IMG/VR virus record: IMGVR_UViG_3300028888_000044
Coordinates: 323,539-387,538 of that record
Length of the DNA stretch: 64,000 nucleotides
Direction: 5' to 3' (one strand)
DNA from: a virus
Taxonomy: Duplodnaviria; Heunggongvirae; Uroviricota; Caudoviricetes
The translations under genes were made by a program, and so were the position numbers. A model generated the notes under the pieces. The model had not been told where the DNA came from, did not search any database, and saw only the letters and a program-made list of their open reading frames with translations. Shown one piece after another: positions 1 through 64,000 of this stretch (positions within the stretch are counted from its first letter, which is position 1; every line of letters starts with the position of its first letter).

Positions 1-473
1 TCCAAAACGGCTTTTCTGTTGTTACTGGCTTTAACAGAAAATACAACATAATCAACTCAAAAGGTGAGATAGTTCTACCTAATTGGTATCAAAACATATA
101 TATCTATGATAACGGACTTGCATCAGTGCAAGACCAAAATAAAATCAATTTCATTGATTTGAAACAAGATAACTTCTCATTTGTTTCAAATCAATGGTAT
201 GATTGGTGCGGCTATTCCTTCAACTTTAATCGAATGTGTGTTGGGATTGAAGGTAAAGATGGTTATATGTTTAACTACATTAACGAATATGGCGAAATCA
301 TATCTCCAAACATGTGGTTCAACAACTGTGATAAGCACTTTATAAAAGAGGATTACCAAAAATATCCATTAGTCGAAGTTAAATTATTCAATAAATGTAC
401 TATAAAATGTAACTTGATGGACATCAACGGAAATATAGTCTGTAAGGAATGGTTAGAACATAGAATATTTTAA
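1..473 (+). CDS. WG-repeat (KWG-like) protein, 5'-truncated by window edge
   Basis: Reading frame open from nt 3 with no stop; translated repeats of the form N..GxxVxPxWY/WF..G.A match the WG-repeat pattern in the giant ORF 48446..55591. Confidence 0.5.
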   Translation, partial: QNGFSVVTGFNRKYNIINSKGEIVLPNWYQNIYIYDNGLASVQDQNKINFIDLKQDNFSFVSNQWYDWCGYSFNFNRMCVGIEGKDGYMFNYINEYGEIISPNMWFNNCDKHFIKEDYQKYPLVEVKLFNKCTIKCNLMDINGNIVCKEWLEHRIF

Positions 474-551
474 TAAAATACTATCAGTTATATCATCAAA
501 AATATAATATAACTGGTAGTATTTATATTATATAAAACAATCAGCAATACT

Positions 552-950
552 ATGAGTAATAATTTAGATAACGCAATCAAGCAAGCTGTGCGCAAATCCA
601 TCAACGAGGCAAAGGATAGACACAGAGAAGGATATTGGAAAGAACGTTGGGCAAAACAAAAGGCTGAAAAGGAAAAGAAAATAGCCAACGGTGAAGATGT
701 ACCTAAAGAAAAGGATAGACATAGAAAAGGATATTACAGAGAATATAACAAGAAACATCCAGAAAGACTCAATAGAGGATATACAAAAGGCTATATAAAT
801 GGCAACGTCAACGATGGACTTGATATACCAGATAATTATGTAATTGGTTATGATGAATTCGGTAGACCTATTACAAACCACCCTCTGTCAGATATGCTTA
901 GAAACAAGGAAATGGAATGGCACGATGACGATTGGTGTGAAGATGATTAA
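552..950 (+). CDS. hypothetical protein (KDRHR-GYW repeats)
   Basis: ORF 132 aa; internal duplicated KDRHREGYWKE/KDRHRKGYYRE motif. Confidence 0.45.
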   Translation: MSNNLDNAIKQAVRKSINEAKDRHREGYWKERWAKQKAEKEKKIANGEDVPKEKDRHRKGYYREYNKKHPERLNRGYTKGYINGNVNDGLDIPDNYVIGYDEFGRPITNHPLSDMLRNKEMEWHDDDWCEDD

Positions 951-969
951 TAAATAAAGCCATAAACAT

Positions 970-1293
970 ATGTCAGCTAAAAAATATTGTTTCGATAAGA
1001 ATATAGAAAACTGTTATACTTGTATGTATATTGACGAATATGCATTCAACGTAAATGCAGAAGGACACATACCACACGGTTATGATGGTATGGCAGCTTG
1101 CTGCAAATTCAATGATGAAGAAAAAGAATCAGCAGAAAACAGAGAATTCATTTCCCCATTATGGGTTTCATGTGGCAAATATAAAAGATGCACTGAAAGA
1201 CAAGCAGACTATCTCGATATATTTGACAATAAAACACAACAAATAATCCCAAACCCTAACGATATATCAAAAATAACCGAAAACGAGGATTAA
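970..1293 (+). CDS. hypothetical Cys-rich protein
   Basis: ORF 107 aa, tightly spaced after previous gene. Confidence 0.45.
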   Translation: MSAKKYCFDKNIENCYTCMYIDEYAFNVNAEGHIPHGYDGMAACCKFNDEEKESAENREFISPLWVSCGKYKRCTERQADYLDIFDNKTQQIIPNPNDISKITENED

Positions 1294-1299
1294 AACAAT

Positions 1300-1614
1300 A
1301 TGGCAACAAATCACAATCAATCTGAAGACAATGATGATGTAAGAAAAGTGCTGCATCACGAATTTCTATTGAAGGTGCGTGAAAAAGCGTTTAGACACGG
1401 AGCACACAGATTCTTTAGTACATTTTTTCCAATAGAGCTTGATGATGGTACTGTTTGTACTATTCTGTCAGTAAAAATACCGCAAGAATGGTTTTTTATC
1501 AACGGTTCCCTTGTTAGAGCCAATTTCGTAATGATTGAGTCAAAAGAAAAAATAATTTGGTCTGATGATTTATCAATCAATGAATTGAAAAAATTAATGA
1601 AAATGTTCAAATAA
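1300..1614 (+). CDS. hypothetical protein
   Basis: ORF 104 aa followed by hairpin+T-run terminator at 1618..1656. Confidence 0.5.
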   Translation: MATNHNQSEDNDDVRKVLHHEFLLKVREKAFRHGAHRFFSTFFPIELDDGTVCTILSVKIPQEWFFINGSLVRANFVMIESKEKIIWSDDLSINELKKLMKMFK

Positions 1615-1617
1615 AAA

Positions 1618-1656
1618 CAACCAATAACAAATATTGGTTGTTTTTATTTTTTTTTA
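1618..1656 (+). terminator. rho-independent terminator
   Basis: caaccaataacaaatattggttg hairpin followed by T-run. Confidence 0.6.
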
Positions 1657-1690
1657 ACACTTTTTACTTGCATATTATAAAAATATTTAA

Positions 1691-1698
1691 TACCTTTG
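1691..1698 (+). promoter_or_regulatory. Bacteroidota-type -7 box TAccTTTG
   Basis: TAnnTTTG 27 nt upstream of ATG 1725. The upstream stretch tttttaacactttttacttgcata..tataaaaat recurs at 7217..7262 ahead of another promoter. Confidence 0.55.
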
Positions 1699-1724
1699 CA
1701 ATATAAAAATTAGTAATAACTGAT

Positions 1725-1928
1725 ATGGCAACACGTTGCGAAAAATGTAATATCTGTAAATTTCATAGTTGGGACTTGGAAACTCAAGAAGGCGATGAAA
1801 GATGGATAGATTATTGCACAAACAAAAAGCATTGCTCAAATGGTAACTTGTTTGAAATAAGACAACATTCAACTTGGACAAAAGTACCAATTTACCAATA
1901 TGAAAAAAAGAATCAAGAAGAAGGGTGA
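1725..1928 (+). CDS. hypothetical CxxC protein
   Basis: ORF 67 aa with CEKCNIC motif; promoter upstream. Confidence 0.4.
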   Translation: MATRCEKCNICKFHSWDLETQEGDERWIDYCTNKKHCSNGNLFEIRQHSTWTKVPIYQYEKKNQEEG

Positions 1929-2166
1929 ATGCGCACATTACTATCTTGGTGACGCATTCCTTGTAACAGATGACCCATACCCGATATATAACTACGAACA
2001 CTATTGCAAACTCGGCAAGTTCAATTGGACATGGGGAAATCATTCAGACGAAAAATTGCCTTGCAATAAATGCAAAAGGTTCAAGCTGTCAATGGCAAAA
2101 CAGAGAGAAAACGTCAGAAAATATAAGGAGTGGAGAAAAATACGCAACGGTATCGAATATTTATAA
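1900..2166 (+). CDS. hypothetical Cys-rich protein
   Basis: ORF 88 aa, overlaps preceding ORF by 29 nt. Confidence 0.4.
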   Translation: MKKRIKKKGECAHYYLGDAFLVTDDPYPIYNYEHYCKLGKFNWTWGNHSDEKLPCNKCKRFKLSMAKQRENVRKYKEWRKIRNGIEYL

Positions 2167-2187
2167 CCCAATACAGATAACACAACT

Positions 2188-2436
2188 ATGGAAAAAAAGA
2201 CAATAGTTTGCGATGCATGCGGAAGTGAAAAGAATGTCCATTCTTTACAAATGCCAGTGTTGCGCAAATACGATTCTACCGAAGGTAGAACTTCTTTTCA
2301 ACCAATGGCACTTCGTTTGAGAGAAATCGACCTTTGCGAAGATTGTTTGCGCAAAAGTACAAACATCATCGACCTAACCATAATGGGATATGGTGAAGTC
2401 AAGATTGTCGAGAACAAAGGGCTAAAAGATTTATAA
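2188..2436 (+). CDS. zinc-ribbon protein
   Basis: CDACGS...CEDC two CxxC pairs. Confidence 0.5.
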   Translation: MEKKTIVCDACGSEKNVHSLQMPVLRKYDSTEGRTSFQPMALRLREIDLCEDCLRKSTNIIDLTIMGYGEVKIVENKGLKDL

Positions 2437-2449
2437 CCCAATTAAGAAT

Positions 2450-2866
2450 ATGGACAAAAAAATTAACGAAGACTATGTGAGCTTTGAGGTAGCAAAGATG
2501 CTCAAGGAAAAAGGATTCAATGTGAATGATTGTAAAAATTCCCCTAATTATGCTTATAATAAAAATGGAGTATTTTCTGGTCCATCATGGGATACTGAGT
2601 ACTATGCTCCAACTCAACAAATGGTTATAAAGTGGTTGAGGACAGTATATAATTTGTGCGTTTTTGTTTTTCCATCATATGTTGACCAACATTTTCATAA
2701 CGGATGGGCTTTGTATCCAGAGTGTGATGGCAAGTGGGAATGGTGCGCATCCAAGAACGATGGCAGTATTGCAACATTTGGTTATGACGTAAATGGTCAC
2801 TATTTCAATTCACCTGAAGAAGCAACAAATGAACTGATACTTTATGCTCTAGAAAACTTTGTATAA
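2450..2866 (+). CDS. hypothetical protein with N-terminal SF.EAxxLKExGF motif
   Basis: Motif VSFEVAKMLKEKGF shared with ORFs 3379..3648 and 42171..42812. Confidence 0.5.
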   Translation: MDKKINEDYVSFEVAKMLKEKGFNVNDCKNSPNYAYNKNGVFSGPSWDTEYYAPTQQMVIKWLRTVYNLCVFVFPSYVDQHFHNGWALYPECDGKWEWCASKNDGSIATFGYDVNGHYFNSPEEATNELILYALENFV

Positions 2867-2885
2867 TTATAAAACATTTAATAAT

Positions 2886-3041
2886 ATGGATGAAAAAACA
2901 ACTGTAACGGTAATAAGCGGTGTTGAAGGCTATTCTGTTTACATAAACAATTATCGAATAGCAGGAAATAAACCGTGGGGTGGAGGAAAAGTTGTCTGCG
3001 AGTTCAAAGTTGACAAGCAAACAATCATTGACCGTTTATAA
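2886..3041 (+). CDS. hypothetical small protein
   Basis: ORF MDEKTTVTV..., alternative start of track ORF 2859..3041. Confidence 0.35.
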   Translation: MDEKTTVTVISGVEGYSVYINNYRIAGNKPWGGGKVVCEFKVDKQTIIDRL

Positions 3042-3132
3042 CACAACAAATAACACGACTATGAACAAGAAAGACAATTACGAAGACTACGATAAGACTT
3101 ATTGGGATTTTGACGATTAACAAGCACCCTAA

Positions 3133-3360
3133 ATGAGCCATTTAGATACAAGAGGTGCTGTTCACCTTAAAGAGAGAAGTTGGTATAATCACAATTATTA
3201 TCAACTACAGAATGGAAACGTCATTCTTGAAAAATGTGATGATGACACTGTTTTCTCTTATTATCTTGTTGGTGAGAAAACTGAATATTTGGGCGATTAT
3301 TATTATGAGTCTATATTCGTATTGCAACAAGGTTTATATGAATTAGATGTGACGTGCTAA
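3133..3360 (+). CDS. hypothetical protein
   Basis: ORF 75 aa. Confidence 0.4.
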   Translation: MSHLDTRGAVHLKERSWYNHNYYQLQNGNVILEKCDDDTVFSYYLVGEKTEYLGDYYYESIFVLQQGLYELDVTC

Positions 3361-3378
3361 TTATTCTTATATCATCAA

Positions 3379-3648
3379 ATGGATAATATAGTTAGTTTCA
3401 AGGAGGCTATATACTTGAAAGAGGTTGGTTTTAATGGCAAGTGTAATGGTTATTATTATTGCGATAGTAGTGCAGACAGCCTTACAGATGAAGATAGATA
3501 TGAATGTGCAGATAACGGCAAGTTATTCAAAAATTCAGATTCTTTATGCCGTGTTGCTGCGCCATTGGTAAAGTCTGCAAATAAATGGTATTCCAAAAAC
3601 AATATCATACCATTTGAACTCTTGCCTATTTCTAACCCAATTAATTAA
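3379..3648 (+). CDS. hypothetical protein with SF.EAxxLKExGF motif
   Basis: MDNIVSFKEAIYLKEVGFNG shares N-terminal motif with 2450..2866. Confidence 0.45.
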   Translation: MDNIVSFKEAIYLKEVGFNGKCNGYYYCDSSADSLTDEDRYECADNGKLFKNSDSLCRVAAPLVKSANKWYSKNNIIPFELLPISNPIN

Positions 3649-3812
3649 CAAAATATGGAAAATATCGAATTGTTGTTCACAATGCCAAGTGTGAAAGAAC
3701 CAGAAATCATCTATCCACTTGGATGGAGCAAGGACGGTCAAGCACAAAGGAGAGAAAGAAGAAGAAATTCCAAGAAGAATAAAAGCCGTTGGCACATTTC
3801 CCAATAAAACAA

Positions 3813-4073
3813 ATGATTACAACTATAACTAAAAACCAACAAAATAGTGTTTGGCATACCCCAAAAGACAACCCACCACAAGAGGGAAAGAAAATCATTT
3901 TCCTTTGGGGAGAAGGTAACAACATAAAAGACCTCAATCAAAATATGGGTGTCTTAACAACAGCATTTAGAGATATTAAAATTGTACGTGGTGATGGTGG
4001 ATGGAAAACATGGCTGTTTGAAAATGTCAAACTTTGGGCTTATGTTGAAGATTTATTACCCGAATCAATCTAA
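3813..4073 (+). CDS. hypothetical protein
   Basis: ORF; start chosen at MITTIT to avoid overlap. Confidence 0.35.
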   Translation: MITTITKNQQNSVWHTPKDNPPQEGKKIIFLWGEGNNIKDLNQNMGVLTTAFRDIKIVRGDGGWKTWLFENVKLWAYVEDLLPESI

Positions 4074-4085
4074 CAATTACTTAAA

Positions 4086-4458
4086 TATGGAACAAGATAA
4101 AATCAATTTATTGATAAAGGAGCTTTGTACAAGACAACCTTATGACTTGAAAGTCGTATATGATGGTAAAATTAAGCGTGTAGACTATATTGAACCACAG
4201 TATAATGAAATTAAATTAGAGGGTTTCAATTTTACTGTCGGAATCGAAGAAATTAAAATCTGCCTTCGCCCAAAGAGTTCAATGACTGAAGACGAAGAAA
4301 AAGAATACCATAATCTGTGCATTGAAACAGAAATAGAAGATAGAAATACCCTCGAATATAAAACGGTCTATTATGATACAGTACAATCATTGGATTATCT
4401 TAACGAAAAGATGATTGACTACCGTGACTTGCTTGGCCAAGACCTCGCTGTTTGCTAA
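4086..4458 (+). CDS. hypothetical protein
   Basis: ORF starting MEQDKINLL (internal start of track ORF 3982..4458). Confidence 0.45.
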
Positions 4459-4636
4459 CAAACTTTTATAGCTATGCCAACAAATCAAGAAAAATTAATC
4501 CAAGAGATTAAAGATGCGGTAGCAAAATATTGCCACGAAACTGGTGACTACTACTTTAGATGCGCAGTATCAGTTGATGTGTTCGGAACAATTGACGTTG
4601 ATATTATGTCGTAACTTATCAAAAAATATATCTGAT

Positions 4637-4828
4637 ATGGCAACAATAATTCAATCCAAGGAACAACAACCAAAGGAAAATCATAGAATCACAACTTGCT
4701 CATTTTGCCATTCTATTATAGACTACACACTTGATGATGTGCATTATTTCCAATTAGCAAAGTTTGATTACATCTTTTGCCCAAAATGCAAAGATTGGAT
4801 TGGTGTCAAACCTTGGTCAATTAATTAG
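4637..4828 (+). CDS. zinc-ribbon protein
   Basis: CSFCHS...CPKC. Confidence 0.4.
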   Translation: MATIIQSKEQQPKENHRITTCSFCHSIIDYTLDDVHYFQLAKFDYIFCPKCKDWIGVKPWSIN

Positions 4829-5147
4829 ATGAAAATATAACAACAACATATCCGAGTACGTATAGGGTATGGCTTACAAAGGCGCAGTCCAAACATCTGT
4901 AGCGCAAAAGATGCCTTGGTTTCGGTGCAACTCCGCTGCAAGAACGCCATGTCTTTAGTTTAGTGACAGAACAGTGTAAGTGTTGTTTTTTATACTTTGA
5001 ACAAAAAGAACAACAAAAAAATTATGGCAAAATTACATATACCAACTTGTTTTGAGGCGAATATACAAAGAACAGTAGAAAATGACCCTCAAATGTGTTA
5101 CATTGCACAAAAAATAGTTGATACTATTAATGAAAAAGTTAAAATAA

Positions 5148-5564
5148 ATGTATAAAAATATGGAAGAATACGGTTATGATTATGTAAAAATTACTGATAA
5201 GAGACACCCATCTAGTTTCATTTATGGTGTTTTCTTTAACGGTTATGAACATCCATGTGTCGGTTGCTTATTAATGTCAGAAAATTTTCCACCACTAATT
5301 CAAAAAGACATGGTAGAAAACCGTTTAAATAGTAATCAATGGGAAAACGGTTATTGGGTTGAAGTTGTACCAAAATCAGAAGTGCTTGAATTTAAAAGAC
5401 GAAAAATGGAGGAAATGGAGTCAGATTACACAAATAAACTTAAAAACTTGAAAGAACAAAAATTAAATTTGGCTCTTGAAAACCCATTGCAATTAGTTAA
5501 TAATTTGTCGAAATATGAGGATATAATAGCAATCAATGGGAAAAGGTTTGTTGTCAAAATTTAA
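5148..5564 (+). CDS. paralog family B protein (YxYVK / PKSEV / coiled C-terminus)
   Basis: Similar to 5580..5900 and to the four tandem genes 37734..38949. Confidence 0.55.
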   Translation: MYKNMEEYGYDYVKITDKRHPSSFIYGVFFNGYEHPCVGCLLMSENFPPLIQKDMVENRLNSNQWENGYWVEVVPKSEVLEFKRRKMEEMESDYTNKLKNLKEQKLNLALENPLQLVNNLSKYEDIIAINGKRFVVKI

Positions 5565-5579
5565 ACACATAAAATTTAT

Positions 5580-5900
5580 ATGGAAGGTAATTATCAATAC
5601 GTAAAACTAACAGAACAACATTTTGGTGTCAATCAAATCAAATATGGTGTTGTAGATTCAAATGGTATTTTGTACATTGATGGAACATGGCATAATTTGA
5701 ATACTTATCTAGAAAGCCGTTCACAATTCTATATAGACTACCAAATTGTTTCAAAATCAGAAGTTCTTGAAAGCAAAATTAAACACATTGACGAACAAAT
5801 ACAAGTTCTTCAAGACAGAAAACTCAAACTTGCGCTTGAAAAACCAGAAAAACTAGCATTTTTTGACACTGTTTTATTTTCAGAAAACGAAATATATTAA
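5580..5900 (+). CDS. paralog family B protein
   Basis: MEGNYQYVKLTE...SKSEVLESKIKHIDEQIQVLQDRKLKL resembles 37734..38036. Confidence 0.55.
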   Translation: MEGNYQYVKLTEQHFGVNQIKYGVVDSNGILYIDGTWHNLNTYLESRSQFYIDYQIVSKSEVLESKIKHIDEQIQVLQDRKLKLALEKPEKLAFFDTVLFSENEIY

Positions 5901-6200
5901 AAGAGTTATGATTACATTACAAGGAAAATAGTTGATACTATTAATGAAAAAGTTAAAATAAATGAACCAGCAACGGGTATTTGTTGTGAATTTTGGATAG
6001 ATAGTGAAATTACCAAACATGAAGAAATTACAATAGAACAACTGTTTAGAAATTATGGATGGAAACTAGAAATCAAAAAAATTAAAACTAGTCAAACATT
6101 GTTTGGAAAACAACAATACCTTTATAACATTTATATTTACCATAACTTGTTTCCTAAGCCATAAAAATAGTAAAAAAGAACAAACTGAAAATATATCAAT

Positions 6201-6491
6201 ATGACATTTGGTGAATTATATGCAAAAGTAAAAGTAAATGAACCTTTTACCATTTACAAGGAATTGTCTTCCGTTCGATATGAAGAAAGGAAAGCAGTTA
6301 TTTGTAAAAAAAATGAAGATTGTTTCTGTTTTTGCTTGCTGCAAAGAAACAGTACAAAAATGGCTGTTGGTACTGGATGGGAGGTCAGAAAGTGGGATTG
6401 GGACAAGGAAAACATTGCCTCATTCTATTTGAACAAGCCAAAAAATGCTACAATTGTCAAGAAAATCACTAAAACAATTGTTGTCGGCTGA
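6201..6491 (+). CDS. hypothetical protein
   Basis: ORF 96 aa. Confidence 0.4.
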   Translation: MTFGELYAKVKVNEPFTIYKELSSVRYEERKAVICKKNEDCFCFCLLQRNSTKMAVGTGWEVRKWDWDKENIASFYLNKPKNATIVKKITKTIVVG

Positions 6492-6542
6492 ATCAATATA
6501 CCGTACATTTTTTTGAAAAAAATAGTAAAAAAAAAACAAATT

Positions 6543-6848
6543 ATGAACAAATTCCTTGACAAACTTTCAAACGATTTCAGATTGATGATTCTGTTCACAA
6601 TCACAATCTCACTCCTTTTATTCCTTCTGTTTGGAGGATGCACAAGAAATCAACGTACAAGATTCTTCGGCGCTCAACAAGAAATCAACTTGCCACCAAA
6701 CCAAAAACTCATTGACGCGCACTTCAATGACGCAAGCTTGTGGATTCTGACAGAGGACATGGATGACGAATACACCCCAAAGACAAAGTATCTGACAGAA
6801 AAGTCAAGCTTCCTAGAAGGTAAGGTAATATTCCACGAACATAGGTAA
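6543..6848 (+). CDS. membrane-anchored hypothetical protein
   Basis: N-terminal hydrophobic segment LMILFTITISLLLFLLFGGC; terminator 6866..6900. Confidence 0.45.
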   Translation: MNKFLDKLSNDFRLMILFTITISLLLFLLFGGCTRNQRTRFFGAQQEINLPPNQKLIDAHFNDASLWILTEDMDDEYTPKTKYLTEKSSFLEGKVIFHEHR

Positions 6849-6969
6849 TAACTACAAAAAAGTCAACAACCAATAATTAAGTTGGTTGTTTTTTTTTGTT
6901 TTTTTAAAATTTTTATATATATTTGTAATGTATATAAAACTAAATTATTCATTTCAAGTGTGCAAAAAT

Positions 6970-7179
6970 ATGGATAAGCAAAGGAGAGACAATACTGTCT
7001 TTATCATTGCAAAAAGAGTAGGTTATTACGACAAATATACTTACTCTTATCGTTTCACTGATTGGGAATTTGACTATGACCATCCATACTATTTCCGAGA
7101 TGAGGCATATGAAGTCCTTATGTACAAAAGAAATCATTCTGACGGTCATACGGAGTACAAATGTGATGAAAGGATATAA
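6970..7179 (+). CDS. hypothetical protein
   Basis: ORF starting MDKQRRDN; terminator downstream. Confidence 0.4.
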   Translation: MDKQRRDNTVFIIAKRVGYYDKYTYSYRFTDWEFDYDHPYYFRDEAYEVLMYKRNHSDGHTEYKCDERI

Positions 7180-7262
7180 CAAAAATAAAAACAATCAATA
7201 ATTAAGTTGGTTGTTTTTTGTTTTTTTAACACTTTTTACTTGCATAATATAAAAATTATAGC

Positions 7263-7270
7263 TACCTTTG
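7263..7270 (+). promoter_or_regulatory. -7 box TAccTTTG
   Basis: 30 nt upstream of ATG 7300; conserved upstream block shared with 1651..1690. Confidence 0.55.
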
Positions 7271-7299
7271 CACCATCAAAATTAATAATAAAATAAATT

Positions 7300-7656
7300 A
7301 TGAAAAAATTATTTACTTTACTTGCAGTCATTGCATTGGCTATTACATTGGCATCGTGTGTTGAAAAAAACAAGGAATTGTATAAGGTCACAGACCATTT
7401 CGTTACAGAATTATCCACCACTTACGAACATTACGATATATTCGGTCACTATTCCACATATACCGAAGGAGGTGAATATCAAGTTACTCCAATCGTCAGA
7501 CTCATTGTGGTACGTATCGAAAAGAACCCAACAGATAAGAAGTATAACGACTTGGTTAAAACATTGAAAAAACATTACAAGAATGACGCTCGTGTAAACG
7601 ATGTATATCGAAACCAAGGAGGAACTGTTGTTATTGATTGTAGACATAAATATTAA
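7300..7656 (+). CDS. putative lipoprotein
   Basis: Signal peptide with lipobox MKKLFTLLAVIALAITLASC. Confidence 0.55.
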   Translation: MKKLFTLLAVIALAITLASCVEKNKELYKVTDHFVTELSTTYEHYDIFGHYSTYTEGGEYQVTPIVRLIVVRIEKNPTDKKYNDLVKTLKKHYKNDARVNDVYRNQGGTVVIDCRHKY

Positions 7657-7680
7657 TTTAAAAAAAAACAAAAAAAAATT

Positions 7681-8157
7681 ATGAAAAAGATTATGCTTTT
7701 TATCACACTCGTAGTGTGTTTAGTAACAAATGTTAATGCTCAAGTACTTTCATATGAAGAATGGAAGGAAGTCGCAAAAGATGCAAGGGTAATTCACTTT
7801 TACTCTGAAATCAATGAAAATGATTCAGTCCTTGATTTACGTTACCTTGACCACGGAATAATGTGCTGCAAATATTGTATCGGTCACTTGTCAGTGGATA
7901 ACGATATAAATGAAATGTTTCAGACTCTATATAATAAGGTTAACAGCTATAATGCAACCAAATGTTATAACTTGTTTTATAAAGTAAGTAACTTGTTGCT
8001 TGAAAATCATGAGTTATGGCTTCAACACTTGAAAAGTAATAATTGCAGAAGAGGAAGTATGGATGGAGCTATGTATATGATAATTGCAAGAGAGTCATTG
8101 GAACGCTGTGATGCACAACACGACATAACATATAGAAAGATAATGTCTCATCTTTAA
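7681..8157 (+). CDS. secreted hypothetical protein
   Basis: Signal peptide MKKIMLFITLVVCLVTNVNAQ. Confidence 0.5.
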   Translation: MKKIMLFITLVVCLVTNVNAQVLSYEEWKEVAKDARVIHFYSEINENDSVLDLRYLDHGIMCCKYCIGHLSVDNDINEMFQTLYNKVNSYNATKCYNLFYKVSNLLLENHELWLQHLKSNNCRRGSMDGAMYMIIARESLERCDAQHDITYRKIMSHL

Positions 8158-8241
8158 TGAGTTTTATTCACACTTAACTTAACACAAGAAACAGTAAATA
8201 ACTTGAAACTTGATTCATAAACTTAATTTACTATATTTTAT

Positions 8242-9369
8242 ATGGATGAGCAAATAAAAATGTTCATCCATATTTTTATGGGTATTATTAAATGGAATTA
8301 CGAAACTTGTTATAATGAAGCCAAGAAATATGAAACTAAATCTGATTTTGAAAAAGGTAGTAGAGGTGCATATAAATCGGCTTTAAAAAACAAATGGCTC
8401 GATAACTATACTTGGTTTATTGATGGAAATAAAAGAGCATTATTAAAACGAACTTTATGGAATAAAGAAACTTGTTATAAAGAAGCACAGAAATACAAAA
8501 CAAAAAGTGAATTTAAATATGGTTCTAATGGGGCATATAATGTTGCTAGAAAAAACAAATGGCTTGATGACTATACTTGGTTTGAAAATGGACGTAAATT
8601 ATTTGCTGAAAAAATTACGAAATGGACATATGACAAATGTCTTGAAGAAAGTAAAAAATATAGTTCAAGAAAAGAATTCTGTGACGGTTCTGTTGGTGCT
8701 TATACAAGAGCGTTGAATAATAATTGGTTAGATGATTTTACTTGGTTGAAAAATGAAAATATGTGGTCAGACCAAGTTGATTCTGTATATGGCTATTTCT
8801 TCGAAGATAACAGCGTGTATATAGGAAGAACTTTAATGCGTTGCCAAAGAAAAAGAGATTTACAGCATATTTTTGAGCCAACAGATGCAGTACATATTTA
8901 TGCCAAAGAACACAATTTTTCAGTACCTCAAATGACAATATTAGAAGATAATCTAACAATTGAAGAAGGTAGTAAAAAAGAAGGCTATTGGGTTGAATAC
9001 TACAAAAAACATAATTACAATGTGATAAACAGATGTAAAACTGGAGGTATTGGTTCATTAGGTAGAGGAATATGGAATAAAGAAAGATGCTATGAAGAAG
9101 CCAAAAAATACAAGGCAAGAATTGATTTTCTTTCTAACAACAAAAGTGCATATAAAGCAGCATGGAAAAATGGTTGGCTTAAAGATTACAAATGGTTTGG
9201 GAATATGAGGAAATCACTTAATTATTGGAATAAAGAAAGATGCCATGAAGAAGCCAATAAATATAAAAAAAGAGGTGATTTTGCCAAATATTGCGGTTGT
9301 GCATATAATGTAGCAAGGAGAAACAAATGGCTTGATGAATTCTATCCAAAAAATACACAAAATAACTAA
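8242..9369 (+). CDS. GIY-YIG homing-endonuclease-like protein with flanking ~43-aa repeats
   Basis: VYGYFFEDNSVYIGRT...R..RDLQH GIY-YIG motif. About 7 copies of a KW.YE.C..EAKKY.TK.DF....AY..A.KNKWLDDYTWF repeat surround it. Confidence 0.6.
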   Translation: MDEQIKMFIHIFMGIIKWNYETCYNEAKKYETKSDFEKGSRGAYKSALKNKWLDNYTWFIDGNKRALLKRTLWNKETCYKEAQKYKTKSEFKYGSNGAYNVARKNKWLDDYTWFENGRKLFAEKITKWTYDKCLEESKKYSSRKEFCDGSVGAYTRALNNNWLDDFTWLKNENMWSDQVDSVYGYFFEDNSVYIGRTLMRCQRKRDLQHIFEPTDAVHIYAKEHNFSVPQMTILEDNLTIEEGSKKEGYWVEYYKKHNYNVINRCKTGGIGSLGRGIWNKERCYEEAKKYKARIDFLSNNKSAYKAAWKNGWLKDYKWFGNMRKSLNYWNKERCHEEANKYKKRGDFAKYCGCAYNVARRNKWLDEFYPKNTQNN

Positions 9370-9385
9370 ATACACATAACACAAG

Positions 9386-9425
9386 AAACAGTCAAAATCA
9401 GTAAAAAAAACTGTTTCTTGTGTAT
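9386..9425 (+). terminator. rho-independent terminator
   Basis: cacaagaaacagt...actgtttcttgtg hairpin + T-run. Confidence 0.6.
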
Positions 9426-9534
9426 TTTCTGGTAATTTTTTGAAAATTTCAGGAAAAAATTAAAAATTTTGAAAAAAATAAAAAAAAATTAGTCAGACCA
9501 TTAAAATCTGACTAATTAAAGGGGGTCATCCATA

Positions 9535-9912
9535 TTAACATCTATAATATAATAGGTTGATTTTCAGTGTTTTATTGATATTATCGATATGTTCTTTAGA
9601 GAGTGTTTTACCGAGATAGCGCATGAATTGCATATCGTTATTATACCAGAAGTTCCAGCCTTCATAAGTATTATCCCAAGATAGGGTAGTGTTAATGAAA
9701 TCTGTTCTATTTTTTTCAATCATGTAAGGCAGATAAAATTTGATGACATTTTGAATATTCATTTCAACTTTTTTATCTTTCTTAAAGAAGTTGTTTACTC
9801 TGGATAATACGTTTTTGTTTTTTACATTATTGACGAATTTATCTGACAGACCATTTTGACTAAGGAAACTGATAAACAAATGAATAAGTAATTTAGTATA
9901 ATATTCTTTCAT
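9535..9912 (-). CDS. hypothetical protein
   Basis: ORF 125 aa; the 18-bp palindrome lies 34 nt upstream of its ATG. Confidence 0.45.
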   Translation of the reverse strand: MKEYYTKLLIHLFISFLSQNGLSDKFVNNVKNKNVLSRVNNFFKKDKKVEMNIQNVIKFYLPYMIEKNRTDFINTTLSWDNTYEGWNFWYNNDMQFMRYLGKTLSKEHIDNINKTLKINLLYYRC

Positions 9913-9945
9913 AATTATAATTAAATAAATGGTTATATATATTTA

Positions 9946-9963
9946 GGTACTTAATTAAGTACC
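9946..9963. repeat. 18-bp perfect palindrome GGTACTTAATTAAGTACC (copy 1)
   Basis: Exact match, 34 nt upstream of minus-strand ATG at 9912. Confidence 0.9.
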
Positions 9964-9969
9964 CTATTT

Positions 9970-10317
9970 TCAATCGAAAGGGAAATAATATTTACTTGAA
10001 ATAATATTCCATTTATCAGATAATTCCCCCCAAAATTGTCCACCTTCATTAGTACATCCCCATAGGAAGAAAGCACCAAGCCAAGAAGAAGGGTCGTTTT
10101 TATATAACAGCTTATGTTTCATATCAGCTAATGAATGGCATCTTGTTTTACCATTCATATATTTTTTTTCTAACATTAGATGTAAATAAGAATCATAAGC
10201 ATTATTATCCTTAAGTAGTCTAAAAAAGTCAGATAGACATTGTGTTTTTGAATCCATTTCAATATTTAATAACATTTCTATAGTTAATGGGTTATATACG
10301 TGTGTCATAATAATCAT
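9970..10317 (-). CDS. paralog family A protein
   Basis: N-terminal F.RxLKDNNAYDSY and C-terminal TNEGGQFW motifs shared by 7 genes. Confidence 0.55.
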   Translation of the reverse strand: MIIMTHVYNPLTIEMLLNIEMDSKTQCLSDFFRLLKDNNAYDSYLHLMLEKKYMNGKTRCHSLADMKHKLLYKNDPSSWLGAFFLWGCTNEGGQFWGELSDKWNIISSKYYFPFD

Positions 10318-10338
10318 AAAAATAAGAAGTGGTATTTT

Positions 10339-10659
10339 CTATCCTATGTTTTTATACAAATCATCGCCTAATAATTTTTTCCATTTGTAATGTAAATTAC
10401 TCCAATATAAGCTTCTTTCTTCAGTTTCACTCCAAACGAAAGCTTCCATTATCCAATTATATGGACTTAATCGATTAAAGAATTGTCTTATTAAAGTAGA
10501 ATTCACATCGTTTGTTTCTTTTATTTTTTTTAATATTTTATACAAAGGATGTGATTTACATATAATTGTATGAGACATATTGAACGTATACTTATCATAT
10601 GCATTCTCATCCTTCAAGAATCTACAGAATTTTGGTATTATATCACTGTTTGCTTCCAT
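10339..10659 (-). CDS. paralog family A protein
   Basis: FCRFLKDENAYDKY ... SETEERSLYW. Confidence 0.55.
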   Translation of the reverse strand: MEANSDIIPKFCRFLKDENAYDKYTFNMSHTIICKSHPLYKILKKIKETNDVNSTLIRQFFNRLSPYNWIMEAFVWSETEERSLYWSNLHYKWKKLLGDDLYKNIG

Positions 10660-10668
10660 ATGTTATAT

Positions 10669-10686
10669 ATATATTTAGGTACTTAA
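10669..10686. repeat. palindrome GGTACTTAATTAAGTACC (copy 2)
   Basis: Exact match, 10 nt upstream of ATG 10659. Confidence 0.9.
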
Positions 10687-10705
10687 TTAAGTACCCTATT
10701 TTTTA

Positions 10706-11023
10706 TTATACTCCAGCCATAAATTCAAAATTGAATTCATTACCTTTATCAATTGACTGAAGAAGCTTTTTCCATTCTATATTAATATCCTTCCAAAAGT
10801 AATGACCTTCTTTTGTATCTCGCCAAATAAAAGCATAGAATAATAGTCTTTCTAGCCTAATTGTCTTGTTGATGTACTTATCATAATCCATTTCGTGTCT
10901 CATTGGACTACCATTACAATATGTGCCATAATAACAATTGTAAACAAATTTATCAAAAGCGTTATGTTGTTTTAACAATCTTTCGAATTTACCAAGAATT
11001 TCTTTACGTCTTTCGCTAGTCAT
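10706..11023 (-). CDS. paralog family A protein
   Basis: FERLLKQHNAFDKF ... RDTKEGHYFW. Confidence 0.55.
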   Translation of the reverse strand: MTSERRKEILGKFERLLKQHNAFDKFVYNCYYGTYCNGSPMRHEMDYDKYINKTIRLERLLFYAFIWRDTKEGHYFWKDINIEWKKLLQSIDKGNEFNFEFMAGV

Positions 11024-11024
11024 A

Positions 11025-11333
11025 TCAGTTAGTTATTTCTTTATATAAAACTTTCCATTTATAATCAAGTCTTGACCAAAAAGAAAAACCTTCTTTTGTT
11101 TCAGACCACGCAAATGCATCATGAATCAAAAAAGGTAACAAATTATTTTGTTTCATTCGAATAATGTATAAATCAAAGTTTTTTTCTTTTCTTGCTGGAT
11201 TACTTGTGCAAAGAACTCCATTATAACAGTAATTTACAAATATGTCAAAAACTCTCTTTTCCTTTAAAAACCTTTCAAATTTTTTAAGGATATATTTATG
11301 TTTGCTTATTACTCTTGCATATTCTTGATTCAT
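11025..11333 (-). CDS. paralog family A protein
   Basis: FERFLKEKRVFDIF ... SETKEGFSFW. Confidence 0.55.
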   Translation of the reverse strand: MNQEYARVISKHKYILKKFERFLKEKRVFDIFVNYCYNGVLCTSNPARKEKNFDLYIIRMKQNNLLPFLIHDAFAWSETKEGFSFWSRLDYKWKVLYKEITN

Positions 11334-11352
11334 ATCTTTGTTGATGGATATA

Positions 11353-11370
11353 GGTACTTAATTAAGTACC
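11353..11370. repeat. palindrome GGTACTTAATTAAGTACC (copy 3)
   Basis: Exact match, 20 nt upstream of ATG 11333. Confidence 0.9.
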
Positions 11371-11538
11371 CTTATATTATTTTTAATATTTTTTTTGAAA
11401 ATACAATAAACCAACATAAATATATAAAAAAAAATTGATAATGTCAATTATCAAATATTAAAAAATATTAAAAAAAAAAGATGAAGGTCGTTTAAACCTC
11501 CATCTTTAACTTATAACCTGATATATAATATCTTTTTG

Positions 11539-11787
11539 TTATTTGAACTTGCTTTTAAGATATTCCAACCAACGTTTGTTTACATCAGCCCAGAAATCTT
11601 TGCCTTGAACTGTTTTCTTGAGGAATAAGGGGTAGATACAGAACTTCTTTGGGTCTTGAATCATCAATTGGAATTTTGCCTTATCATAGGTCTTCCACTG
11701 TGCAAGCATTTCATGCTTAAAAACTGGGTATATCTTTGTACGATATAACCAGTTAATAAAGAGCTTTACGTATTCGAACTGTGACAT
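11539..11787 (-). CDS. hypothetical protein
   Basis: ORF 82 aa. Confidence 0.45.
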   Translation of the reverse strand: MSQFEYVKLFINWLYRTKIYPVFKHEMLAQWKTYDKAKFQLMIQDPKKFCIYPLFLKKTVQGKDFWADVNKRWLEYLKSKFK

Positions 11788-11791
11788 AAAC

Positions 11792-12037
11792 TTAATAACC
11801 GATTACAATACGAGCGTTAATGATTTCACAAACTGGCATATAGTACTTGCCTTTCACATCAACCAAATCCTTCTGTTTAATTTTGGCTTTGTCGAAAGGG
11901 AATACATTAGCCAAGACTTTCAACTGATTGTTGATTTTGGACTGAATGTAGTTTGGGCGATAATCTGATGGGTTGACAATGATAGCTTCTGGTACGAGCT
12001 GCTTAACGATTGAAATTACATCTAATTTTTTTGCCAT
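11792..12037 (-). CDS. hypothetical protein
   Basis: ORF 81 aa, MAKK start typical of this genome. Confidence 0.45.
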   Translation of the reverse strand: MAKKLDVISIVKQLVPEAIIVNPSDYRPNYIQSKINNQLKVLANVFPFDKAKIKQKDLVDVKGKYYMPVCEIINARIVIGY

Positions 12038-12216
12038 AATAGTAAAACAAGTATTAAAAGTTGATATTTCTCATTTTTCGTAATGCAAAATTAATACATT
12101 TTTCTGTAAAAAGCAAGTTTTACAAATTAATTAACCATTTCTTAACTGAATATATAAAAAATGTTAACACAATAAAAAAAGTTGGTAAAAAATTTGGAGA
12201 TGTCATAAAAAAGCAT

Positions 12217-12240
12217 TAACTTTGCAGCGAGGGAAATAGA
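12217..12240 (+). promoter_or_regulatory. conserved box TTAACTTTGCAGCGAGGGAAATAG (copy a)
   Basis: TAacTTTG -7 motif fused to the reiterated GCAGCGAGGGAAA box. Confidence 0.5.
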
Positions 12241-12382
12241 TGGTCTTGCTTGGATACACAGTTTTATTTGGATGAATTTATGGTGTTATAACCCAATCAA
12301 AATAATAGGAATCATTTTGATTTCCCATATATTTTATATATAATAGACATAGTTATTAACACTTTAATTATTTCTATTATAT

Positions 12383-12547
12383 TATGCTATTCGAAGTAAC
12401 TGAAAATATTGTAGCTACAACTACAGTCACTGTAGAAGCTGCAAATGAAGATGAAGCTTATGCAAAAGCTGACGAAATTGTTGCAAATATGGATATTTCA
12501 CAGTTTATGTTGGGTGCTAAATTGGAGGGAAATTTGCAGAGAATTTG
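12383..12547 (+). CDS. hypothetical small acidic protein
   Basis: 54-aa ORF followed by strong bidirectional hairpin terminator 12595..12632. Confidence 0.35.
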
Positions 12548-12594
12548 ATTAATAGATTTTGTTTATCATAATTCAAAATTTTATTTCGTTATTT

Positions 12595-12632
12595 TGGAGA
12601 GGTGTGTTTCACAACACATCTCTTTTTTTTTG
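12595..12632. terminator. bidirectional hairpin terminator
   Basis: gagaggtgtgtttcacaacacatctc + T-run. Confidence 0.55.
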
Positions 12633-12650
12633 TCATCAGATGACGCTGCA

Positions 12651-12672
12651 ATTCCCTCGCTGCAAAGATACG
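12651..12672 (-). promoter_or_regulatory. conserved box (copy g, minus orientation)
   Basis: revcomp reads TATCTTTGCAGCGAGGGAAT, followed on that strand by GTCATCTGATGAC hairpin and an A-run, as in copies d and e. Confidence 0.5.
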
Positions 12673-12779
12673 ACTTTTTTTTGAAAGTACCAAATATTTC
12701 TGGTACTTTAACATTTATTTAACACAATAAAAAAAGAGCACCACCTTTTGGGTGATGCCCTTTGCAGAATGTTCACGTG

Positions 12780-13094
12780 TTAGCTGAACGTGGTGAATGG
12801 AACGAAGTCCGTGCCGTTATCGTACTTAATCGTGCAGTACTTCTCGCTGAAATGGAGACGTACACCGAAGCGCTGAAGAAGAGCGTTCACGCGGCTGCGT
12901 GTGGTCTGTGAGAAGCGGCAAGGATGATTCTCCATATCGGTAATGGTCACATAATCGCGTGTCGCGTTGGCGATGTGGACACCGTGGAGGTAAACCTTGG
13001 ATACACCGTTGCGTGTGATAACTTGCGTATTGCTCTTGAAGAAGTTACGGCCATTCATAATGGCTTTGTTCATTTCTTTTTCAATCTGTCTCAT
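12780..13094 (-). CDS. hypothetical protein (GC-richer island)
   Basis: ORF 104 aa; local GC clearly above window average. Confidence 0.45.
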   Translation of the reverse strand: MRQIEKEMNKAIMNGRNFFKSNTQVITRNGVSKVYLHGVHIANATRDYVTITDMENHPCRFSQTTRSRVNALLQRFGVRLHFSEKYCTIKYDNGTDFVPFTTFS

Positions 13095-13112
13095 AATAGT
13101 TGTTTGTTAAAG

Positions 13113-13283
13113 ATTAATAATCGTTACCCTCACCGTCAGTTACACCGCATACATTGTAGCATTCCATTGCATCGGTCATACCGATAAGAAGATTTTTTGT
13201 CTCGGATACTGCGTCTTCAAGTGACACGTCAGAACCGAAGTCCACGCGAACTGTGGCATAAAGTACAATTGGCTTTCCCATAT
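13113..13283 (-). CDS. hypothetical small protein
   Basis: 56-aa ORF MGKPIVLYAT... not in track (<60 aa), packed between neighbours. Confidence 0.3.
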
Positions 13284-13477
13284 TATTCCTCTAAAAGATT
13301 GGTGATTTCTTCGTCAATACTTGCCAAAAGATTGGCTGCGTCAAGAAGTCTGTCCAAAATGTCGGTATTGACCTCTCTACACTGTGCTTTGCGCTTCAAA
13401 GCAATAATTCGAAAGCGAAGGTCGATAGCTTCCTCTCTCGTCTTAATCAAGCCATCCAATTCAAGTTTTTCGTCCAT
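13283..13477 (-). CDS. hypothetical protein
   Basis: ORF 64 aa; minus -7 box CAAAgaTA at 13508..13515, 31 nt upstream. Confidence 0.45.
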   Translation of the reverse strand: MDEKLELDGLIKTREEAIDLRFRIIALKRKAQCREVNTDILDRLLDAANLLASIDEEITNLLEE

Positions 13478-13628
13478 AATAGTTACTGTTTTATTGTTTT
13501 TGATGGTGCAAAGATAGGGTATTTTGAGCTAATATGCAAGAAAATATTAATCTTTAACAAAACTTTAACTGATGTGTTAAATTAATGTTAAATAACCAGA
13601 AAAAGTTGCAAATACCAAATAAAAGTCG

Positions 13629-13636
13629 TATATTTG
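13629..13636 (+). promoter_or_regulatory. -7 box TAtaTTTG
   Basis: 42 nt upstream of ATG 13678; TGTTAAATTAATGTTAAAT direct repeat at 13575..13593 upstream. Confidence 0.5.
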
Positions 13637-13677
13637 CACCATCAAAATTAAACAATACATTAAAAAATATAAGAACT

Positions 13678-13992
13678 ATGACAGTAGCAGAACCCAATTT
13701 TCACAAGTTATCTGACGAATACGAAAAGCTTATCCGCAAATTTTTCAAGGTAAACAACATCAAGGAAGTTGTTTGCACCGACAAGAAAGAGCACTTCTTT
13801 GACCGTATTGAAGTAAAGAAAAACGGTACAATTACTGTGTATGCACACGGTTTGACCAAGACAACGTGGAAGAAGTTGTATTTTGATTTTACAGTTGATT
13901 ATGCTGTATGTCTTGCCAATATGGAGCACGATTTGTTCTTGCAGCAACGCCAAGGCAAACACGAGAAGTTTAACTTTTATTTTTACAATTGA
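13678..13992 (+). CDS. hypothetical protein
   Basis: ORF starting MTVAEPNF (track ORF 13585 start overlaps the promoter). Confidence 0.5.
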   Translation: MTVAEPNFHKLSDEYEKLIRKFFKVNNIKEVVCTDKKEHFFDRIEVKKNGTITVYAHGLTKTTWKKLYFDFTVDYAVCLANMEHDLFLQQRQGKHEKFNFYFYN

Positions 13993-14522
13993 TTATGAGT
14001 AAGAAGTTTTATGTCATCTTTGGTGACGGTGAATGTGAACGCGCAATAACCCCTCTTTGCGACACTGAAGACGAGGCTGTGGCAAAAGCCTATAGAGCCT
14101 CAACGAAGGTGCTCATTGCAAACAAGAAGGAGTTTTGCAAGAAGCTTCGCGAAGAAGGATTCGCCACTGATGCTCACGACAATGAGTACTATTTGTTTGG
14201 CGCTGACGTTCATTTCATCCCAAACGTATACTACGTTTCTGAAGTGGATAAGGACAACGTTCAAGAGTCCATAGCAGCTCAATTCCCAATTCAGATTGCA
14301 TCCAATAGAGAGACGAAGTTTGTTGTTTGCAGTTATGACAAGGACCATAACATCAACATCAAGTCTTTGCTTTTCGACACAGTGCAAGAATGCTTGGCAG
14401 ACTTCGTGCATTCACACTATATGGTGGTCATTCCATCACTCATTGAGGATATGGTTGGAGAGTGGCGCACAGTCTTTAACAACAAAGTGTACTTCATTGT
14501 TCAGCTCAATATCTACGCCTAA
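13989..14522 (+). CDS. hypothetical protein
   Basis: ORF 177 aa, 4-nt overlap with previous gene. Confidence 0.5.
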   Translation: MIMSKKFYVIFGDGECERAITPLCDTEDEAVAKAYRASTKVLIANKKEFCKKLREEGFATDAHDNEYYLFGADVHFIPNVYYVSEVDKDNVQESIAAQFPIQIASNRETKFVVCSYDKDHNINIKSLLFDTVQECLADFVHSHYMVVIPSLIEDMVGEWRTVFNNKVYFIVQLNIYA

Positions 14523-14754
14523 TAAGAAGTTACACATTGTAGTCCCTAAAGCTTTGGTGAAGCTTGATAATCTGCAAGTCCGTATGGCTTCAGATTATCC
14601 CTACGACAACAAACCTACCTATGACGAAGCTCGCCAAGAGATTATCAAAATCCTTGAAATGTTTGAAGATGTTAGCTACAATTAGCTAACATTTTTTTTA
14701 TGTGTTAAATAAATGTTAAACCGTCAAAAATATTTGGCGGTTTCAATAAAAAGC

Positions 14755-14780
14755 CTTATCTTTGCAGCGAGGGAAATATG
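14755..14780 (+). promoter_or_regulatory. conserved box TTATCTTTGCAGCGAGGGAAATATGC (copy b)
   Basis: Reiterated box followed by hairpin ccatcctatc..gataggatgg. Confidence 0.5.
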
Positions 14781-14840
14781 CATATATAAAAAAAAACCAT
14801 CCTATCGTGTTGATAGGATGGAAAACTATGAAAAAAGAAA

Positions 14841-15404
14841 CTACTTTTGTATAAGGAACCTCGGAATGTTGCAACCAACGAAGTTACCCAATACAATTAA
14901 AGGATAATACTTAAAAGCATATAGCTGAATCAGATAATGTTCGGCAGAGAACATATAATAAGCATCAGCAATACTGTGATACATTCCACTCAAGATGAAT
15001 GCAGCTACACCGAAAACTACTAACAGTTTGTTGCCTTGCCTACCACTATTGACGATTAACGTCATAATCAGACCACAACCAATACCCTTAAGGAAGTTAT
15101 CAAATTGACCATCAACTATTCGGTCATCAATGATATTGCTTGCCATATCGTGCTCTCCTATAACAAAAGCAACCAATGCACAACCACCGATATTCAAGAG
15201 CAGTATGCCAAGTAGCTGTAGCCATTCCTTTGGCTGTTTATAATTGAAGAATCCAGCTTGCCCAGTGTATAAAGGAAGTTTATATTCAATCACAGCAAGC
15301 AATCCAAAGGAGAAAAGTACGCTACCATACACTTGCCCAACGTTCAGATATACCGCTCCACCAAGGGCAATAAGAACACCCGATAGGATAGAAGACTTAA
15401 TCAT
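14841..15404 (-). CDS. integral membrane protein (about 6 predicted TM helices)
   Basis: Highly hydrophobic 187-aa ORF; could be a small-substrate transporter component, family not identifiable by eye. Confidence 0.5.
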   Translation of the reverse strand: MIKSSILSGVLIALGGAVYLNVGQVYGSVLFSFGLLAVIEYKLPLYTGQAGFFNYKQPKEWLQLLGILLLNIGGCALVAFVIGEHDMASNIIDDRIVDGQFDNFLKGIGCGLIMTLIVNSGRQGNKLLVVFGVAAFILSGMYHSIADAYYMFSAEHYLIQLYAFKYYPLIVLGNFVGCNIPRFLIQK

Positions 15405-15742
15405 ATCTTTTCAAGTTTAACGTATGAGTGTACGATATTAGGTACTGTGATTTCGTCTTCGTCATTCAAGCCATTGAACTCACGAATAGACTGTGCCATT
15501 GTGTCACAGTTGCTAACAAAATCAAGTGTTGGGTATTTAATCACAAACTCACTTCCCTTATAGTTAGGGCAATAGCCAAAGCCATCATATAGCTGAAAAG
15601 TCATTGTATGAGGCTTGTTGTCATTGAAGATATTGTTTGAAGCCTCGTCATTGAACTGAAACGTCTGAATGCAAATTAGTTTGCCATACAGTTTCTCTAA
15701 AATTTCTTTTGAAATAGGATTTTTTACTTTAGTCATATACAA
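15401..15742 (-). CDS. hypothetical protein
   Basis: ORF 113 aa, 4-nt overlap with downstream gene. Confidence 0.5.
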   Translation of the reverse strand: MYMTKVKNPISKEILEKLYGKLICIQTFQFNDEASNNIFNDNKPHTMTFQLYDGFGYCPNYKGSEFVIKYPTLDFVSNCDTMAQSIREFNGLNDEDEITVPNIVHSYVKLEKI

Positions 15743-15816
15743 TATAAAATTAAAATTTCATATCGTAATTATATATTCAAAATATGAATTACGGTATGAA
15801 ATTTTATTAAATAATG

Positions 15817-16245
15817 TTAATTCTTCTTCTGCTTGTCTTTCTTGGAAGCTTTAACCAATGTAGTACCATCACACGTAACACTAATGTGAAACTTCGAAAT
15901 ACCATTGATTTCAGCAGCCTTCATCTTGAACCATTTGCCGTGGTCTACTGGTAGATGCCTATCTGGGCAACTTGGGTCTGGTGTTTGGTTTGTCCACAGA
16001 TGAATCATCTCGTGGATAAGGACTTCCAAGGCAGTTTGCTCTTCCAATTGATAATAATCAGTCATCCTAATAACATCAATGCTGAACTCATTTCCGTGAG
16101 GGGACAAGTCAATGCATTGTTGAAATTCTCCCAAATGAGTCTTCTTGTGTTCAATCTCAAAAACTGGTTCTTTTAATTTATTCTCAAAGAATCTCTTGTT
16201 GAAGATAGGGAAGTACTTCTTCATAAACTCAATAGTTGGAATCAT
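15817..16245 (-). CDS. SprT-like zinc metalloprotease
   Basis: HEMIH (HExxH) with downstream C..D.H..DH residues. Confidence 0.5.
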   Translation of the reverse strand: MIPTIEFMKKYFPIFNKRFFENKLKEPVFEIEHKKTHLGEFQQCIDLSPHGNEFSIDVIRMTDYYQLEEQTALEVLIHEMIHLWTNQTPDPSCPDRHLPVDHGKWFKMKAAEINGISKFHISVTCDGTTLVKASKKDKQKKN

Positions 16246-16260
16246 ATTACTGTGTGGTTT

Positions 16261-18132
16261 TTATATTAAACTTGTGTCCTTATGCTGTTGATACATTGAC
16301 TTCTGACTTGGTACGACCTTGAAAGCACCTACCATAGTGTGATACACGAGAAGTCTCATATTGCCGCCAATGCACGTGCCACTGTTCTTGTCAATCTCGG
16401 CATCCAAAACGAGAGAGACGCACGAGAGTCCGAAGTCATCAGTTGTGAGATAGTCACGATTCTTCTCAAGTTGGAATTGCTTGAGCTTGTCAGCTCTGAA
16501 GCCAAACACGAGACTGTCACTTGTGAAACTGTCAAAACGCTTTACTTGGGAAGACACTGCATAATTGTTCTTACCTTGCATGTGCGCCTCATTGAAGTAG
16601 TCATAGCTACAGTCAATGTTTTTATCCTTAAGCATCTTATCAAAGATAATCTTTGCATTCTCTGAACACGACTTGCGTCCCTTGCAACGACTGAAGAAGA
16701 ACTCTACCTCTTCCTTGGTCAAGTCTATAGCGAAGTTACCACAAGGTGCTGAAGCAAGAACCGATGTCGCATCCAATTCGTTTGCACTGCAAACCCATTC
16801 CTTCTCTGTCTTGTCAGTTGGAACATTCTCCCTATCAGCAAAGTTTTGCTCATACTGACTGTACTGTGTGGCGTGGAACTTGTTGACGAAGAACATCGTA
16901 TTCAGTCTTTTGTGCTCAGACCTATATCCACACATACGACCAAGCAAGGCTTGTGCAGTTGCAGCAGCAGACAAGCTGTAGTCATACACTAAGTATGTAT
17001 AGTCCTTGAAGTTGCCGTGAATAGTTACACCAGCTCTGAACGCACCCTTGATTAATACGAGAAGTGGCTTGATAGGTATCTTTTGTTCCAAGAGAATCGG
17101 AAGTGTCACACCTTCGAACTTCTTGTTGAACTCAATGGCATCTATTTGTTCCTTGAGCCTATCAGAAAGCTTGTCATAGTTGAGCTTGCTTGTTGAGGCA
17201 TCCATTTGATAGACATCAAAATTATACTTCACGAAGTTACGCTCTACCAATTCCTCATTTTTGCGTGTACGCACGAAGAAGATACCGTCAATGCCATCAG
17301 ACTTGCAACGAGTCAAGCCCTCACGAAGGGCAAGCAGAATGTCTCCAACGTCCTCACAGTGTGACTTTGCATCGTGGACGAGTCCTTCATTGATGTACTC
17401 GCTGACTCCAACGTAACCACTGTTTGTTGGAAGCTCGATAATCTCCTTGCACTCATTGACATCAGATATTACCTCGCTGAAAGGCGTGGCAGATACTGAA
17501 ACAATATAAATGTTACGCGAAATAAGCTCGTTTGGATTTCTCCAATTGATGCCTTGCTTCTCCAAGAACTGTGTGAGCTTATTCTTCTTGCCGCTACCGT
17601 AATGACATTCGTCAATGAAAAGAATGGAATTGTCAATAGAGCCATCAAAGCCCATCAAGTCACTGTTCTTTAGAAGGAAGTACTTCTTCGGTGTCTTGTA
17701 CTTGAGGGAGCGCTTGCCATTGTAGGTGTTCTCTACAGTTGCATCGCTGACTTGCTTGATGACACGCTCGAACGTTTGCTCCTTGAGACCACAGTCGTTC
17801 ATTCCACAAAGGAAGAAGAACTTGTTTACCATCATAGGTTTATCCAAGTGCAATGCATTGACGATATTGACAACAGCATTAACCGCTCCAGTTTTTCCAC
17901 TTTGCATCTTTGCAATGAGAATAACGTGGTTGCGTCTTGTCTCTGCTCTATTGAAAGCCAAAAGAATGTTCTTTGCGCATTCAATTTGGGTGTCGTGGAT
18001 ATAACCATCGCACCCAATAGAGCCACTTCTGAATAAATTGTTATTAGATGATGTAATAAGATTTGTAATTACTTCTGTTTGAGTAAGAGTTTCTGTCATA
18101 GTTATTTGAATATTTTTGCAAAAATACGCCAA
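16261..18132 (-). CDS. SF2 DEAD/DEAH-box helicase-like protein
   Basis: Walker A AKMQSGKTG, DExH box FIDECH, motif III SVSATP, motif VI-like QALLGRMCGYR. Confidence 0.6.
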   Translation of the reverse strand: MAYFCKNIQITMTETLTQTEVITNLITSSNNNLFRSGSIGCDGYIHDTQIECAKNILLAFNRAETRRNHVILIAKMQSGKTGAVNAVVNIVNALHLDKPMMVNKFFFLCGMNDCGLKEQTFERVIKQVSDATVENTYNGKRSLKYKTPKKYFLLKNSDLMGFDGSIDNSILFIDECHYGSGKKNKLTQFLEKQGINWRNPNELISRNIYIVSVSATPFSEVISDVNECKEIIELPTNSGYVGVSEYINEGLVHDAKSHCEDVGDILLALREGLTRCKSDGIDGIFFVRTRKNEELVERNFVKYNFDVYQMDASTSKLNYDKLSDRLKEQIDAIEFNKKFEGVTLPILLEQKIPIKPLLVLIKGAFRAGVTIHGNFKDYTYLVYDYSLSAAATAQALLGRMCGYRSEHKRLNTMFFVNKFHATQYSQYEQNFADRENVPTDKTEKEWVCSANELDATSVLASAPCGNFAIDLTKEEVEFFFSRCKGRKSCSENAKIIFDKMLKDKNIDCSYDYFNEAHMQGKNNYAVSSQVKRFDSFTSDSLVFGFRADKLKQFQLEKNRDYLTTDDFGLSCVSLVLDAEIDKNSGTCIGGNMRLLVYHTMVGAFKVVPSQKSMYQQHKDTSLI

Positions 18133-18174
18133 AAATCTGTAAAAAGCAAAAATTCAAATACATTTAACTTGAAT

Positions 18175-18417
18175 TTAACATATTTCATAAAATTTCTTAA
18201 TACTGTCCATTATACTGAATAACTCCAAATTTGACAATGCTGTCAGCTTATAGACATAACCAAGAGGGAATTGAACCTTGCCAATTCCATCCTCGATAAA
18301 GACATTAATATCAGTTGTCCCGTAATTAACATAAACGTTTGGAATTGAAAGACGATATTGTTCCTCTTCCTTTCCATATCTTCGCATCAGCTTATGTATT
18401 CCCAATAATAGATTCAT
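18175..18417 (-). CDS. hypothetical protein
   Basis: ORF 80 aa; palindrome copy 4 lies 26 nt upstream. Confidence 0.45.
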   Translation of the reverse strand: MNLLLGIHKLMRRYGKEEEQYRLSIPNVYVNYGTTDINVFIEDGIGKVQFPLGYVYKLTALSNLELFSIMDSIKKFYEIC

Positions 18418-18442
18418 ATTATATAGTATTATATGTATATAA

Positions 18443-18460
18443 GGTACTTAATTAAGTACC
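18443..18460. repeat. palindrome GGTACTTAATTAAGTACC (copy 4)
   Basis: Exact match. Confidence 0.9.
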
Positions 18461-18562
18461 CTAATCATAATGAGCAAAAGCACCAGCTTTCACAAGCTAA
18501 TGCTTTTTATTACCCCATAAAAAAAAAAGGAGATGATATTATGGAGGTATGAAAAAAAGTGT

Positions 18563-18651
18563 TGGTAGAGATGGATTTGAACCACCGAAGCCTCATAAGA
18601 GGCGGCTGTGCCACTAAACACAGCCCCATTTGACCGCTTTGGTATCTACCG
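18563..18651 (-). tRNA. type-II tRNA-like gene, atypical anticodon loop (tRNA-like 1)
   Basis: revcomp cggtaga-ta-cca-aagcggtcaaa-tgg...gcctcttatgaggc(long variable arm)-ggtgg-ttcaaat-ccatc-tctacca-a. It has U8, a 3-bp D stem, GG in the D loop and a 5-bp T arm with TTCAAAT loop. The 1:72 pair is C:A. The anticodon region ctgtg-tttagtgg-cacag gives an 8-nt loop containing TAG. Confidence 0.5.
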
Positions 18652-18653
18652 AA

Positions 18654-18745
18654 TGGTTGATAGAGAGGGATTCGAACCCCCGAAGCCTCCGAAGAGGCGG
18701 TTGAGCTACTAACACAACCCCATTTGACCGCTTTGGTATCTATCG
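18654..18745 (-). tRNA. type-II tRNA-like gene with encoded CCA (tRNA-like 2)
   Basis: About 80% identical to tRNA-like 1; cgataga...ggggg-ttcgaat-ccctc-tctatca-a-cca. The anticodon stem has a T:T mismatch and a loop ttagtag. Confidence 0.5.
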
Positions 18746-18838
18746 GGTAATTAAACCATCATTGTGTCTTAATTACAATACGATTATATACACAAAAGCA
18801 GTCAAACAGAAATGTTTTTTGTTAATAAATGTTAAGAT

Positions 18839-19381
18839 TTACTTCAAATACAAGTTCTCCAAACGGTTGTTGAACTTATTACCATCTTTATGGAAAAGAC
18901 GCTGGCCTTCTATTGGACCATTGAATGTTTCATAGACAAGATAACAAGCTGTAAGCTGCACTTGCCCCCAAATACAGTGGCTCAAGCGAACTATAGGATT
19001 CTTGTGGTACTTGTTTGCAGTCTGCTTCAAAACATGCTTGGTATATTTGTTGCGGATACGACCAAGGTTTGAAGCCTCATAGTTAGTAAATGGATAATCC
19101 ATTGTCCTCCAAAACTCAATTTCAACCACGTCATAGTTGCTCACAAGCCATCCATATTCATCAGAAAGATAGTTGTTGATGGCATCATAATCGTCAGCTT
19201 CAATGTAATTTGGAAGCTCTACCTCGGTTGGAAGGGTGATGTCTTCACCATCAGTCTCCCATACAATGTTAATAGCTTTATATTTACAATCCATAGTGAT
19301 ATTGTTTTTTAACGCTGCAAAGATAGGTAATAATCGGCAATGCTGCAACTTTTTTGACACCATTAACAAAACTTTAACCAA
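18839..19381 (-). CDS. HNH homing endonuclease (free-standing)
   Basis: C-terminal HKDGNKFNNRLENLYL HNH motif; immediately upstream of the tRNA-like pair. Confidence 0.55.
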   Translation of the reverse strand: MVKVLLMVSKKLQHCRLLPIFAALKNNITMDCKYKAINIVWETDGEDITLPTEVELPNYIEADDYDAINNYLSDEYGWLVSNYDVVEIEFWRTMDYPFTNYEASNLGRIRNKYTKHVLKQTANKYHKNPIVRLSHCIWGQVQLTACYLVYETFNGPIEGQRLFHKDGNKFNNRLENLYLK

Positions 19382-19435
19382 TATGTTAAATTAATGTTAA
19401 AGTACCAGAAATATTTGGAATTGTCGTGAAAAAGC

Positions 19436-19467
19436 TCTATCTTTGCAGCGAGGGAAATAGCGTACAG
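19436..19467 (+). promoter_or_regulatory. conserved box CTATCTTTGCAGCGAGGGAAATAGCGTACAGC (copy c)
   Basis: Exact reiteration; preceded by TGTTAAATTAATGTTAAAG at 19383..19402. Confidence 0.5.
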
Positions 19468-19525
19468 CAAAAAAAATGGCATCATCTCATTTCGAGATAA
19501 TGCCATTCCTTAATGATGTCAGAAC

Positions 19526-19663
19526 TTATGATACTTGAGCTTGACAATCTACGCCTTCCCAATCACACCACAAACAGTGATAGTGAATATGACCATCGTC
19601 ATAGTTATAACCGTCCGATTCAAGCTTTTCCCCACAAATTGGGCAATAACGTACTTCTTCCAT
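19526..19663 (-). CDS. small zinc-ribbon protein
   Basis: MEEVRYCPICGEKL...HCLWCDW, two CxxC pairs; boundaries approximate. Confidence 0.35.
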   Translation of the reverse strand: MEEVRYCPICGEKLESDGYNYDDGHIHYHCLWCDWEGVDCQAQVS

Positions 19664-19675
19664 AGCTTTAATTGT

Positions 19676-19996
19676 TTACTTTTCAACATGCTCTTGCTGA
19701 ATTTCACCACAGCACAACATAATGTCTCCGTAGGTGATGTCTCTTGGCTGTAACTCGTCCAAACCACGATAGCAAAGAACTTCCTCTGCAAGCTTCTTAT
19801 GCCTTACCACATACTCACGTTTTGGATACGTTATAAAGATGCGCTGTGGGGCTGTAGTATCCTCTTTGTCAGCCAACTTGCCAATTGCGAACCCATTGAA
19901 GCACTCTACGTCATAACAGTGCTCCTTATCGTCTTTGAAGAACTTCTTGTCATAAAAGACAATTTCGTCTTCGAAAATCACGTTTTTTCTTGCCAT
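19676..19996 (-). CDS. hypothetical protein
   Basis: ORF 106 aa, MARK start. Confidence 0.5.
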   Translation of the reverse strand: MARKNVIFEDEIVFYDKKFFKDDKEHCYDVECFNGFAIGKLADKEDTTAPQRIFITYPKREYVVRHKKLAEEVLCYRGLDELQPRDITYGDIMLCCGEIQQEHVEK

Positions 19997-20280
19997 AGTT
20001 TACTTGAATTTGGTTATTAGCTCAATTCTCACCGTTAGTCATAAACACTTCAATAAGCTTGGGAATAAAGCCACAAAAGGCTACAATACCGAAAAATACG
20101 AATGGATGCATCATAATAGTATTGGTTTTTATTGTTAGTACTTGTTTTTGTTTCACTGTGCAAATATAGTGCTTTTAATTGACACTGCAAACAAAAACAG
20201 TAAGTTTAACAAAAGTTTAACTGTATTGTTAAAAAATGTAAAATGGCACTTACTTGCCACTGTAAGTGCCATCGAGTCAA

Positions 20281-20853
20281 TCAAGCTCTCTTGCCTTTTG
20301 AAGTGTTGTGGGCTTGTGTGCCATACTCCTTCCAACCGAAGGTTGCAGCTACGAAAGGACGAATGCTCTTGGTGCGCTTGAAGAACTTCTCTTCGGTGTC
20401 GATAACTCCATTGACAATATCATTCACGATTCTCTCTGCCTCATCGTATGTATCAACATAACGATAGACAACATAGTTCCATCCATCGTGGTGAGCGCCT
20501 TCAGCACGAACATTGTACTTGTCTGCATAGAAGCAAACATCGTCACAACCGATACTTGTGGTGAGCACTTTATTGACGTTAGTACCAATAATCTTGGTTC
20601 CAATTCTGCGACCACACCAAAAGCCCGAATTTGCATAGGCTATAATATAACCAACCCCTTCAATATCGAGGTTTTTGACTTCATCGTCAAACCCATTCAA
20701 AATGCATTGATAGACCCTTTCATCGTCAATATCCTCAACGTCACAGTCATTGCACTCTGCAAGCATTTCGCGTGTTTCCTCAATAACCTTCTCGTCATAA
20801 CAGTCAAAACTGCTGAAAATAGTGAGCTTCACTTTCTTAATGTTCTTTGCCAT
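20281..20853 (-). CDS. hypothetical protein
   Basis: Start moved to internal MAKNIKK (20853), since the minus -7 box CAAAgaTA at 20900..20907 lies inside the longer track ORF. Confidence 0.5.
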   Translation of the reverse strand: MAKNIKKVKLTIFSSFDCYDEKVIEETREMLAECNDCDVEDIDDERVYQCILNGFDDEVKNLDIEGVGYIIAYANSGFWCGRRIGTKIIGTNVNKVLTTSIGCDDVCFYADKYNVRAEGAHHDGWNYVVYRYVDTYDEAERIVNDIVNGVIDTEEKFFKRTKSIRPFVAATFGWKEYGTQAHNTSKGKRA

Positions 20854-21016
20854 AGTTTTATTTGTTTTTAATGTTAGTAATTGTTTTAATTTCACGGTGC
20901 AAAGATAGTGAAAAAATCAATACGCCACAACTTTTTTGACACCATTAACAAAACTTTAACCAATATGTTAAATTAGTGTTAAAGTACCAGAAATATTTGG
21001 AATTGTCACCAAAAAA

Positions 21017-21050
21017 CACTATCTTTGCAGCGAGGGAAAGAGCGTACAGC
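21017..21050 (+). promoter_or_regulatory. conserved box CACTATCTTTGCAGCGAGGGAAAGAGCGTACAGC (copy d)
   Basis: Exact reiteration; 20966..20984 TGTTAAATTAGTGTTAAAG lies upstream; GTCATCAGATGGCAC + A-run lies downstream. Confidence 0.5.
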
Positions 21051-21189
21051 AACTTGTCATCAGATGGCACAAAAAAAAGGACACCCGACAGTAGTCGGAT
21101 GCCCTCCCAAACAAATCTTACTAACCTTAAAAACACGTTGTAGCTCAGATGGGACTCGAACCCATACGGTCGAATGACCAAGGGATTTT

Positions 21190-21970
21190 CTTACTACTCT
21201 TGCTTTGATACAAGCCAACTTCGTGAGTTGTTGTAGTCTGGACTATTTCTTCACCATGCCAATTTGGTTTAGGTGTTTCGTATATAGTCTCTACGCCATT
21301 TAGGATAAATATCCATTTAGTAAGCCATCGCCAAAGTTTATGTCACCATAAACAAGGTTTCTGTTTGTTAGCGAAATTCTACTTCCCAATATTTTTTATT
21401 TATTGTTTTTTCCTTTCGGAAAGGAAGCACTCTTAATGTTTAGACCTCGATAATTATCTGTTTGTGCGTGGCAATTAGGGCATAAAATTTCAAGATTCTC
21501 TAATCTATCATCGGTTGTTATTCCATTTTTATGGTGTAACTCCAATGGTATTTTTTTACCCATCCATTTTGTAAGCCCACAACATTCACATTTTTCTTCT
21601 TTAATTTGTTCTCTAAAAAGCCTATTTTTTAATTTATAAGAACTATAATGAGAATTCTCAACTAATAATTCATCGGTTTTTATTTGGCGTTTAGGATTAA
21701 ATTTTAAACCTATATTCCAACCTTTACCCGTAAAATGTGAAATATCAATTTCATACTTTTCAATAATTTTATGAAGAGTATTATAATTCCCACCACAAGG
21801 TTTTAAATTAAAAAACCTAAGCATTTCAGCAATACTATGTGAACATTTTGCTGCTTCTACATATTCTTCTTTCGTTCTTTCTTTTCTCATATCATATTAC
21901 TTTAATAATAAATAGTACGATATGAGAAAAAGTAATCACGAAATTATGACTATATTTTGGTCTTTACCAA
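21190..21970 (-). mobile_element. group I intron (781 nt) carrying an HNH ORF
   Basis: Inserted between U34 and A35 of the Leu anticodon. The 5' exon ends in U and the intron ends in G. P7 R/S-like elements GCGTAGAGACTATATACG and AAATAGTCCAGACTAC lie in the 3' 200 nt. Confidence 0.65.
21396..21890 (-). CDS. intron-encoded HNH homing endonuclease
   Basis: LELHHKNGITTDDRLENLEILCPNCH HNH motif plus CECCG zinc knuckle. Confidence 0.75.
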   Translation of the reverse strand: MRKERTKEEYVEAAKCSHSIAEMLRFFNLKPCGGNYNTLHKIIEKYEIDISHFTGKGWNIGLKFNPKRQIKTDELLVENSHYSSYKLKNRLFREQIKEEKCECCGLTKWMGKKIPLELHHKNGITTDDRLENLEILCPNCHAQTDNYRGLNIKSASFPKGKNNK

Positions 21971-22050
21971 AAGTCCCTCGCGTCTACCAATTCCGCCACT
22001 GAGCCATCATTTTTGCTATTATATAAAATAAATATAACAAACAAAAAAAA

Positions 22051-22233
22051 TTAAGCTCTTAAGGCTTCAAGTTTTTGCTCTATTGCCTTTGGTGTGATAG
22101 CTTCACCGCCACCGAAGTAAACTGTGCCGTAATAGGTGTCATCGAAAGAGTCATAGACTTCATAACGGCCATTGCCGATAAAGCTCAAGTCCACTTCTCC
22201 ATAACCTTTAACGTAATATGATGTCTTCTTCAT
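22051..22233 (-). CDS. hypothetical small protein
   Basis: ORF; start chosen at MKKTSYYVKG. Confidence 0.4.
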   Translation of the reverse strand: MKKTSYYVKGYGEVDLSFIGNGRYEVYDSFDDTYYGTVYFGGGEAITPKAIEQKLEALRA

Positions 22234-22300
22234 TGTTGTAAGTTTCAAATTAAAAGGGGTGCTTGCTTTTCTTCGGAAGCACCCCAACAGTGAAAATTAG

Positions 22301-22849
22301 TTAGCTTGCAGCTACAGTCACGACTTCAGATGCTACAGTGGGAGTTGAGTCTGCAATTGCCTCGGAAACCATAGCAACGAGCTTCTTCACATCAATGCTC
22401 TTGTCCTTGGCATTGTAAGCCGTGAGTGGAAGAGCATCCACAGCAGACTTGAAAAGTTCAAAGTCAGTGGTGACAGTGTTGTAGATGCTGTAAGCTGCGT
22501 GGTACACGCGGTCGCTTGGGTGCGCGTATCCGAAGTGTGCTCCGAAGTACTTGGCGAACTCTACGATAGCCTTGGCGGTTTCTGCGTTCCACTTCGTATG
22601 AGCTGCGACAAAGCCGCTCAACTTGTATGCGGAAGACGTACAACCTACATAGGTGAGACACGTCATTGGAACACTCATTTCGTCAGCTATCTTGATAGCC
22701 TCCTTGCAGACCTTCTTGAGAAGACCGTACTGACGAAGGTTCAACGAAGGTGCTACAGCCATAACGCGAATGGCATCATTGAGGTTCTTCTTTGCGAAGT
22801 CAGCACCAAGAATTGCACACAGATTCTCTAAAATAATTTTCTTTGCCAT
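22301..22849 (-). CDS. hypothetical Ala-rich protein
   Basis: ORF 182 aa, MAKK start. Confidence 0.5.
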   Translation of the reverse strand: MAKKIILENLCAILGADFAKKNLNDAIRVMAVAPSLNLRQYGLLKKVCKEAIKIADEMSVPMTCLTYVGCTSSAYKLSGFVAAHTKWNAETAKAIVEFAKYFGAHFGYAHPSDRVYHAAYSIYNTVTTDFELFKSAVDALPLTAYNAKDKSIDVKKLVAMVSEAIADSTPTVASEVVTVAAS

Positions 22850-22884
22850 AGTGGTAATTTGTTTTTTAATGTTAGTAAAATTGG

Positions 22885-23160
22885 TTAAAGTAAATTGTTC
22901 TCTTTGAGCAACGATTCTAAATCGGAAGTCTCAAAGACATAAGCATAGTCTTCCAACTCTCTATCGTAGCCGACATTGTGGTCAAGAACAGTGTCTGCGT
23001 CAAGCTCTCCAACTTCAGTGTCATCTACCTTTACGGTGAACTTCTCGTCAGTGAAAGGATTTTCACTATCTGCATCGAACGAGTAGGTCAAGCTAACCTT
23101 GCGTCCGTCAGCCGTATCAAAATTGATAGGCGCTAATAAAGTTTCTACAAAAAGTCTCAT
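22885..23160 (-). CDS. hypothetical acidic protein
   Basis: ORF 91 aa; minus -7 box CAAAgaTA at 23189..23196. Confidence 0.5.
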   Translation of the reverse strand: MRLFVETLLAPINFDTADGRKVSLTYSFDADSENPFTDEKFTVKVDDTEVGELDADTVLDHNVGYDRELEDYAYVFETSDLESLLKENNLL

Positions 23161-23822
23161 AATCGTGTTGTTTATTAATTTTTACACCGCAAAGATACAG
23201 GAGATTTTTGGATTTTCCAAGAAATTTTACGTCTTTAACATTATTTTAACATTTCAGTTAACAAATGTTACTGTACGATACCTAACACCCAAGAAGCCTT
23301 AAAGTACTTCAAAGCTTGGGTCGGTGTCATTGGCTTTGGTGTTTTTTCCATTGTAGGCTGTGAAGCAAGAAGCCCACGTTTGCCTCTATAGCACACCTTC
23401 CAATTTGTGAACCTTTCGGTTATTGTTACGATTTCTTTGTCCATAGTTTTATATGTTTTTTAATTTTTACGGTGCAAAGATAGTGAAAATATCAATACCC
23501 TCAAAGAAATTTCAGTTATTTAACCAGTTTTTAACATATTTGTTAATTGAATTTAACAAAAAAAAATGGACACAGTTTCACAACTATATCCATTTTATCT
23601 TTTTACCTTGTGCCACTTTCACAAGCTCGTCACACGGTAACACATCTTTCATCTTATCGAGTGTTGTGTTTTATTACACTTTTTTCATTAATTTTGCTTT
23701 TCAGTTGATAAAAATACTCGATAAAAAATCCTTTGCCATCACTCTTTCCTCTAATATAAATATATACAATTTTTTATTAAAATCAAAACTTTTTCATATT
23801 TTTTTTAATTTTTTTTTGTTTA

Positions 23823-24062
23823 TTAAATATACTCCAATACCTCACAGTAGATTCTTTCCCTCTCTTCGTCAGTCAAGACAAGCTCTTCACAGTTCTCGTC
23901 TTCGAAAGGATTACCGCACCATACACCTATTTTACCATCCTCGTTCACTACGAGACAGTCCACACGAGCACCATTGTGACGAATGTCGAAGTCACTTACA
24001 ATGATGCAGTTGTCTTCATATTCTTCAAAAAGGTTGCAAATACAAGTTTCAACACTTCCCAT
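23823..24062 (-). CDS. hypothetical acidic Cys-containing protein
   Basis: ORF 79 aa. Confidence 0.45.
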   Translation of the reverse strand: MGSVETCICNLFEEYEDNCIIVSDFDIRHNGARVDCLVVNEDGKIGVWCGNPFEDENCEELVLTDEERERIYCEVLEYI

Positions 24063-24251
24063 AACGTTACTGTTTTCTTTTTTGATGTTAATACTTTATA
24101 GTGTTGCCACACACCATCATTTACGCACTGTTTGGCAAGCTCTTCAGCTTCTTCCTTTGTTTTGAACTTCGTTGGGCTAATACACACACCTTGCTTGGTC
24201 AAAGCAATCAAGAACCATTTTTCATTTGAATTGTTATTAGTTGTTGCCATA
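23996..24251 (-). CDS. hypothetical protein
   Basis: ORF starting MATTNNNSNEKW; minus -7 box near 24272..24285. Confidence 0.45.
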
Positions 24252-24391
24252 CATCTTTGTTTTTTTTCGTGGTGCAAAGTTATGAAATTAATAGCATATC
24301 AGCAAGAAATAATACTGTATTAACAAATTTTTAACAGTATAGTTAAATCCAAGTTAAAGTGCTTAAAATATTTTGTACTCTCACTGAAAAG

Positions 24392-24426
24392 CACTATCTT
24401 TGCAGCGAGGGAAAGAGCGTACAGCT
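24392..24426 (+). promoter_or_regulatory. conserved box CACTATCTTTGCAGCGAGGGAAAGAGCGTACAGC (copy e)
   Basis: Exact reiteration followed by TTGTCATCAAAAGGCAC + A-run and a hairpin that serves as minus-strand terminator for tRNA-Gln. Confidence 0.5.
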
Positions 24427-24512
24427 ACTTGTCATCAAAAGGCACAAAAAAAGCATCGAGCATAATGCCCGATGCAAAAACATTAAAAAACAATAACTAT
24501 TAACAAAGCTTG

Positions 24513-24585
24513 TTGTCCCTCCAAGACTCGAACTCGGACTTTCAGACTCAAATTCTGACGTGCTAACCGACTACACCAAGGGACA
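24513..24585 (-). tRNA. tRNA-Gln(UUG)
   Basis: revcomp tgtccct-tg-gtgt-agtcggtta-gcac-g-tcaga-atTTGag-tctga-aagt-ccgag-ttcgagt-cttgg-agggaca-a. Canonical cloverleaf with anticodon TTG, U33 and A37. Confidence 0.8.
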
Positions 24586-24599
24586 GTGTTGAATTGCTT

Positions 24600-25390
24600 T
24601 TATAAATATATAGAAAAATAAAATATAAAGCAAATAGAAAAGAAAAAAAAAGTGCCGATGGGAGCCAACGTGCCAAGGGACGTGCGATTGTGGGGACCTT
24701 TCTCATCTTCATAGGTCCGCACCGTGCAGTGCGTAGGGGCGATTGTTGTAGCTCTCATCGGCTTTTACCCAAGGGCCGACTGTGCGGCATAGTTATGCGG
24801 CATTAACTATCCTCACTCATTTATTTTGCCGCTAATAATGAGATTATTGGAACCTTGGTTTCAATGGGCATTCTCGTGGACTCGATGGCGTAGAAAGGCG
24901 CAAGTATCTGCTTGTCGGAGTGGCACAGTGACCGCGTAAAGCGTATTATAGTTTGTGCAGACTCGGAATAATGTCTCTCGTGGGAATCGCGCAAGCATAA
25001 ACGCGCGGTAAAATGAGACTTACGTAATGCGTTGTAGCACCTTGGATAGGATATAATCGCCTATCCACGAAAATGCCCGAAAATTTTATATTTCCTTTTA
25101 GCTTGAATACCGATTTCTATCTTGTCGATGTACATAACTTGTGCGCTTGTTGAGCTAATATTATACACGCAGTTTGTTCAATGCACCAAGTATAGAAGAA
25201 ATTAACAGTTTTAATTGGGCTGTCCCCTAATGTGCTGCCTCATAGCTGTAGGATTTACAAGTTACACATACCTTTAGATTCATTTCTCAATTAATAATTT
25301 TGATTTACCCTCAAAGGGGTCGGTCTCTTGCATTCATCGGTATGTCGGTCAGTTAAGTTGTTGATTATTACCCCACTGTTTGGTTGGGCT
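24600..25390. ncRNA. candidate large structured non-coding RNA (GC-rich ORF-free island)
   Basis: About 790 nt with no ORF over 60 aa on any frame and markedly higher GC than the flanks. It has many local hairpins, e.g. gccgactgtgcggc and ggataggatataatcgcctatcc, and sits between tRNA-Gln and a promoter-driven 41-aa ORF. Confidence 0.35.
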
Positions 25391-25391
25391 A

Positions 25392-25517
25392 TCACTTTGC
25401 CCAATAACTACCCTCTTTGGCGAAGATGCTGTAACGAATCTCGTCCTTACCAAACTTGTGCGGTACTGCGAAAACGCGCTTGCTTTCTACTGCTGAATTA
25501 AAACGTCCTTTTGCCAT
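25392..25517 (-). CDS. hypothetical 41-aa protein
   Basis: MAKGRFNSAVESKRVF...; minus -7 box CAAAgaTA about 40 nt upstream at about 25558..25565; coordinates within 2 nt. Confidence 0.35.
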   Translation of the reverse strand: MAKGRFNSAVESKRVFAVPHKFGKDEIRYSIFAKEGSYWAK

Positions 25518-25611
25518 AGTTGTTAGTTGTTTTTATTTGTTTTTATTAATTTTGACGATGCAAAGATAGGGCTTTTATCGTTACCTTGCAAGAAATTTTA
25601 GGTCTTTAACA

Positions 25612-25902
25612 TTATTTTAACACTTCGTGAACAATATTCAAACTTGTTACAACTAAATGAGTGTCATTTGTATTATAAGTGCGTTCACTATACGTGTACT
25701 CACAATACATAATGTCATTGCCATCTGAATTGGTTATCTTCACAACACACTTGTTTTCATTTGGGTCAATACTCTCAACAACGATTGACAGATTTTCACC
25801 CAAAACTTTTTTTAAGTTTGCCACTAAAGATTGTGGAAGATAGGAAATAACCATTCCCACACCAATTCCCAAACGATTGAAAATATCTTGTAATACTGTC
25901 AT
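25612..25902 (-). CDS. hypothetical protein
   Basis: ORF 96 aa. Confidence 0.5.
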   Translation of the reverse strand: MTVLQDIFNRLGIGVGMVISYLPQSLVANLKKVLGENLSIVVESIDPNENKCVVKITNSDGNDIMYCEYTYSERTYNTNDTHLVVTSLNIVHEVLK

Positions 25903-26159
25903 ACCTTATTTATTATTTATGCTTGCGAATAAATACATAAGATGTAAAAGAAGCTGAAGAACATTGGTCTTTCTTTTCCTCTTCAACAATTGGAGATATG
26001 TAATAAGCATTATCCATTATCTCAAGTTTTGTTCCGTTTGCCATAGTTGTTACTGTTTTTTAATTTAGTAACACAAAGATATAATAAATAATAATCAAAT
26101 CCAAGAAATAACTGTGAAAAAATATTAATGTGAATAGATTTTAACATAAGGTACTTATT

Positions 26160-26177
26160 TAAGTACCCTATATAATA
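26160..26177. repeat. palindrome variant GGTACTTATTTAAGTACC (copy 5)
   Basis: 17/18 match to the consensus palindrome. Confidence 0.8.
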
Positions 26178-26225
26178 ATGGCTTGACGATAATCGCCAAG
26201 CCATCTATCAGCAAGTCAGAAGAGA

Positions 26226-26927
26226 TTAGGCATACACAAACGTGATTGACTTGCTTGGGTCATAATCCATAACGTCAGTGCCATCAGATGCCATCTTGAG
26301 AAGAGCGTGAATGCCTTTCGTGGTCGCTGTAATGTTCTCACCGATACGCTCGTTGAGCTGCTTGATGCCCAAACGTTTGCCATCTTTCGAGCCATAGACC
26401 ACTTCCTTGCCCTTATACATTGGATTTGCATAGAGCTGCGCTTCAACACACCCATCAGCTATCTTGTTAATGGCGGTGAGCATATCATCCATTGCATAGG
26501 CAAGCTTCTCAATGTAGCCGTAAATGTCCTTGTCAGACTTCTTCGCTATCTTCTCTATTTTCGCTGCCGCATCAGTTGCCTTGTGGTGAGCTTCCACAAA
26601 TTCCTCGAAGTGTGGCTGAATATGCTCGTCACGAACGATTGTGCGCCAAATGTTGCCCCACTGCTTGTATCCGTGACGGAAGTAAGCCATATAGCTCTTG
26701 GAAAGCTTGAAGCTCGTGTTGATGTTTGCCACTTGCATTGCCAAGAGACGCATGGCGGTGACACTGCGCTTCTTCTTCGCTGCCTTCTTCTCGGCTGCTT
26801 CTGCTGCCTTCTTCTCGGCTCTCTTCATTGCCTTGTACTCACGAAGTGATACCTTGCTTCCATCACTCAAATAGATTGTTGTCTCGTCCAAATAATCGGA
26901 CACACTGAAAGAACGATTCTTTGCCAT
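26226..26927 (-). CDS. hypothetical Lys/Ala-rich protein
   Basis: Start moved to MAKNRSF at 26927; minus -7 box CAAAgtTA at 26973..26980 (46 nt upstream). Confidence 0.5.
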   Translation of the reverse strand: MAKNRSFSVSDYLDETTIYLSDGSKVSLREYKAMKRAEKKAAEAAEKKAAKKKRSVTAMRLLAMQVANINTSFKLSKSYMAYFRHGYKQWGNIWRTIVRDEHIQPHFEEFVEAHHKATDAAAKIEKIAKKSDKDIYGYIEKLAYAMDDMLTAINKIADGCVEAQLYANPMYKGKEVVYGSKDGKRLGIKQLNERIGENITATTKGIHALLKMASDGTDVMDYDPSKSITFVYA

Positions 26928-27100
26928 AGTGCTATTGTTTTTAATGTTAGTAATTGTTTTAATTTCACTGCGCAAAGTTACGCATTTTTTTTGAATCCAC
27001 CAAATTTTTTGGCAAAAAAATGATGTCTATTAAGTTTATTTAACAATTGTGTTAAATTCAGGTTAAAGTCCTTAAAATATTTTGTACTCTCACGAAAAAG

Positions 27101-27129
27101 CACTATCTTTGCAGCGAGGGAAAGAGCGT
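27101..27129 (+). promoter_or_regulatory. conserved box CACTATCTTTGCAGCGAGGGAAAGAGCGT (copy f)
   Basis: Reiterated box, directly followed by palindrome copy 6. Confidence 0.5.
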
Positions 27130-27134
27130 TGTCA

Positions 27135-27152
27135 GATACTTAATTAAGTACC
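27135..27152. repeat. palindrome variant GATACTTAATTAAGTACC (copy 6)
   Basis: 17/18 match. Confidence 0.8.
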
Positions 27153-27320
27153 CTATTGAACAGCACAAAAAAAAGGCATCGACTTTCACAAGCCAATGCC
27201 TTTTTTCTTTTATATTCCTACTGTGCCTTTGTGGTAAAGTGCGATTCGTGCGCTCCCTCGGTACAGTAAAAATATAAATAGTTTCAAGTTTCAATTTAGT
27301 GCACTGTAGAAACTGTTTTT

Positions 27321-27809
27321 TCACTCATCATCCTCATCTTCCTCGTCAGACTGCTTATGATAGTCTTCATCATTCTCGGTGCTCCAAACAACCTTGCCAT
27401 CTTCTTGGTCATAGATTTCAATGTCATCACTGTTAGAGTCACCACGCTCATAATCGGCAACTGCTGAAGCAATAACATCGTCCAAATCGTCAGAAGAATA
27501 CAGTATATCGTCTTCTTGGCCTACAATGCGCTGACAATAGCGGTCTTGGTCTTGGTACTCATAATCGCGTGTGCGCTTCTTGTAAAACGTCTCATAAGAG
27601 TCGCTAATGCCAAGCAAATCAATCAACTGTTCGGGGTCGTGCTCGAAAAGGTCATCAAGCTCGGTCGCTTCAATTCCATCGGGGTAAGAATCTTCCAAAA
27701 GCTCTTGGAGCTTTTCAATTTCGTCCTCGGTGAAAAGGTCATAGACAATTTGAGCACCACGAGACCAATTAATATCGGTCAAATCCATTTCTTTATATAC
27801 TTTAATCAT
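27321..27809 (-). CDS. hypothetical very acidic protein
   Basis: ORF 162 aa with DEEDEDDE tail; minus -7 box at 27852..27859. Confidence 0.5.
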   Translation of the reverse strand: MIKVYKEMDLTDINWSRGAQIVYDLFTEDEIEKLQELLEDSYPDGIEATELDDLFEHDPEQLIDLLGISDSYETFYKKRTRDYEYQDQDRYCQRIVGQEDDILYSSDDLDDVIASAVADYERGDSNSDDIEIYDQEDGKVVWSTENDEDYHKQSDEEDEDDE

Positions 27810-27938
27810 ATCAGTAGAAATTAGAAGTTAATAATTATTGTTTTGATGGTGCAAAGTTAGTAAAAATATCAATACCACCCAAATATTTCATCAAAAAAAT
27901 GAAGATTATTCACATTATTTAACATATCAGCTATATAT

Positions 27939-27957
27939 GGGTACTTATTTAAGTACC
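27939..27957. repeat. palindrome variant GGGTACTTATTTAAGTACC (copy 7)
   Basis: Near-exact match. Confidence 0.8.
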
Positions 27958-28145
27958 TATTAACAAATGCCCCAACCAAATTGATGGAAGGGGCATTTTG
28001 TTTAGAATAAGCTAACTGAAAGCTTTATAAGCCACACGATACCGAAGTATCCTATACATACGGTTGTCACACACACGATAAAGCAACACAGTATGAAAGC
28101 CAAGTATTTGGCATAATCGAGCACCTCTCTCATAACAGTACTGTA

Positions 28146-28672
28146 TTAAACTTCAAGCTCCACAAGAGGCACCCAAATTTTGGTACTGCCTACTCTCTCA
28201 TTGGGGGTATGCCAACTGCTTTCATCGGCATCGTTTGGAGTGTCAAAGTAATGGCGGTGTGCCACAAAATCCTTCATACGTGCCTTCTTCTCTGCTTCAG
28301 TATGTACGCCCATAACGTCCCAAATTTCTTCGTCACTCACAGTAAAGTGATTGCCCTTAAGTGGACCGTACACGAGCATCGAGACTTGCGTGGTCTCTTG
28401 CTTGTTGGCATCGAGCTTCACCACGATATGCGCGGTAGAATCATTGTTGGTATTCATACCCACTTTGACAACCTTGAAGAACGTGGTGTGATTGCCTTGA
28501 ATGCACTTGAAAAAACTGTATTCAACGTACACAGTGCGCACTTCCTTAAACTTTGGATGCTTGTCATAATCATCCTTATTAGCCTTCCACCAAGAATTGG
28601 CTGCGGTAGTGGTTGGAAACTCTGCAACTGCATTTGCAGTGCCATCGGTGTAATAAACCTTGATTTGATACA
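28146..28672 (-). CDS. hypothetical protein
   Basis: Start moved to MYQIKVYY (28672); minus -7 box CAAAgtTA at 28730..28737. Confidence 0.5.
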
Positions 28673-28840
28673 TAGCTTTGTTGTTTTTTAATGTTAGTAC
28701 TATTGTTTGTTTTTGCGGTGCAAAGTTACGCATTTTTTTTTAATTGTGCAATAGTTTACCCCAAAAAAATGCATTTTGTTTAGATTATTTAACATTTAAC
28801 CTATTTTCAGCTATAAATGACTGTTCAGAGCTGTATTCTT

Positions 28841-28863
28841 TTTCCCTCGCTGCAAAGATAGTG
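28841..28863 (-). promoter_or_regulatory. conserved box (copy h, minus orientation)
   Basis: revcomp reads CACTATCTTTGCAGCGAGGGAAA. Confidence 0.5.
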
Positions 28864-28991
28864 GTTTTTTCAATACCATCCAAATTTTTTGGCAAGAAAA
28901 TGCATTTTGTTTAGATTATTTAACATTTGACCTATAGATACAAAAAAAATGCCCACACTTTTCAGTGTAGGCATTGCAAGCATCTGCCGCG

Positions 28992-29336
28992 TTACTCTTC
29001 GTCTTCAGTGCCGATTTCAATCAACGCGCAAGCACAAGAAGGGAGAGAAGACTGTGCTTTGTGATAGACCGCCATCATAAAATCGTCAAAGACACTACGA
29101 GCGCGAATGGCATCAATCAAGTGCTCCAAATTCTTGATGCGGAGTGTCTCGATTCCGCGTGTCTCTTCACCCCACTTGATAGTGACGTGCTTTGTCACTT
29201 TGTCTTGAACAAGTGTGTAGGAGTCGGCTTCGTGGTGCTCAAACTTTGCAAGCACAACAACCTCAGTGTTGTAGCTCTTCATCAACTCAACGATAGCGGC
29301 AACAAGTGCCATCTTGTAAAGACCTTTGTAAAACAT
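28992..29336 (-). CDS. hypothetical protein
   Basis: ORF 114 aa; minus -7 box at 29395..29402. Confidence 0.5.
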   Translation of the reverse strand: MFYKGLYKMALVAAIVELMKSYNTEVVVLAKFEHHEADSYTLVQDKVTKHVTIKWGEETRGIETLRIKNLEHLIDAIRARSVFDDFMMAVYHKAQSSLPSCACALIEIGTEDEE

Positions 29337-29469
29337 AGCTTTTAGTTTTTTAATGTTAGTAACTGTTGTTTAATTTTCACGGTGCAAAGATAGTGCTTTT
29401 TTCAATACCATCCAAATATTTTGCAAAGAAAATGATTTTTATTAACATCATTTAACATTTGGAGCTATA

Positions 29470-29487
29470 GATACTTATTTTAGTACC
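29470..29487. repeat. palindrome variant GATACTTATTTTAGTACC (copy 8)
   Basis: Degenerate copy (15/18). Confidence 0.6.
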
Positions 29488-29540
29488 CAAATATATAATG
29501 AAAAATGCTCCACACTTTTCAGTGTGGAGCATCCTCTGCG

Positions 29541-30083
29541 TTAGTCGCGCTCATAGCGCTTATTGCCTTGCCAAATGCGAACGATGTTCGTGACGGTGAT
29601 GTCCTTGACCTCAACAACCTCTTCGGGAGTAAGACCGTATTCGAGCTGCTTCTTGCAAACTGAATGGCTGCGAAGGAAGGTTTTGATTTCCTCAACCTCT
29701 TCGGGAGTAGCTTCGCGCCCATCCACGAAATACGTGCTTGTTACCTTGCTATTGCCGTTAGAGGCGATGCGAAGATAAGTTACTGTGGGGTCGGTGTCCT
29801 TCGTGAGGAAATAAGGATAATCGCTCCACGAACGGCCTGTTGGCTTGTCCTCTTCGTAAGGGTGATTTTCTACGTCAATACCCAACTCCTTGGCTCTGCG
29901 CTCTATTGTGGAGCTGTAGCCTCTTCCTATAGCGATGTTGTGGTAGTGACTTGCCTTCGTCACACGTCCGTAATACTTGTTGCCCCTCTTGTTCATTGTG
30001 GGGACAGTCAGAATATCCATCTCTACACCGAAAGTGTTGCGCTTGATGGATTTAACTACACACTCTAAAGTCATTTTTGTCAT
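29541..30083 (-). CDS. hypothetical protein
   Basis: ORF 180 aa; minus -7 box CAAAgtTA at 30131..30138 (48 nt upstream). Confidence 0.55.
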   Translation of the reverse strand: MTKMTLECVVKSIKRNTFGVEMDILTVPTMNKRGNKYYGRVTKASHYHNIAIGRGYSSTIERRAKELGIDVENHPYEEDKPTGRSWSDYPYFLTKDTDPTVTYLRIASNGNSKVTSTYFVDGREATPEEVEEIKTFLRSHSVCKKQLEYGLTPEEVVEVKDITVTNIVRIWQGNKRYERD

Positions 30084-30672
30084 AGCTTTGTTGTTTTAAT
30101 GTTAGTAACTGTTGTTTAATTTTCACGGTGCAAAGTTACGCATTTTATTTGATACCACCAAATATTTTGCCAAAAAAATGCATTTTATTAACATCATTTA
30201 ACAGTTCAGCTATATTTCAGTTATATCCAAAAATTTCGCGTATAAGCGCTTTTCTATTTCAAATGATAAACTTATCCACTGAATAATTAAAATGCAAAAT
30301 AGAGCCATTTCTGCGCAAATATGGGCATATTTCCGTATATACGCGCGTATATGCGTATGCGTGGGGGTATGGATGGGTAGTGATGGGGCATATACCTAAC
30401 TATTGGGGGCGATGCCTCCCCCACCCTCCCCCTCCTACGCATCCTCTCCCCCCGACCGAGTTTTTGGGGGCTTACCAAACGGCAACGGTTTCTTGAATAA
30501 AATTTTCCAGAAATTTTTGTCTTTTTGAGGAAGGGGGTGGGGTGTTTTAATTATTGAGTGGTTTTAAAAAAATTCCAGAAAAATTTTTCTATAATTTTAT
30601 AGAGCTGATATTATAATTAATTTTGGTATTTTTTTATCGTTTCATATATTTATATAAAAATACATTTATAAT

Positions 30673-30978
30673 ATGAAAAATATAATTAGATTAACAGAAA
30701 ATGACTTACATAGAATAGTAAAGAATGCAGTAACAAGAATATTAACTGAAGGTAATCAATGGATTGGCGATTTTGGTAGAGAGAATTTCAATATGTTGCA
30801 ACAGAAAGTAAATGATTGTGGTGGGGCGTGTTCATTTTCATTGAATGGTACAGATTTTACGATAACACCTAGCCAAAGAGGTTTTTTAATACAAAGCGGA
30901 ACTGATTTTGGATATGAATCGTTTCAAATAGATTCTGCGTTGAAAGCTGCTTGGAAATATTCTAATGGTGTGAGATAA
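30673..30978 (+). CDS. protein with conserved N-terminal IRLTENxL..IVK motif (family D)
   Basis: MKNIIRLTENDLHRIVKNAVTRIL matches the N-termini of 35129..35623 and 61118..61573; terminator 31013..31048. Confidence 0.5.
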   Translation: MKNIIRLTENDLHRIVKNAVTRILTEGNQWIGDFGRENFNMLQQKVNDCGGACSFSLNGTDFTITPSQRGFLIQSGTDFGYESFQIDSALKAAWKYSNGVR

Positions 30979-31211
30979 TTATACTATTATGTAAAGTAAA
31001 GAATAAATAAGCAACCAATAAATTAAAATATTGGTTGCTTATTTTTTTATCTTTTTCCAAGAGTTTCAAAAGATTTCGATTTCGTTTTATGGAAAAAAAG
31101 ATATATAATTATCTTGTACAAACAATTAATTTTAGGCAATGATATACAATTTGGCATCAGTTGAGTAAAACAATTACTGACTGATGTCAAATTTATTTTC
31201 ATTTGAAATAA

Positions 31212-31721
31212 TTAGATATTCTGTATGGGCAAATAATATTTGCTATCTGTAAGTTTGTCTATAGGGATGATTTTTGTAAGTACGATTTTATTGGAAATGA
31301 TTTCACCGTGACGGTTCACGTGGTATTGTGTTCCCTTTGGTAGGTATCCTTCTATGAGGAATGCGTATTCATCCGAATCAATTGAATCTGCTATCGTATA
31401 GTGTGCGATGTTATATGATTTCATGTATGTTCCACCAAATCTGAGGGATGACAATCTGACTTTATTATATTCCCTATCGATAAATTTATGCACCTTGCAT
31501 TGTGTTGCGTCATAACTATGGAAACCTTGGTAACCAATGTATTTTTGAATACCTTTATGATATGATATATCCATTTCGGTATTATATTCTTTATTTAATT
31601 CATAAATGAATGAATCAAACCAGTATCCACACAATTTTCCTTTTATCTTTAAGCAAATCTTAAAGATTCTTACAGTACCGTCAGAAGTTATAGGCTTTAA
31701 TTCGTCTGAAATCCAGCACAT
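31212..31721 (-). CDS. paralog family C protein (MCW...SDGTVKIFKIC)
   Basis: One of 3 paralogs; shared C-terminal EGYLPKGTQY.VN..GEIIS. Confidence 0.55.
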   Translation of the reverse strand: MCWISDELKPITSDGTVRIFKICLKIKGKLCGYWFDSFIYELNKEYNTEMDISYHKGIQKYIGYQGFHSYDATQCKVHKFIDREYNKVRLSSLRFGGTYMKSYNIAHYTIADSIDSDEYAFLIEGYLPKGTQYHVNRHGEIISNKIVLTKIIPIDKLTDSKYYLPIQNI

Positions 31722-31741
31722 AGTTATAAATTGAATTGAGG

Positions 31742-32044
31742 TTAAATTGAATTTTTAAGAGTTGTTAGTAGAGTTGTGAAATTTGCAATTGCCATATCTA
31801 CAGCCTCGTTAGCTGTATAACTGAACCATTTGTTGAACTCATCTATATAGAAAATATTTCTCGTTATATCTTCATTCACAGTAGTGATTTTGACTACAAT
31901 CTCTTTTTTGACAAGTTCGACTTCTATTTTTTCGATTGTTAGGCGTTCAAGTTTCAATTTAGAGTAATTTACTCGGTACACTGTATCACCGACCTTCCAC
32001 TTAATATTATCAAGTGAATAAGGCATAATGTCTTCCTTTTTCAT
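31742..32044 (-). CDS. hypothetical protein
   Basis: ORF 100 aa. Confidence 0.45.
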   Translation of the reverse strand: MKKEDIMPYSLDNIKWKVGDTVYRVNYSKLKLERLTIEKIEVELVKKEIVVKITTVNEDITRNIFYIDEFNKWFSYTANEAVDMAIANFTTLLTTLKNSI

Positions 32045-32045
32045 A

Positions 32046-32528
32046 TTATATTAGTTTTATATTTGTTAGTACCATTCCATCAGAGATTATTTCATAGTTT
32101 TCGTTGATGTAGTAGGTTGCACCTTTTGGTATGTAGCCATCTACGACAACAGTAGATAAGCCTAGTGGGTCACAAAAGAAAGCGCTATAAGTTTCGATTA
32201 TTTTTTTTGTTGGAAAGTCTTTATAAGCATCAAATTTTGGCCACACCCTTGGGATGAAAATTCTTATATCATTAGAATATCTTTCTGTTTTACATTTTTT
32301 TTTCAAATAGCTATGAAACCCATTATATCCTCTAAACAAGGGATAATCCCACATGGATTGTATATTGATTTTAGTATGATATTCTGTGTTTAGCGCATAA
32401 CAAAAATCTTCAAAATAATAACTGTTTACTATATTTTTATTAAATTTGAGTGTTGTTTTACATATTTTGAATATCTTGACAGTACCATCAGACACAAGTT
32501 TTTTTAATTTATTTGATTCCCAGCACAT
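32046..32528 (-). CDS. paralog family C protein
   Basis: MCWESNKLKKLVSDGTVKIFKIC. Confidence 0.55.
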   Translation of the reverse strand: MCWESNKLKKLVSDGTVKIFKICKTTLKFNKNIVNSYYFEDFCYALNTEYHTKINIQSMWDYPLFRGYNGFHSYLKKKCKTERYSNDIRIFIPRVWPKFDAYKDFPTKKIIETYSAFFCDPLGLSTVVVDGYIPKGATYYINENYEIISDGMVLTNIKLI

Positions 32529-32546
32529 GTTATTTTGGATATTTGA

Positions 32547-32738
32547 TTACCAATCCAATTTGTTTCCTACGCAGAAACCGACAATGAAACCGATGATGTT
32601 CGCTACTGCAAGGTTAATGTTCATTAATTTGGTTGTTTGTTCTTCGGTCAATTTAAGCCAACTTGCGATTGTTAGCAACAAGTGAGCTTCAATCAAATAT
32701 AGACCGACAAATATTAAGATAAATGTCAAGACTTTCAT
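32547..32738 (-). CDS. small membrane protein
   Basis: Two hydrophobic helices. Confidence 0.4.
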   Translation of the reverse strand: MKVLTFILIFVGLYLIEAHLLLTIASWLKLTEEQTTKLMNINLAVANIIGFIVGFCVGNKLDW

Positions 32739-32744
32739 AATATA

Positions 32745-33002
32745 TTAAAATTTAATTATTGTTTCGGTGTCTCGCTTATAATCGTCACCTTGTATGCGAT
32801 GTACATAAAAACCGTCTTCGACAAGTTGTGTTTTCAATTCATCGGAAATAAACAAGTCAACTGTTGCAGAATATTCACCACTTTTTTTTGCTTCGAAAAT
32901 TGCTTTATAAACAATGTCTTGTTCATTAATCAATCTTTTTTGATTCACTCTGTCGGCATCGGCATGTGCCTCTTTTGCGGTAATTCGTCTGATATTTTCC
33001 AT
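32745..33002 (-). CDS. hypothetical protein
   Basis: ORF 85 aa. Confidence 0.45.
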   Translation of the reverse strand: MENIRRITAKEAHADADRVNQKRLINEQDIVYKAIFEAKKSGEYSATVDLFISDELKTQLVEDGFYVHRIQGDDYKRDTETIIKF

Positions 33003-33008
33003 AATTTT

Positions 33009-33209
33009 TTATTTTATTGTTTCTATAATTTTTTTCAAATATTGAATTTGAGCTGATAAGGATTCCTTATATATTTGTGTTTGCCTATTGTTCAAATTTG
33101 GCTTTGGGTATCTGTTTTCATTTATTTTTAATGCTTGTTTTTCTATTGTACCATCAACCCAAGCAGAAAATGGTTGCCAATTATTAAAATCAATTTTTGT
33201 ACAATCCAT
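33009..33209 (-). CDS. hypothetical protein
   Basis: ORF 66 aa. Confidence 0.4.
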   Translation of the reverse strand: MDCTKIDFNNWQPFSAWVDGTIEKQALKINENRYPKPNLNNRQTQIYKESLSAQIQYLKKIIETIK

Positions 33210-33214
33210 AAAAA

Positions 33215-33739
33215 TTAAGATTGATTATTTAAATAGTATTGGCTGTTTTTGATTGAATTTGTAGGGATGATTTTTGACAGCACAATTTTATCGGAGATGA
33301 TTTCACCGTATTCGTTCACGTAATATTGTGTTCCTTTTGGAAGATACCCTTCTATGAGGTATGCTGATTCATCTTTAAAGTAATTATCTTTAAGCAGATA
33401 GCTTGTGATTTTATATAATGATTTGTCTAAGCACGTTACCACACCAACACTTACCCTCTTTATTCCACCAAATATGCTACCAATTTCAAATAGCTTCACC
33501 TTGCATTTTGAAGCGTCATAACTATGAAACCCTTGTGTTCCAGTGTATGTTTTACGTTTTTCATTGTAGGTCACATCAATGGTTGTCTGATATTCTTTGT
33601 CTAGTATGTAGTTGAATGAGGTATAAAAGTAACCGCACAAGTTTTCTTGTCTTATTTTGCACACCTTAAAGATTTTGACAGTACCGTCAGAGACAAGTGG
33701 TGTTGGTGGCAATGGTGATGCGTTTTTAGTCCAGCACAT
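33215..33739 (-). CDS. paralog family C protein
   Basis: MCWTKNASPLPPTPLVSDGTVKIFKVC. Confidence 0.55.
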   Translation of the reverse strand: MCWTKNASPLPPTPLVSDGTVKIFKVCKIRQENLCGYFYTSFNYILDKEYQTTIDVTYNEKRKTYTGTQGFHSYDASKCKVKLFEIGSIFGGIKRVSVGVVTCLDKSLYKITSYLLKDNYFKDESAYLIEGYLPKGTQYYVNEYGEIISDKIVLSKIIPTNSIKNSQYYLNNQS

Positions 33740-33918
33740 GTTGTTATGTTTTTTTTTGTTTTAGAAATATATGAATTCTTCTGATGTTGAAATAACTTCC
33801 TTTTGTTCACCCCACAGTAGTGCTACTTGTACATTGCAGCCGCTATCGCAATATTTACAATCTGATGTGATAGATATTTTAAGGTTATCCTTGATTAATT
33901 GGATTATTTCTGTTTTAC

Positions 33919-34278
33919 TCATTTGACTATATATTTGTTTGGATTTGTCAGAATATCGTTAAGTTTTTTTTCAGCATCTTCCTTTGTATCGAAGTATGTT
34001 CTGTTTACGCTTGTTGTTCCGTGTGTCCATCTAACGAGTTGGCAGTTGTCAAGTTGTTTACCTTTGTAGATACATAGTCCATATTCTGATGTATAGTCAA
34101 CCCATGTGATGGTCTTGCAGATGAAATACATTGTCTTGGTGTTTATTTTTTCACCGAGGACGTTATAGTTGCTTGTTGTATATTCCTTTACGCTGTAGGT
34201 TACTGCTGTTGGATTTTCGTCACCGATTGATTTCCAACCATTGAACCAATCGATTATTTTATTGAAAAAATTTTTCAT
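33919..34278 (-). CDS. hypothetical protein
   Basis: ORF 119 aa, 4-nt overlap with upstream gene. Confidence 0.5.
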   Translation of the reverse strand: MKNFFNKIIDWFNGWKSIGDENPTAVTYSVKEYTTSNYNVLGEKINTKTMYFICKTITWVDYTSEYGLCIYKGKQLDNCQLVRWTHGTTSVNRTYFDTKEDAEKKLNDILTNPNKYIVK

Positions 34279-34994
34279 TTTTTATTTTTGATTTTTTTAA
34301 GTATTTCCAATGCCTTTTTGTTTCTCTTGATAGTCATTTTTGTAGACGTGATGATGTCAAATGCTTTATCTGGAAGTGGTGCGATTGTTTCTTCCTTTCC
34401 GTTTACAATTATTGTTGTGGTCAATGGGTAGTGTGCTTGATTTGGGTATTCGAATATTGCATCTAAACGCTTGATTTCTTCCAATAAATTTTCATTTTTT
34501 GGATTGATTTTAAAGCATTCGGTATATTCTTCGGAGAACATTGGCAAACCAGCGTTACTGTTGCAATAAAGTAATTTTACGGTAATTGTTCCGTTTTCAG
34601 ACAATTGTTTGTCTGTACATATATTGAATGGGTTTCCGTGCCATCCGTATTCACCGCCTATTTCGATATAGTCGAACAGTTCTTGTGCAAGATTGTATGG
34701 TTCTGTACCGAATAATTCAAGATAGCACTTATAGTAAGCACCTACTGTAACAATATATCGATTGCCGCACACATAGTCTTTTCCTCTGAAATATGCTGTA
34801 TCTATATGTTTGTGGTCCAATGGTACTTCATTATACACATCGAAGCAGTAATACAGATAGCGGTAATCACCGAAAAAATCGTTTTCTATCCAATCATTCT
34901 GCTTGATGACATCGTTGCTTCCATACTTTACCAAGCCCCTTTCTTTTGCCACATCGAGCAGATTGAGGATTTCATTGATTGTAATCTTAACCAT
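34275..34994 (-). CDS. hypothetical protein
   Basis: ORF 239 aa; minus -7 box CAAAgaTA near 35030. Confidence 0.5.
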   Translation of the reverse strand: MVKITINEILNLLDVAKERGLVKYGSNDVIKQNDWIENDFFGDYRYLYYCFDVYNEVPLDHKHIDTAYFRGKDYVCGNRYIVTVGAYYKCYLELFGTEPYNLAQELFDYIEIGGEYGWHGNPFNICTDKQLSENGTITVKLLYCNSNAGLPMFSEEYTECFKINPKNENLLEEIKRLDAIFEYPNQAHYPLTTTIIVNGKEETIAPLPDKAFDIITSTKMTIKRNKKALEILKKIKNKK

Positions 34995-35128
34995 ATTCTT
35001 TTATGTGTTATATATTTTTTCTTATTGCAAAGATACTGAATATATTTTATATTATCAAGATAATTTTGTTAAAATAGGTTAAAATAAAAAAAGCAACCAA
35101 TATTTGATTTATATTGGCTGCTTTAATA

Positions 35129-35623
35129 TTAAGCTCTGAAGTCATTTTTATCGAAATGTTGTTGCCCATAGAAGTTGTTAAGGTGTTGCGCTCTTCTTTT
35201 TGCTCTTGCTGCGCTTTGTGTTCTTGCCCTTGGTGGTATGAATTCTGCATTTGGCACTTCGTCAACGTAGTCTCCCTTCTTGTCCACGTAGCGTTTCAAG
35301 CTTCTGTTGCCGTATTCGTTGTTACGAGGTATATGGTTGCTTGCGAAGTATGTATTCTTATCCTTGTCATATGGATTTGCTGGTTTCATTGTCATTACAT
35401 CATTGAACAAATCGTATTCTGCGTCCTCATCGTTGTTCACGTCTGCGTAGGTTTGTGCAAGTTGGTCTGCTCTTTGCTTTTGTCCTTTTTCTATCATTTT
35501 GTCGTGAGCTGACTTGACTGTTGCATATGAAAGACCTTGGCCGTGAGCTTCGAGTATATCTCTAACGCATTCTTTTATTATATTGGTCAATTGGTTTTCT
35601 GTTAGTCTTATTCTATTTTTCAT
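35129..35623 (-). CDS. family D protein (N-terminal IRLTENQLTNIIKECV)
   Basis: Shares first about 25 aa with 30673 and 61118 genes. Confidence 0.5.
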   Translation of the reverse strand: MKNRIRLTENQLTNIIKECVRDILEAHGQGLSYATVKSAHDKMIEKGQKQRADQLAQTYADVNNDEDAEYDLFNDVMTMKPANPYDKDKNTYFASNHIPRNNEYGNRSLKRYVDKKGDYVDEVPNAEFIPPRARTQSAARAKRRAQHLNNFYGQQHFDKNDFRA

Positions 35624-35743
35624 AAAATTGCATTTTACTATAAATATAAAATAATTCTATAAAGAAATGAAAATGTATTATATAAAAATGGGGATAGTAA
35701 CTAAATACTACCTCCATTTTTATTTGTCAGCTTAATTTTAGTT

Positions 35744-36589
35744 CTAACGCTTGCCTATAGCGCTTGACATATCGAGCATCATATTGGAACCGCTCATAAC
35801 GGTTGGCACTGTGCCGTTCCACTTCTCAATCCAATCCTCTTGTACGATGAGTGGGCTAAGTGAAGCTGCGATGGTGCGGTTGTAGTATGCTTCAGCGTCT
35901 GCCTTAATCTGCATTGCCTCTGCTGCGCCCTTTGCTTCTGCGATACGAATCTTTGCCTCTGCTTCAGCCTCCTTGACTTTGTTTTCTGCCTTGAGAGCTG
36001 ACTGTACGGCTGCGTTCTTTTCGTTAATCATCTGTGCGAGTGACTGAGGAGGTGTAATCTGTGAGGTAAATTCCTCCACGATGAATCCCTCGTCCATAAG
36101 TGATGATTCGAGGCGCTTGCGCACGTCACGCTCGAAGTTTGCGCGATTTGACATAAGTGAGTCTGACGTGTACTGATTTGCGCATGTGCGGTAAGCTTCG
36201 TAGATACAAGTGCGGATGTATCCGTTCTCAAGGTCTTCGATACCCTTGCGGTACTTGACAAAGATGTCGCAAGCCTTTTCTGGGTTGATGCGGTAAGCGA
36301 TTGTCGGGTCCATCGAGAATACTGAAGCGTCCTTTGCGTTGACGTTGAATGCCTCGTAGTTCTTACGCTGAATGAATGTTGGGTAGGTGAACACGCTTGT
36401 GGTGATTGGGTTATAGAATACCCATCCCTTGCAAGTACCTTCCACTCCACCGTAGTCTTGCTCATTAGCTGACCACTTATGGAACTTGATGCCGATTTCA
36501 CCCGAATCGATTACGGAGCAAGAAGCTACCAAGAAGCAGATGAGGATAAACGCAATCACTGACGAAACGATTAACTTAATGTTGTCCAT
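35744..36589 (-). CDS. SPFH/band-7 (HflK/C, stomatin-like) membrane protein
   Basis: N-terminal TM helix; C-terminal Ala/Glu-rich coiled segment AEAEAKIRIAEAKGAAEAMQIKADAEA typical of HflC/flotillin. Confidence 0.5.
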   Translation of the reverse strand: MDNIKLIVSSVIAFILICFLVASCSVIDSGEIGIKFHKWSANEQDYGGVEGTCKGWVFYNPITTSVFTYPTFIQRKNYEAFNVNAKDASVFSMDPTIAYRINPEKACDIFVKYRKGIEDLENGYIRTCIYEAYRTCANQYTSDSLMSNRANFERDVRKRLESSLMDEGFIVEEFTSQITPPQSLAQMINEKNAAVQSALKAENKVKEAEAEAKIRIAEAKGAAEAMQIKADAEAYYNRTIAASLSPLIVQEDWIEKWNGTVPTVMSGSNMMLDMSSAIGKR

Positions 36590-36625
36590 TTTGTTTTAAT
36601 TTTTTAAAAGGTTAATATTTTTATT

Positions 36626-37078
36626 TTATTTTATTTCACCATTTTCAGTAATAGTATATTTGTTTGTGCCTATGTAAAAATGAGCAACACCATTAGTAAA
36701 ATTGCTACAATAATCAGCCCATTCCTTTATCAAGAGATTGCCGTTTTTGTCCATATAATTGTATTTCGAATGACCTTTTTTGTAAATTATTACACCAACG
36801 AAATGTTGGCTGCGCGTCACAAAAGTATCTTCAAACCAAATAGGAGAAACTAACTTTCCATCTTGATTGATAAAATTCAACTTGGTAAAAACATCAACTC
36901 TTGCCAACTCTTTCACTCCACCACTTCCAAAGGAATTAACCGATTCAAACCAATCTTTTGAAACGAGTTTTCCTTGTTCATTGATAAAATTCCATAATGG
37001 GCGTAAACCGAATTTATCAAGTTTTGAAACTCTTGCAAAACCATTTGTGAATTTGCCTACAATCTCATACTTTTTCAT
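36626..37078 (-). CDS. WG-repeat protein
   Basis: Repeats N.INQDGKLVS..WFE / YNYMDKNGNLLIKEW like the giant ORF. Confidence 0.5.
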   Translation of the reverse strand: MKKYEIVGKFTNGFARVSKLDKFGLRPLWNFINEQGKLVSKDWFESVNSFGSGGVKELARVDVFTKLNFINQDGKLVSPIWFEDTFVTRSQHFVGVIIYKKGHSKYNYMDKNGNLLIKEWADYCSNFTNGVAHFYIGTNKYTITENGEIK

Positions 37079-37191
37079 ATAAAAATGTTTTTTGTTATTG
37101 TTTTTGTTAATTTTTTACAATGCAAAGATAAGGAGTTTTTTTGGTATTTGCAAATAAATTTTGTTAAAAGAAGTTAACTGTGTTATTTTTT

Positions 37192-37719
37192 TTAATTATT
37201 ATTGGAAAGACCTAATTCCTTTTGTAATTTGTAATATAGGTTAAGCTTTGCTTTACGTTCGTTCTCTTCCCACGTTTCTTTATCTGTGATAATATGTTGG
37301 AGGTATTCGTCAGACCAAGTTAGCTGATATACTGGGAATCTTACAATAGCTCCGTTGTCACAATGCCCTTCGACAGTATGGTTTCTATGGTTAAAATAAT
37401 AACGGTTAACTTTGGTAAAGTTGATGTCCTTGTTTGCCAAGTAATATCCTACTCTTTTGCAATTGTTTTGGAAAACAGAATCCATGATTTCATAATCTTC
37501 CAAAAAGCCTTCACCCACTGGTATTTCCCATCTGACTTCTGCTTCACTGCAAATTGGTAGAATGGAATATCCAAGCTGATTAAGTATTCTTTGAACTTCA
37601 TCTGAAGGGTAAGGAATCAAGATTGAGTTTTTGCCCAACTTCTTTGCCTCTTGCACTTGTTGTTGAATGTTTTGGATTCTTTCGTCATCATAGAAGATGT
37701 TATATTCTTGTGTTGACAT
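37192..37719 (-). CDS. hypothetical protein
   Basis: Start chosen at MSTQEYNIF to avoid overlap with 37734..38036. Confidence 0.45.
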   Translation of the reverse strand: MSTQEYNIFYDDERIQNIQQQVQEAKKLGKNSILIPYPSDEVQRILNQLGYSILPICSEAEVRWEIPVGEGFLEDYEIMDSVFQNNCKRVGYYLANKDINFTKVNRYYFNHRNHTVEGHCDNGAIVRFPVYQLTWSDEYLQHIITDKETWEENERKAKLNLYYKLQKELGLSNNN

Positions 37720-37733
37720 AATTATTTTGTATA

Positions 37734-38036
37734 TTAGTTTAGAGAAACCACAGGGTCGAAATATGTTAAATTTTCTGGATATTCTTCTAAGAAAATCTCG
37801 CACTTTCGTCTTTTTAGTACTGCGATTTGCTGTTCGATTTGTTTAAGCTTATATTTCATAACTTCTGATTTCGGAACAAATTTATAAGTAGCTTCATTCT
37901 CTTTCAGATATTTATCGAAGAAATAAAAGTTATGACCGATTGTTAAATAGCCTTTTTCATCTACAGCGCCATAATGAACAACATTGCGACCATATTTGGC
38001 ACAATTAATTTTGACGTACTTGTACTTTCCTTCCAT
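37734..38036 (-). CDS. paralog family B protein
   Basis: MEGKYKYVKIN...VPKSEVMKYKLKQIEQQIAVLKRRK. Confidence 0.55.
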   Translation of the reverse strand: MEGKYKYVKINCAKYGRNVVHYGAVDEKGYLTIGHNFYFFDKYLKENEATYKFVPKSEVMKYKLKQIEQQIAVLKRRKCEIFLEEYPENLTYFDPVVSLN

Positions 38037-38054
38037 ATGTTTTAATGTTATTTC

Positions 38055-38339
38055 TTAAAAATGAATCAATTTAACAGCTGATTCTGAAGGCACATTATCT
38101 TTTCTTTTTCTAAGTTCGTTCATTTGTTCAAGAATATGTTTCTTTTTATGGTTTTCGACTACAATTCTTGGAACTTCCTCAAAGGTTGAATCAGCAAATA
38201 ATCGTTTAAAGAACTCAAAATCCAATTGCATATAGTTGCAATAATGAAATATATTTGTTTTTGTATTCAATACGCCAAAACCATAATGGTTGGTTAAGTT
38301 ATATGTAACTTTGTAGAACTTATAGTTGCCTTCTTCCAT
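38055..38339 (-). CDS. paralog family B protein
   Basis: MEEGNYKFYKV...FEEVPRIVVENHKKKHILEQMNELRKRK. Confidence 0.55.
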   Translation of the reverse strand: MEEGNYKFYKVTYNLTNHYGFGVLNTKTNIFHYCNYMQLDFEFFKRLFADSTFEEVPRIVVENHKKKHILEQMNELRKRKDNVPSESAVKLIHF

Positions 38340-38341
38340 GC

Positions 38342-38632
38342 TTAAACGTAATGATTGATACGTATTAATTCTGTTGGGTCTTCCGAATATATTTTTTCTT
38401 TTCTTTCTCTAAGCTTATTCATTTGTTCAAGCAATTTTTTCTGCTTATAAGCCATAACTTCGGTTTTTGTAACTTCCTCGAAAGTGTGATATGGACTATT
38501 TTGTTTATACCAATCAAAATTATAGTCAAAGTTGTTCACACACAAACAATTTGTTCTAGTGTTTAGTGCACAGTATTTGATTGCTTTTGTGCTTTTATGT
38601 GTCATTTTAATGTATTTATATTCGTCTGTCAT
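38342..38632 (-). CDS. paralog family B protein
   Basis: MTDEYKYIKM...FEEVTKTEVMAYKQKKLLEQMNKLRERK. Confidence 0.55.
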   Translation of the reverse strand: MTDEYKYIKMTHKSTKAIKYCALNTRTNCLCVNNFDYNFDWYKQNSPYHTFEEVTKTEVMAYKQKKLLEQMNKLRERKEKIYSEDPTELIRINHYV

Positions 38633-38949
38633 TTCTTCTTTTGATGAATTGGTAATACAAAATCACTTATTAAAACCAAGTCTTTTGGTTCTTCATAATC
38701 AGTTTGATTTATTCTTGACCTAAGAGTGTTGATTTGGTCAATGATATATCTTTTTTTATTGTTTAGTACAACAATTCTTGGAACTTCCTCAAACGTTAAA
38801 CTATCTCGACCGATTTTAGACTTGTATATACTAAAATTCAGTGTTGCACCATTTCTCAAGTATACTTGATTGTTTTCATCTACACAACAATAATGAACTC
38901 CTTGTGTCCATTTGTTAGTAACTTTATAGTATTTAAAATTTTCTGCCAT
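38629..38949 (-). CDS. paralog family B protein
   Basis: MAENFKYYKV...FEEVPRIVVLNNKKRYIIDQINTLRSR; minus -7 box near 38978. Confidence 0.55.
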   Translation of the reverse strand: MAENFKYYKVTNKWTQGVHYCCVDENNQVYLRNGATLNFSIYKSKIGRDSLTFEEVPRIVVLNNKKRYIIDQINTLRSRINQTDYEEPKDLVLISDFVLPIHQKKK

Positions 38950-39109
38950 TGTCTAATGATTAATTTCTGTATTGCAAAGATACATATTTAATTTAACACT
39001 TAAAAGTAAAAAGTGTTAAAAAAACAAAAATAATGAGTAATATTTAATCGTTATTAGTAAGTTAAAAATATTTATATACAAACTAATATTTATAAATTAA
39101 CTTTAGGCA

Positions 39110-39889
39110 ATGATATACTTAAAATTATTTATTACAGATGCTGAAAGACAAGCATGTACAGATGAATACGAATATGTATCATATACAGAGGAAACAGATG
39201 AAGTTCATATTAAGCGCATTGTGCCATTAGAAGAAACACCATTGACTTTGGTTGCTCTGACTGACGGAACATTAATATATACGAATAACAATCAAAGTTT
39301 CGGCATAACATATTCGACAAATAACGGCAGAACATGGTCAGAATCATCTAATGATATTACCGTAAATGTTACAGCTGGTGATAAGGTTCAATGGATGGGA
39401 AACATAAGCACAACAATTGGTAATCCAGGAAATTTTAGTGCAAGTACCGCATCATTTAATATTGAAGGAAACATAATGTCAATTTTTTACGGTGAAAACT
39501 TTATTGGGCAAACAGAATTTACTCGATATAAGTATACTATGAATTTATTTGCTAATTCGAAATGTGTTGATGCATCTAAATTGATAATGCATTTGACTTC
39601 ACTTGGAAATGGTTGCTATGGTATGTTTAGTGGATGCACAGAGCTGACTATAGCCCCTACATTAACAGCACAAGTGCTAAATGGTTCGTGTTATTCCAAC
39701 ATGTTCAATGGTTGTACAAATTTGTCGTATATCAAAATGCTTGCGACAGAAATAAATGGAAACAATTGTTTAACTAATTGGGTAGATGGTGTTGCCGCGA
39801 ATGGAACATTTGTAAAAGATGCAAGTATGACTACATTGCCAAGTGGTACAAGCGGTATTCCTGACGGATGGACAGTTATAGATGCATAA
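39110..39889 (+). CDS. hypothetical protein
   Basis: ORF 259 aa; bidirectional terminator 39890..39935. Confidence 0.5.
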   Translation: MIYLKLFITDAERQACTDEYEYVSYTEETDEVHIKRIVPLEETPLTLVALTDGTLIYTNNNQSFGITYSTNNGRTWSESSNDITVNVTAGDKVQWMGNISTTIGNPGNFSASTASFNIEGNIMSIFYGENFIGQTEFTRYKYTMNLFANSKCVDASKLIMHLTSLGNGCYGMFSGCTELTIAPTLTAQVLNGSCYSNMFNGCTNLSYIKMLATEINGNNCLTNWVDGVAANGTFVKDASMTTLPSGTSGIPDGWTVIDA

Positions 39890-39932
39890 AAAAATAAAAC
39901 CAAATACAATTGTATTTGGTTTTATTTTTTTT

Positions 39933-41168
39933 TTAATAGAAATGAAGAACTTTCTTGAACATATCCACAACATCTTCATAACCAGTATGTTTTCCTTTAT
40001 CCTCACTAATCTTGCAAGTATCGGAGAAGAATGGGTAATTACTATTCTCTTTGATTGCAAGGAGCTTGATAACGATATTCATTGGTTTGATTTCATCTAC
40101 GATACCTTTCCAATCGTTTGTCCAAGCTGTTCCTATTCCATAACTGATTTTAGGATATTCTTTTCCAATGACTTTCTGGATATGGCAAGCATCATCAATT
40201 GACAATGCATTACTGAAGATGATTGTCTTTTCCTTTGGGTCGATGCCAAGAGAGCTGTATTTGTCACAAATCTTGTGGAACTGTTCGAAGTTGTCACCAC
40301 TATCAATTCGAAGTCCATCGAAACAGTTTGCAAAGTCTTTGTTGAAGTTTCGAGCAAAGGCATCGAAACCGTAGGTATCATACAAGTATGTTCCCAAAGC
40401 ACCCTTGAATGTATGCCTCCACTTTTCCATTGCAATCTTATTGGCAAGCAGTGGACCGTACAGACCAGCAATACCGCTAATCCATTCGTGTGCCATTGTT
40501 CCGATTGGTGTGGTGTTGTACTTCATTGCAAGGTAAACGTTAGATGTACCAACGCACTTGCCATTTGTTTGACAAAGTGGTGATATGAATGTTGGTCTAT
40601 TTTTGGTTGCATTAAGCATTGCTTTGAGAGCAGTTTCCTCCGTTTCGAAAGAAGAACGTCTTCGAGTGCCGAAATCAGCCCATACACATCCATTGTCAAT
40701 CATTTGTGCTGCCTTGACAAACGACTTTGTATAATACTTCTTGTAATCGAATTTTTTGTCAAGTTCAGTAATCTTGTAATAGAGTTCTGAAACGATTGCA
40801 AGAACCATTACTTCGAGCAACACAGTTTCTGCCCACAGACCTTCGAAAATGATATGCAGATGTCCATCTGTATCTTGTGAAACGTTAACAAGGTCGGAAT
40901 TGAATCGGAATCCACGAAGATAAGTGAAGAACCATTGTGGAAGGTACTTGCACTTTTCCTTCATAAAGTTGATTTCTTCTTCTGTGATTGTCAATGTTTC
41001 GAGAGTTTGTATTTCGGCTTTTAAGAATTGGTCAAAATGTTTTGGATAAACTGTTTTGTTCCTATCAACAAACTCGTACCTTACGATTGCATCTGGAAAG
41101 TTATCCACGATTGCGCAGCACATTGTAAGTTTGTACAAGTCTGTATCTGTAAAGTGTTTAATAATCAT
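39933..41168 (-). CDS. nicotinate/nicotinamide phosphoribosyltransferase-like (type II PRTase, PncB/NadV family)
   Basis: ADFGTRRRSSF and PIGTMAHEWISG motifs, characteristic of the NAPRTase family. Start set at MIIKHFTDTDLYK just downstream of the stop of the upstream gene. Confidence 0.6.
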   Translation of the reverse strand: MIIKHFTDTDLYKLTMCCAIVDNFPDAIVRYEFVDRNKTVYPKHFDQFLKAEIQTLETLTITEEEINFMKEKCKYLPQWFFTYLRGFRFNSDLVNVSQDTDGHLHIIFEGLWAETVLLEVMVLAIVSELYYKITELDKKFDYKKYYTKSFVKAAQMIDNGCVWADFGTRRRSSFETEETALKAMLNATKNRPTFISPLCQTNGKCVGTSNVYLAMKYNTTPIGTMAHEWISGIAGLYGPLLANKIAMEKWRHTFKGALGTYLYDTYGFDAFARNFNKDFANCFDGLRIDSGDNFEQFHKICDKYSSLGIDPKEKTIIFSNALSIDDACHIQKVIGKEYPKISYGIGTAWTNDWKGIVDEIKPMNIVIKLLAIKENSNYPFFSDTCKISEDKGKHTGYEDVVDMFKKVLHFY

Positions 41169-41172
41169 AAAA

Positions 41173-41616
41173 CTATTCTTCTGTTTCTTCGTTAGTTTCT
41201 GTTGGTGTAGTTTTCTTACTTTCGTATGGATTGGTAAGGAATTCGAATACTTCCTCCTTGTTGTCGGCAAAATCGAAAGCGTTGTTACTTGAAAGATGGG
41301 CTATGATGATGTCTTCAACTTCATCGTTACGGTCTTCTACAGTCCACTCACCGAACGACATATCATCATATACGATATAGCAATTACGGAGAGTAATGGC
41401 CATTCTATCGGTTGACTTGATTTCCTTGCCGTGCACACAAACGCATTCTACAGTTTCACCGTCTTCTGTAGTAATCTTGTCAACACTGACGCTGAATACA
41501 TTGAATGCATTTGCTCCGTGTGGGTATACGTGAGCGAATTTCTTGTTAAGAAGAGCTTCTACTACCTCTTTAATCTTTTCAACTGCCACTTGGGTCTTTG
41601 TAATTACTTCTGCCAT
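41173..41616 (-). CDS. hypothetical acidic protein
   Basis: ORF 147 aa; minus -7 box CAAAgaTA near 41655. Confidence 0.5.
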   Translation of the reverse strand: MAEVITKTQVAVEKIKEVVEALLNKKFAHVYPHGANAFNVFSVSVDKITTEDGETVECVCVHGKEIKSTDRMAITLRNCYIVYDDMSFGEWTVEDRNDEVEDIIIAHLSSNNAFDFADNKEEVFEFLTNPYESKKTTPTETNEETEE

Positions 41617-41702
41617 TTAATTGAATTTTTTAAGTTGTTTTAATTACAATGCAAAGATACACCTTTTTTCATTAAAAAGCAAGAAATAATTTATAAAATA
41701 TG

Positions 41703-41972
41703 TTAAAACCCACATATTGCGCATAGCATGCTTTCTATTGGGTTATCAAACTTCATCATATGGTCATTTCGTATTCTACCATCCTCTTGAATGTCATATC
41801 TAACGTTTTTATACATTATATAATAACCATTTACACCAGCTTGTGCAATTTGAGCTTGCACATAATATAATTGCAATTCGTTATGAATTATTCCTATGCA
41901 TTCATTTTCTGGTGAAAATACTTTCATAGTGAAATTCTGTATTTGTTTGGTTGGTAATACATTAATTGCCAT
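41703..41972 (-). CDS. hypothetical protein
   Basis: ORF 89 aa. Confidence 0.45.
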   Translation of the reverse strand: MAINVLPTKQIQNFTMKVFSPENECIGIIHNELQLYYVQAQIAQAGVNGYYIMYKNVRYDIQEDGRIRNDHMMKFDNPIESMLCAICGF

Positions 41973-41977
41973 AATTT

Positions 41978-42193
41978 CTAATGTTCACAAATAAAATAAA
42001 ACTTGTTGTTACAAAAGGGGCAAGTGAAGACTTCTTTCCATCTCATTGTTACGCCATACTTACCATCTTCAACTTTTTCTACGTCTTGTATTTCTACAGA
42101 CAAGTCATTATAGTTTTTCAAATAAGAATCTACATTTTCCCCACAATGCGGACATAATGGGGAATAATCTTTATCGTGTAATATTTCTTTCAT
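41978..42193 (-). CDS. zinc-ribbon protein
   Basis: CPHCGE...CPFCNN. Confidence 0.45.
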   Translation of the reverse strand: MKEILHDKDYSPLCPHCGENVDSYLKNYNDLSVEIQDVEKVEDGKYGVTMRWKEVFTCPFCNNKFYFICEH

Positions 42194-42812
42194 TTTCTAA
42201 AAAATATTTTATAGCAGCTTCAATTGCCTCTTCTTCTGTATTCCTTGGGAAATATTCTTCAGTTATTAGTTCATATGTTTTAAGGTCAATAATAGCTGTT
42301 CCATACTGATGATATTCTGAACTCATATCAGCATTGGTAAATGTATACGTAGATGGAAAAATCCCAACATTATGTACGATTTTAAGCCATTTTTTAGCCA
42401 TTTGAATAGTTGGGCATAAAAATACTTCCTTTGAATGTTCGTTCCATCCATTATATTTGCATACTGACATAATGTCATCATTATCTACAAATGAACGACC
42501 TACCGTAAAGCATTCGGCTGACAACTTATATATACCATTTGTATCTTGGCTATCATTAGCTTTATCAAGTATCCACACACATCTACATTTTGCATCAAAT
42601 CCAGACTTTTTAAGTAACTTAGCAATATCAAAAGATACAAAATCTTCTGTAACTATAAATTTTTCATTGCTGCGTAAATATTCAGAAACTGTAGGACCTA
42701 TTTTATTATATTTTTCCATTTCAAGTCTATCTTCGGCAAGTTGTTCTGGTGTAGCTGTGTCCAAATAGTGTAACATTTTCTGTACAATATTATCTAAATC
42801 TTTTTGTTCCAT
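42171..42812 (-). CDS. hypothetical protein with SF.xAKLLKKSGF motif
   Basis: Shares motif with 2450..2866. Confidence 0.5.
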   Translation of the reverse strand: MEQKDLDNIVQKMLHYLDTATPEQLAEDRLEMEKYNKIGPTVSEYLRSNEKFIVTEDFVSFDIAKLLKKSGFDAKCRCVWILDKANDSQDTNGIYKLSAECFTVGRSFVDNDDIMSVCKYNGWNEHSKEVFLCPTIQMAKKWLKIVHNVGIFPSTYTFTNADMSSEYHQYGTAIIDLKTYELITEEYFPRNTEEEAIEAAIKYFLENERNITR

Positions 42813-43039
42813 TACTTAATAATTTTTTTACGCATAACATCACCATTTGTGTCAGTAATGTATATGTATTTATTCTTTTCAGATGGAAGAGAATTGCTGA
42901 TAGACCATTCCGAATCGTTTTCGCTTACCAATAAGATGGAACCGTCAGACCATTCGCACCTATAATACTTTCCATCATATCCAACTATCACTACAGTGTA
43001 TTTACCGTCAGTGATTGCATCACCTACTTTAAATTTCAT
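42812..43039 (-). CDS. hypothetical protein
   Basis: ORF 75 aa, start/stop overlap with neighbours. Confidence 0.45.
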   Translation of the reverse strand: MKFKVGDAITDGKYTVVIVGYDGKYYRCEWSDGSILLVSENDSEWSISNSLPSEKNKYIYITDTNGDVMRKKIIK

Positions 43040-43353
43040 ATCTCATTATAACCTTTTATTACTTTAAGATTTGGGTTAAAGAACACATTTCCAATCACAT
43101 GATAAGCAAAATCACCAATCCAAGTGCCAAGTATGGATTCGACAAATTCAAACGAATTACGATAATCAGATGCCGTTGACCTAATTTTGTGATTGTTATC
43201 CAAGAATATCTCTTGTCTTACTGGTGCTCTGTATGTACACCATCCCTCACCATTATAATTAGATTCTAAAACGTCACCAACATAAATTGGTGTTCCAATG
43301 CAATCATAAATACCAGTAAATTGTCTGCAATCATATTTATATGGACGATACAT
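43036..43353 (-). CDS. hypothetical protein
   Basis: ORF 105 aa. Confidence 0.45.
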   Translation of the reverse strand: MYRPYKYDCRQFTGIYDCIGTPIYVGDVLESNYNGEGWCTYRAPVRQEIFLDNNHKIRSTASDYRNSFEFVESILGTWIGDFAYHVIGNVFFNPNLKVIKGYNEI

Positions 43354-43459
43354 AATTTTATTATTTTAAGTGTTCTATACTGTAGTTAGTATATACATTT
43401 TTATTTAAAAACAAAAAAAAACACTTTGGATTTTTTATTCCAAAGTATTTTTAATTTCA

Positions 43460-44509
43460 TCAATTGACCCAAACTTCTTCATCGTATCCACCATTTTCAA
43501 TTGCGTTTCTGTAGAATTCGATTTCGTCAATTGAAATTGGTTTGTAATTGTTTGCATCTACACCTACATTGTAGCCGAACTTCTTGCACTTCTGTGTTCC
43601 GTGAATATGTCCGAACAGAATGAATGAATCTTTAAGATTGAATTCGTTCTTGAACTGAAGTCCTATAGATGGCTCGTGGGTCAATATGTATGACTTGCCG
43701 TTGGATAATTTTTCAATTACAACCTTGAGGGAAAACTTACCATATCCAATATATGCCACTGATGGCTCTTGTGACTTCCCTTCACGTTCGTAGTTACCTT
43801 GCAAGAAATGCAAAGTGCCATTTAGATAGTGGCTATATTCTGTTTCACCGAAATCTCCCAAATGATAGATTTTGTCACAAGGATGAACTGTGTTGTTCCA
43901 ATTCTCAATCAAGGAGAAATCCATATCCTTGACATCAAGGAATGGTCGCTTTGAGAGTTGTAGAATCCTTTCAGAACCGAAATGGGTGTCGCTTGTGAAA
44001 TACACCTTTGGTGATTTTTCACATTCATCGATATACTCAACGAGAGAAGCGATACAGTCTTCGAGAGAGCTGTGCACAGTACCCATATGGTACTGTTCCA
44101 ATTTCTTTTGGAAATAGTCTCTGCCGCCAAATTCGTCATAACATCCGAAAATGATTTTCTTGCCTCTTGCGATATACTCACCGAATTCAGTCCGTGTTGT
44201 TTGCGCGTAATCGTGGTGGTGCTTTTGAAGCTCTTCGGTATTGGATGGTTTTGGAATCCAAAAGAGGATTACGTCAGCAAATCTCATATTAACTTCCTCC
44301 CAATCAACTTGTTCGTCATAGTTGAAATTCTTGTAGCTTTCACGTCTTGGCGAGAACCAAATTACATTATCGAGATTTGGCATGTTGTGTTGCCATTTTT
44401 CTGCTCCGAAAATTGGACCAGCTAGAAATACGTGCCACTTTGTCTTTGGTAAAATACCACCTAATTCATTCTTTAACTCATTGAATTTTGTTGGACAGCA
44501 AATAGTCAT
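43460..44509 (-). CDS. two-domain protein: N-terminal nucleoside 2-deoxyribosyltransferase-like fold plus C-terminal calcineurin-like metallophosphoesterase
   Basis: N-terminal VFLAGPIFG..W resembles the YLAGPF motif of NDT-fold enzymes. C-terminal HLGDFG, LQGNYE and ILFGHIHG match phosphoesterase metal-ligand motifs. Confidence 0.45.
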   Translation of the reverse strand: MTICCPTKFNELKNELGGILPKTKWHVFLAGPIFGAEKWQHNMPNLDNVIWFSPRRESYKNFNYDEQVDWEEVNMRFADVILFWIPKPSNTEELQKHHHDYAQTTRTEFGEYIARGKKIIFGCYDEFGGRDYFQKKLEQYHMGTVHSSLEDCIASLVEYIDECEKSPKVYFTSDTHFGSERILQLSKRPFLDVKDMDFSLIENWNNTVHPCDKIYHLGDFGETEYSHYLNGTLHFLQGNYEREGKSQEPSVAYIGYGKFSLKVVIEKLSNGKSYILTHEPSIGLQFKNEFNLKDSFILFGHIHGTQKCKKFGYNVGVDANNYKPISIDEIEFYRNAIENGGYDEEVWVN

Positions 44510-44511
44510 AA

Positions 44512-44976
44512 TTATTTTCTTTTATATTTTTTTTCAATGTGATACATCTTTTTAGTTGCCTTAAGAGCAAGCCCCTCTTCTATAAGGTTTTCTGTATCAA
44601 AGAAGTTAGAAAGAAGAAAGGCATCGGCTTTTCTTGTATATTTAGCAAAAACAAATGGAGAATTCTTCTCTGCATCATCATCATCCTCATGTTCGAGTTC
44701 AAGGATTGGCTGATTGAGTAAATCAGCAAATATATCCCTTTCAACTTGCATCATTGACTCTAGTTGGCGCAAATAAGGTTTGATTTCTGACACGTAGACT
44801 TGAATAACTCCTTTGTCATCAATTGGCTTGAAATTAAACAAGAAATTACCGTCACCATCATCAAAACCTCCGATAAGCTCAAGTGGCTGTGTATAACCGT
44901 TTACCTTGCATTTTACGTGATAGGGGGCTAATGCACATAAAACAGTAAACATTTTAATTTTTTGCTCGTTTGTCAT
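44512..44976 (-). CDS. hypothetical protein
   Basis: ORF 154 aa. Confidence 0.5.
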   Translation of the reverse strand: MTNEQKIKMFTVLCALAPYHVKCKVNGYTQPLELIGGFDDGDGNFLFNFKPIDDKGVIQVYVSEIKPYLRQLESMMQVERDIFADLLNQPILELEHEDDDDAEKNSPFVFAKYTRKADAFLLSNFFDTENLIEEGLALKATKKMYHIEKKYKRK

Positions 44977-45051
44977 AATTATTTTTTTAATTAAGCATTT
45001 AATATTGATTGTACAAGAACAGTTTCTTTCTCTGTCATATTCAATTTTGTT

Positions 45052-45846
45052 TTAATCGTACATTCCTTCTTCAGCTTTAAGAGCATAGCCTTTCAAAATT
45101 AGACCATTAAAATCAATATGATGATAATTTAGAAAGTCAAATATTGCTGAATTTGGAACTTTTGTTCCATCTTCAAGGTGGACATAAATGTCCAAAGAGT
45201 AATATTCCTCCCATTCCTCATCTGTCATATCTTCCATTGGGCGAAGATATGGTTTTATATCCTCAAGGTCATGCCAGTGATGGCAACTATCAACTATAAC
45301 AAAGTCATCTTCTATAGCAAAAGCGCCAATAATCGTAGAATTTGATTCATGATGAGTAATTGTTTCCTCATTCAAATCATTTACGTTAGTAATATTAAAA
45401 GATAACTTTATCTTTGTGTTTGTACCAACTCTAGCAGCTAAATCACTGAATATTAATCGTTTTTCCACTAGCGTCAAAGGATAGATGTCTCTGACATCAA
45501 GAATTCTTCTCTCAACAATGTTTTCCCTTGGAAATATGTATTCAAACTCATTGAGAATCTTATATCTTGATACAGTAAACTCGTTGATTGTAAAGCCATT
45601 AGATACAAGTTCCTCCAAATCTCTTTTTGAGAACCACTTCTGTAGTGTTTCTTTGGATGGGGCGCTTGCGAACCATCTTGTTCCCTCTTCTCCGTAGATT
45701 GGGTCGAATTCCATTGGCAAATCACGGCATTTACCGTCTGTCAACATATCGAACAATGGTTCCCATGTTCCATCGAACTTACGCCACAAACCTTTTTCTT
45801 TTTGGGTGTGCTCAACCCTATATACTTTAATCTGTTCCATTTCCAC
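45052..45846 (-). CDS. hypothetical protein
   Basis: ORF 264 aa. Confidence 0.5.
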   Translation of the reverse strand: MEMEQIKVYRVEHTQKEKGLWRKFDGTWEPLFDMLTDGKCRDLPMEFDPIYGEEGTRWFASAPSKETLQKWFSKRDLEELVSNGFTINEFTVSRYKILNEFEYIFPRENIVERRILDVRDIYPLTLVEKRLIFSDLAARVGTNTKIKLSFNITNVNDLNEETITHHESNSTIIGAFAIEDDFVIVDSCHHWHDLEDIKPYLRPMEDMTDEEWEEYYSLDIYVHLEDGTKVPNSAIFDFLNYHHIDFNGLILKGYALKAEEGMYD

Positions 45847-46234
45847 TTATTTCAAAATTAAAATTAATATCGCAGTCTCTCAACCAATGCTGAAACTGAT
45901 GTACTGTGACAAATTCCTTTTCAACGACAATTCGTCTTTCTTCGTCATTGAATCTGCCTTGGCTATACATAGATATTGAAAACAGTCCATCTTCCTCATC
46001 AATGACTGTTATTGAAATACCACCATCCCCATAAAATTTTTGAAGAGTATATTTATTGTCTTTTACCTTGAATCCGTTTGCCAAAAGGAGGTCTGTTGTC
46101 AGACTAATTGGCTCAAAATTACCGATTGTAGAATCGTCTAATTGAAATGTAGGAGATACAACTTGGTAATAATAGTATTTTCCATCTACATACCATTTGT
46201 ACCAATCACCAATCATTAATTCTGTTTTTACCAT
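45827..46234 (-). CDS. hypothetical protein
   Basis: ORF 135 aa. Confidence 0.5.
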   Translation of the reverse strand: MVKTELMIGDWYKWYVDGKYYYYQVVSPTFQLDDSTIGNFEPISLTTDLLLANGFKVKDNKYTLQKFYGDGGISITVIDEEDGLFSISMYSQGRFNDEERRIVVEKEFVTVHQFQHWLRDCDINFNFEISGNGTD

Positions 46235-46431
46235 AATTTTAAAAATTTTAAATGAACTTAAGCCTAAGTGCTACAATCTGACCTTTTGAATTTTTGGTTT
46301 CATATAAGGAATAACTTCCATCGCCAAAACCACTCAAACAATTGACACACTTGTTATCGAAACATTTACCAGACCGTCGTTCTTGTTTTACTTTTGGATA
46401 AATCCATTTTTGAGTAAACACATCCGAAGAA

Positions 46432-46782
46432 TTAAATATAGTCAAAAGTAGTCACACTACCTTTTATACATTCACTCCTTGCAGTTTCTTGCAAGTTCCT
46501 TCGAAACGATAACAATACTTCTTTTACCTTCTCACGTTTAAACTTCTTAGGTTCAAAAGCACCATTATCCAATTGTTTTAAGAGCGATTCTCGTAACACG
46601 GTTACAAGCACTCTGTTCCTTATATTCTTTGCAGCATTAAAATCTGCATTATCCTTATATCCACATTCAATACATTCAAATTTATCTTTGTTTATTTTTT
46701 GCATATTCACTATATTTATTTGAAATTTTGCTCCAAAATTCATATCCCTCTTCTGTACACGAGAAAAAAAATGCGTTTTCAA
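46432..46782 (-). pseudogene. IS200/IS605 TnpB (OrfB) C-terminal remnant
   Basis: ECIECGYKDNADFNAAKNIRNRV matches the TnpB C-terminal CxxCG...D.NAA.NI signature. Only the second CxxC pair is present, and the ORF overlaps a family A gene by 100 nt. Confidence 0.45.
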
Positions 46783-46939
46783 TCAAATCTATTCTGTCTA
46801 AATGTACTATAACATACATCGCCCAATTAACCCAGTTGTGAAATCTAATGTGGTGGCTCTTAAAGAAAGCGTTGAAATATTTCTCATAAACTCCGTTATC
46901 TTTCAAGAATCGTAAAAAGTCAATTAGTGTTTTATTCAT
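46682..46939 (-). CDS. paralog family A protein
   Basis: FLRFLKDNGVYEKY ... TEEGYEFW. Confidence 0.55.
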   Translation of the reverse strand: MNKTLIDFLRFLKDNGVYEKYFNAFFKSHHIRFHNWVNWAMYVIVHLDRIDLIENAFFFSCTEEGYEFWSKISNKYSEYAKNKQR

Positions 46940-47198
46940 TGTATACTTGTTTTAAATCAACTAAAATTTTATGCCAAAAATCATATCCCTCATTTGAAGA
47001 AGCAAATGTAAATGCTCCTCCAAGAATATAATTTTTAGGCGTTGTAAAATTAGACAATCTACGCTCAACCCATTTCAACCAATATTTTGTTTTGTCTTGA
47101 TTATCTATCCTTCTATAGGAAAAAAAATTTTCAAAATAAGCATTATACGCTGAATGGTCTTTTAATACCCTTAAAAACAGCTTTATTGTTTCATTCAT
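46932..47198 (-). CDS. paralog family A protein
   Basis: FLRVLKDHSAYNAY ... SNEGYDFW. Confidence 0.55.
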   Translation of the reverse strand: MNETIKLFLRVLKDHSAYNAYFENFFSYRRIDNQDKTKYWLKWVERRLSNFTTPKNYILGGAFTFASSNEGYDFWHKILVDLKQVYNE

Positions 47199-47467
47199 AA
47201 TTTAAGTTTATCAAGTTCGCGTACAATATCCCACCAAAATTCTGAGCCTTCATCGGAAGATACAAAATTGAATGCACCACTGACAAGCATAGAAATTTTT
47301 CTACCAAATACTTCACCACTTAAGCACATATTAGCCCAATATTTCCAATATGTATATGGGTCAACATCATCTATTGAATGTCTTAAAAAGAAATTGTCGA
47401 AATATTTCTCATAAGCCCCTTTATTTTTCAATATTCTGAAAAAGAGCTGTATATTTTTTTCGTTCAT
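47195..47467 (-). CDS. paralog family A protein
   Basis: FFRILKNKGAYEKY ... SDEGSEFW. Confidence 0.55.
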   Translation of the reverse strand: MNEKNIQLFFRILKNKGAYEKYFDNFFLRHSIDDVDPYTYWKYWANMCLSGEVFGRKISMLVSGAFNFVSSDEGSEFWWDIVRELDKLKL

Positions 47468-47567
47468 ATTGCAAATATATTGAAAAAAAAAGTAATATAC
47501 AATGATAAACAGTTAAATTATGTTAAATGACAACAATTCGTATTTTTTACCAACTGTTGCCATAATT

Positions 47568-48317
47568 TTAGACTATCTTAAACGTTTCTGTATCAAGTAT
47601 ATGTACTGCTGCATTGTCAAGCATTTTGCAGTTACAGAATTCCATTATATCACCATATGCTATTTTGTAGTCTTTATCATAATAAGCTTGTATAGTGTGA
47701 CCGAATACTTGCTTGATGTTTCTGATTTTATTGCCTTCATCAGCCATGTCTTCTTGCGTTTCGTGTACGTCTGCCCAAATGCAAGAGCTGCAAGCATCAT
47801 ATCCACCTCTGTAGAACGATACCATATAAAACAATTCCATTCCATTTGGACTGTTTGGCAATTCATTTAATGTAGTGCTGATTAAGTTAATGTCTATTTC
47901 TTTATCGCCAAATACTTTGTTATACCAAGAACTATTGATTCCAGCGTGGGTAAACAATATATCATCAGCAACGAATGAAATATTGAATAAATTAAGATTC
48001 TCTGCAAACAATGAATGGATTTCATCATGATGTTCCTTAGAATGCCTACTATGATAATATGACAGATTATAATAGCTGTCATATACATATGGGAAGTCGT
48101 GATTCCCAAGCAGAAGCACTACTTTTCCCATATTCTCTTGCTTGAATTCGATAATCTGTTTGAAAATATCGATTGCAGTTAAAACATCTATATGCTCAAA
48201 GTCATATGGGTCTAAATAGTCACCAAGGAATATAACCTTGTCATATTGAGATATATCTTCACACGGTTTTTTCCAAAAATCTCTACCGTGTACATCTGGT
48301 ATTACTAAAATTTTCAT
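47568..48317 (-). CDS. calcineurin-like metallophosphoesterase (Ser/Thr phosphatase / 2',3'-phosphoesterase family)
   Basis: DVHG, GDYLD, GNHD and GH motifs in canonical order. Confidence 0.65.
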   Translation of the reverse strand: MKILVIPDVHGRDFWKKPCEDISQYDKVIFLGDYLDPYDFEHIDVLTAIDIFKQIIEFKQENMGKVVLLLGNHDFPYVYDSYYNLSYYHSRHSKEHHDEIHSLFAENLNLFNISFVADDILFTHAGINSSWYNKVFGDKEIDINLISTTLNELPNSPNGMELFYMVSFYRGGYDACSSCIWADVHETQEDMADEGNKIRNIKQVFGHTIQAYYDKDYKIAYGDIMEFCNCKMLDNAAVHILDTETFKIV

Positions 48318-48445
48318 ATCTTAAAAATTGTAAATATAGATATATTATATAAAAAAAATATTAGAATAAAAAAAAAATTACTCTAATATTATATTTTAAT
48401 TTAGTTCTAAAATACCTTATATTTATTATTATAAATATAAAATTT

Positions 48446-51400
48446 ATGGAGATAACTAATAGTATTGTCAAGAATTGTTTAACTGAATATGTACAAGATA
48501 GGTTTCAATTATTGACTGAAGACCAAAAAAGAACAATTCGCAACAAAATAACAAGGGTTGTTTCATCAAGAGTACCTCATAGTGTTGATGATACCCAAAT
48601 GATTGAGAAATTGGTTGATGATATATGGAATACATATGTTCTTCACCCACTTCACGATGGGGTTCATCATAGGCAAAATGATGAAATCACTATAATCAAT
48701 CAGAACATTGAAAGATTGATTCCATATGTTATAAAGCAAAAAAGTGATAATGAATCTGAAAATGTTACTTACTATATTACAACAAATCCAAGAATTCGCA
48801 ACAGTTGGGAGAACTTGATACAAGCACAAAGGCAGAATAGAAATGTAACTTTGTGGAGAGATGATGGTGGTGATTTGACTTATTGGGATGTAAACAAACG
48901 TTATAATGATGCGATAAATTCTGCTAAAAACACGAAAATTGAAGGCAAGTACCATTACTCTGTTTACAAGGTAGAAAACTACGATACACCAATTGAAGGG
49001 TTGGGAATGACAGTTAGAGAACTTGGACAGTATACTGGTGGAAAAGGCTCGCTAAGCTGTGTACCGTTGTGCTATACACAATCTCTAAATACGTATAACA
49101 ATTACACAAAAGGCAATGAATACAATATGTATGCTCTACTGCGTGACGGTTGGCAGAATGAACCATGCAAAATGACAGAAGGTTATCCATTGGATAGCTA
49201 TGGTCTTTCTATGATATTCGTCATAATAAGTCCTACTGGAAATATAGTAAACAACAATGTAAGATGGAATCACGGCCCAAATGGGTATCCAAGAAGTGTT
49301 GACAACATATTCACTTATAAGGAATTGACAGAAATTGTTGGTAGCGATGTAATGGAACAACTTAACACTACTATTGATGTTGACCAATCGTTACGTTTGA
49401 CATATGAGGTTGAAACTAAACTTAAAGAAGGTCAAGATATTAACGACATATTTACTTCTAAAGGTAAAGAATGCTGTGGTTATATACCAGTTTGTTATAT
49501 GCGTAAATGGAATATTATTGATTCTTCAAAGTCATTGTTATGTGACGAATGGTTCGATGGTATTGGCGCTTTTCATCCAAATGGTTTTTGTTATGTTTGT
49601 AAGAACCACTTATATAACTTTATTGATGTTAATGGAGAATTTGTTTGGGATAGACCGTTTGAAGAATGGTTTGATTCCATTGATTCGTGGTCATTTGATG
49701 ATAATGGTTTGTGTAAGGTTATGAATCACTATAAGTATAATTGGTTAAAGACTGATGGTACACTATTATTTAATAACCAACAACAAGAATGGCTAAATAA
49801 TGCTGGTGATTTTCATAATCAAATTGCTTATATAAAATTACATGGTAAATACAATTATATTAGAACTGATGGCTCATTTGTTTGGGATTATGATGACACA
49901 CAATATTGGTTTGATGATGTTGCTGATAAAGGTTTTAATAACTCCAATGTTGCTGTGGTAACAATTGACAGATTGGTTAATTTATTGAAAACAGATGGTA
50001 CACTAGTTTGGAATAAATCACCCGAATTATGGTTTAATGCCATTGTTAATAATAGTGTTAACGATGGGATATTCCAAGTAAAACGTAGCAATAAATATAA
50101 TTTCCTAAGAATGGATGGTACATTGGTTTGGCAGAAACCTTTTAATGAATGGTTTACATCAATTGGAGCATTCTATAATGGTTTGGCAAAAGTAACTACA
50201 TCATTTGGTGAAACATATAATTTTATTAAAATTGATGGAACATTGCTGTTTGACGAAACAGATGATACAAAACATTTTGATAAAACTGGTAATTTCGCTA
50301 GTGGACCAGCATTTGTTTGCATAAATAATAAATATAATTTCATTAGAGAAGACGGAACTTATATTTGGGATAAACCAATAGGACAATGGTTTGATAGTGT
50401 TAGCGAATATTTTAGAGAAGGTTTTGCTTGTGTGCGCAAGAAAGGAGTTGCAAATTTTATATCTACAGAAGGAAAGTTGTTATGGAAGAAACCATTAAAA
50501 GATTGGTTCAGTGGTGTAGACCCTTTTTATCAAGGGATAGCACAAGTACGAAAGAATGGCAAAAGTAATTACATACGAACAAACGGGAAATTAGTTTTGA
50601 ATAAACCATTTGATGAGTGGTTTTTATGGATGGGTGAGGTTATAAATAGCCCTAATATATTTATTGTAAGAGATGCAATGAGATATAACTATATTAAAGA
50701 TGGCGAATTGTTATATAACCAACCTCGTACAAAATGGTTTACTGATATAAGCAGAATACTTGATAAAATCAATGATAATATATCTGGCTTCCTTGTACAA
50801 AAGGGATATAAGTACAATTTCTTGAAACTTGATGGAACACTTCTCAATAGCAGTTTCGTAAGTAAAAGTGAATTAGAATCTATAATTCGAAGAATAAAAC
50901 ATCAATCGTCCAATATACAAGAATCCTTAAGGGAATATGTAACTAAAAATTTACAACTTCTTACTGAAGACCAGAAGAAGACAATTCGTAACAAGATTGC
51001 AAGAGGTATTGTTTCAATGACTAATCTTGATGTAAACAGTACTGAAGTACAATCGTTAGTAGATAATGTTTGGAATACATATGTTGTGCATCCAGTTGAA
51101 GGAGAGAAGCGACAGAATGACGAGATTACTGTTATTAATCAGAACATTGAAAGATTAGTTCCGTATGTCTTGAAGCAAAATGATTCTGAAAATTACTTTA
51201 TAAGCAACAATCCAAGGATTCGTAAAAGTTGGGAAAACTTGATACAAACCCAAAGGCAGAACAGACAAACCAAGCTATGGCAAGACAATGATAATTTGCT
51301 TTATTGGAATACCAATAAAAAGTATAATGATGCAATAAATGCCGCAACAAGTGAAGAAATTAAAGGCAAGTATCATTATAGTGTGTATAAGATAGAAGAT

Positions 51401-54400
51401 TACCATACGCCAATTGAAGGCTTGGGAATGACTGTTACAGAACTTGGCAAGTATACTGGTGGGCAAGGCGCAGTGCCTTTGTGTTATACACAAGGTGAAT
51501 CAACATATAACAGTTATACTGAAAACAATCAATTTAATATGTATGCTGTGTTGCGTGATGGATGGCAGAATGAACCTTGTGAGATTGAAGAAGATTATCC
51601 ATTGGATAGCTATGGTTTATCAATGATATTTGTCATTATTGATGAAAATGGAAAGATTGAATACAGTAATGTAAGATGGAATCACGGTCCAAGAAATTAC
51701 GCAAGAAGTGTTGACCACATATTCTCGTACAATGAATTGAGGGATATTGTTGGAAGTAATGTAATTAAGCAAGTTGGTGCACATGTAGAAATAGACACAT
51801 CGTTACAATTGACATATGAGGTAGAGAAAAAGTTAAAACAAGACTTATCTATTTACCAAATATTTGGTGATGTTGGCTTTTTTAAGGACGGTTTGGCAAA
51901 GGTTTACTATTCTGGTTTATTCAATTACATAGATTCATCTGGAGACTTACTAACTGATGAATGGTTTGATTCTTGTGCTCCATTTCAAAATGGGCTTGCT
52001 GCGGTACGAAAAGGACAAAAGGTAAATTATATAAAGACAGACGGTACTTATTTATACAACACAGATAATACTGATGATTGGCTTACTATGGCTTGTGATT
52101 TTGATGAAAATGGTTCTGCTATCGTTGGAAAGAATAATAAATACAATTTTATTCTAAAAGATGGCACATTCATTTGGAAAGGTGAATGGTTTGATTTGGT
52201 TGGTGATTTTATTAATGATATTGCTCTAGTTAAAAAAGATAACAAAGCTAATTTTTTAAGATTTGATGGTACATTAGTTTGGAATTATGAAAATACAAAT
52301 GATTGGTTTGATGATGCTACTAATTTTAGTGCGGATTATAATATCGCAGTGGTACGAAAAGGAGGTAAAGGTAATTATTTGAAGACTGATGGTACATTGG
52401 TTTGGAATTATCTTGACACAAAGAAATGGTTTGATACTGTTTGCCATTTTTATGATGGTTTAGCTCAAGTTAAAATCAACTATAAGTATGAAGAAAAATG
52501 GAACTACCTCAAACTAGATGGAACTTTTTTATGGAAGAAGCCATTAAAACAGTGGTTTGATAATGCTTATAGGTTTGATGAAGGTGTTGGTATAATAGAA
52601 TATAAAGGTAAAAACAATTGGTTAACAACCAAAGGTGAAATATTTTGCCCAGATATGTGGTTTGATTGGGTTGGAACATTTCACAAAGGGATTACTAAAG
52701 TAGAAATAAACGGTAAATTTAACTTTTTAAATAGTAATGCTAAGTTATTGTGGGGGTCTTACGATGACACAACAGATTGGTTTGATTACGTTGAGAGGAT
52801 TGAGCAAGGATATGCTAAAGTAAGAAATCAAGGACGTTGGAACATATTACGACCAGATGGTAAATTATTGTGGGATTATCCAAATCCTCAAGATTGGTTT
52901 AATAATATGGGTACACTTGATAAAGAAGAAATAATATATGTTTCAAAAGATGGTAAAAGTAATTATTTAAATCTTCAAGGTAAACTTCTAAGCCAAAATT
53001 GGTTTGATAGTTGTTTTGTATTTGAGAATGGCGTTGGTAAAGTTCAAAAAGACCAACGCATGAATCTAATCAGAAAAGATGGCACATTTGTATGGAACAG
53101 ACCATTGAAAGATTGGTTTATTTTCATTGGTGAAGTAGACTCATTTGGTAATTCAGAGGTATACACGCATTATCAAGGTGCAACAGTTGGTAACTTATTG
53201 AAAATAGAAGATGGTACGTTACTGTGGAAGAAAAGTCCAAAATTATGGTTTCGTTACATTGACGTTAATAAGATATTACCAAATGGTGTAAAAGGTTATA
53301 GAGTCTCCAAGACAACAAAGACTATGATGAAGTATAACTTCTTAAAGTTAGATGGTACTCTTCTTTTCAAAACATTTTTATCTAGTCACAGCTATAATTT
53401 GGCAATGCATACTTTAAGGGATAATGATAATCAAATAATACAAGAATCTTTACGAGAATATGTTAAAGATAAGTCGTTGTTGGCTGAAGCAGATTCACGA
53501 ATTAAGGGAACTAGAAACGCAATTAAAAGGGGTATTGCTGCAATAACCAAACTTGACATTAATGACCCTATTGTAGAAAACTTGACCAATGATGTTTGGA
53601 ATACTTATGTTGTTCATCCTATCGCAAATGAAAATCGTCAGCTTGACGAATATATTGCCATTAGGAATAATGCTGACAGACTTCTTATGTACGCGGTAAA
53701 ACAGAACCAAGATGGCACATATTACATAACAAAAAATCCACGTTTGAAAAATGGCTTTGAGAATCTTATTCAAGCACAAAGGAAAGACAATACAAAACCA
53801 ATACTTGATAATAATGCAAATTTGTTCCAATGGTATAACACACAGAAATACAATCAAGCATTGGAAAACTTACAAGCCAATAGTAAAAAAATACTGAAAG
53901 GTCAATATAGTTACAAAGCATATCCAATCACTGATTTTTATGATAACATTAAAGGCTTGGGAATGACTGTTAAAGACCTTGGGGAGTGGACTGGTAGTGA
54001 AGAAGCTGTCGAATTGTGCTATACTCAATTTGAAAATACGTATAACCAATATACACACGGCAACAAATACAATATGTATGCTTTATTGCGCCAAGGTTGG
54101 CAAGACGAGCCTTGTGAGAAAGGAGAAGGCTATCCTTATGACAGCTACGGTCTTTCTATGATATTCGTAATTATCGATGATAATGGTGATATAGCTACAA
54201 GTAATGTTAGATGGAATCACGGTGACAATTCTTATTCTAATGTAGATAATATGTTCAACTATGCTAAATTAGTACAAATTGTTGGTTCTAATATACTTAA
54301 TAAAATACATTGTACATATAATGATGACATAACTCGTAATATGTCACTTATAGTAAGACTTGAAAAAGCTTTAAGCAATATCGATGCAACTGATGTTGAT

Positions 54401-55591
54401 TCGTTTTTTGATGTTTTCAATAACATTTCATACCAATATGAAGATTTGGAAAATGTTGAGCTATTTACTCTTGGAAGTGATAGGCTAATAACAGTAGAAT
54501 ATGAAGAAACATATGCAAATATATATGATATAAAAGAGAAGCATTTTATTTCAGATGAGTGGTTTTCTAGTATTTCGAATTATGAATGCGGCTATAGTGC
54601 AGTACAATTCTTAAATGATGGAACATGGAATTTTATTGATGAAGAAGGTAATTTTTTAAATGACAAGCGTTATGACCACTGTTATGATTTTGACAACGGA
54701 TACGCTGTTATTAAAAATAATCAAGAAATGTATGAAGTAATAAATATAAAAGGTGAAACATTGTTTACTACAGATAAACTAGTCAGGATTATTGGAGAAG
54801 AACGTGTAGCTTATGAAGCATCTAATTATTCCTTATTATTGGATATGAGCGGTAAAAAAGTAGTTGACACATATTTTGATTATATTGGTTATTGTTACTG
54901 CGAAGGATATATTACAGTAAAAGTTGATAATAGAGTTAATTTTATAGATGCAAATGGAAAATATTTATCAGACGTTTGGTATGTTGATATTGAACAACCA
55001 TTTTCAAACGGATGCGCTGTTGTTAAGTGTGATAATTATCTTATAAATATGATTAATAAAAAAGGTCAAAAGCTACTTAAAGAAGATGCTATAAGATGGA
55101 AAACAATATATGATTCTAAATATGAGAATATATTGTACTATATATTTGATTTAAGACAGTCAGACGGTCATATTAAAGAATTTGTAAAAACAAACGGTCA
55201 AATTATATGTGATGCTCTAACTTTTAGTGAAGCAAATCACCTTAAGATGTTAAAAATTCAATTTTTAGATGAAAGTTGGAACTATTTAAAAGAAGATGGT
55301 ACAATGTTATTACCATATACTTGTTATGAAATTTCAGATTTCTATGAGCACTCTTATAATCAAGATATAAAATTTGCAATTATCAAAAAAGAGAAAAATA
55401 AAGAATGTGTTATTGATGTAAATGGAAATGAAATGACAGAAGAATATGTTGCAATGTATCCTTTAGCAAGAACTGAAAACTATGTTGCTTTAGGTGTAAA
55501 AGGTCCAGAAGATGGTTACAAAATTGATTGGCAGTTTAATGCAATAAAAATAAGTAAGGATGAGCTTGTTGATATGATTATGAATAATTAA
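48446..55591 (+). CDS. giant 2381-aa protein: three tandem ~800-aa modules, each an N-terminal conserved domain followed by WG-repeat arrays, plus a distinct C-terminal region
   Basis: Module starts near aa 1, ~815 and ~1640 all contain LREYV.K.LQLLTEDQK.TIRNKI... and the conserved block YHYSVYK..GLGMTV.ELG.YTGG..CYTQ..YNMYALLRDGWQNEPC..YPLDSYGLSMIFVII..NVRWNHG. Dozens of YNFI..DGT..W...WFD WG-type repeats follow each. Confidence 0.7.
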   Translation: MEITNSIVKNCLTEYVQDRFQLLTEDQKRTIRNKITRVVSSRVPHSVDDTQMIEKLVDDIWNTYVLHPLHDGVHHRQNDEITIINQNIERLIPYVIKQKSDNESENVTYYITTNPRIRNSWENLIQAQRQNRNVTLWRDDGGDLTYWDVNKRYNDAINSAKNTKIEGKYHYSVYKVENYDTPIEGLGMTVRELGQYTGGKGSLSCVPLCYTQSLNTYNNYTKGNEYNMYALLRDGWQNEPCKMTEGYPLDSYGLSMIFVIISPTGNIVNNNVRWNHGPNGYPRSVDNIFTYKELTEIVGSDVMEQLNTTIDVDQSLRLTYEVETKLKEGQDINDIFTSKGKECCGYIPVCYMRKWNIIDSSKSLLCDEWFDGIGAFHPNGFCYVCKNHLYNFIDVNGEFVWDRPFEEWFDSIDSWSFDDNGLCKVMNHYKYNWLKTDGTLLFNNQQQEWLNNAGDFHNQIAYIKLHGKYNYIRTDGSFVWDYDDTQYWFDDVADKGFNNSNVAVVTIDRLVNLLKTDGTLVWNKSPELWFNAIVNNSVNDGIFQVKRSNKYNFLRMDGTLVWQKPFNEWFTSIGAFYNGLAKVTTSFGETYNFIKIDGTLLFDETDDTKHFDKTGNFASGPAFVCINNKYNFIREDGTYIWDKPIGQWFDSVSEYFREGFACVRKKGVANFISTEGKLLWKKPLKDWFSGVDPFYQGIAQVRKNGKSNYIRTNGKLVLNKPFDEWFLWMGEVINSPNIFIVRDAMRYNYIKDGELLYNQPRTKWFTDISRILDKINDNISGFLVQKGYKYNFLKLDGTLLNSSFVSKSELESIIRRIKHQSSNIQESLREYVTKNLQLLTEDQKKTIRNKIARGIVSMTNLDVNSTEVQSLVDNVWNTYVVHPVEGEKRQNDEITVINQNIERLVPYVLKQNDSENYFISNNPRIRKSWENLIQTQRQNRQTKLWQDNDNLLYWNTNKKYNDAINAATSEEIKGKYHYSVYKIEDYHTPIEGLGMTVTELGKYTGGQGAVPLCYTQGESTYNSYTENNQFNMYAVLRDGWQNEPCEIEEDYPLDSYGLSMIFVIIDENGKIEYSNVRWNHGPRNYARSVDHIFSYNELRDIVGSNVIKQVGAHVEIDTSLQLTYEVEKKLKQDLSIYQIFGDVGFFKDGLAKVYYSGLFNYIDSSGDLLTDEWFDSCAPFQNGLAAVRKGQKVNYIKTDGTYLYNTDNTDDWLTMACDFDENGSAIVGKNNKYNFILKDGTFIWKGEWFDLVGDFINDIALVKKDNKANFLRFDGTLVWNYENTNDWFDDATNFSADYNIAVVRKGGKGNYLKTDGTLVWNYLDTKKWFDTVCHFYDGLAQVKINYKYEEKWNYLKLDGTFLWKKPLKQWFDNAYRFDEGVGIIEYKGKNNWLTTKGEIFCPDMWFDWVGTFHKGITKVEINGKFNFLNSNAKLLWGSYDDTTDWFDYVERIEQGYAKVRNQGRWNILRPDGKLLWDYPNPQDWFNNMGTLDKEEIIYVSKDGKSNYLNLQGKLLSQNWFDSCFVFENGVGKVQKDQRMNLIRKDGTFVWNRPLKDWFIFIGEVDSFGNSEVYTHYQGATVGNLLKIEDGTLLWKKSPKLWFRYIDVNKILPNGVKGYRVSKTTKTMMKYNFLKLDGTLLFKTFLSSHSYNLAMHTLRDNDNQIIQESLREYVKDKSLLAEADSRIKGTRNAIKRGIAAITKLDINDPIVENLTNDVWNTYVVHPIANENRQLDEYIAIRNNADRLLMYAVKQNQDGTYYITKNPRLKNGFENLIQAQRKDNTKPILDNNANLFQWYNTQKYNQALENLQANSKKILKGQYSYKAYPITDFYDNIKGLGMTVKDLGEWTGSEEAVELCYTQFENTYNQYTHGNKYNMYALLRQGWQDEPCEKGEGYPYDSYGLSMIFVIIDDNGDIATSNVRWNHGDNSYSNVDNMFNYAKLVQIVGSNILNKIHCTYNDDITRNMSLIVRLEKALSNIDATDVDSFFDVFNNISYQYEDLENVELFTLGSDRLITVEYEETYANIYDIKEKHFISDEWFSSISNYECGYSAVQFLNDGTWNFIDEEGNFLNDKRYDHCYDFDNGYAVIKNNQEMYEVINIKGETLFTTDKLVRIIGEERVAYEASNYSLLLDMSGKKVVDTYFDYIGYCYCEGYITVKVDNRVNFIDANGKYLSDVWYVDIEQPFSNGCAVVKCDNYLINMINKKGQKLLKEDAIRWKTIYDSKYENILYYIFDLRQSDGHIKEFVKTNGQIICDALTFSEANHLKMLKIQFLDESWNYLKEDGTMLLPYTCYEISDFYEHSYNQDIKFAIIKKEKNKECVIDVNGNEMTEEYVAMYPLARTENYVALGVKGPEDGYKIDWQFNAIKISKDELVDMIMNN

Positions 55592-55596
55592 AAAAT

Positions 55597-55640
55597 AAAT
55601 GATGCCGAATAAATTTGTATTCGGCATCATTTATTTTTTA
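55597..55640. terminator. bidirectional terminator
   Basis: gatgccgaataaatttgtattcggcatc hairpin flanked by A- and T-runs. Confidence 0.6.
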
Positions 55641-55893
55641 ATTGCATTCTGTTCATTACATAAACAGCCTCTTCTTCACAGTCGAATTCCAAGCTTTGCT
55701 CGAACCATAATGAGGTATACCCAAAAAAGTAGTTACAAGCGATAACATATCGAGTTTCGCCATTTCTTTGCTTTTTGATTATTTTATACCTTTTAGCAAA
55801 ACTTGCATATTCACCGTTTGTCTGTATAGCGTGATAGTGCAAATATAATGCAATAAAAGGTGATAAAAGAAGCATTCCTAAAATAAATCCCAT
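55627..55893 (-). CDS. small membrane protein
   Basis: N-terminal hydrophobic helix. Confidence 0.4.
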   Translation of the reverse strand: MGFILGMLLLSPFIALYLHYHAIQTNGEYASFAKRYKIIKKQRNGETRYVIACNYFFGYTSLWFEQSLEFDCEEEAVYVMNRMQLKNK

Positions 55894-55956
55894 AGTAGTA
55901 ATTTTTTTTACGATGCAAATATAGCAATATTAATTGATATTAGCAAATTTTTTTAG

Positions 55957-57477
55957 TTAAAAATCGTTAATAGTGCTTTCCATCATTTCTATATCCACCT
56001 CACCTTTATCTATACGCTTGCTTTCCAACAAGAAGAAAGCCTCTGTTTTAAGCTTAAATGCTTCTTTTAATTCATCGCCAACGATTCTCAATACAAAGCC
56101 TTCACGAGGTACTTTATTATGACAAAGAGGTTCATTCTTTTCCATGAAGAATCTTTTTTCCTTACCAAGAAGTTCAAGTACATTTTCATGCCAATGATTT
56201 TCGGTATCGACTTCTGGGTAAAAATCAGCCAACTTGCCACGGAAAAGCACGTCAAGTACGAAAAGTCTGTCAGCAATTTCTGGGCGTTCATTCATTAGAT
56301 TCTTAGTCCAATTTATTACTTCATCAACTTCCCATTCTTTTTTAGAGCCATCTTCGTTAGTTGTCGTTATTCTATATGGCATAAATTTATTATGACCAAC
56401 TTCACATCCATAATCGTAATTTCCAGTAGCAAACATTTTTTGCAAACCAGTTTCGTAGCCAAAAATTTCACCATAAACTGTCATACCTTCTTGTATAGCC
56501 CCTTTCAATATCTCGTTATATTCTGCCCATACGTCTGTTTTATAATAACATTCTGTGCTATTTTCGTTGATATATTGGTTTCTAATTTGGTGTCTAGATG
56601 AATATATGGTATCATATACATATTCTATCTTTTGTAATTTGATAGGCAATGAATGGCAAACCTTATTCACTATATTGGTTAGCCAACCAAATGGTGTACT
56701 ATATTGCTTTGGTCTTTTTGTTAGAACATTTGCAAATATTGCAGAAGTGCCATGTATTTTAGTAGTGATAATTACTTCAGTATCTGGTTTAATCAAATTA
56801 AAATTCTTCTTAAGTGGCTGTGTATCATAATGAAAGAAGAATTGGCCTGGAATCATTCGGTCATATCGTTTGATTTTCTTTTGGCTCCACGTATATTCTC
56901 GTACAATTCTTTTTTTCTGTGGTATATATGGAACATATGCTTTGATAAACAATTCACCATTGACTGTATCAAAGTCGTAACCTATATAATCCTTCAAATT
57001 GATATTAACTATTTCTGGACAAAACTTTGCCATTGTTTCAATACTAAACAAGAAACCGCTAGAATCAACACCTCTAAGTCTAATCATTTTTACTCTTCGG
57101 TGTTTGGTAAAAAAACCAGTGTTTTCTTTAATCAACGATTCCAATCTTGAAACTTCTTCCAAATCTTGATTTGTTTTTGCCAATTGAAGCTGTGTAAGGA
57201 TTTTACCTACTTGAACCGCATTTGCGTTCTTGTCGAATTCGCTTTGTTCAAACAGATTATTTACTGACAAGAATCGTTCATTTAGTTGTGTTTCGTTTTC
57301 AGCATAGAACATCAAATCACCTTGCTTTACCAAATCTCGTCTGACTACAATTGTTTGTCCGTTTACTTTTGTTGATGCAAGAAAATCAGAATTTGGTATA
57401 GGTTCAATCTCACCAACCTCAATGATTGACGCACAGTATTCGTGGTTTATATGTTCTGATTGTTCTAGTATTTTCAT
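55957..57477 (-). CDS. ATP-dependent RNA ligase, Rnl2-like
   Basis: Nucleotidyltransferase motif I TKIHGTS (KxHG, as in T4 Rnl2 KIHGTN) and downstream GEIFGY motif III-like. Confidence 0.55.
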   Translation of the reverse strand: MKILEQSEHINHEYCASIIEVGEIEPIPNSDFLASTKVNGQTIVVRRDLVKQGDLMFYAENETQLNERFLSVNNLFEQSEFDKNANAVQVGKILTQLQLAKTNQDLEEVSRLESLIKENTGFFTKHRRVKMIRLRGVDSSGFLFSIETMAKFCPEIVNINLKDYIGYDFDTVNGELFIKAYVPYIPQKKRIVREYTWSQKKIKRYDRMIPGQFFFHYDTQPLKKNFNLIKPDTEVIITTKIHGTSAIFANVLTKRPKQYSTPFGWLTNIVNKVCHSLPIKLQKIEYVYDTIYSSRHQIRNQYINENSTECYYKTDVWAEYNEILKGAIQEGMTVYGEIFGYETGLQKMFATGNYDYGCEVGHNKFMPYRITTTNEDGSKKEWEVDEVINWTKNLMNERPEIADRLFVLDVLFRGKLADFYPEVDTENHWHENVLELLGKEKRFFMEKNEPLCHNKVPREGFVLRIVGDELKEAFKLKTEAFFLLESKRIDKGEVDIEMMESTINDF

Positions 57478-57483
57478 AGTAAG

Positions 57484-58152
57484 CTATTCTAATTTTTGGC
57501 ATTCTTCTTCAGAGTACAAAGAATGCAGTTTATTAATCCACCAAGCAGTTTTGACTTTAACTGATGGTCGTTGTTGGCCTTTCATTAATGTTGAACGTTT
57601 GAAAACAACACCTTCCTTGATATTAAGTGGGTTGTCAATATCGGTTATTTTTTGTATTTGTGAAATTATGTCGTAATCTAAAGACCCAACATATACAAGT
57701 TGAGCCACTTCAATTCCACAATCAGAAAACAATTTCCAAAAAATATTGGGTTCTATATATCCTTTCTTTTTCAAGAAAACATCAATTAGAGCCAAATGCA
57801 TATCATCACCTTCGACATGTTTACCAGCAAAAGATTGCTCACCATACCATTCAAAAAAGAATGTTATTTCGTCAATGCCGTTAAACACACCTTTTTTCTT
57901 TGAATTTTCAGCAATAATATTTTCAAGTATTTCTCCGTATTTAGATGCTTTGAAAAATTTTACTGCATCTCCAAGCTGTTCGCTGTTTTCATCTACTGTA
58001 ACTGTTCTTGAGCCATAATTAGCCCATTGCTTCTTTTTACAATTATAGGCCGCACAAAAATTTTGTCCGTCCAACTTATTAAAACCCCAAACAGTTTCAC
58101 CTTTCAGTGTCCCATCGTCTTGTATTCTAGGTATACTGTTATAATGTTTCAT
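57484..58152 (-). CDS. ATP-dependent polynucleotide ligase (KxDG nucleotidyltransferase)
   Basis: Motif I KLDGQN, motif III FFFEWYG, motif IV EGVVFK and motif V KVKT in canonical order. Confidence 0.55.
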   Translation of the reverse strand: MKHYNSIPRIQDDGTLKGETVWGFNKLDGQNFCAAYNCKKKQWANYGSRTVTVDENSEQLGDAVKFFKASKYGEILENIIAENSKKKGVFNGIDEITFFFEWYGEQSFAGKHVEGDDMHLALIDVFLKKKGYIEPNIFWKLFSDCGIEVAQLVYVGSLDYDIISQIQKITDIDNPLNIKEGVVFKRSTLMKGQQRPSVKVKTAWWINKLHSLYSEEECQKLE

Positions 58153-58163
58153 ATTAATTAATC

Positions 58164-58367
58164 TTAAGTAGCGTGTTTAAAGAATTTACGGATTACTATC
58201 CAATACGTGCACACTAAAGTGAATACAGCAATCCAATGCTCAACATAAAGGAATTTAATGTCTTCGTTAGAAAAATCCTTGCAAATAAAATTACGGATTA
58301 TTACTAAAGCAAAGCACACAATATACATTACAAATAAAAATATTTGTTGCCAAGGTTTAATACTCAT
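58164..58367 (-). CDS. small membrane protein
   Basis: Two TM helices. Confidence 0.4.
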   Translation of the reverse strand: MSIKPWQQIFLFVMYIVCFALVIIRNFICKDFSNEDIKFLYVEHWIAVFTLVCTYWIVIRKFFKHAT

Positions 58368-58440
58368 ATTATTATATTTTTTTATTCGTTATCATTGGTT
58401 ATGTAATTGCATAGGCAAATCAATGCAAGAATTACTAATA

Positions 58441-58632
58441 TTATACTAAGCATATTACTTCCAATTTAATGTCTCTTTCTCGATTTAACATATCAATGAA
58501 CTCTTGAATGGAAATTTCCTTTATTTCTGTATATGATTCACTATGATTGCGTTTGCAAGTCAAACAGCATCTGTCACATTCTATAATTGTACCGAAAGGC
58601 ATACAATCATAACGAGTAATTTTAACTGTCAT
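58441..58632 (-). CDS. small Cys-rich protein
   Basis: CDRCCLTCKRNH. Confidence 0.4.
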   Translation of the reverse strand: MTVKITRYDCMPFGTIIECDRCCLTCKRNHSESYTEIKEISIQEFIDMLNRERDIKLEVICLV

Positions 58633-58644
58633 TTGTATCGAAAA

Positions 58645-58890
58645 TTAGAAAATTACAGCTCTATCTATCAATAGTGTGGAATCGTCAGTAGAAAAGACTT
58701 GTTTCCCATTAAAGAAATGTTCACATCCAAGTTCGCAGATGGACATTATTTTCCTTTGGGCAGAAGTTCCATAATCAGAATTAGATAGATTATTTTCAAG
58801 CATTTTCGCAGCATTATCAAACGAATTGGATACAACATAAAATGTACCCAATCCATTTGTTGTTATTCTATACAATTTAATATCACTCAT
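58645..58890 (-). CDS. hypothetical protein
   Basis: ORF 81 aa. Confidence 0.45.
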   Translation of the reverse strand: MSDIKLYRITTNGLGTFYVVSNSFDNAAKMLENNLSNSDYGTSAQRKIMSICELGCEHFFNGKQVFSTDDSTLLIDRAVIF

Positions 58891-59026
58891 CGTTTAAAAT
58901 TTTTCCAGTTTTCAAAACTCATCATCATAAAATAATATTTATCGAATGACTTTATTTGAAACCATACGCGATTATTACTATTATTGCCTTGGATAAAATA
59001 TGCCCCATATATCTTATTATTAACAT

Positions 59027-59398
59027 CTATAACAGAATCTTCATTGATTTTATCACATCCACAACACTGATAATTTGGATGAAAAGTAAAATAATAACAA
59101 GAAAATTGAAATTTTCCTTAATGGTTTCAGCGTTATAACTATCGTGGTCAGTTACCAACAACTTGAAAACCTTTCCACTTATAGTGTCAATATATACGTT
59201 TACATTATGATATAAGTAATTACCAAAAAAGTATTCACGATTATTAAGGTGCTTTGGTACAAAACCTTTTTGGTATAGCTGTTTCTTGACAGTTTCATAA
59301 GAGCCATCAATTGGGATACCATTGAATGTGATTATATTTTGGCTAAATGAAACTAGATTACAGAATAGAAATGTTAATAATAAGAATATATGTTTCAT
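59027..59398 (-). CDS. secreted hypothetical protein
   Basis: Signal peptide MKHIFLLLTFLFCNLVSFSQ. Confidence 0.5.
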   Translation of the reverse strand: MKHIFLLLTFLFCNLVSFSQNIITFNGIPIDGSYETVKKQLYQKGFVPKHLNNREYFFGNYLYHNVNVYIDTISGKVFKLLVTDHDSYNAETIKENFNFLVIILLFIQIISVVDVIKSMKILL

Positions 59399-59411
59399 TT
59401 AAATTACCGAT

Positions 59412-59753
59412 TTATGCATTAACTGGATAATCTTCTCTCCAATACTTTGTAGATTCAGATGTTTCTTCAACTTCTTTGTCGGAATTCATATATTCAACAA
59501 ATTTACCTTCATCGAAACCAAAACTAAAATTACTGAAAAATTTACCAAAATACAAAAGAGCTTTTTTAATTGTCGCAGTTTTACCTTGCTTGACACCTTT
59601 GTTAAGGACATCCGTCAATGTATCTCCAGTTGGATTATCTACGCATTCTTGTGCGGCAGAAATATATGCATCAATGGCGGCATCATATGCCGCTTGATTA
59701 TATTTGTACTTAGAGGCAAAAGCTTTTGCCTTTTCGGTAATAACGTCTCGCAT
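59412..59753 (-). CDS. hypothetical protein
   Basis: ORF 113 aa. Confidence 0.45.
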   Translation of the reverse strand: MRDVITEKAKAFASKYKYNQAAYDAAIDAYISAAQECVDNPTGDTLTDVLNKGVKQGKTATIKKALLYFGKFFSNFSFGFDEGKFVEYMNSDKEVEETSESTKYWREDYPVNA

Positions 59754-59772
59754 ATTTTTTTTTCAAATATTG

Positions 59773-60141
59773 TTAGAAGTCTTGATGTTGAGTGAGTTCA
59801 ATATCATCAAGCAATTTACGAATGTTAACACCCTTTCTAGCCGCATCCTCAAGAATTTCCTTAACCTTTGCGGTCTGTTCTTCATCAAGTTCACTCTTAC
59901 GAGCTTCAACGAGTGTTAGCAAGTGGTCTTCAAACTTTTCAACAGCTTCCTTAGTATCCATTGTATTAAGAACACTCTCAATTGCATTTAGGCAAATGTC
60001 GTTTACATTGACACGTTTGCCAAAATCAGCGGCCTTGTCCTTGAACTGTTCACTCACTTCTGTTGCAGTCTTTGCTGCGGATGAAATAAGCTCTTGCATA
60101 CGAGCATTCAATTCATCAAAATTAATCTTAAAATTTTTCAT
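59773..60141 (-). CDS. hypothetical helical acidic protein
   Basis: ORF 122 aa. Confidence 0.45.
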   Translation of the reverse strand: MKNFKINFDELNARMQELISSAAKTATEVSEQFKDKAADFGKRVNVNDICLNAIESVLNTMDTKEAVEKFEDHLLTLVEARKSELDEEQTAKVKEILEDAARKGVNIRKLLDDIELTQHQDF

Positions 60142-60192
60142 AATTTAACTTATTGTTTAAAAAAGTGAATAATTTGTTGTATACATAGTATC

Positions 60193-60636
60193 TTAATTTA
60201 AATACATAACACCACCTTGAGGTGAAATATAACAATCAAAAACATAATTTGAGTATTTAACCCTCCACGCATCAGATGTTACCCAAAGGTTTTTTTGAGC
60301 AAATTCATCAATTTGTGAAATAAAGTCAGAATAGCTTAAATTACTTCTTAAAATTTTAGCTAATGAAACGAATGTTTCTTTATTAAATGTTGTAGCATAA
60401 TAAGGTTGATATAAAGTATGAATTGCATGCTTGCCATAAATATTTATTTCAATTTTATCATTTAAACATGAAATGTCAAAATGATATGTATCAAATGCCC
60501 TTCCTATAAAAACTTTTTGACCATCAATAAAATATTTAGCTGATATTTTTTCTGCAAGTTTATTTAAAAATTCCAATTGTGTCATATAATTGTATGATTT
60601 GTACTGTGAGTATATAGTAAAAAAAATAAAAAACAA
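60193..60636 (-). CDS. hypothetical protein
   Basis: ORF 147 aa. Confidence 0.45.
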   Translation of the reverse strand: MFFIFFTIYSQYKSYNYMTQLEFLNKLAEKISAKYFIDGQKVFIGRAFDTYHFDISCLNDKIEINIYGKHAIHTLYQPYYATTFNKETFVSLAKILRSNLSYSDFISQIDEFAQKNLWVTSDAWRVKYSNYVFDCYISPQGGVMYLN

Positions 60637-60721
60637 AAAAAATTGTAAAAAAAATCATCTTGAATTTTTTTTGATTACACATATATTTATATATATAATA
60701 TTTTTTAATTCAAATAAAACA

Positions 60722-61108
60722 ATGAATACAAGAAGGTTAATAAGAGAGTCAAGAAGATTTAGAAAAATGCTAGGTGAAGCATATGGTGATGATATGCCTC
60801 AAATGAGAGGTGGTCAAGGCCAAATGCCTAATGATGGCGCAATGCCTAACCAAGGTGGTCAAATGCAGCAGTCTATGAATGATGAATATATGGAGACAAA
60901 TGAGGGTGAAGCAAATGCGCCTTATGAGGAAGAAACTGAACACAACAATGTAATTGACCAAATCAGACAATTGGCTATCAAGGGTATTGCTCAATATGCA
61001 GATGATATTGAATCAGAGCAATATCAATCGTTAAAGAAGATTTGGCTTTTGACAGATAAGTTCTATGAAGGACTTGAAAACGAAGAAGGAAATAATGTTA
61101 AAAAATAA
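60722..61108 (+). CDS. hypothetical Gln/Gly-rich protein
   Basis: Start at MNTRRLIRESRRF; low-complexity GGQGQMPNDGAMPNQGGQMQQ. Confidence 0.45.
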   Translation: MNTRRLIRESRRFRKMLGEAYGDDMPQMRGGQGQMPNDGAMPNQGGQMQQSMNDEYMETNEGEANAPYEEETEHNNVIDQIRQLAIKGIAQYADDIESEQYQSLKKIWLLTDKFYEGLENEEGNNVKK

Positions 61109-61117
61109 GTAAATACA

Positions 61118-61573
61118 ATGGCTAAAAAGATAAGATTAACAGAAAACGAATTGCGTAATGTTGTTGCAGAGTCAGTAAAAAGAGTACTTAAGGAAATGGA
61201 GTATGGAACAGCTGGTTACGCATCTGGCAGAGCAGCTAGGCAAGCAGCAAACCCTAGTTTTGGTCAAAAAATAAATGACAGACTTGGTGGCATGTTCGGT
61301 AAAACTTCAGAAGACTATGCAAATCAGTCTGCAAGAATAAGACAAATGGGGTTAGAAAAAGCCAATGACGCTGATAAAAAATATTATGATAAGCAATGCC
61401 AATTAGACCCAACGTTCGCTGAAAAATTCCCTACTTTTAATGATTATAAATATAGAGGTTCTTCAAATACAGAAGATTTTAAATATAAATATGACAATGG
61501 TAGAAGTGGTGGTACATATTATAAACGAGGAATAGGGAATACAAATGATATTCCAAAGTTCGGTAATTCATAA
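61118..61573 (+). CDS. family D protein (N-terminal IRLTENELRNVVAESVKRVL)
   Basis: Shares N-terminal motif with 30673 and 35623 genes. Confidence 0.5.
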   Translation: MAKKIRLTENELRNVVAESVKRVLKEMEYGTAGYASGRAARQAANPSFGQKINDRLGGMFGKTSEDYANQSARIRQMGLEKANDADKKYYDKQCQLDPTFAEKFPTFNDYKYRGSSNTEDFKYKYDNGRSGGTYYKRGIGNTNDIPKFGNS

Positions 61574-61604
61574 AAATTAATTATAGATAAAATAGTTTAT
61601 TTGT

Positions 61605-62204
61605 ATGTCTTTACTTTTAAAAATACCAGAAAAATTTCAACCTATTAGATATATAGAAGAAGTTATATCACAATTTATCACAGAAGCTGTTGATAAAGTA
61701 ATAGATGATGATAGATATAATCATTGTGGATTTGAAATGCTTATTGGTATTCCAGGTTGCGGTAAATCAACATATATAAAAAAAATACAGATAGATAATG
61801 CTGATATTGTTGTTATAAGTCCAGATAATATTCGTAGAGAATTAACTAGCAATGTATCAGACCAATCACAAAATGTAAATGTTTGGAATATTGCGTTAGA
61901 AAAAATAATTCAGAACATTTCTAATGGCAAATATGTAATATTAGATGCAACAAATGTTAGCACTTATTATCGAACACAATTGCTTAATAACATAAAAAAT
62001 GCTGTCGGTAATAACGTTAAAACATATGCAACTGTATTTTATAGTGACCCAGATATATCCAAAAAAAGAATATCAACAGATATTGCAAATGGTATAGATA
62101 GAGCCAATGTTCCATATGAAATCATTGATAAGATGTATGAAGATTATTTGGAAACATTGCAAACTATTAAAACAGAAGGTTTTGATAAAATATTTTGGCA
62201 ATGA
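61605..62204 (+). CDS. P-loop kinase, polynucleotide 5'-kinase-like
   Basis: Walker A LIGIPGCGKSTY near N-terminus; ILDATN Walker B-like; size and layout like the Pnk kinase domain. Confidence 0.5.
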   Translation: MSLLLKIPEKFQPIRYIEEVISQFITEAVDKVIDDDRYNHCGFEMLIGIPGCGKSTYIKKIQIDNADIVVISPDNIRRELTSNVSDQSQNVNVWNIALEKIIQNISNGKYVILDATNVSTYYRTQLLNNIKNAVGNNVKTYATVFYSDPDISKKRISTDIANGIDRANVPYEIIDKMYEDYLETLQTIKTEGFDKIFWQ

Positions 62205-62223
62205 TATATATTTATTATTATAA

Positions 62224-62262
62224 TTAACAAAAAAAGACCAAGATTTATGTCTTGGTCTTTTT
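62224..62262. terminator. bidirectional terminator
   Basis: aaaaaaagaccaagatttatgtcttggtcttttttt. Confidence 0.65.
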
Positions 62263-62496
62263 TTGTTTATTTATCAATTCTTTTTCTTGATAATCAAATT
62301 TCTCAATCTTGTATTCTGTTTTTCTTTTTGTGCTTTTAGTAATTGATTTTGATTTGTCACAGCATTGTTTCAGAACTCCCTCCAATTCTTCGGCAGTGTC
62401 AGTTATTGGTGTAAAGGTCTCTTGGAACCACTTTGTCCAAGTGATTCCAGAGTTAGAGAAATATTCATATCTGCTTATAATCCTATATTTTTCCAT
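62245..62496 (-). CDS. hypothetical protein
   Basis: ORF 83 aa. Confidence 0.4.
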   Translation of the reverse strand: MEKYRIISRYEYFSNSGITWTKWFQETFTPITDTAEELEGVLKQCCDKSKSITKSTKRKTEYKIEKFDYQEKELINKQKKTKT

Positions 62497-62762
62497 ACAT
62501 TATAAAATGTATATAGTAAATATTGGAAAATAAAGAGTTATTCCTCCTTTTTCTTGAATTTCTTGACAATCCAATCCTTGATTGCCTTTATTTTGTCAAT
62601 TGCCTTGATTACGAACGATGGCAATTCATTTGTCTTATATGCTGTATAGATAATATAAGACAATAACAAAATGATTAAAATGTAAATTACTTTTGCCATA
62701 ATATAATGTTTTTTTTAATTCTTTATTGTTTAAGAATATTTATAAATAAATATTTCGTTTAA

Positions 62763-63905
62763 ATGAAAAAGGAAGAATTAATTGAAATAAAGAAAGATAA
62801 AACTGGTACTGGTTTGCTTATAGAGCACGATGGATATATCAAACCAAACAGTCAACTAATCAAGGAAAGTATGGATGGTGAATGGCATTGTCCATTTCCA
62901 TTCGTAGTTGATGCAGTATTTCAAAAGGCTGACGTAAAAAATGCGAATGGTCGTATTTATCCAAGAAAAATACTTGAAAGGGAAATTGAAAACTATCAGC
63001 AAAAAATACGTGAACATAGAGCACTAGGGGAATGTTATACACCATATGTATTAGTCTTATGCGTAGATGGTTGGAAATGTCTTTCTAGTATCACAGAAAA
63101 TGATTCTGTATTAACTTTAAACACATCTACCAACGAAATTGAAATCCAAAAAGTATCTAAAAAAATTGAATATGATTATGATGGTGAAATGATTAGGTTA
63201 GAAAGCAGTAACATATCAGATTTAGTTACACCAAATCATGGGTATCCAATATATAATGATAAAGATATTTTTGAAAATTTTTACACTGCTGAAGACATAT
63301 TTAATGGTAATATAAATAATATTGAAAAATGTTATATTCCTAAATTTGTCCCATCTTTTGCTAATTGTGTTTCATTAAACAAAAACAAATTAATGGTTAC
63401 AAAAGAAAATTATTGTGGGAAAGTAATGTGTATAGAAGTACCAAATCATACTTTTTACGTTATGTCAAATGGTAAATGCCATTGGAGTAAAAACTGCAAT
63501 CACCCTAGTGATTCCACTATAGACCTTGGAAGAATCAGTCATAACATCATTGAATTGCATTGGGAAGGAAATACAGTAGTAGGTAAGCTTGAATTGAATA
63601 TCAGTGAAGGTTTTAGAAGAAGTGGTATTTGCTCAACTCTTGGTGATACTGTTGCTAATCTTCTATTGAATGGCTATAAGATAGGTGTTTCGTCAAGAGC
63701 CGTAGGAAGCGTAGAACAGAAACTTGGTGTACTGATGGTTGGAGATGACCTAGAACTTATTTGTTGGGATGTGGTTAGCGACCCGTCAACTCCAGGAGCT
63801 TGGATTGGTGATAAAGAAGAACTTCAACAATATGTTGAGGAAAAGGAAAGTAAAAATTCTTTAATATCTGAAAAAATTAGTAAATTAAAAGATATTTTAA
63901 GTTAA
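62763..63905 (+). CDS. hypothetical protein with a possible mini-intein/Hint insertion
   Basis: Internal segment begins RALGE|CYTPYVLVLCVDG, has a TxxH block (LVTPNHGY) and an IEVPNHTFYV block, and ends ...WSKN|C, the order of intein blocks A, B, F and G. Confidence 0.45.
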   Translation: MKKEELIEIKKDKTGTGLLIEHDGYIKPNSQLIKESMDGEWHCPFPFVVDAVFQKADVKNANGRIYPRKILEREIENYQQKIREHRALGECYTPYVLVLCVDGWKCLSSITENDSVLTLNTSTNEIEIQKVSKKIEYDYDGEMIRLESSNISDLVTPNHGYPIYNDKDIFENFYTAEDIFNGNINNIEKCYIPKFVPSFANCVSLNKNKLMVTKENYCGKVMCIEVPNHTFYVMSNGKCHWSKNCNHPSDSTIDLGRISHNIIELHWEGNTVVGKLELNISEGFRRSGICSTLGDTVANLLLNGYKIGVSSRAVGSVEQKLGVLMVGDDLELICWDVVSDPSTPGAWIGDKEELQQYVEEKESKNSLISEKISKLKDILS

Positions 63906-64000
63906 TAGTTATGGCCGATAAGGATGATATTATAAAAATTCACAAAAAGATAAAATTCCAAACAATTTGTCCAATTTGTGACACAGAAATACATTTTTCA

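Follow-up and report, generated by a model that had tools for sequence, protein, structure and literature searches.

Does a phage tRNA gene whose anticodon loop is split by several hundred nucleotides carry a mobile group I intron, and how would such an intron be removed and spread? The group I introns of tRNA-Leu(UAA) are the textbook example of an ancient intron in cyanobacteria and plastids. An earlier note had assembled two minus-strand segments of a 64,000-nucleotide stretch of Caudoviricetes DNA (IMG/VR record IMGVR_UViG_3300028888_000044; the whole stretch is referred to as the window and all positions are those of the window) into exactly this tRNA and had linked the insert to the cyanobacterial intron. 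Our analysis leads to the conclusion, to which we assign a probability of about 0.88, that a mobile group I intron separates U34 from A35 in a tRNA-Leu(UAA) gene of this phage.

The split tRNA-Leu(UAA) gene

Using ARAGORN in intron-aware mode, 22005-21141 on the minus strand was called as an 85-nt type II tRNA-Leu(UAA) with a 781-nt insert separating U34 from A35 (program output: tRNA-Leu(taa) at c[21140,22005], 85 nt mature, 781-nt intron at 'gactt-Intron-aaaat'). Reading back the sequence by coordinate agreed with this call, and both confirm what the earlier note had proposed for the gene: the joined segments form a complete tRNA with the acceptor stem GGCUCAG/CUGAGCU including G1·U72, the anticodon stem AGGGA/UCCCU and the loop CUUAAAA, and the insert follows a U and ends in G. 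A long variable arm, a 3-bp D stem, A73 and the anticodon UAA were found by ARAGORN with and without the intron. The sequence spliced in silico, with the predicted ligated-exon junction GGGACUU-AAAAUCCC, is tRNA-Leu(UAA) for ordinary ARAGORN, and the corresponding codons UUA and UUG account for 46% of the Leu codons in the long ORFs of the window. A continuous, different tRNA, named in the earlier note as the contrary outcome, was detected in this interval neither by default ARAGORN nor by the Rfam tRNA model.

A 95%-identical relative (L005) contains the same split gene, and its exon differences are compensatory (C:G to U:A in the D stem, A:U to G:C in the T stem). Because the split gene recurs with such compensatory exon changes and because a family model constructed independently recognizes the insert with an E-value of 2.6e-47, a split tRNA-Leu(UAA) arising by chance is excluded. 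The coordinates of the gene, the intron and its structural elements are summarized in Table 1.

Table 1. Positions of the elements of the interrupted tRNA-Leu(UAA) gene in the window.
Feature	Position	Strand	Remarks
5' exon of tRNA-Leu(UAA), nt 1 to U34	21971..22005	-	GGCUCAGUGGCGGAAUUGGUAGACGCGAGGGACUU; ARAGORN intron mode and read-back by coordinate
P1 5' strand, exon ACUU and intron UUGG	21967..21974	-	splice site after 21971; complementary to 21436-21429, U34·G
Group I intron, 781 nt	21190..21970	-	after U34, ending with omega-G 21190; UUGGUAAAGA...GAGUAGUAAG; ARAGORN and read-back
Local hairpin UUUUGGU-AAAG-ACCAAAA	21955..21972	-	-5.5 kcal/mol, z -2.0, weak; could sequester the 5' splice site
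Strong hairpin	21881..21931	-	start codon (ATG 21890-21888) in 3' arm; -19.6 kcal/mol, z -5.1
HNH homing endonuclease ORF (predicted), 164 aa	21396..21890	-	P1 loop; 3' end overlaps IGS, P2 5' strand and P2a
Internal guide sequence (IGS), P1 3' strand	21429..21436	-	UUAAGAGU; inside last ORF codons
P2 (GCUUCC/GGAAGU) and inner hairpin P2a (UUUCC-GAAA-GGAAA)	21381..21428	-	MFE fold agrees, z -3.05
P3 5' strand UUUCG	21372..21376	-	after J2/3 AGAA 21380-21377; pairs with 21280-21276; 4/5 pairs compensatory
J3/4 and P4-P6 region	21297..21371	-	J3/4 CUAACAAA, P4 CA/UG, J4/5 GAAA, P5 CC/GG, P5a hairpin, J5/4 CGA, P6 C:G, P6a hairpin
P7 5' strand GACUA	21285..21289	-	within R-like element GUAGAGACUA; no variation among the 16 and 23 members aligned
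P3 3' strand CGAAA	21276..21280	-	between the two P7 strands
P8 hairpin CACC...GGUG, inner CCA/UGG	21252..21275	-	covariation, 100% of cells paired
J8/7 AAGAAA and P7 3' strand UAGUC (S-like element)	21241..21251	-	invariant; Rfam consensus AAGAUAUAGUC matched
3' domain	21190..21236	-	P9.0 CUAC/GUAG, P9 (21230-21216), P9.1 (21214-21199), tail UAA, omega-G 21190
3' exon of tRNA-Leu(UAA), A35 to discriminator A73	21141..21189	-	AAAAUCCCUUGGUCAUUCGACCGUAUGGGUUCGAGUCCCAUCUGAGCUA; no encoded CCA; ARAGORN and read-back
Intrinsic-terminator-like hairpin and U-run	21075..21108	-	33 nt downstream of tRNA; fold z -3.7

Family membership and fold of the insert

The general Rfam model for group I introns (RF00028, Intron_gpI) gave no match, neither in the full window at the gathering score nor in 20900-22300 at E<=10, where only noise was returned, and ORF-less members of the same subfamily are missed by this model as well. 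We attribute the miss on the window to the 530-nt insertion in L1 together with the atypical P4-P6 region of the subfamily. However, three family members are matched by RF00028 over the whole model, namely L088 with 56 bits (above the gathering score of 50), L061 with 49.1 bits and L303 with 45.8 bits, and used as single nhmmer queries they matched only 21142-21391 of the window (E 2e-11, 7.5e-10 and 4e-14, respectively). The covariance-model check suggested in the earlier note therefore turned out negative for the window itself and positive for its relatives, and to regard the absence of a hit as refutation is too strict.

A covariance model built from 23 members with the window left out (R1) aligned over its full length to 21385-21190 (208.7 bits) and also scores L088 and L061 with 94 and 91 bits. 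Every core helix is intact in this alignment, with one non-standard pair flagged in P9. The connection to RF00028-matching members, model R1 and the covariation described below show that the insert is a group I intron. For a wider view of the family, a 15-mer from P7'/J7/9 in combination with an upstream RGAGACTA was used as search key, which revealed about 50 loci in IMG/VR and 42 in GTDB, nearly all of them in tRNA anticodon loops; cyanobacterial matches of the 15-mer in the GTDB scan fell into protein genes by chance and were rejected. Within the family, alleles with and without the ORF occur, as well as one ORF remnant (L062). A terminal G is present in 19 of 22 distinct subfamily cores; the three exceptions, L009, L037 and the mis-trimmed L030, have an A as the last base of the extracted fragment.

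The fold is established by covariation: 97.9% of the cells are paired in comparison to 31-42% for slid partners, double (compensatory) changes occur in 26 of 45 pairs and none of 500 shuffled controls was as good. This supports P3, P5a, P6a, P8, P9 and P9.1, including the P3/P7 pseudoknot that results from the position of the P3 3' strand, and the strand order P3-5', P7-5', P3-3', P8, P7-3' is the one required for group I introns. Compensatory changes were found in all five pairs of P9, in two of four pairs of P9.1 and in homologous P2 helices (L008, L026, L035, L254, L249), and P9.0 shows only an exchange of U:A to U·G. P7, P5 and the greater part of P9.0 do not vary, so that covariation neither supports nor contradicts these helices. 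P7 is formed by GACUA (21289-21285) and UAGUC (21245-21241), which are contained in the R- and S-like elements already quoted in the earlier note, and in the homologue alignment the 5' strand agrees with the Rfam consensus AGACUA.

Several other pairings were rejected. An extension of P7 by GUAG (21295-21292) and CUAC (21236-21233) is not compatible with the uncompensated variation of the 5' strand (GCAG, ACAG), and this CUAC pairs instead with the GUAG just before omega-G to form P9.0. Pairing of CUUACU (21324-21319) with the AGUAAG of the 3' tail showed no covariation, and the register of classical members, which would give a longer Watson-Crick P4, conflicts with the perfect covariation of pair 24/59 in the 196-nt core fragment. 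In the P4-P6 region the P5a and P6a hairpins show strong covariation, P4 consists of only two pairs (C:G and one varying between A:U, G:C and C:G) and P6 of one invariant pair. The remaining strands are invariant and do not pair in any Watson-Crick register, which makes this domain atypical.

The earlier note had found no canonical P1 or internal guide sequence by eye. This view has to be revised, as a canonical P1 is present, with its guide far from the 5' splice site: exon ACUU and intron UUGG pair with UUAAGAGU (21436-21429), located 530 nt downstream, with the wobble U34·G21432 at the splice site. The guide follows the exon changes across the family (ACUU/GAGU, CUCU/GGAG, CUU/GAG). In 11 ORF-bearing Leu(UAA) introns with the same layout, an 'aaGAGUGC' element follows the 5' splice site at a distance of 443-530 nt, and in ORF-less introns it is located directly in front of P2. 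The junctions are identical in all Leu(UAA) homologues, with ACUU before the intron, a terminal intron G and AAAA behind it. The local UUUUGGU/ACCAAAA hairpin was also considered as P1 and rejected, since it pairs U34 with A instead of G and is weak (z -2); the distal guide is preferred. It counts against the distal P1 that it must span 530 nt and competes with this local hairpin at the splice site.

Reading frame, and proposed splicing and mobility

As the guide is located at the 3' end of the ORF, the HNH reading frame represents an insertion into the P1 loop. The ORF (21890-21396) matches PHROG 10822, an HNH endonuclease profile, over residues 2-155 (E 1.4e-43); the Pfam matches to HNH_3 and HNH are weak and below their cut-offs, and a PDB sequence search with the ORF gave no significant match. 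The motif CxxC...HH.NG...N...CPNCH is invariant in 10 homologues and includes the zinc-binding and catalytic residues C101/C104, H119, N131 and C137/C140/H141. The identity to the ORFs of Bacteroidales tRNA-Leu introns is 59-64% at the amino acid level. Thus the 164-aa HNH endonuclease of the earlier note is encoded in the insert by an intact ORF, and with ARAGORN for the host gene and model R1 for the intron at U34/A35 all three components of its proposal are supported. The ORF terminates in the loop of P2a. Since its 3' end shares sequence with the guide and P2, and a hairpin encloses its start codon, an RNA molecule can probably not be translated and folded as a ribozyme at the same time, and judged from the predicted fold the start-codon hairpin may have a regulatory role.

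By analogy with the established group I mechanism we infer the following splicing pathway. The precursor would be transcribed as a single unit ending at the terminator (21108-21075), and the intron would fold into the group I core from P2 to P9.1 with its P3/P7 pseudoknot. Pairing of UUAAGAGU with exon ACUU and intron UUGG would form P1, with the U34·G wobble positioned where the RNA is to be cleaved, and an exogenous guanosine would attack after U34. P9.0 (CUAC/GUAG) would bring the terminal G21190 to the P7 pocket, and the freed 3'-OH of U34 would attack after this G. The exons would be held together by the anticodon stem of the tRNA, and ligation would yield the loop CUUAAAA and a functional tRNA reading UUA and UUG.

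It is possible to imagine a real group I derivative that is no longer self-sufficient and needs a protein, either its own ORF product as maturase or a host or phage factor. The two supported pairs in P4 and the single pair in P6, the escape of the whole subfamily from RF00028 and the overlap of the ORF with the guide and P2 would fit such a dependence. We consider it unlikely, as ORF-less subfamily members (196-250 nt) with the same atypical P4-P6 occur widely in tRNA genes of phages and chromosomes, so that the ORF product is not required for the core to work; furthermore, the atypical strands do not vary, as would be expected of a conserved tertiary solution and not of decay. A decayed relic without splicing activity, in a split tRNA-Leu that is a pseudogene, would also fit the missing Rfam match of the window, but this is very unlikely in view of the intact core helices in the full-length R1 alignment with a single non-standard pair in P9, the P1 with its U·G and the omega-G, the full-length ORF with its catalytic motif, the exons that keep the tRNA structure by compensatory changes between two lineages and the terminator of its own. 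Removal of the insert by proteins, with an endonuclease and the phage RNA ligase encoded at 55957-57477 of the window (PHROG 968, E 7e-44), appears highly improbable to us: there is no bulge-helix-bulge motif, the group I signature is complete and backed by covariation, and whether a genome encodes such a ligase makes no difference to the occurrence of the chromosomal and phage homologues. A junction shifted by one base in 3' direction, which the runs at the boundaries (UUUU on the 5' side, AAAA on the 3' side) would permit on tRNA geometry alone and which would create the loop CUUUAAA of an ochre-suppressor tRNA(UUA), can practically be dismissed, since the intron would end in A instead of G, the splice-site U would face A21433 instead of G, all homologues share the unshifted boundaries and TAA is an ordinary stop in the window, with in-frame TAAs clustering at ORF ends. 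A reassignment of TAA was rejected separately, because the open-frame coverage rises if TAA is read through, but the location of in-frame TAAs at ORF ends identifies this rise as an artefact of AT-richness.

For the group I intron carrying its own endonuclease gene, a comparison with L005 argues for mobility. The intron differs at only 1 of 781 positions between both loci, whereas 81 of 1381 positions differ in the surrounding DNA (Fisher p 3e-15) and 7 of 85 in the exons. The HNH enzyme would cut intron-less tRNA-Leu(UAA) genes, and repair would copy the intron into them. The presumed homing site, the anticodon arm, is identical to chromosomal alleles of Prevotellaceae and Bacteroidaceae. In IMG/VR, tRNA-Leu genes that share this anticodon arm but have no intron are abundant, none of them being a close relative of the window. 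As an intron-less allele of this phage tRNA was found neither in IMG/VR nor in the JGI metagenomes, where the intron junction is carried by only one relative, contig Ga0247608_10000173 of IMG 3300028805, it is the divergence contrast that suggests homing in the lineage of the window.

As a fully dissected example, the locus indicates that tRNA introns of this kind in phages belong to the group I ribozymes, and it provides evidence that their P1 loop can accommodate a homing endonuclease. The gene is missed completely by standard tRNA and Rfam annotation, and therefore the tRNA repertoires of phages are under-counted, including the suppressor tRNAs that drive stop-codon recoding. In addition, the compact ORF-less relatives of about 200 nt are candidates for new self-splicing scaffolds. 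As a tentative wider reading, which we consider somewhat doubtful in its entirety, the intron could be one member of a large and essentially unclassified population of mobile group I introns in phage tRNA genes. If so, this population would include the amber-suppressor tRNA(CUA) genes of recoded crAss-like and Lak phages, and in suppressor tRNAs splicing would act as an added checkpoint on the switch of the phage genetic code. The family would be shared or exchanged with the chromosomal tRNA-Leu(UAA) genes of Bacteroidales hosts, the intron would have been recently acquired or re-homed in the phage lineage of the window, and the HNH enzyme would be able to cut the tRNA-Leu genes of rival phages and hosts.

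Comparison with known systems

Phage group I introns with homing endonucleases are well described for T4 td, nrdB and sunY and for the SPO1 DNA polymerase gene with the HNH enzyme I-HmuI (PMC3984707). Like the intron in the window they are phage-borne and carry an endonuclease ORF that is looped out from a peripheral helix and shares sequence with core elements, but they are located in protein-coding genes and not in a tRNA gene. A review from 2014 stated that all phage introns then known were in protein-coding genes despite the many phage tRNA genes (PMC3984707). 'Enigmatic' tRNA introns were later described in Lak megaphages (Devoto et al., 2019; PMC6784885) and also in jumbo phages (PMC13037316). 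Both studies leave them unclassified, and the terms 'group I' and 'self-splicing' are absent from the 2019 text (PMC6784885). We found the same intron family in tRNA genes of Lak-B genomes, including tRNA-Leu(UAA) at the same site, and unlike the window the Lak copies examined do not contain the HNH ORF. Another endonuclease-bearing group I intron of a bacterial tRNA anticodon loop differs in the tRNA, in the insertion site (33/34) and in its enzyme, which is of the PD-(D/E)XK type and not HNH.

The Anabaena intron, for which the comparison covers the 3' half as printed in the supplement of Wesselhoeft 2018, shares with the window the gene, the U34/A35 insertion point, a P1 on exon CUU with U·G, the order P2-P9 and the blocks GnAGAGACU...AAGAnAnAGUCCA; P7 differs by a compensatory change of C:G to A:U. 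It has no ORF, and the P4-P6 of the window is atypical. The 3' half is colinear with the window but only weakly similar: nhmmer found no match with the intron alone and an E-value of 1.5e-4 only if exon 2 was included. Therefore, the link to the ancient cyanobacterial intron proposed in the earlier note holds for insertion site and architecture, whereas the similarity in primary sequence is weak.

The closest parallel to this architecture is found in chromosomes of gut Bacteroidales. HNH-bearing group I introns in Bacteroidota tRNA-Leu(UAA) are reported in the legend of Figure 6 of 'Group I introns in tRNA genes of Patescibacteria' (mSystems 2026, PMC13011429). The Bacteroidales introns have the same host gene, the same U34/A35 site and the same intron subfamily as the window, and their ORF is likewise located in the P1 loop with its C-terminus extending over 'aaGAGUGC' and P2. 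Unlike these copies, the intron of the window belongs to a phage genome, and its host tRNA is of phage type (G1·U72, no encoded CCA) with divergent acceptor, variable and T arms; in addition, the nucleotide identity of the introns is only 67-73%. The architecture as such was thus already reported in 2026 and the phage setting is the new part. That tRNA-Leu introns of phage and Bacteroidales host belong to one family suggests intron traffic between phages and their hosts.

The split tRNA-Leu(UAA) gene

We regard the minus-strand gene, with a probability of about 0.88, as a functional phage tRNA-Leu(UAA) gene that carries a group I intron with an HNH homing endonuclease; gene structure, fold, family membership and an intact HNH gene are established. 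In intron mode ARAGORN called a tRNA-Leu(taa) at c[21140,22005] with 85 nt of mature tRNA, a 781-nt intron and the site 'gactt-Intron-aaaat'. On the minus strand of 21100-22050 no tRNA was reported by default ARAGORN or by Rfam, and hence no continuous tRNA that would speak against a split gene, and the exons spliced in silico were recognized as tRNA-Leu(UAA) by ordinary ARAGORN. The earlier note had described an acceptor stem with G1·U72, an anticodon stem AGGGA/UCCCU across the gap with the loop CUUAAAA, an insert preceded by U and terminated by G, the R/S-type blocks GUAGAGACUA and AAAUAGUCCAGACUAC and a 164-aa ORF, all of which were recovered when the coordinates were read back.

Features of the split gene and its intron; elements from P2 onward are in 5'-to-3' order downstream of the internal guide sequence (IGS)
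Feature	Position	Strand	Sequence or description
5' exon	22005-21971	minus	GGCUCAGUGGCGGAAUUGGUAGACGCGAGGGACUU
Intron	21970-21190	minus	UUGGUAAAGA...GAGUAGUAAG
HNH ORF	21890-21396	minus	164 aa, in P1 loop
3' exon	21189-21141	minus	AAAAUCCCUUGGUCAUUCGACCGUAUGGGUUCGAGUCCCAUCUGAGCUA
P2			GCUUCC/GGAAGU; inner GAAA-capped hairpin
J2/3			AGAA
P3			UUUCG/CGAAA
J3/4			CUAACAAA
P4 (short)			CA/UG
J4/5			GAAA
P5			CC/GG
P5a			hairpin
P6			single C:G pair
P6a			hairpin
P7			GACUA/UAGUC
P8			hairpin
J8/7			AAGAAA
P9.0			CUAC/GUAG
P9, P9.1			hairpins
3' tail			UAA, then omega-G

A terminator-like hairpin lies 3' of the tRNA gene, and UUA and UUG make up 46% of the Leu codons in the long ORFs of the window. 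The sole close relative is a 120,399-bp IMG/VR contig (L005/L344) with ~95% identity to the window. Its exons carry 7 differences, among them compensatory exchanges of C:G to U:A in the D stem and of A:U to G:C in the T stem. Judged by its sequence, the phage tRNA-Leu(UAA) is kept functional.

The window also contains two tandem type-II tRNA-like genes of 91-92 nt with odd anticodon loops (18561-18651 and 18654-18745, minus strand), one a 7-nt UUAGUAG beside a U·U stem mismatch and the other the 8-nt UUUAGUGG. ARAGORN labels them Thr(agt) and '???(tagt)', neither reaches the Rfam tRNA gathering score, and their conservation in L005 is 99%, compared with ~95% for the background. At 55957-57477 (minus) lies a gene for an RNA ligase (PHROG 968, E 7e-44), and at 48446-55591 (plus) a 2381-aa ORF without PHROG match. 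As only 6 ORFs of at least 350 aa are found in the 64 kb and few ORFs have PHROG matches, the phage is poorly characterised. Reading TAA as a sense codon raises the open-frame coverage from 54% to 88%, but the in-frame TAA codons are concentrated where ORFs end; the increase is an artefact of AT-richness, and TAA recoding was rejected.

Intron fold and family membership

The P1/IGS pairing, which the earlier note had failed to identify, uses an IGS in the 3'-terminal part of the ORF. This IGS, UUAAGAGU, within ...AACAUUAAGAGUGCUUCC... (21440-21423), forms an 8-bp P1 with exon ACUU and intron UUGG (21974-21967), in which the splice site carries the pair U34·G21432; the P1 loop (L1) therefore holds the HNH ORF. 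Further downstream the P3 3' strand lies between both P7 strands, which is the group I pseudoknot. In a 16-sequence alignment 97.9% of the cells are paired under the proposed structure, compared with 31-42% with slid partners, double changes occur in 26 of 45 pairs, and none of 500 shuffles reached any of these measures. The covariation is carried by P3, P5a, P6a, P8, P9 and P9.1, and P7 is invariant. The P4-P6 region is atypical: only two P4 pairs are supported, one of them varying between A:U, G:C and C:G in perfect step; P6 is one invariant pair, and the strands around P4/P6 are invariant yet lack a Watson-Crick register. Across the family the guide co-varies with the exon: ACUU/GAGU in tRNA-Leu(UAA) and tRNA-Lys, CUCU/GGAG in tRNA(CUA) and CUU/GAG elsewhere.

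The Rfam group I model RF00028, named as a check in the earlier note, did not match the window at its gathering score or even at E <= 10, and relatives were therefore sought. ORF-less members of the subfamily are likewise without Rfam match, so that the miss is a property of the subfamily together with the 530-nt L1 insertion and not a sign of decay. By blastn, the 3' 200 nt of the intron resemble unannotated DNA of a crAss-like phage and of Lak phages, and the 15-mer AATAGTCCAGACTAC with an upstream RGAGACTA led to ~50 IMG/VR loci and to 42 loci of GTDB genomes, almost all of them within the anticodon loops of tRNA genes. Three family members match the full RF00028 model (L088, 56 bits; L061, 49.1; L303, 45.8; only L088 is above the gathering score of 50). 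As single nhmmer queries their introns found the intron core of the window as sole match (E 2e-11, 7.5e-10 and 4e-14, respectively), in colinear alignments from J2/3 into the 3' exon. A covariance model (R1) built from 23 subfamily members, with the window and its close relative left out, matched 21385-21190 end to end with 208.7 bits (E 2.6e-47) and had no further match in the 64-kb window; the Rfam-positive L088 and L061 scored 94 and 91 bits with it.

The HNH gene and indirect evidence for intron mobility

The ORF matches PHROG 10822 'HNH endonuclease' (E 1.4e-43, residues 2-155); its Pfam matches, HNH_3 and HNH, stay under the cut-offs of the models. The motif C101-x2-C104 ... H-H119-x-N-G ... 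N131 ... C137-P-N-C140-H141 is invariant in the ORF and nine intron-encoded homologues. The ORF has its ATG hidden within a 51-nt hairpin (-19.6 kcal/mol, z -5.1), and the IGS, the 5' strand of P2 and P2a overlap its final dozen codons. Given how group I introns are known to work and how this one is conserved, it would be expected to splice itself in the two standard steps started by guanosine, with the anticodon stem aligning the exons, and to be capable of homing; translation and folding would interfere with each other.

The intron of the window departs from that of L005 at 1 of 781 positions, compared with 81 of 1381 in neighbouring DNA (p 3e-15) and 7 of 85 in the exons (p 5e-7). The exon differences closest to the insertion site are 8 nt away on its upstream side and 25 nt away on its downstream side, so the low-divergence tract coincides with the intron, as expected if homing was recent and co-conversion tracts were short. 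ORF-bearing and ORF-less alleles occur at one site within the family. In L062 (634-950, IMGVR_UViG_3300045988_139151), a contig that GTDB places in an Acholeplasmatales MAG (L259), the Leu(UAA) intron is 230 nt long and lacks the ORF but retains a remnant of the HNH C-terminus, 'gacagataactataggtctaaaat' (TDNYRGLN), which looks like the loss of an endonuclease gene within a homing cycle. In other members related HNH genes reside in differing loops (L1, P6 and P8). The ORF ends at J6/7 in L084 and L072 and runs into P8/P7' in L068, L244, L260 and L301, and L010 and L093 carry HNH genes of a different family. The presence of related and unrelated HNH genes in different peripheral loops and different tRNA genes suggests repeated independent invasions by endonuclease genes.

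Relatives in phages and Bacteroidales and comparison with known introns

ORF-less family introns also split tRNA genes of the crAss-like phage cr115_1 (L001 1429-1729, NC_055898.1), of Lak-B1 (L002 1430-1747) and of the phage loci L019, L043, L046, L050, L052, L095, L088 and L009. These introns are ~205-245 nt long, and after splicing by group I rules their tRNAs have the anticodon CUA and are amber suppressors, mislabelled by the ARAGORN intron call as Ser(cga), His, Arg, Leu or Pro. Gut phages with recoded stop codons therefore seem, from these gene sequences, to depend on group I splicing for their suppressor tRNAs. The tRNA-Leu(UAA) of Lak-B2 (L003 ~872-1615, MK250021.1), as in L006, L067, L069 and L099, seemingly has two group-I-like introns: one of ~300 nt in the D loop after ...AAUUGGU (GCAGAGACUA...AUAUAGUCC) and one at U34/A35 that is homologous to that of the window, with P1 CUU|AAA...UUUGAG and a large P8 insertion. 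Two adjacent family-model matches per locus were found in IMG/VR (L033 1764-2211, L039, L079, L085), with a tRNA-like sequence GGCGGAAUUGGUA...GGGUUCGAAUCCC embedded after P7' of one copy, an arrangement reminiscent of the 'intron that encodes a tRNA' described for Lak phages. In L009 and L037 (IMG/VR) the 7-nt loop CUCUAAC requires the intron end ...GUAGUACA and thus a terminal A, in contrast to the otherwise universal G.

Most GTDB matches lie in MAGs of Bacteroidales (Prevotellaceae, Bacteroidaceae, Rikenellaceae, Cryptobacteroides), and these introns have ordinary chromosomal genes as neighbours (peptidase S46, PAP2, FtsW/RodA, rhamnogalacturonan lyase and short-chain dehydrogenase/reductase of the Pfam adh_short family). 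The GTDB loci L229-L343, e.g., L266 5829-6186, L296 154-922 and L303 4444-4755, include many chromosomal tRNA-Leu(UAA) genes of Bacteroidales split by the family with or without HNH ORF, and boundary ambiguity often makes ARAGORN mislabel them as Ser(tga), Phe or Tyr. They share subfamily and site with the window, and at least 11 of the introns encode 160-162-aa HNH ORFs, 59-64% identical to that of the window and ending over 'aaGAGUGC' and P2. The phage gene and those of Prevotellaceae/Bacteroidaceae have identical anticodon arms, and this arm is likely the recognition site of the endonuclease; the remaining phage tRNA differs.

The earlier note had connected the intron with that of cyanobacteria and plastids. 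Site and architecture are indeed the same, and the 3' half of the Anabaena tRNA-Leu intron (the part taken from the supplement of PMC6035260) is colinear with the window (GGUGCAGAGACUC...AAGAGAGAGUCCA against GGCGUAGAGACUA...AAGAAAUAGUCCA), and P7 differs by a compensatory C:G to A:U exchange. The nhmmer match (E 1.5e-4) is significant only with exon 2 included, and membership in the IC3 lineage does not follow from this comparison. A 2014 review of bacterial group I introns places every phage intron known at that time in a protein-coding gene (PMC3984707). For Lak phages, 'introns in phage tRNAs' were left unclassified in a text without the terms 'Group I' and 'self-splicing' (Devoto et al., 2019, PMC6784885), and a 2026 survey of jumbo phages mentions tRNA 'intronic sequences' and nothing more (PMC13037316). 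Among bacterial tRNA group I introns ORFs are rare (12/333), and Bacteroidota tRNA-Leu(UAA) genes with HNH-type homing endonuclease genes are listed in the same mSystems paper of 2026 (PMC13011429). This kind of intron is therefore already known; judged by the literature consulted, what is new is its copy in a phage and the dissection of that copy.

Follow-up and report, generated by a model that had tools for sequence, protein, structure and literature searches.

To our knowledge, large structured RNAs of unknown role are rare in bacteria and phages, with GOLLD, ROOL and OLE being the main examples. Each new class of such RNAs has so far been informative on RNA architecture, and a GC-rich, ORF-free island within an otherwise AT-rich genome is a recognised sign of a structured RNA gene. 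Much smaller stable RNAs are made by phage T4, whose RNAs C and D (also called species 1 and 2) measure only about 120–140 nt. Their function is unknown; they are encoded in the tRNA cluster, co-transcribed with the tRNAs and released by tRNA-processing enzymes. The published examples of ROOL come mostly from Firmicutes and their phages. ROOL itself is a large noncoding RNA of unknown function that was first found in cow rumen metagenomes and is often encoded beside tRNAs, in phages or prophages (PMC5737381). GOLLD, a very large structured RNA, is likewise often located near tRNAs and in prophages (PMC5737381) and forms RNA-only multimers (PMC12286853).

Here, we analyse a locus with a similar setting in a 64-kb stretch of phage DNA, hereafter the window. 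The window is AT-rich (33.8% GC), and the same sequence is present on contigs of up to 387 kb, i.e. its source is a very large phage. Its genes include a T4-type prohead protease, an RNA ligase and a phosphoesterase; the GenBank phage with the closest protease is uncultured, 484 kb in size and shares 36% amino-acid identity in this protein, and DNA similarity to Lak megaphages is limited to one 80-bp tRNA-like stretch. Promoters of Bacteroidota follow a −33/−7 consensus of TTTG and TAnnTTTG. A −7 box of this style precedes genes of the window, in which 22 copies of its extended form CTATCTTTGCA are present where 1.7 would be expected. Minus-strand units of the window have two confirmed tRNAs (18562–18745) at their 3′ ends, and a tRNA-like stretch (about 21140–21244) occupies the same position in such a unit.

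When the ORF-free gaps of the whole 64-kb window are ranked with an ORF cut-off of 70 aa, the interval 24278–25611 (1334 bp) is both the largest and the most GC-rich; the other islands of high GC in the window are coding. A preliminary description had singled out the part at 24600–25390 as a GC-rich candidate for a large structured RNA, transcribed from the minus strand together with the adjacent tRNA-Gln. Taken as a whole, this part has 42.0% GC. The attribute applies to its left 430 bp or so, the core at about 24650–25080 having 49.7% GC, whereas the right third (25097–25369) has only about 36%, so that the ‘GC-rich island’ really is the left part. Below, we use ‘island’ for the entire interval between the tRNA and the next small ORF (24586–25391).

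Distribution and constraint of a noncoding interval

Relatives of the island are confined to one small clade of huge phages and amount to four lineages in all. The window-type lineage comprises 100% identical copies in four additional contigs, each from another sample, which establishes that the sequence is real. The second lineage (L049, L016, L050 and L125) is about 97% identical to the window and carries a 1-nt deletion at 24698; in L049, L016 and L050, a unique 176-bp insertion that is not a repeat is present between 25369 and 25370. The third (L048) is about 98% identical, with an alignment that extends from 24988 rightwards, and L045, the most distant lineage, aligns from 24704 rightwards.

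Nothing beyond these four lineages was recovered when 50,697 phage records were searched by blastn in distant mode, including at E ≤ 10, and neither the use of the tRNA as an anchor for relatives nor tblastn of the 249-aa neighbour against phage records added to them. The same is true of scans of IMG/VR with five 15-mers, with a 22-mer and with a protein, whose returned loci were filtered by BLAST or nhmmer, of a JGI metagenome scan and of a search in which three ORFs flanking the island were compared with 5.8 billion proteins and the contigs looked up. Scans of GTDB genomes revealed no bacterial carrier, the one 20-mer found in Abditibacterium being a chance match.

Comparison of the four lineages, together with predicted folding, divides the island into the following parts:

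24654–24762: D1a, a predicted irregular hairpin of 109 nt with a 12-bp basal stem; inverted repeat I15
24763–24865: D1b, predicted to be closed by CCAAGG (24769) and CCUUGG (24853)
24866–25078: D1c, a predicted multibranch fold with a 15-bp closing helix (24866–24880 with 25064–25078); inverted repeat I6
25081–25096: variable linker between the two domains; 14 nt are deleted in L045, and it is rearranged in L049
25097–25369: domain 2, the most conserved part, with about 36% GC and invariant blocks of 25–38 nt
25220–25233, minus strand: a block that is invariant in the four lineages, with the RNA sequence ACAUUAGGGGACAG; inverted repeat I14
25370–25391: right boundary or spacer, with the insertion point of the 176 bp in L049, L016 and L050

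Relative to L045, identity amounts to 91.2% at 24704–25080 and to 91.9% at 25097–25369, the latter segment being 97.8% and 98.2% identical to L049 and L048, respectively. For the surroundings, the corresponding values against L045 are 87% for the neighbouring 41-aa ORF, 77% for its promoter and leader and 80% for a 96-aa ORF, in which 30 of the 55 differences are in third positions and affect about a third of the 91 codons. The third codon positions of the flanking genes are about 30% diverged. Compared on the same L045 contig, the island thus diverges roughly 3–4 times less than the third codon positions of both flanking ORFs, and its 91–92% identity next to genes of 80–87% argues that it is constrained. 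This higher conservation is seen mainly in the comparison with one diverged lineage and could be mimicked by recent recombination.

The longest ORF that overlaps the island has 57 aa, in agreement with the earlier statement that none exceeds 60 aa, and no ORF spans the interval if TAG, TGA or TAA is read as sense. A six-frame Pfam search of the island gave no signal either. The preliminary description had named a protein read with a non-standard code as what would overturn an RNA; single-stop recoding opens no frame for it, and Pfam is empty. Indels between the lineages measure 1, 2, 4, 12 and 14 nt and are located in the inter-domain linker at 25081–25096 or in predicted loops; those of 1, 2, 4 and 14 nt are not multiples of three, which rules out coding. 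In L049, the best frame, i.e. the sole frame with periodicity, shows 0 synonymous versus 8 non-synonymous differences. At 24708–24945, 12 of the 18 L045 differences fall on one codon phase. The frames concerned contain stops, however, and L049 carries a frameshifting deletion there, so that, together with the 0 versus 8 differences, coding is rejected despite the phase bias. A protein gene was accordingly discarded as a candidate, including one with stop recoding of the Lak type, as was a small ORF in domain 2 whose start is destroyed in L045. The island has no paralogues within the window. It is noncoding, and its sequence is constrained.

As for known RNA families, a search of both strands against Rfam 15 at gathering thresholds returned a tRNA as the sole match, and slices of 1.5 kb, 451 nt and 311 nt, out of four slices in total, gave nothing credible on either strand at E ≤ 10. 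The preliminary description had suggested an RNA that differs from the described families, to be checked with Infernal against Rfam, and the outcome of this check agrees with it. The covariance models of ROOL (RF03087, even at E ≤ 10) and GOLLD (RF01998) are unmatched, and there is no Rfam match to group I/II introns (RF00028, RF00029 and the D1–D4 families), RNase P RNA, tmRNA or HEARO, which means that the island belongs to none of these families. Since the 41-aa ORF and the tRNA are both complete, no split exons surround the island. ARAGORN produced implausible calls only when run at relaxed thresholds; one of them, a permuted tmRNA that appeared only at the 80% relaxed threshold and had an implausible tag, was treated as spurious. 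A literature search found no paper in which an RNA of this sort is connected with megaphages or Lak phages. Altogether, the island is probably a noncoding RNA outside the described families.

Transcription signals around the island

The signals that bear on the transcription of the island are, from left to right:

24342–24445, plus strand: promoter with the box at 24394–24404, and conserved downstream leader (GCGAGGGAAAGAGCGTACAGC...)
24453–24475, minus strand: intrinsic terminator 3′ of the tRNA
24512–24585, minus strand: tRNA-Gln with anticodon UUG, called by ARAGORN and scoring 58 bits with the Rfam tRNA model
24586–24642, minus strand: AT-rich spacer with TTTG (24634–24631), 20 nt and TATATTTA (24610–24603)
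24643–24651, minus strand: U9 tract (A9 on the plus strand), 2 nt past the D1a stem
25392–25517, minus strand: basic ORF of 41 aa, MAKGRFNSAVESKRVFAVPHKFGKDEIRYSIFAKEGSYWAK, called as a gene in every relative
25556–25621, minus strand: promoter region with the −7 box CTATCTTTGCA at 25559–25569

All features that the preliminary description had placed around the island, i.e. a minus-strand promoter, the 41-aa ORF, tRNA-Gln and a terminator, are present. From its sequence and position, the promoter at 25559–25569 would drive the 41-aa ORF and also the island. It is the only minus-strand box upstream, and no other TAnnTTTG box is found on the minus strand inside the island; its region (25556–25621) resembles the plus-strand copy at 24342–24407 upstream as well (inverted repeats I1–I3). 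Judged by its codon differences, the 41-aa ORF is a real small gene without a known family: the window and L045 differ by 10 synonymous and 4 non-synonymous codons, indicating purifying selection, while Pfam gave nothing significant and the search of 5.8 billion proteins returned only the ORF's own cluster.

The GC-rich core and tRNA-Gln are 68 nt apart. On the minus strand, the basal stem of D1a (24654–24665 with 24751–24762) is followed by AC and then by the U9 tract, an arrangement that matches a putative intrinsic terminator, albeit with a greatly oversized loop, and A-runs of at least 8 nt at 16–32 kb of the window mostly coincide with the tails of minus-strand terminators. The U9 tract is likely to represent either the 3′ end of the transcript or an attenuator ahead of the tRNA, so that transcription may end before the tRNA is reached. 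In the spacer that follows, the arrangement TTTG-N20-TATATTTA, with a −7 box that agrees with the Bacteroidota consensus at 7 of 8 positions, is a possible separate promoter of tRNA-Gln. On the opposite strand, the promoter at 24394–24404 is directed across the antisense tRNA towards the island; it forms part of a divergent-promoter cassette that is present in three copies, all of which face the end of the minus-strand unit upstream of them.

This plus-strand promoter, which is of the same class as the minus-strand one, had been overlooked in the preliminary description, as had the minus-strand hairpin with its U9 tract (24762–24643) between the island and the tRNA. The proposal that the island and the tRNA are transcribed as one minus-strand unit remains plausible from the layout, yet the terminator-like U9 hairpin ahead of the tRNA, the possible promoter in the spacer and the opposing promoter render it insecure.

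Predicted folding and competing explanations

The core is predicted to form three adjacent closed domains, D1a, D1b and D1c, on either strand. For its 433 nt, z-scores are −3.4 (plus) and −3.1 (minus), and none of 100 dinucleotide shuffles is as stable; the many hairpins reported earlier are present, in a core that is more stable than all of its shuffled versions. Taken individually, D1a has z-scores of −4.5 on the plus and −3.1 on the minus strand (0 of 200 shuffles as stable), D1b of −1.9 and −0.7 and D1c of −2.7 and −4.2. Domain 2 (25095–25372) shows no excess stability (−0.26 plus, +0.46 minus). Among 24 control windows of 430 nt from the same genome, 5 reach z ≤ −3, mostly at terminators and promoter cassettes. 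The thermodynamic signal of the core is therefore real, yet unexceptional for this genome and suggestive only. What stands of the structured-RNA proposal is that the island is noncoding, constrained, adjacent to a tRNA and without an Rfam family; the excess of folding, on the other hand, covers only about 430 nt and is absent from the most conserved 270 nt.

Coming from four close lineages, the alignment yields no usable covariation signal. The consensus structure has 188 pairs with 1 double-sided change on the plus strand (shuffle controls, 18/500) and 139 pairs with 2 such changes on the minus strand (47/500), the covariation term of RNAalifold is unfavourable (+6.7), and the SCI of about 0.9 on either strand is what sequences of such similarity would give. 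Several one-sided changes preserve predicted pairs. In L045, for instance, A>G at 25071 converts the only C-A mismatch in the closing helix of D1c into a C-G pair, and C>A at 24901 restores a pair lost through the change at 24913–14 that L045 and L049 have in common.

Our preferred, if tentative, reading is that the island constitutes the noncoding body of a minus-strand phage transcript. Transcription would begin from a strong phage promoter at 25569, with the basic 41-aa peptide being encoded first. This would be followed by about 720 nt of conserved noncoding RNA, consisting of an AT-rich part (25369–25097), the dispensable linker and three GC-rich stem-loop domains (25078–24654). The 3′ end would be formed either at the D1a basal stem and its U9 tract (about 24645) or, in the case of read-through, by RNase P, which would free the RNA by cutting at the tRNA-Gln 5′ end. 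The released RNA may be stable and structured and act in trans during infection, as an RNA of the same general kind as GOLLD, ROOL and the T4 RNAs C and D. Minus-strand transcription, stability of the RNA, a defined fold and any function are all features that we infer from the DNA sequence.

Among the readings that invoke an RNA, we lean towards the minus over the plus strand. The layout favours the former, i.e. the promoter, the U9 tract and the pattern of tRNAs located at the 3′ ends of units, whereas composition, substitutions, stability and the promoter at 24394 favour the latter. Tests of the strand by z-scores, SCI, Watson–Crick-only folds with counting of wobbles and alifold on both strands had a mixed outcome, and contig ends, used as a proxy for transcript ends, were scattered and gave no signal.

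A functional RNA on the plus strand, although unlikely, is the alternative that fares best. Such an RNA would begin at the 24394 promoter, run across the antisense terminator and tRNA-Gln and fold into GC-rich domains with many G-U pairs. The promoter, of the same class and aimed at the island, would suit this purpose, yet it is one of three identical cassettes and thus not specific to the locus, and its transcript would need to cross the antisense tRNA. The core is G/U-rich on the plus strand, as is usual in structured RNAs, and its GC skew of +0.11 is opposite to that of the neighbouring genes. Substitutions at predicted Watson–Crick pairs that lead to G-U pairs number 6 on the plus versus 3 on the minus strand, and those neighbouring helix ends 10 versus 3, but these counts are small and depend on predicted helices. 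The hairpin at 24987–25008 still pairs after three transitions, which are tolerated as wobble pairs on the plus strand only. Every sub-domain is more stable by 4–15 kcal/mol on the plus strand in all lineages, and the shuffle counts given above are slightly better there; z-scores and SCI, in contrast, do not separate the strands, and D1c favours the minus strand. Finally, the L049 lineage has a weak hairpin and then a T-run on the plus strand just past the island, whereas the window lineage is devoid of a plus-strand terminator after it.

Rather than acting in trans, the island could serve in cis as a leader of tRNA-Gln, a reading that we hold to be quite unlikely. D1a and the U9 tract, terminator-like and immediately upstream of the tRNA, would then be a conditional terminator or attenuator, and the invariant block at 25233–25220 would base-pair with the acceptor strand on the 5′ side of the tRNA, thereby delaying or gating its folding and its processing by RNase P. 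Indeed, ACAUUAGGGGACAG can pair with positions −1 to +13 of pre-tRNA-Gln over 14 bp, of which three are G-U; the energy of this duplex, −21.9 kcal/mol, is reached by 3 of 500 shuffles, even though this complementarity was picked out post hoc. The 5′ decamer of the tRNA recurs twice upstream, at 24673 and 24769, with spacings of 97 and 96 nt (repeat family D2), but the 97-nt units resemble each other in nothing but the decamer. For the same reason, a tandem duplication of the tRNA was rejected as the origin of the decamers. A length of 720 nt far exceeds what any known tRNA leader needs. In addition, the promoter-like signal of the spacer, if used, would uncouple the tRNA from the island.

It is very unlikely that the island is functionless, i.e. 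the remains of a gene or GC-rich DNA captured from elsewhere that looks conserved because the lineages are close or have recently exchanged DNA. This would fit the existence of only four lineages, three of them at least 97% identical, as well as a GC content foreign to the genome, folding z-scores that are ordinary for it and the codon-phase bias of the L045 differences at 24708–24945. It is at odds with a divergence that is about 3–4 times below that of flanking third codon positions, and the six-frame Pfam search detected no protein remnant. Frameshifting indels and the 0 versus 8 differences in L049 are not what a recently active gene would show, and the database searches found no bacterial or other phage source of a captured fragment.

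Least likely is a constraint at the DNA level, with the island being a replication origin, a packaging site or a large regulatory region built of an AT tract, inverted repeats and protein-bound CCWWGG sites: a 65-bp AT-rich tract does adjoin the GC-rich inverted repeats of the island, 5 of the window's 34 CCWWGG sites fall within 470 bp there, stability is similar on both strands and the best-conserved part has no RNA-fold signal, but cumulative GC skew has no turning point at the island, iterons or tandem repeats beyond 10-mers are absent from it, its stems are irregular with bulges and wobbles rather than clean palindromes, it sits inside a promoter-to-terminator unit and near-uniform constraint over 700 bp would be unusual for binding sites.

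Comparison with described RNA systems

Returning to the reading as a minus-strand noncoding RNA, the 3′ part of the island can be compared with the terminators of the same genome. Like the latter, D1a has a GC-rich basal stem that is followed by U9 2 nt later on the minus strand. Unlike the other terminator-like sites of the region, which measure 23–40 nt, it is irregular and, at 109 nt, unusually long; a terminator or attenuator would account for no more than the final 120 nt of the island.

With regard to T4, the phage studied here has a T4-type prohead protease, and no sequence relation between the island and RNAs C and D was found. It differs from GOLLD in being smaller and in lacking a match to the covariance model. 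As in the case of ROOL, the island is large (about 720 nt), adjoins a tRNA (tRNA-Gln) and belongs to a phage, in samples that are apparently ruminal. The folds predicted for it, with four close lineages at hand, include multibranch domains. A location near a tRNA and in a phage, the context typical of both ROOL and GOLLD, thus applies to the island. Unlike ROOL, however, it has no match to the model even when slices of 450 nt are searched at E ≤ 10. ROOL is widespread across three phyla, whereas the island is known from a single small clade, and its phage uses Bacteroidota-type promoters, in contrast to the mostly Firmicutes-associated ROOL.

We consider it doubtful that the island represents a new class of large RNAs with a complex fold that belongs to huge phages infecting rumen Bacteroidota, resembles ROOL and GOLLD in function but not in sequence, is produced along with a tRNA and a small basic peptide and acts during infection as a stable RNA or RNP particle. 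With so narrow a distribution, the evidence is limited, and so is the immediate impact. If true, a tRNA-adjacent RNA in huge Bacteroidota phages would suggest a recurrent phage strategy rather than a quirk of Firmicutes phages, and a small peptide, an RNA and a tRNA under one promoter would make for a compact study case. The most economical reading of the island, currently a plausible candidate, is a noncoding RNA of the general kind represented by ROOL, GOLLD and the stable RNAs of T4.

Sequence details in and at the island

The conserved noncoding island (about 24652-25369), a candidate noncoding RNA beside tRNA-Gln, shows several local peculiarities. Its exact right edge is the site of a 176-bp insertion found uniquely in the L049 lineage, which is 97% identical to the window (L049:10517-10692, between window positions 25369 and 25370). 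The inserted sequence is not a repeat; on its plus strand, a T-run comes after a weak hairpin. Within the island, 12 of the 18 positions in 24708-24945 that differ in L045, the most diverged relative lineage, share one codon phase, a bias that may be due to chance; this stretch has no open frame, and another lineage carries a frameshift there. Furthermore, 5 of the window's 34 CCWWGG sites cluster in 24576-25045, one of them in the 5′ end of tRNA-Gln. Since the cluster comprises three CCAAGG and two CCTTGG sites, mutual pairing is possible.

A divergent-promoter cassette in three copies

A recurrent cassette, in which a plus-strand copy of the phage -7 box lies exactly 121 nt to the right of a minus-strand promoter box, occurs three times in the window.

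Divergent-promoter cassettes (position of minus box/plus box)
19316/19437, both strands, cassette copy
20898/21019, both strands, cassette copy
about 24273/24394, both strands, cassette copy

Downstream of the plus-strand box copy lies a conserved leader, GCGAGGGAAA(G/T)AGCGTACAGC(A/T)ACTTGTCATCA.A.GGCAC, which extends into the terminator of the upstream unit (A-tract and hairpin). The three cassettes could represent a family of short RNAs, either antisense or proximal to terminators. One cassette, together with a terminator, is taken in by 19200-19630, a control window for the folding of the island that itself reached a very low z-score (-6.5); that of a second control window, 55600-56030, was likewise very low (-4.2).

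Unusual tRNAs and other genes

Further features of the window include atypical tRNAs, two enzymes and its largest gene.

Further features of the window
18562-18651, minus, tRNA of about 90 nt
18657-18745, minus, adjacent tRNA of about 90 nt
21140-21260, minus, tRNA-like gene with a clear T-arm
43460-44509, minus, phosphoesterase (phrog_547)
48446-55591, plus, single ORF of 2381 aa, the largest gene
55957-57477, minus, RNA ligase (phrog_968)

The phosphoesterase and the RNA ligase may constitute a joint RNA or tRNA repair set of the phage. In both members of the tRNA pair the variable arm is long and the anticodon loop enlarged, and their Rfam score is only 32 bits; ARAGORN assigns a 4-base anticodon, ‘tagt’, to one and Thr(agt) to the other. 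The pair may serve in unusual decoding or as suppressors.

The tRNA-like gene was detected neither by default ARAGORN nor by Rfam; with a relaxed threshold and introns allowed, ARAGORN reads it as tRNA-Leu(CAA) containing an insert of 8 nt. Across the compared positions 16000-40000 of the window, the sole DNA similarity to the megaphages Lak-B1 to B9 (84.7%) lies within this gene, at 21178-21257.

What the first reader, a model, noticed from the sequence alone, without database searches (positions are those of the whole stretch)
39933..41168. Phage-encoded nicotinate/nicotinamide phosphoribosyltransferase homolog (NAD salvage; possible anti-defence)
The protein carries DFGTRRR and GTMAHEW motifs of the NAPRTase/NAMPT type-II PRTase family. 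Phage NAD+ salvage enzymes are known to reconstitute NAD+ after depletion by abortive-infection systems such as Thoeris, DSR and SEFIR. Members of this family can also use ADPR-pyrophosphate in the NARP1 route.

I did not recognise a partner NMN adenylyltransferase or PRPP-synthetase-like gene nearby, so the pathway context is unclear.
Basis: partly seen in the sequence, partly recalled or inferred. Interest (0 to 1): 0.55.

Follow-up and report, generated by a model that had tools for sequence, protein, structure and literature searches.

The report
Phage-borne nicotinate phosphoribosyltransferase (PncB)
A large gut or rumen phage that probably infects Prevotella-like bacteria carries an intact, host-derived copy of PncB, the enzyme for the first step of making NAD+ from nicotinic acid; genes like this are already described in gut jumbo phages, so it is a solid but ordinary find.

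Summary
Window 39933..41168 (- strand) encodes a 411-aa protein with both NAPRTase domains. It passes the curated PncB equivalog model (TIGR01514, 359 bits against a cutoff of 269.6). It keeps DFGTRRR (residues 165-171), GTMAHEW with the phospho-histidine (His227), GTSN, RxDSGD and GIGT.

It is a nicotinate enzyme (PncB). It is not a NAMPT/NadV and not the NARP1 enzyme Namat.

The window is phage DNA: IMG/VR contig IMGVR_UViG_3300028805_000076, 120 kb, with relatives of 232-412 kb. The gene is 55-60% identical to Prevotella/Bacteroidaceae PncB. Its GC content has drifted to the phage value (38% against 53-56% in bacteria). It is under strong purifying selection (dN/dS 0.04-0.08).

No PncA, NadD, NadE, Prs-like, Nmnat or NUDIX gene lies in the 64 kb. 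Other phage pncB genes do sit next to such genes:
- PncA-like
- NadE
- NUDIX
- Macro domain
- ADP-ribosylglycohydrolase
- Tad2-like

Most likely function: it keeps or raises Preiss-Handler NAD+ salvage during infection, using host NadD and NadE. A counter-defence role is plausible but untested. Phage pncB-nadD-nadE clusters in Bacteroidota jumbo phages were published in 2024, so this is a new member of a known kind.

The parts
39933..41168 (-). pncB gene: 411-aa nicotinate phosphoribosyltransferase (stop codon included).
   Evidence: ORF. TIGR01514 scores 359.3 bits against a cutoff of 269.55. PDB 2im5 matches at 4e-70 and 1vlp at 1e-65. dN/dS is 0.04-0.08.
40788..41147 (-). N-terminal NAPRTase_N domain (residues 8-127).
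   Evidence: Pfam PF17767, E = 4.5e-35, profile positions 2-125 of 125.
40041..40679 (-). Catalytic NAPRTase barrel domain (residues 164-376).
   Evidence: Pfam PF04095, E = 2.4e-44.
40656..40676 (-). DFGTRRR motif (residues 165-171).
   Evidence: It aligns with EFGTRRR or DFGTRRR in four of the five PDB PncB chains shown; 2im5 has IFGMRRR and 4hl7 EMGTRRR. D165, F166, G167, R169, R170 and R171 are invariant in at least 99% of 122 aligned sequences.
40482..40502 (-). GTMAHEW motif (residues 223-229). His227 is at window 40488-40490.
   Evidence: It aligns with yeast GTVAHEW, Pseudomonas GTMAHEW and Yersinia GTQAHEW. That this histidine is the ATP-dependent phosphorylation site (His219 in Salmonella PncB) is established knowledge, not something tested here.
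41173..43353 (-). Six small same-strand genes upstream of pncB (105, 75, 213, 71, 89 and 147 aa). They are probably co-transcribed with it, and none has an NAD-related domain.
   Evidence: ORFs. The gap between the 147-aa gene and pncB is 4 bp. Pfam/PHROG give only weak YopX and zinc-ribbon hits and phrog_12005. The 147-aa protein is an ORFan. Co-transcription is inferred, not shown.
43417..43452 (-). Terminator-like hairpin with a T-run. It probably closes the upstream unit, so the pncB-containing unit would begin after it.
   Evidence: 14-pair stem. This is a consensus match only and function is inferred.

Best explanation
The gene encodes a working PncB-type nicotinate phosphoribosyltransferase. 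This enzyme converts nicotinate + PRPP to nicotinate mononucleotide + PPi. The reaction is driven by ATP through a phospho-histidine, here His227.

An ancestor of this group of large T4-like phages of Bacteroidales captured the gene from a Prevotella/Bacteroidaceae-type host, and the phages have kept it since.

During infection the phage copy supplies the first committed step of the Preiss-Handler salvage route. NadD and NadE then carry NaMN on to NAD+, and PncA converts nicotinamide to nicotinate. Those enzymes would come from the host or from parts of the phage genome outside this window. The effect is to hold up or rebuild the NAD+ pool that phage replication needs. The benefit is greatest when NAD+ is being cleaved to nicotinamide.

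Status of each step:
- Shown: family membership, intact motifs, phage location, host-like origin, purifying selection.
- Inferred: enzyme activity, reliance on host NadD/NadE, and the physiological benefit.
For: Family membership:
- Both NAPRTase domains are present.
- TIGR01514 PncB equivalog scores 359 bits against a cutoff of 269.55, over the full length.
- All six PDB hits are PncB-type NAPRTases. Alignments to five of them were printed, and in those DTDxYK, GTSN, the AHEW histidine, RxDSGD and GIGT line up.
- 117 residues that are at least 99% invariant across 122 aligned sequences (120 close homologues, the query itself and 2im5) are kept.

Phage residence:
- 99% match to IMGVR_UViG_3300028805_000076.
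- The same gene has phage flanks on both sides in independent assemblies L001-L009.
- Gene GC is 38% and phage GC 34%. Bacterial homologues are 53-56% with GC3 of 73-77%.

Selection: dN/dS is 0.082 against L001 and 0.044 against L004.

Origin: 55-60% identity to many Prevotella/Bacteroidaceae PncB proteins, but only 39% to P. gingivalis PncB.

Pathway logic from relatives:
- A PncA-like gene sits 6 bp upstream of the 70%-identical pncB in L007.
- NadE and NUDIX flank pncB in L010.
- A glutamine-dependent NadE lies 3.5 kb from pncB in L101.
- A pncB-nadD-nadE cluster has been reported in a gut NAD-jumbo phage (Kuafu_71), and that study's Kuafu clade has predicted Bacteroidota hosts (PMC11662467).
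Against: - No NadD, NadE, PncA or PRPP-synthetase gene was found in the 64-kb window. The phage contribution seen here is therefore one step only.
- The rest of the genome could not be read. At least 54 kb more of the contig exists, and relatives are 232-412 kb.
- The hosts apparently have their own pncB, so the gain from a second copy is assumed, not shown.
- Activity and substrate were not measured.
- The closest large relative by tail-tube protein (a 412-kb contig) did not appear among the pncB-bearing viral contigs. The gene is therefore dispensable for this phage group.
Confidence: 0.75

Rival explanations
1. Dedicated counter-defence. The phage PncB exists mainly to rebuild NAD+ after NADase defence systems (TIR/Thoeris, SIR2/DSR, SEFIR and the like) cleave it to nicotinamide + ADPR. 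It would form a Preiss-Handler-based reconstitution route alongside NARP1, NARP2 and NARP3. This is a sharper version of the best explanation, not a contradiction of it.
For: Independent phage pncB lineages sit beside genes typical of NAD/ADPR conflicts:
- A Macro-domain gene 12-46 bp downstream (L097, L103).
- An ADP-ribosylglycohydrolase 11 bp downstream (L099/L100).
- A Tad2-like Thoeris anti-defence domain 450 bp upstream (L101/L102).
- A PncA-like gene that would feed nicotinamide into the route (L007).
- NUDIX genes (L010; Atu_ph07).

The gene is accessory. It lies at different genome positions in close relatives (L004 against the window), as anti-defence genes often do. Three other phage NAD+ rebuilding routes have been shown experimentally.
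Against: - From nicotinamide the route needs four enzymes, PRPP and several ATP. It is much slower than the two-step NARP1.
- Only one of the four enzymes is in the window.
- None of the window's own pncB neighbours is NAD-related.
- Neither the NARP1/2 nor the NARP3 paper mentions PncB.
- No experimental test of this route turned up in the literature I searched.
Confidence: 0.3
2. The enzyme does not use nicotinate. It acts like NAMPT/NadV (nicotinamide + PRPP) or like Namat (nicotinamide + ADPR-PP, the NARP1 route).
For: Pfam PF04095 covers the whole superfamily. Substrate choice was not measured. The window clade carries a short 4-residue insert at 356-359 and a variable loop at about 190-203.
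Against: - The PncB-specific equivalog is passed over the full length.
- The N-terminal domain is the PncB type (NAPRTase_N).
- No NAMPT or Namat chain is hit in the PDB at E <= 1e-3.
- Every annotated match among the 13 phage records hit by tblastn is called nicotinate phosphoribosyltransferase.
- Namat is a Nampt homologue that needs an adjacent Adps, and no PRPS-like gene is in the window.
Confidence: 0.03
3. Not a real phage function: a host fragment joined in by mis-assembly, or a decaying passenger gene.
For: The closest named homologues are bacterial. The PHROGs library has no matching family.
Against: - The same gene lies between phage genes in several independent assemblies and samples.
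- Its composition matches the phage, not the bacteria.
- dN/dS is 0.04-0.08 and all motifs are intact.
- It is packed 4 bp from the upstream phage gene.
Confidence: 0.02
4. NaMN is made for a purpose other than the NAD+ pool, for example as a phosphoribosyl donor or as a precursor for nucleotide or RNA modification.
For: The window is rich in RNA-repair genes: two RNA ligases and a kinase-like protein. There is no NadD or NadE nearby.
Against: No gene that uses NaMN in another way was found in the window. In relatives the linked genes are NAD+ pathway genes (PncA, NadE).
Confidence: 0.04

Closest known systems
Bacterial PncB (nicotinate phosphoribosyltransferase, EC 6.3.4.21; TIGR01514), in particular Prevotella/Bacteroidaceae PncB and the solved P. 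gingivalis enzyme 2im5
   Same: Same two-domain architecture, length, motifs and phospho-histidine. Identity is 55-60% to Prevotella-type proteins and 39% to 2im5.
   Different: It is encoded by a phage and its composition has shifted to the phage's low GC. It has a 4-residue insert at 356-359 shared with its phage clade. It scores just under the cutoff of the PRK05321 subfamily model (375.4 against 379).
Preiss-Handler gene sets of gut 'NAD-jumbo phages' (example Kuafu_71; that study's Kuafu clade has predicted Bacteroidota hosts), PMC11662467
   Same: A phage-borne pncB in large gut phages of Bacteroidota, read as phage-driven NAD+ synthesis. Relatives of this window's phage lie on 232-412 kb contigs.
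   Different: The published example clusters pncB with nadD and nadE. Here pncB stands alone within 64 kb, and whether the rest of the genome completes the route is unknown. Whether this phage belongs to the Kuafu clade was not tested.
Annotated pncB in isolated or deposited phages (Agrobacterium phage Atu_ph07, Sinorhizobium phage Phosso, Acinetobacter phage MD-2021a)
   Same: The gene is annotated as nicotinate phosphoribosyltransferase in phage genomes. Atu_ph07 has an ADP-ribose pyrophosphatase 3 kb away.
   Different: Identity is only 28-35%. These are different hosts (Proteobacteria) and separate acquisitions.
NARP2 (phage Nampt + Nmnat), NARP1 (Adps + Namat) and NARP3 (PnuC + NadR)
   Same: The same outcome is proposed: phage enzymes rebuild NAD+. 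Nampt and Namat share the type-II PRTase fold and a catalytic phospho-histidine with PncB.
   Different: This is a different branch of the superfamily with a different substrate (nicotinate, not nicotinamide). It needs deamidation by PncA and amidation by NadE. No partner genes are present here, and the route has not been tested experimentally.

Membership tests
PncB-type NAPRTase (TIGR01514 / EC 6.3.4.21) | Full-length match to the curated equivalog model above its cutoff. | tested here: met
   359.3 bits against a cutoff of 269.55; residues 2-404 align to profile positions 1-391 of 399.
PncB-type NAPRTase (TIGR01514 / EC 6.3.4.21) | Two-domain architecture: NAPRTase_N followed by the NAPRTase barrel. 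| tested here: met
   PF17767 at 4.5e-35 and PF04095 at 2.4e-44.
PncB-type NAPRTase (TIGR01514 / EC 6.3.4.21) | The histidine that is phosphorylated by ATP (His219 in Salmonella), in the GT-x-AHEW motif. | tested here: met
   His227 in GTMAHEW aligns with the same motif in yeast, Pseudomonas, Vibrio and Yersinia PncB. The residue's role is established knowledge and its phosphorylation was not tested here.
PncB-type NAPRTase (TIGR01514 / EC 6.3.4.21) | Conserved substrate-binding motifs (DTDxYK, (D/E)FGTRRR, GTSN, RxDSGD, GIGT). | tested here: met
   All are present. DTDxYK, GTSN, RxDSGD and GIGT align in all five printed PDB alignments, and the FGTRRR motif in four of them with variants in 2im5 and 4hl7. 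They are at least 99% invariant in 122 aligned sequences.
PncB-type NAPRTase (TIGR01514 / EC 6.3.4.21) | Catalyses nicotinate + PRPP to NaMN and prefers nicotinate over nicotinamide. | not testable with these tools
   Needs an enzyme assay or genetic complementation.
NAMPT/NadV (NARP2) and Namat (NARP1) | Sequence membership in the Nampt/Namat branch. | tested here: not met
   No Nampt or Namat chain is hit in the PDB at E <= 1e-3. All NCBIfam hits are NAPRTase models. Every annotated match in the phage tblastn is called nicotinate phosphoribosyltransferase.
NAMPT/NadV (NARP2) and Namat (NARP1) | A partner gene nearby: Adps (PRPS-like) for NARP1, or Nmnat for NARP2. | tested here: not met
   No Pribosyltran/PRPS or cytidylyltransferase-like domain was found in any called ORF of the window.
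NARP3 (PnuC + NadR) | A PnuC transporter and a NadR-like kinase/adenylyltransferase. | tested here: not met
   Neither was found in the window.
Phage Preiss-Handler cluster of NAD-jumbo phages (pncB-nadD-nadE) | pncB encoded by a large phage of Bacteroidota. | tested here: met
   Phage context. Relatives lie on 232-412 kb viral contigs. The nearest bacterial homologues are Prevotella/Bacteroidaceae. The host is inferred, not shown.
Phage Preiss-Handler cluster of NAD-jumbo phages (pncB-nadD-nadE) | nadD and nadE in the same phage genome (a complete pathway). | tested here: inconclusive
   Both are absent from the 64-kb window. At least 54 kb more of the contig, and probably much more of the genome, could not be read. 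NadE is present next to pncB in L010 and L101.

The most novel reading that the evidence does not exclude
Phage PncB could be the core of a fourth NAD+ reconstitution strategy, based on the Preiss-Handler route: nicotinamide to nicotinate via PncA, then NaMN via PncB, then NaAD, then NAD+ via NadE. Large phages of Bacteroidota and other hosts would use it against NADase immunity. It would be modular. Different phages carry one to several steps and pair them with ADPR-processing or signal-sponging genes (Macro, ADP-ribosylglycohydrolase, NUDIX, Tad2-like). In this phage the single phage-supplied step would be the flux-limiting one.
Probability: 0.3. Interest if true: 0.55.

Novelty: new member of a known kind. 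Interest (0 to 1): 0.3.

Why it matters
NAD+ is a central battleground between bacteria and phages. Three phage routes that rebuild it have been shown experimentally, and none of them uses nicotinate.

This gene adds a clean example of the nicotinate route in a phage of Bacteroidales, a dominant gut and rumen group whose phage-defence biology is little studied. It is conserved, host-derived and under selection.

The comparative result may be more useful than the gene itself. Separate phage pncB lineages repeatedly sit next to ADP-ribose-handling genes and a Thoeris anti-defence-like gene. That gives a concrete and cheap experiment: test pncB, with or without pncA, against NADase systems.

On its own the finding is an expected auxiliary metabolic gene and does not change current understanding.

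Tried and rejected
- **Megablast against phages.** 20 kb around the gene gave no match among 50,697 phage records, so no annotated close relative was available.
- **PHROGs.** No family matched the protein.
- **Stop-codon recoding.** I tested whether recoding explained the ORF-poor stretch at 12-30 kb. Making TAG, TGA or TAA a sense codon did not produce a coherent set of longer genes, so I rejected the idea.
- **Reading the rest of the contig.** An exact-pattern fetch returned only about 760 new bases. I stopped there, because the 120-kb contig is itself probably only a fragment.
- **The 147-aa gene 4 bp upstream of pncB.** Its only homologue in 5.8 billion proteins comes from the same phage. 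The single-sequence AlphaFold model had a pLDDT of 42.7 and was unusable, so I ran no fold search.
- **An apparent 11-residue insertion at 192-202.** It looked clade-specific but turned out to be a misaligned variable loop.
- **Promoter scan.** Hits were at chance level (31 found, 30.4 expected), and the sigma-70 consensus does not suit Bacteroidota.
- **Phage phosphatases that counter aRES.** These are Macro-domain enzymes and are unrelated to the metallophosphoesterases near pncB.
- **Literature on a nucleoside 2-deoxyribosyltransferase-like role in NAD conflicts.** I found nothing.

Full report
**1. The observation**

The - strand carries an ORF that ends at 39933 and is open up to a TTG at 41270. 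The ATG at 41168 gives a 411-aa protein beginning MIIKHFTDTDLYK. This start matches position 1-2 of the PncB profiles and the length of the closest homologues. It lies 4 bp after the stop of the upstream gene. The longer TTG-initiated form would overlap that gene.

DFGTRRR is residues 165-171 and GTMAHEW is residues 223-229. The coordinates and motifs are therefore confirmed.

**2. What the protein is**

- Pfam finds NAPRTase_N (E = 4.5e-35) followed by the NAPRTase catalytic domain (E = 2.4e-44).
- NCBIfam places it in TIGR01514, the equivalog model for PncB-type nicotinate phosphoribosyltransferase. It scores 359 bits against a cutoff of 269.55 over the full length. The models for the other NAPRTase subfamily score far below their cutoffs.
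- Against all PDB sequences, the only hits at E <= 1e-3 are six PncB-type NAPRTases. The best are P. gingivalis 2im5 (4e-70) and yeast 1vlp (1e-65). No NAMPT or Namat chain is hit.
- In the five alignments that were printed, DTDxYK, GTSN, the AHEW histidine, RxDSGD and GIGT line up. The FGTRRR motif aligns in four of them, and 2im5 and 4hl7 carry variants.
- His227 sits at the position of the histidine that ATP phosphorylates in Salmonella PncB. That role is established knowledge and was not tested here.
- In a 122-sequence alignment (120 close homologues, the query and 2im5) the protein keeps 117 positions that are at least 99% invariant.

This is the nicotinate branch of the superfamily. It is not NAMPT/NadV and not Namat, which is a Nampt homologue (36% identical, PMC12774641).

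**3. Where it sits**

The window is phage DNA. It holds:
- a T4-type prohead protease domain
- two RNA ligases
- a polynucleotide-kinase-like P-loop protein
- an HNH endonuclease
- a Kyanoviridae Gp96-like protein
- many small ORFs of unknown function
- one tRNA confirmed by Rfam

GC content is 28-42%.

The pncB protein is 99% identical to one encoded on IMG/VR contig IMGVR_UViG_3300028805_000076 (120,399 bp). The last 42 bases of the window match that contig exactly. The window corresponds to roughly contig positions 2.6-66.6 kb. Phages with tail-tube proteins 64-85% identical lie on viral contigs of 232-412 kb, so this is probably part of a jumbo phage.

**4. Origin and evolution**

The closest proteins in 5.8 billion fall in this order:
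- P0001, 97% identical (same phage, syntenic)
- P0002, 84%
- P0003, 70%
- P0004 and P0006, 64%
- hundreds of Prevotella, Bacteroidaceae and Paludibacteraceae PncB proteins at 55-59%

P0001-P0004 and P0006 lie in phage-like contexts. P0009 and P0010 lie among bacterial glycoside hydrolases.

A neighbour-joining tree without bootstrap, together with the identity matrix, groups the window with P0001-P0003. P0004 is 81-86% identical to a group that includes the bacterial-context P0010. A second phage group (P0006, L097, P0017) and a third (L099, L101, L103; about 40% identical to the window) are distinct. Agrobacterium phage Atu_ph07 is at 29%. Phages have therefore picked up pncB several times.

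The window gene has 38% GC (GC3 39%), close to the phage's 34%. Bacterial homologues have 53-56% GC with GC3 of 73-77%. dN/dS is 0.082 against the 97% copy and 0.044 against the 84% copy, where dS is saturated. The gene is therefore an old, selected resident and not an assembly artefact.

**5. Pathway context in the window**

Pfam scans of every called ORF of at least 60 aa found none of the following:
- PncA/isochorismatase
- NadD/NadR/Nmnat
- NadE
- PRPP-synthetase-like protein
- NUDIX
- Macro domain
- PnuC

tblastn with PncA-like, NadE and NUDIX proteins from related phages also found nothing in the window.

pncB is the last gene of a run of - strand genes (43353 down to 39933). This run begins after a terminator-like hairpin at 43417-43452. 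Its six upstream neighbours are small proteins without informative domains. The immediately adjacent 147-aa protein is an ORFan, and its predicted structure was unusable.

**6. Pathway context elsewhere**

| Locus | pncB identity to window | Neighbours of pncB |
|---|---|---|
| L007 | 70% | 188-aa isochorismatase-family gene 6 bp upstream; its only NCBIfam hit is nicotinamidase/pyrazinamidase (7e-22, below cutoff) |
| L010 | 64% | NH3-dependent NadE (TIGR00552, 137 bits against a cutoff of 63.65), an SPFH protein and a NUDIX hydrolase |
| L097, L103 | 57%, 40% | Macro-domain gene 12-46 bp downstream |
| L099, L100 (351 and 217 kb contigs) | 41% | ADP-ribosylglycohydrolase 11 bp downstream |
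| L101, L102 (277 and 237 kb contigs) | 40% | Tad2-like domain (1.9e-20) 450 bp upstream; glutamine-dependent NadE 3.5 kb downstream |
| Atu_ph07 | 29% | Annotated ADP-ribose pyrophosphatase 3 kb away |

So pncB in phages recurs with other NAD+ synthesis steps and with genes that process ADP-ribose or bind Thoeris signals. This is association, not proof.

**7. Mechanism**

The most likely picture is as follows. The phage makes PncB, which turns nicotinate and PRPP into NaMN. Host NadD and NadE, or phage copies outside the window, complete NAD+. PncA feeds in nicotinamide released by NAD+-cleaving enzymes. This keeps NAD+ available for the long replication cycle of a large phage.

I rate the enzyme identity at about 0.9 and the NAD+ supply role at about 0.75. 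A specific counter-defence role is plausible (about 0.3), given the neighbourhoods above and the three known NAD+ reconstitution pathways. However, the route is long and ATP-costly, and only one step is seen here. The NARP1/2 and NARP3 papers do not mention PncB, and no experimental test of the Preiss-Handler route turned up in the literature I searched.

**8. Comparison with what is known, and novelty**

Phage pncB is rare. Only 13 of 50,697 deposited phage records have a homologue, and PHROGs has no family for it. It is not new, though:
- It is annotated in Atu_ph07, Phosso and Acinetobacter phage MD-2021a.
- A 2024 metagenomic study defined 'NAD-jumbo phages'. One of them, Kuafu_71, clusters pncB, nadD and nadE, and the study's Kuafu clade has predicted Bacteroidota hosts (PMC11662467).

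This gene is therefore a new member of a known kind. The still-open part is whether the Preiss-Handler route counters NADase immunity. That question can be tested directly with this gene.

**9. Verdict**

- Interest is 0.3.

Noticed in passing
L097:5415-5864, L103:1347-1796, L099:11205-12014, L101:9270-9551 and 14721-16727, L007:9428-9994, L010:1648-2571 and 5644-6150: Other phage pncB genes sit beside a Macro-domain gene, an ADP-ribosylglycohydrolase, a Tad2-like Thoeris anti-defence domain, NadE (both the NH3-dependent and the glutamine-dependent type), a PncA-like gene and a NUDIX hydrolase. This NAD/ADP-ribose neighbourhood recurs across separate pncB lineages.
   Followed up: partly
window 43460-44509 (-); also L099:5114-5680: A 349-aa fusion of a nucleoside 2-deoxyribosyltransferase-like domain (PF15891, 1.4e-10) with a metallophosphoesterase (phrog_547, 1e-35; PDB 1xm7, 6e-7) lies 2.3 kb upstream of pncB and is followed by a terminator-like hairpin. 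A stand-alone PF15891 gene also lies 4.3 kb upstream of pncB in L099/L100. Its function is unknown and I found no literature link to NAD.
   Followed up: partly
window 46432-46743 (-); L102:11672-13315: A 103-aa ORF is the C-terminal remnant of a TnpB/Cas12f-like protein (PF07282, 1.5e-6). A full-length 547-aa copy with a nearly identical C-terminus sits directly after pncB in L102 but not in its sister contig L101. This suggests an IS605-type element that moves among these jumbo phages.
   Followed up: partly
window 14841-15404 (-): A 187-aa membrane protein of the formate/nitrite transporter family (PF01226, 7e-16) is encoded in the phage. This is an unusual auxiliary gene.
   Followed up: no
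window 35744-36589 (-); L010:2777-3583: An SPFH/Band_7 protein lies 3.3 kb downstream of pncB in the window. Its 37%-identical homologue lies directly upstream of pncB in L010. A Band_7 gene is also 3 kb from pncB in the bacterial contigs L013/L014.
   Followed up: no
window 48446-55591 (+): A 2381-aa protein with many WG-containing beta repeats (PF14903, 1.7e-29) has no PHROG match. A smaller WG-repeat protein lies at 36626-37078.
   Followed up: no
window 18561-18745 (-) and 24513-24585 (-): ARAGORN calls two adjacent 91-92-nt tRNA-like genes, one with a four-base anticodon. Rfam confirms only the tRNA-Gln at 24513-24585 at its gathering score. The stretch from about 12 to 30 kb has a higher GC content (35-42%) and sparser ORFs. 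Stop-codon recoding does not explain this.
   Followed up: partly
window 37734-38949 (-), 9970-11333 (-), 46932-47467 (-): Tandem arrays of small paralogous genes of about 90-115 aa each. One is a run of four directly beyond the + strand gene that converges on pncB. Their function is unknown.
   Followed up: no
window 55957-57477 and 57484-58152 (-): Two RNA-ligase-family genes lie in tandem and in the same frame, separated by a TAG. Reading TAG as sense would give one 740-aa ORF. Each half matches the ligase profile on its own, so two paralogues is the simpler reading.
   Followed up: partly
L099:9992-11197, L101:9986-11218, L103:120-1343: The pncB lineage on the 217-351 kb jumbo contigs has variant motifs: DM(G/S)TRRR in place of DFGTRRR, and GT(M/L)SHQ in place of GTMAHEW. 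The histidine is kept but Glu is replaced by Gln. This may mean altered catalysis or substrate.
   Followed up: no
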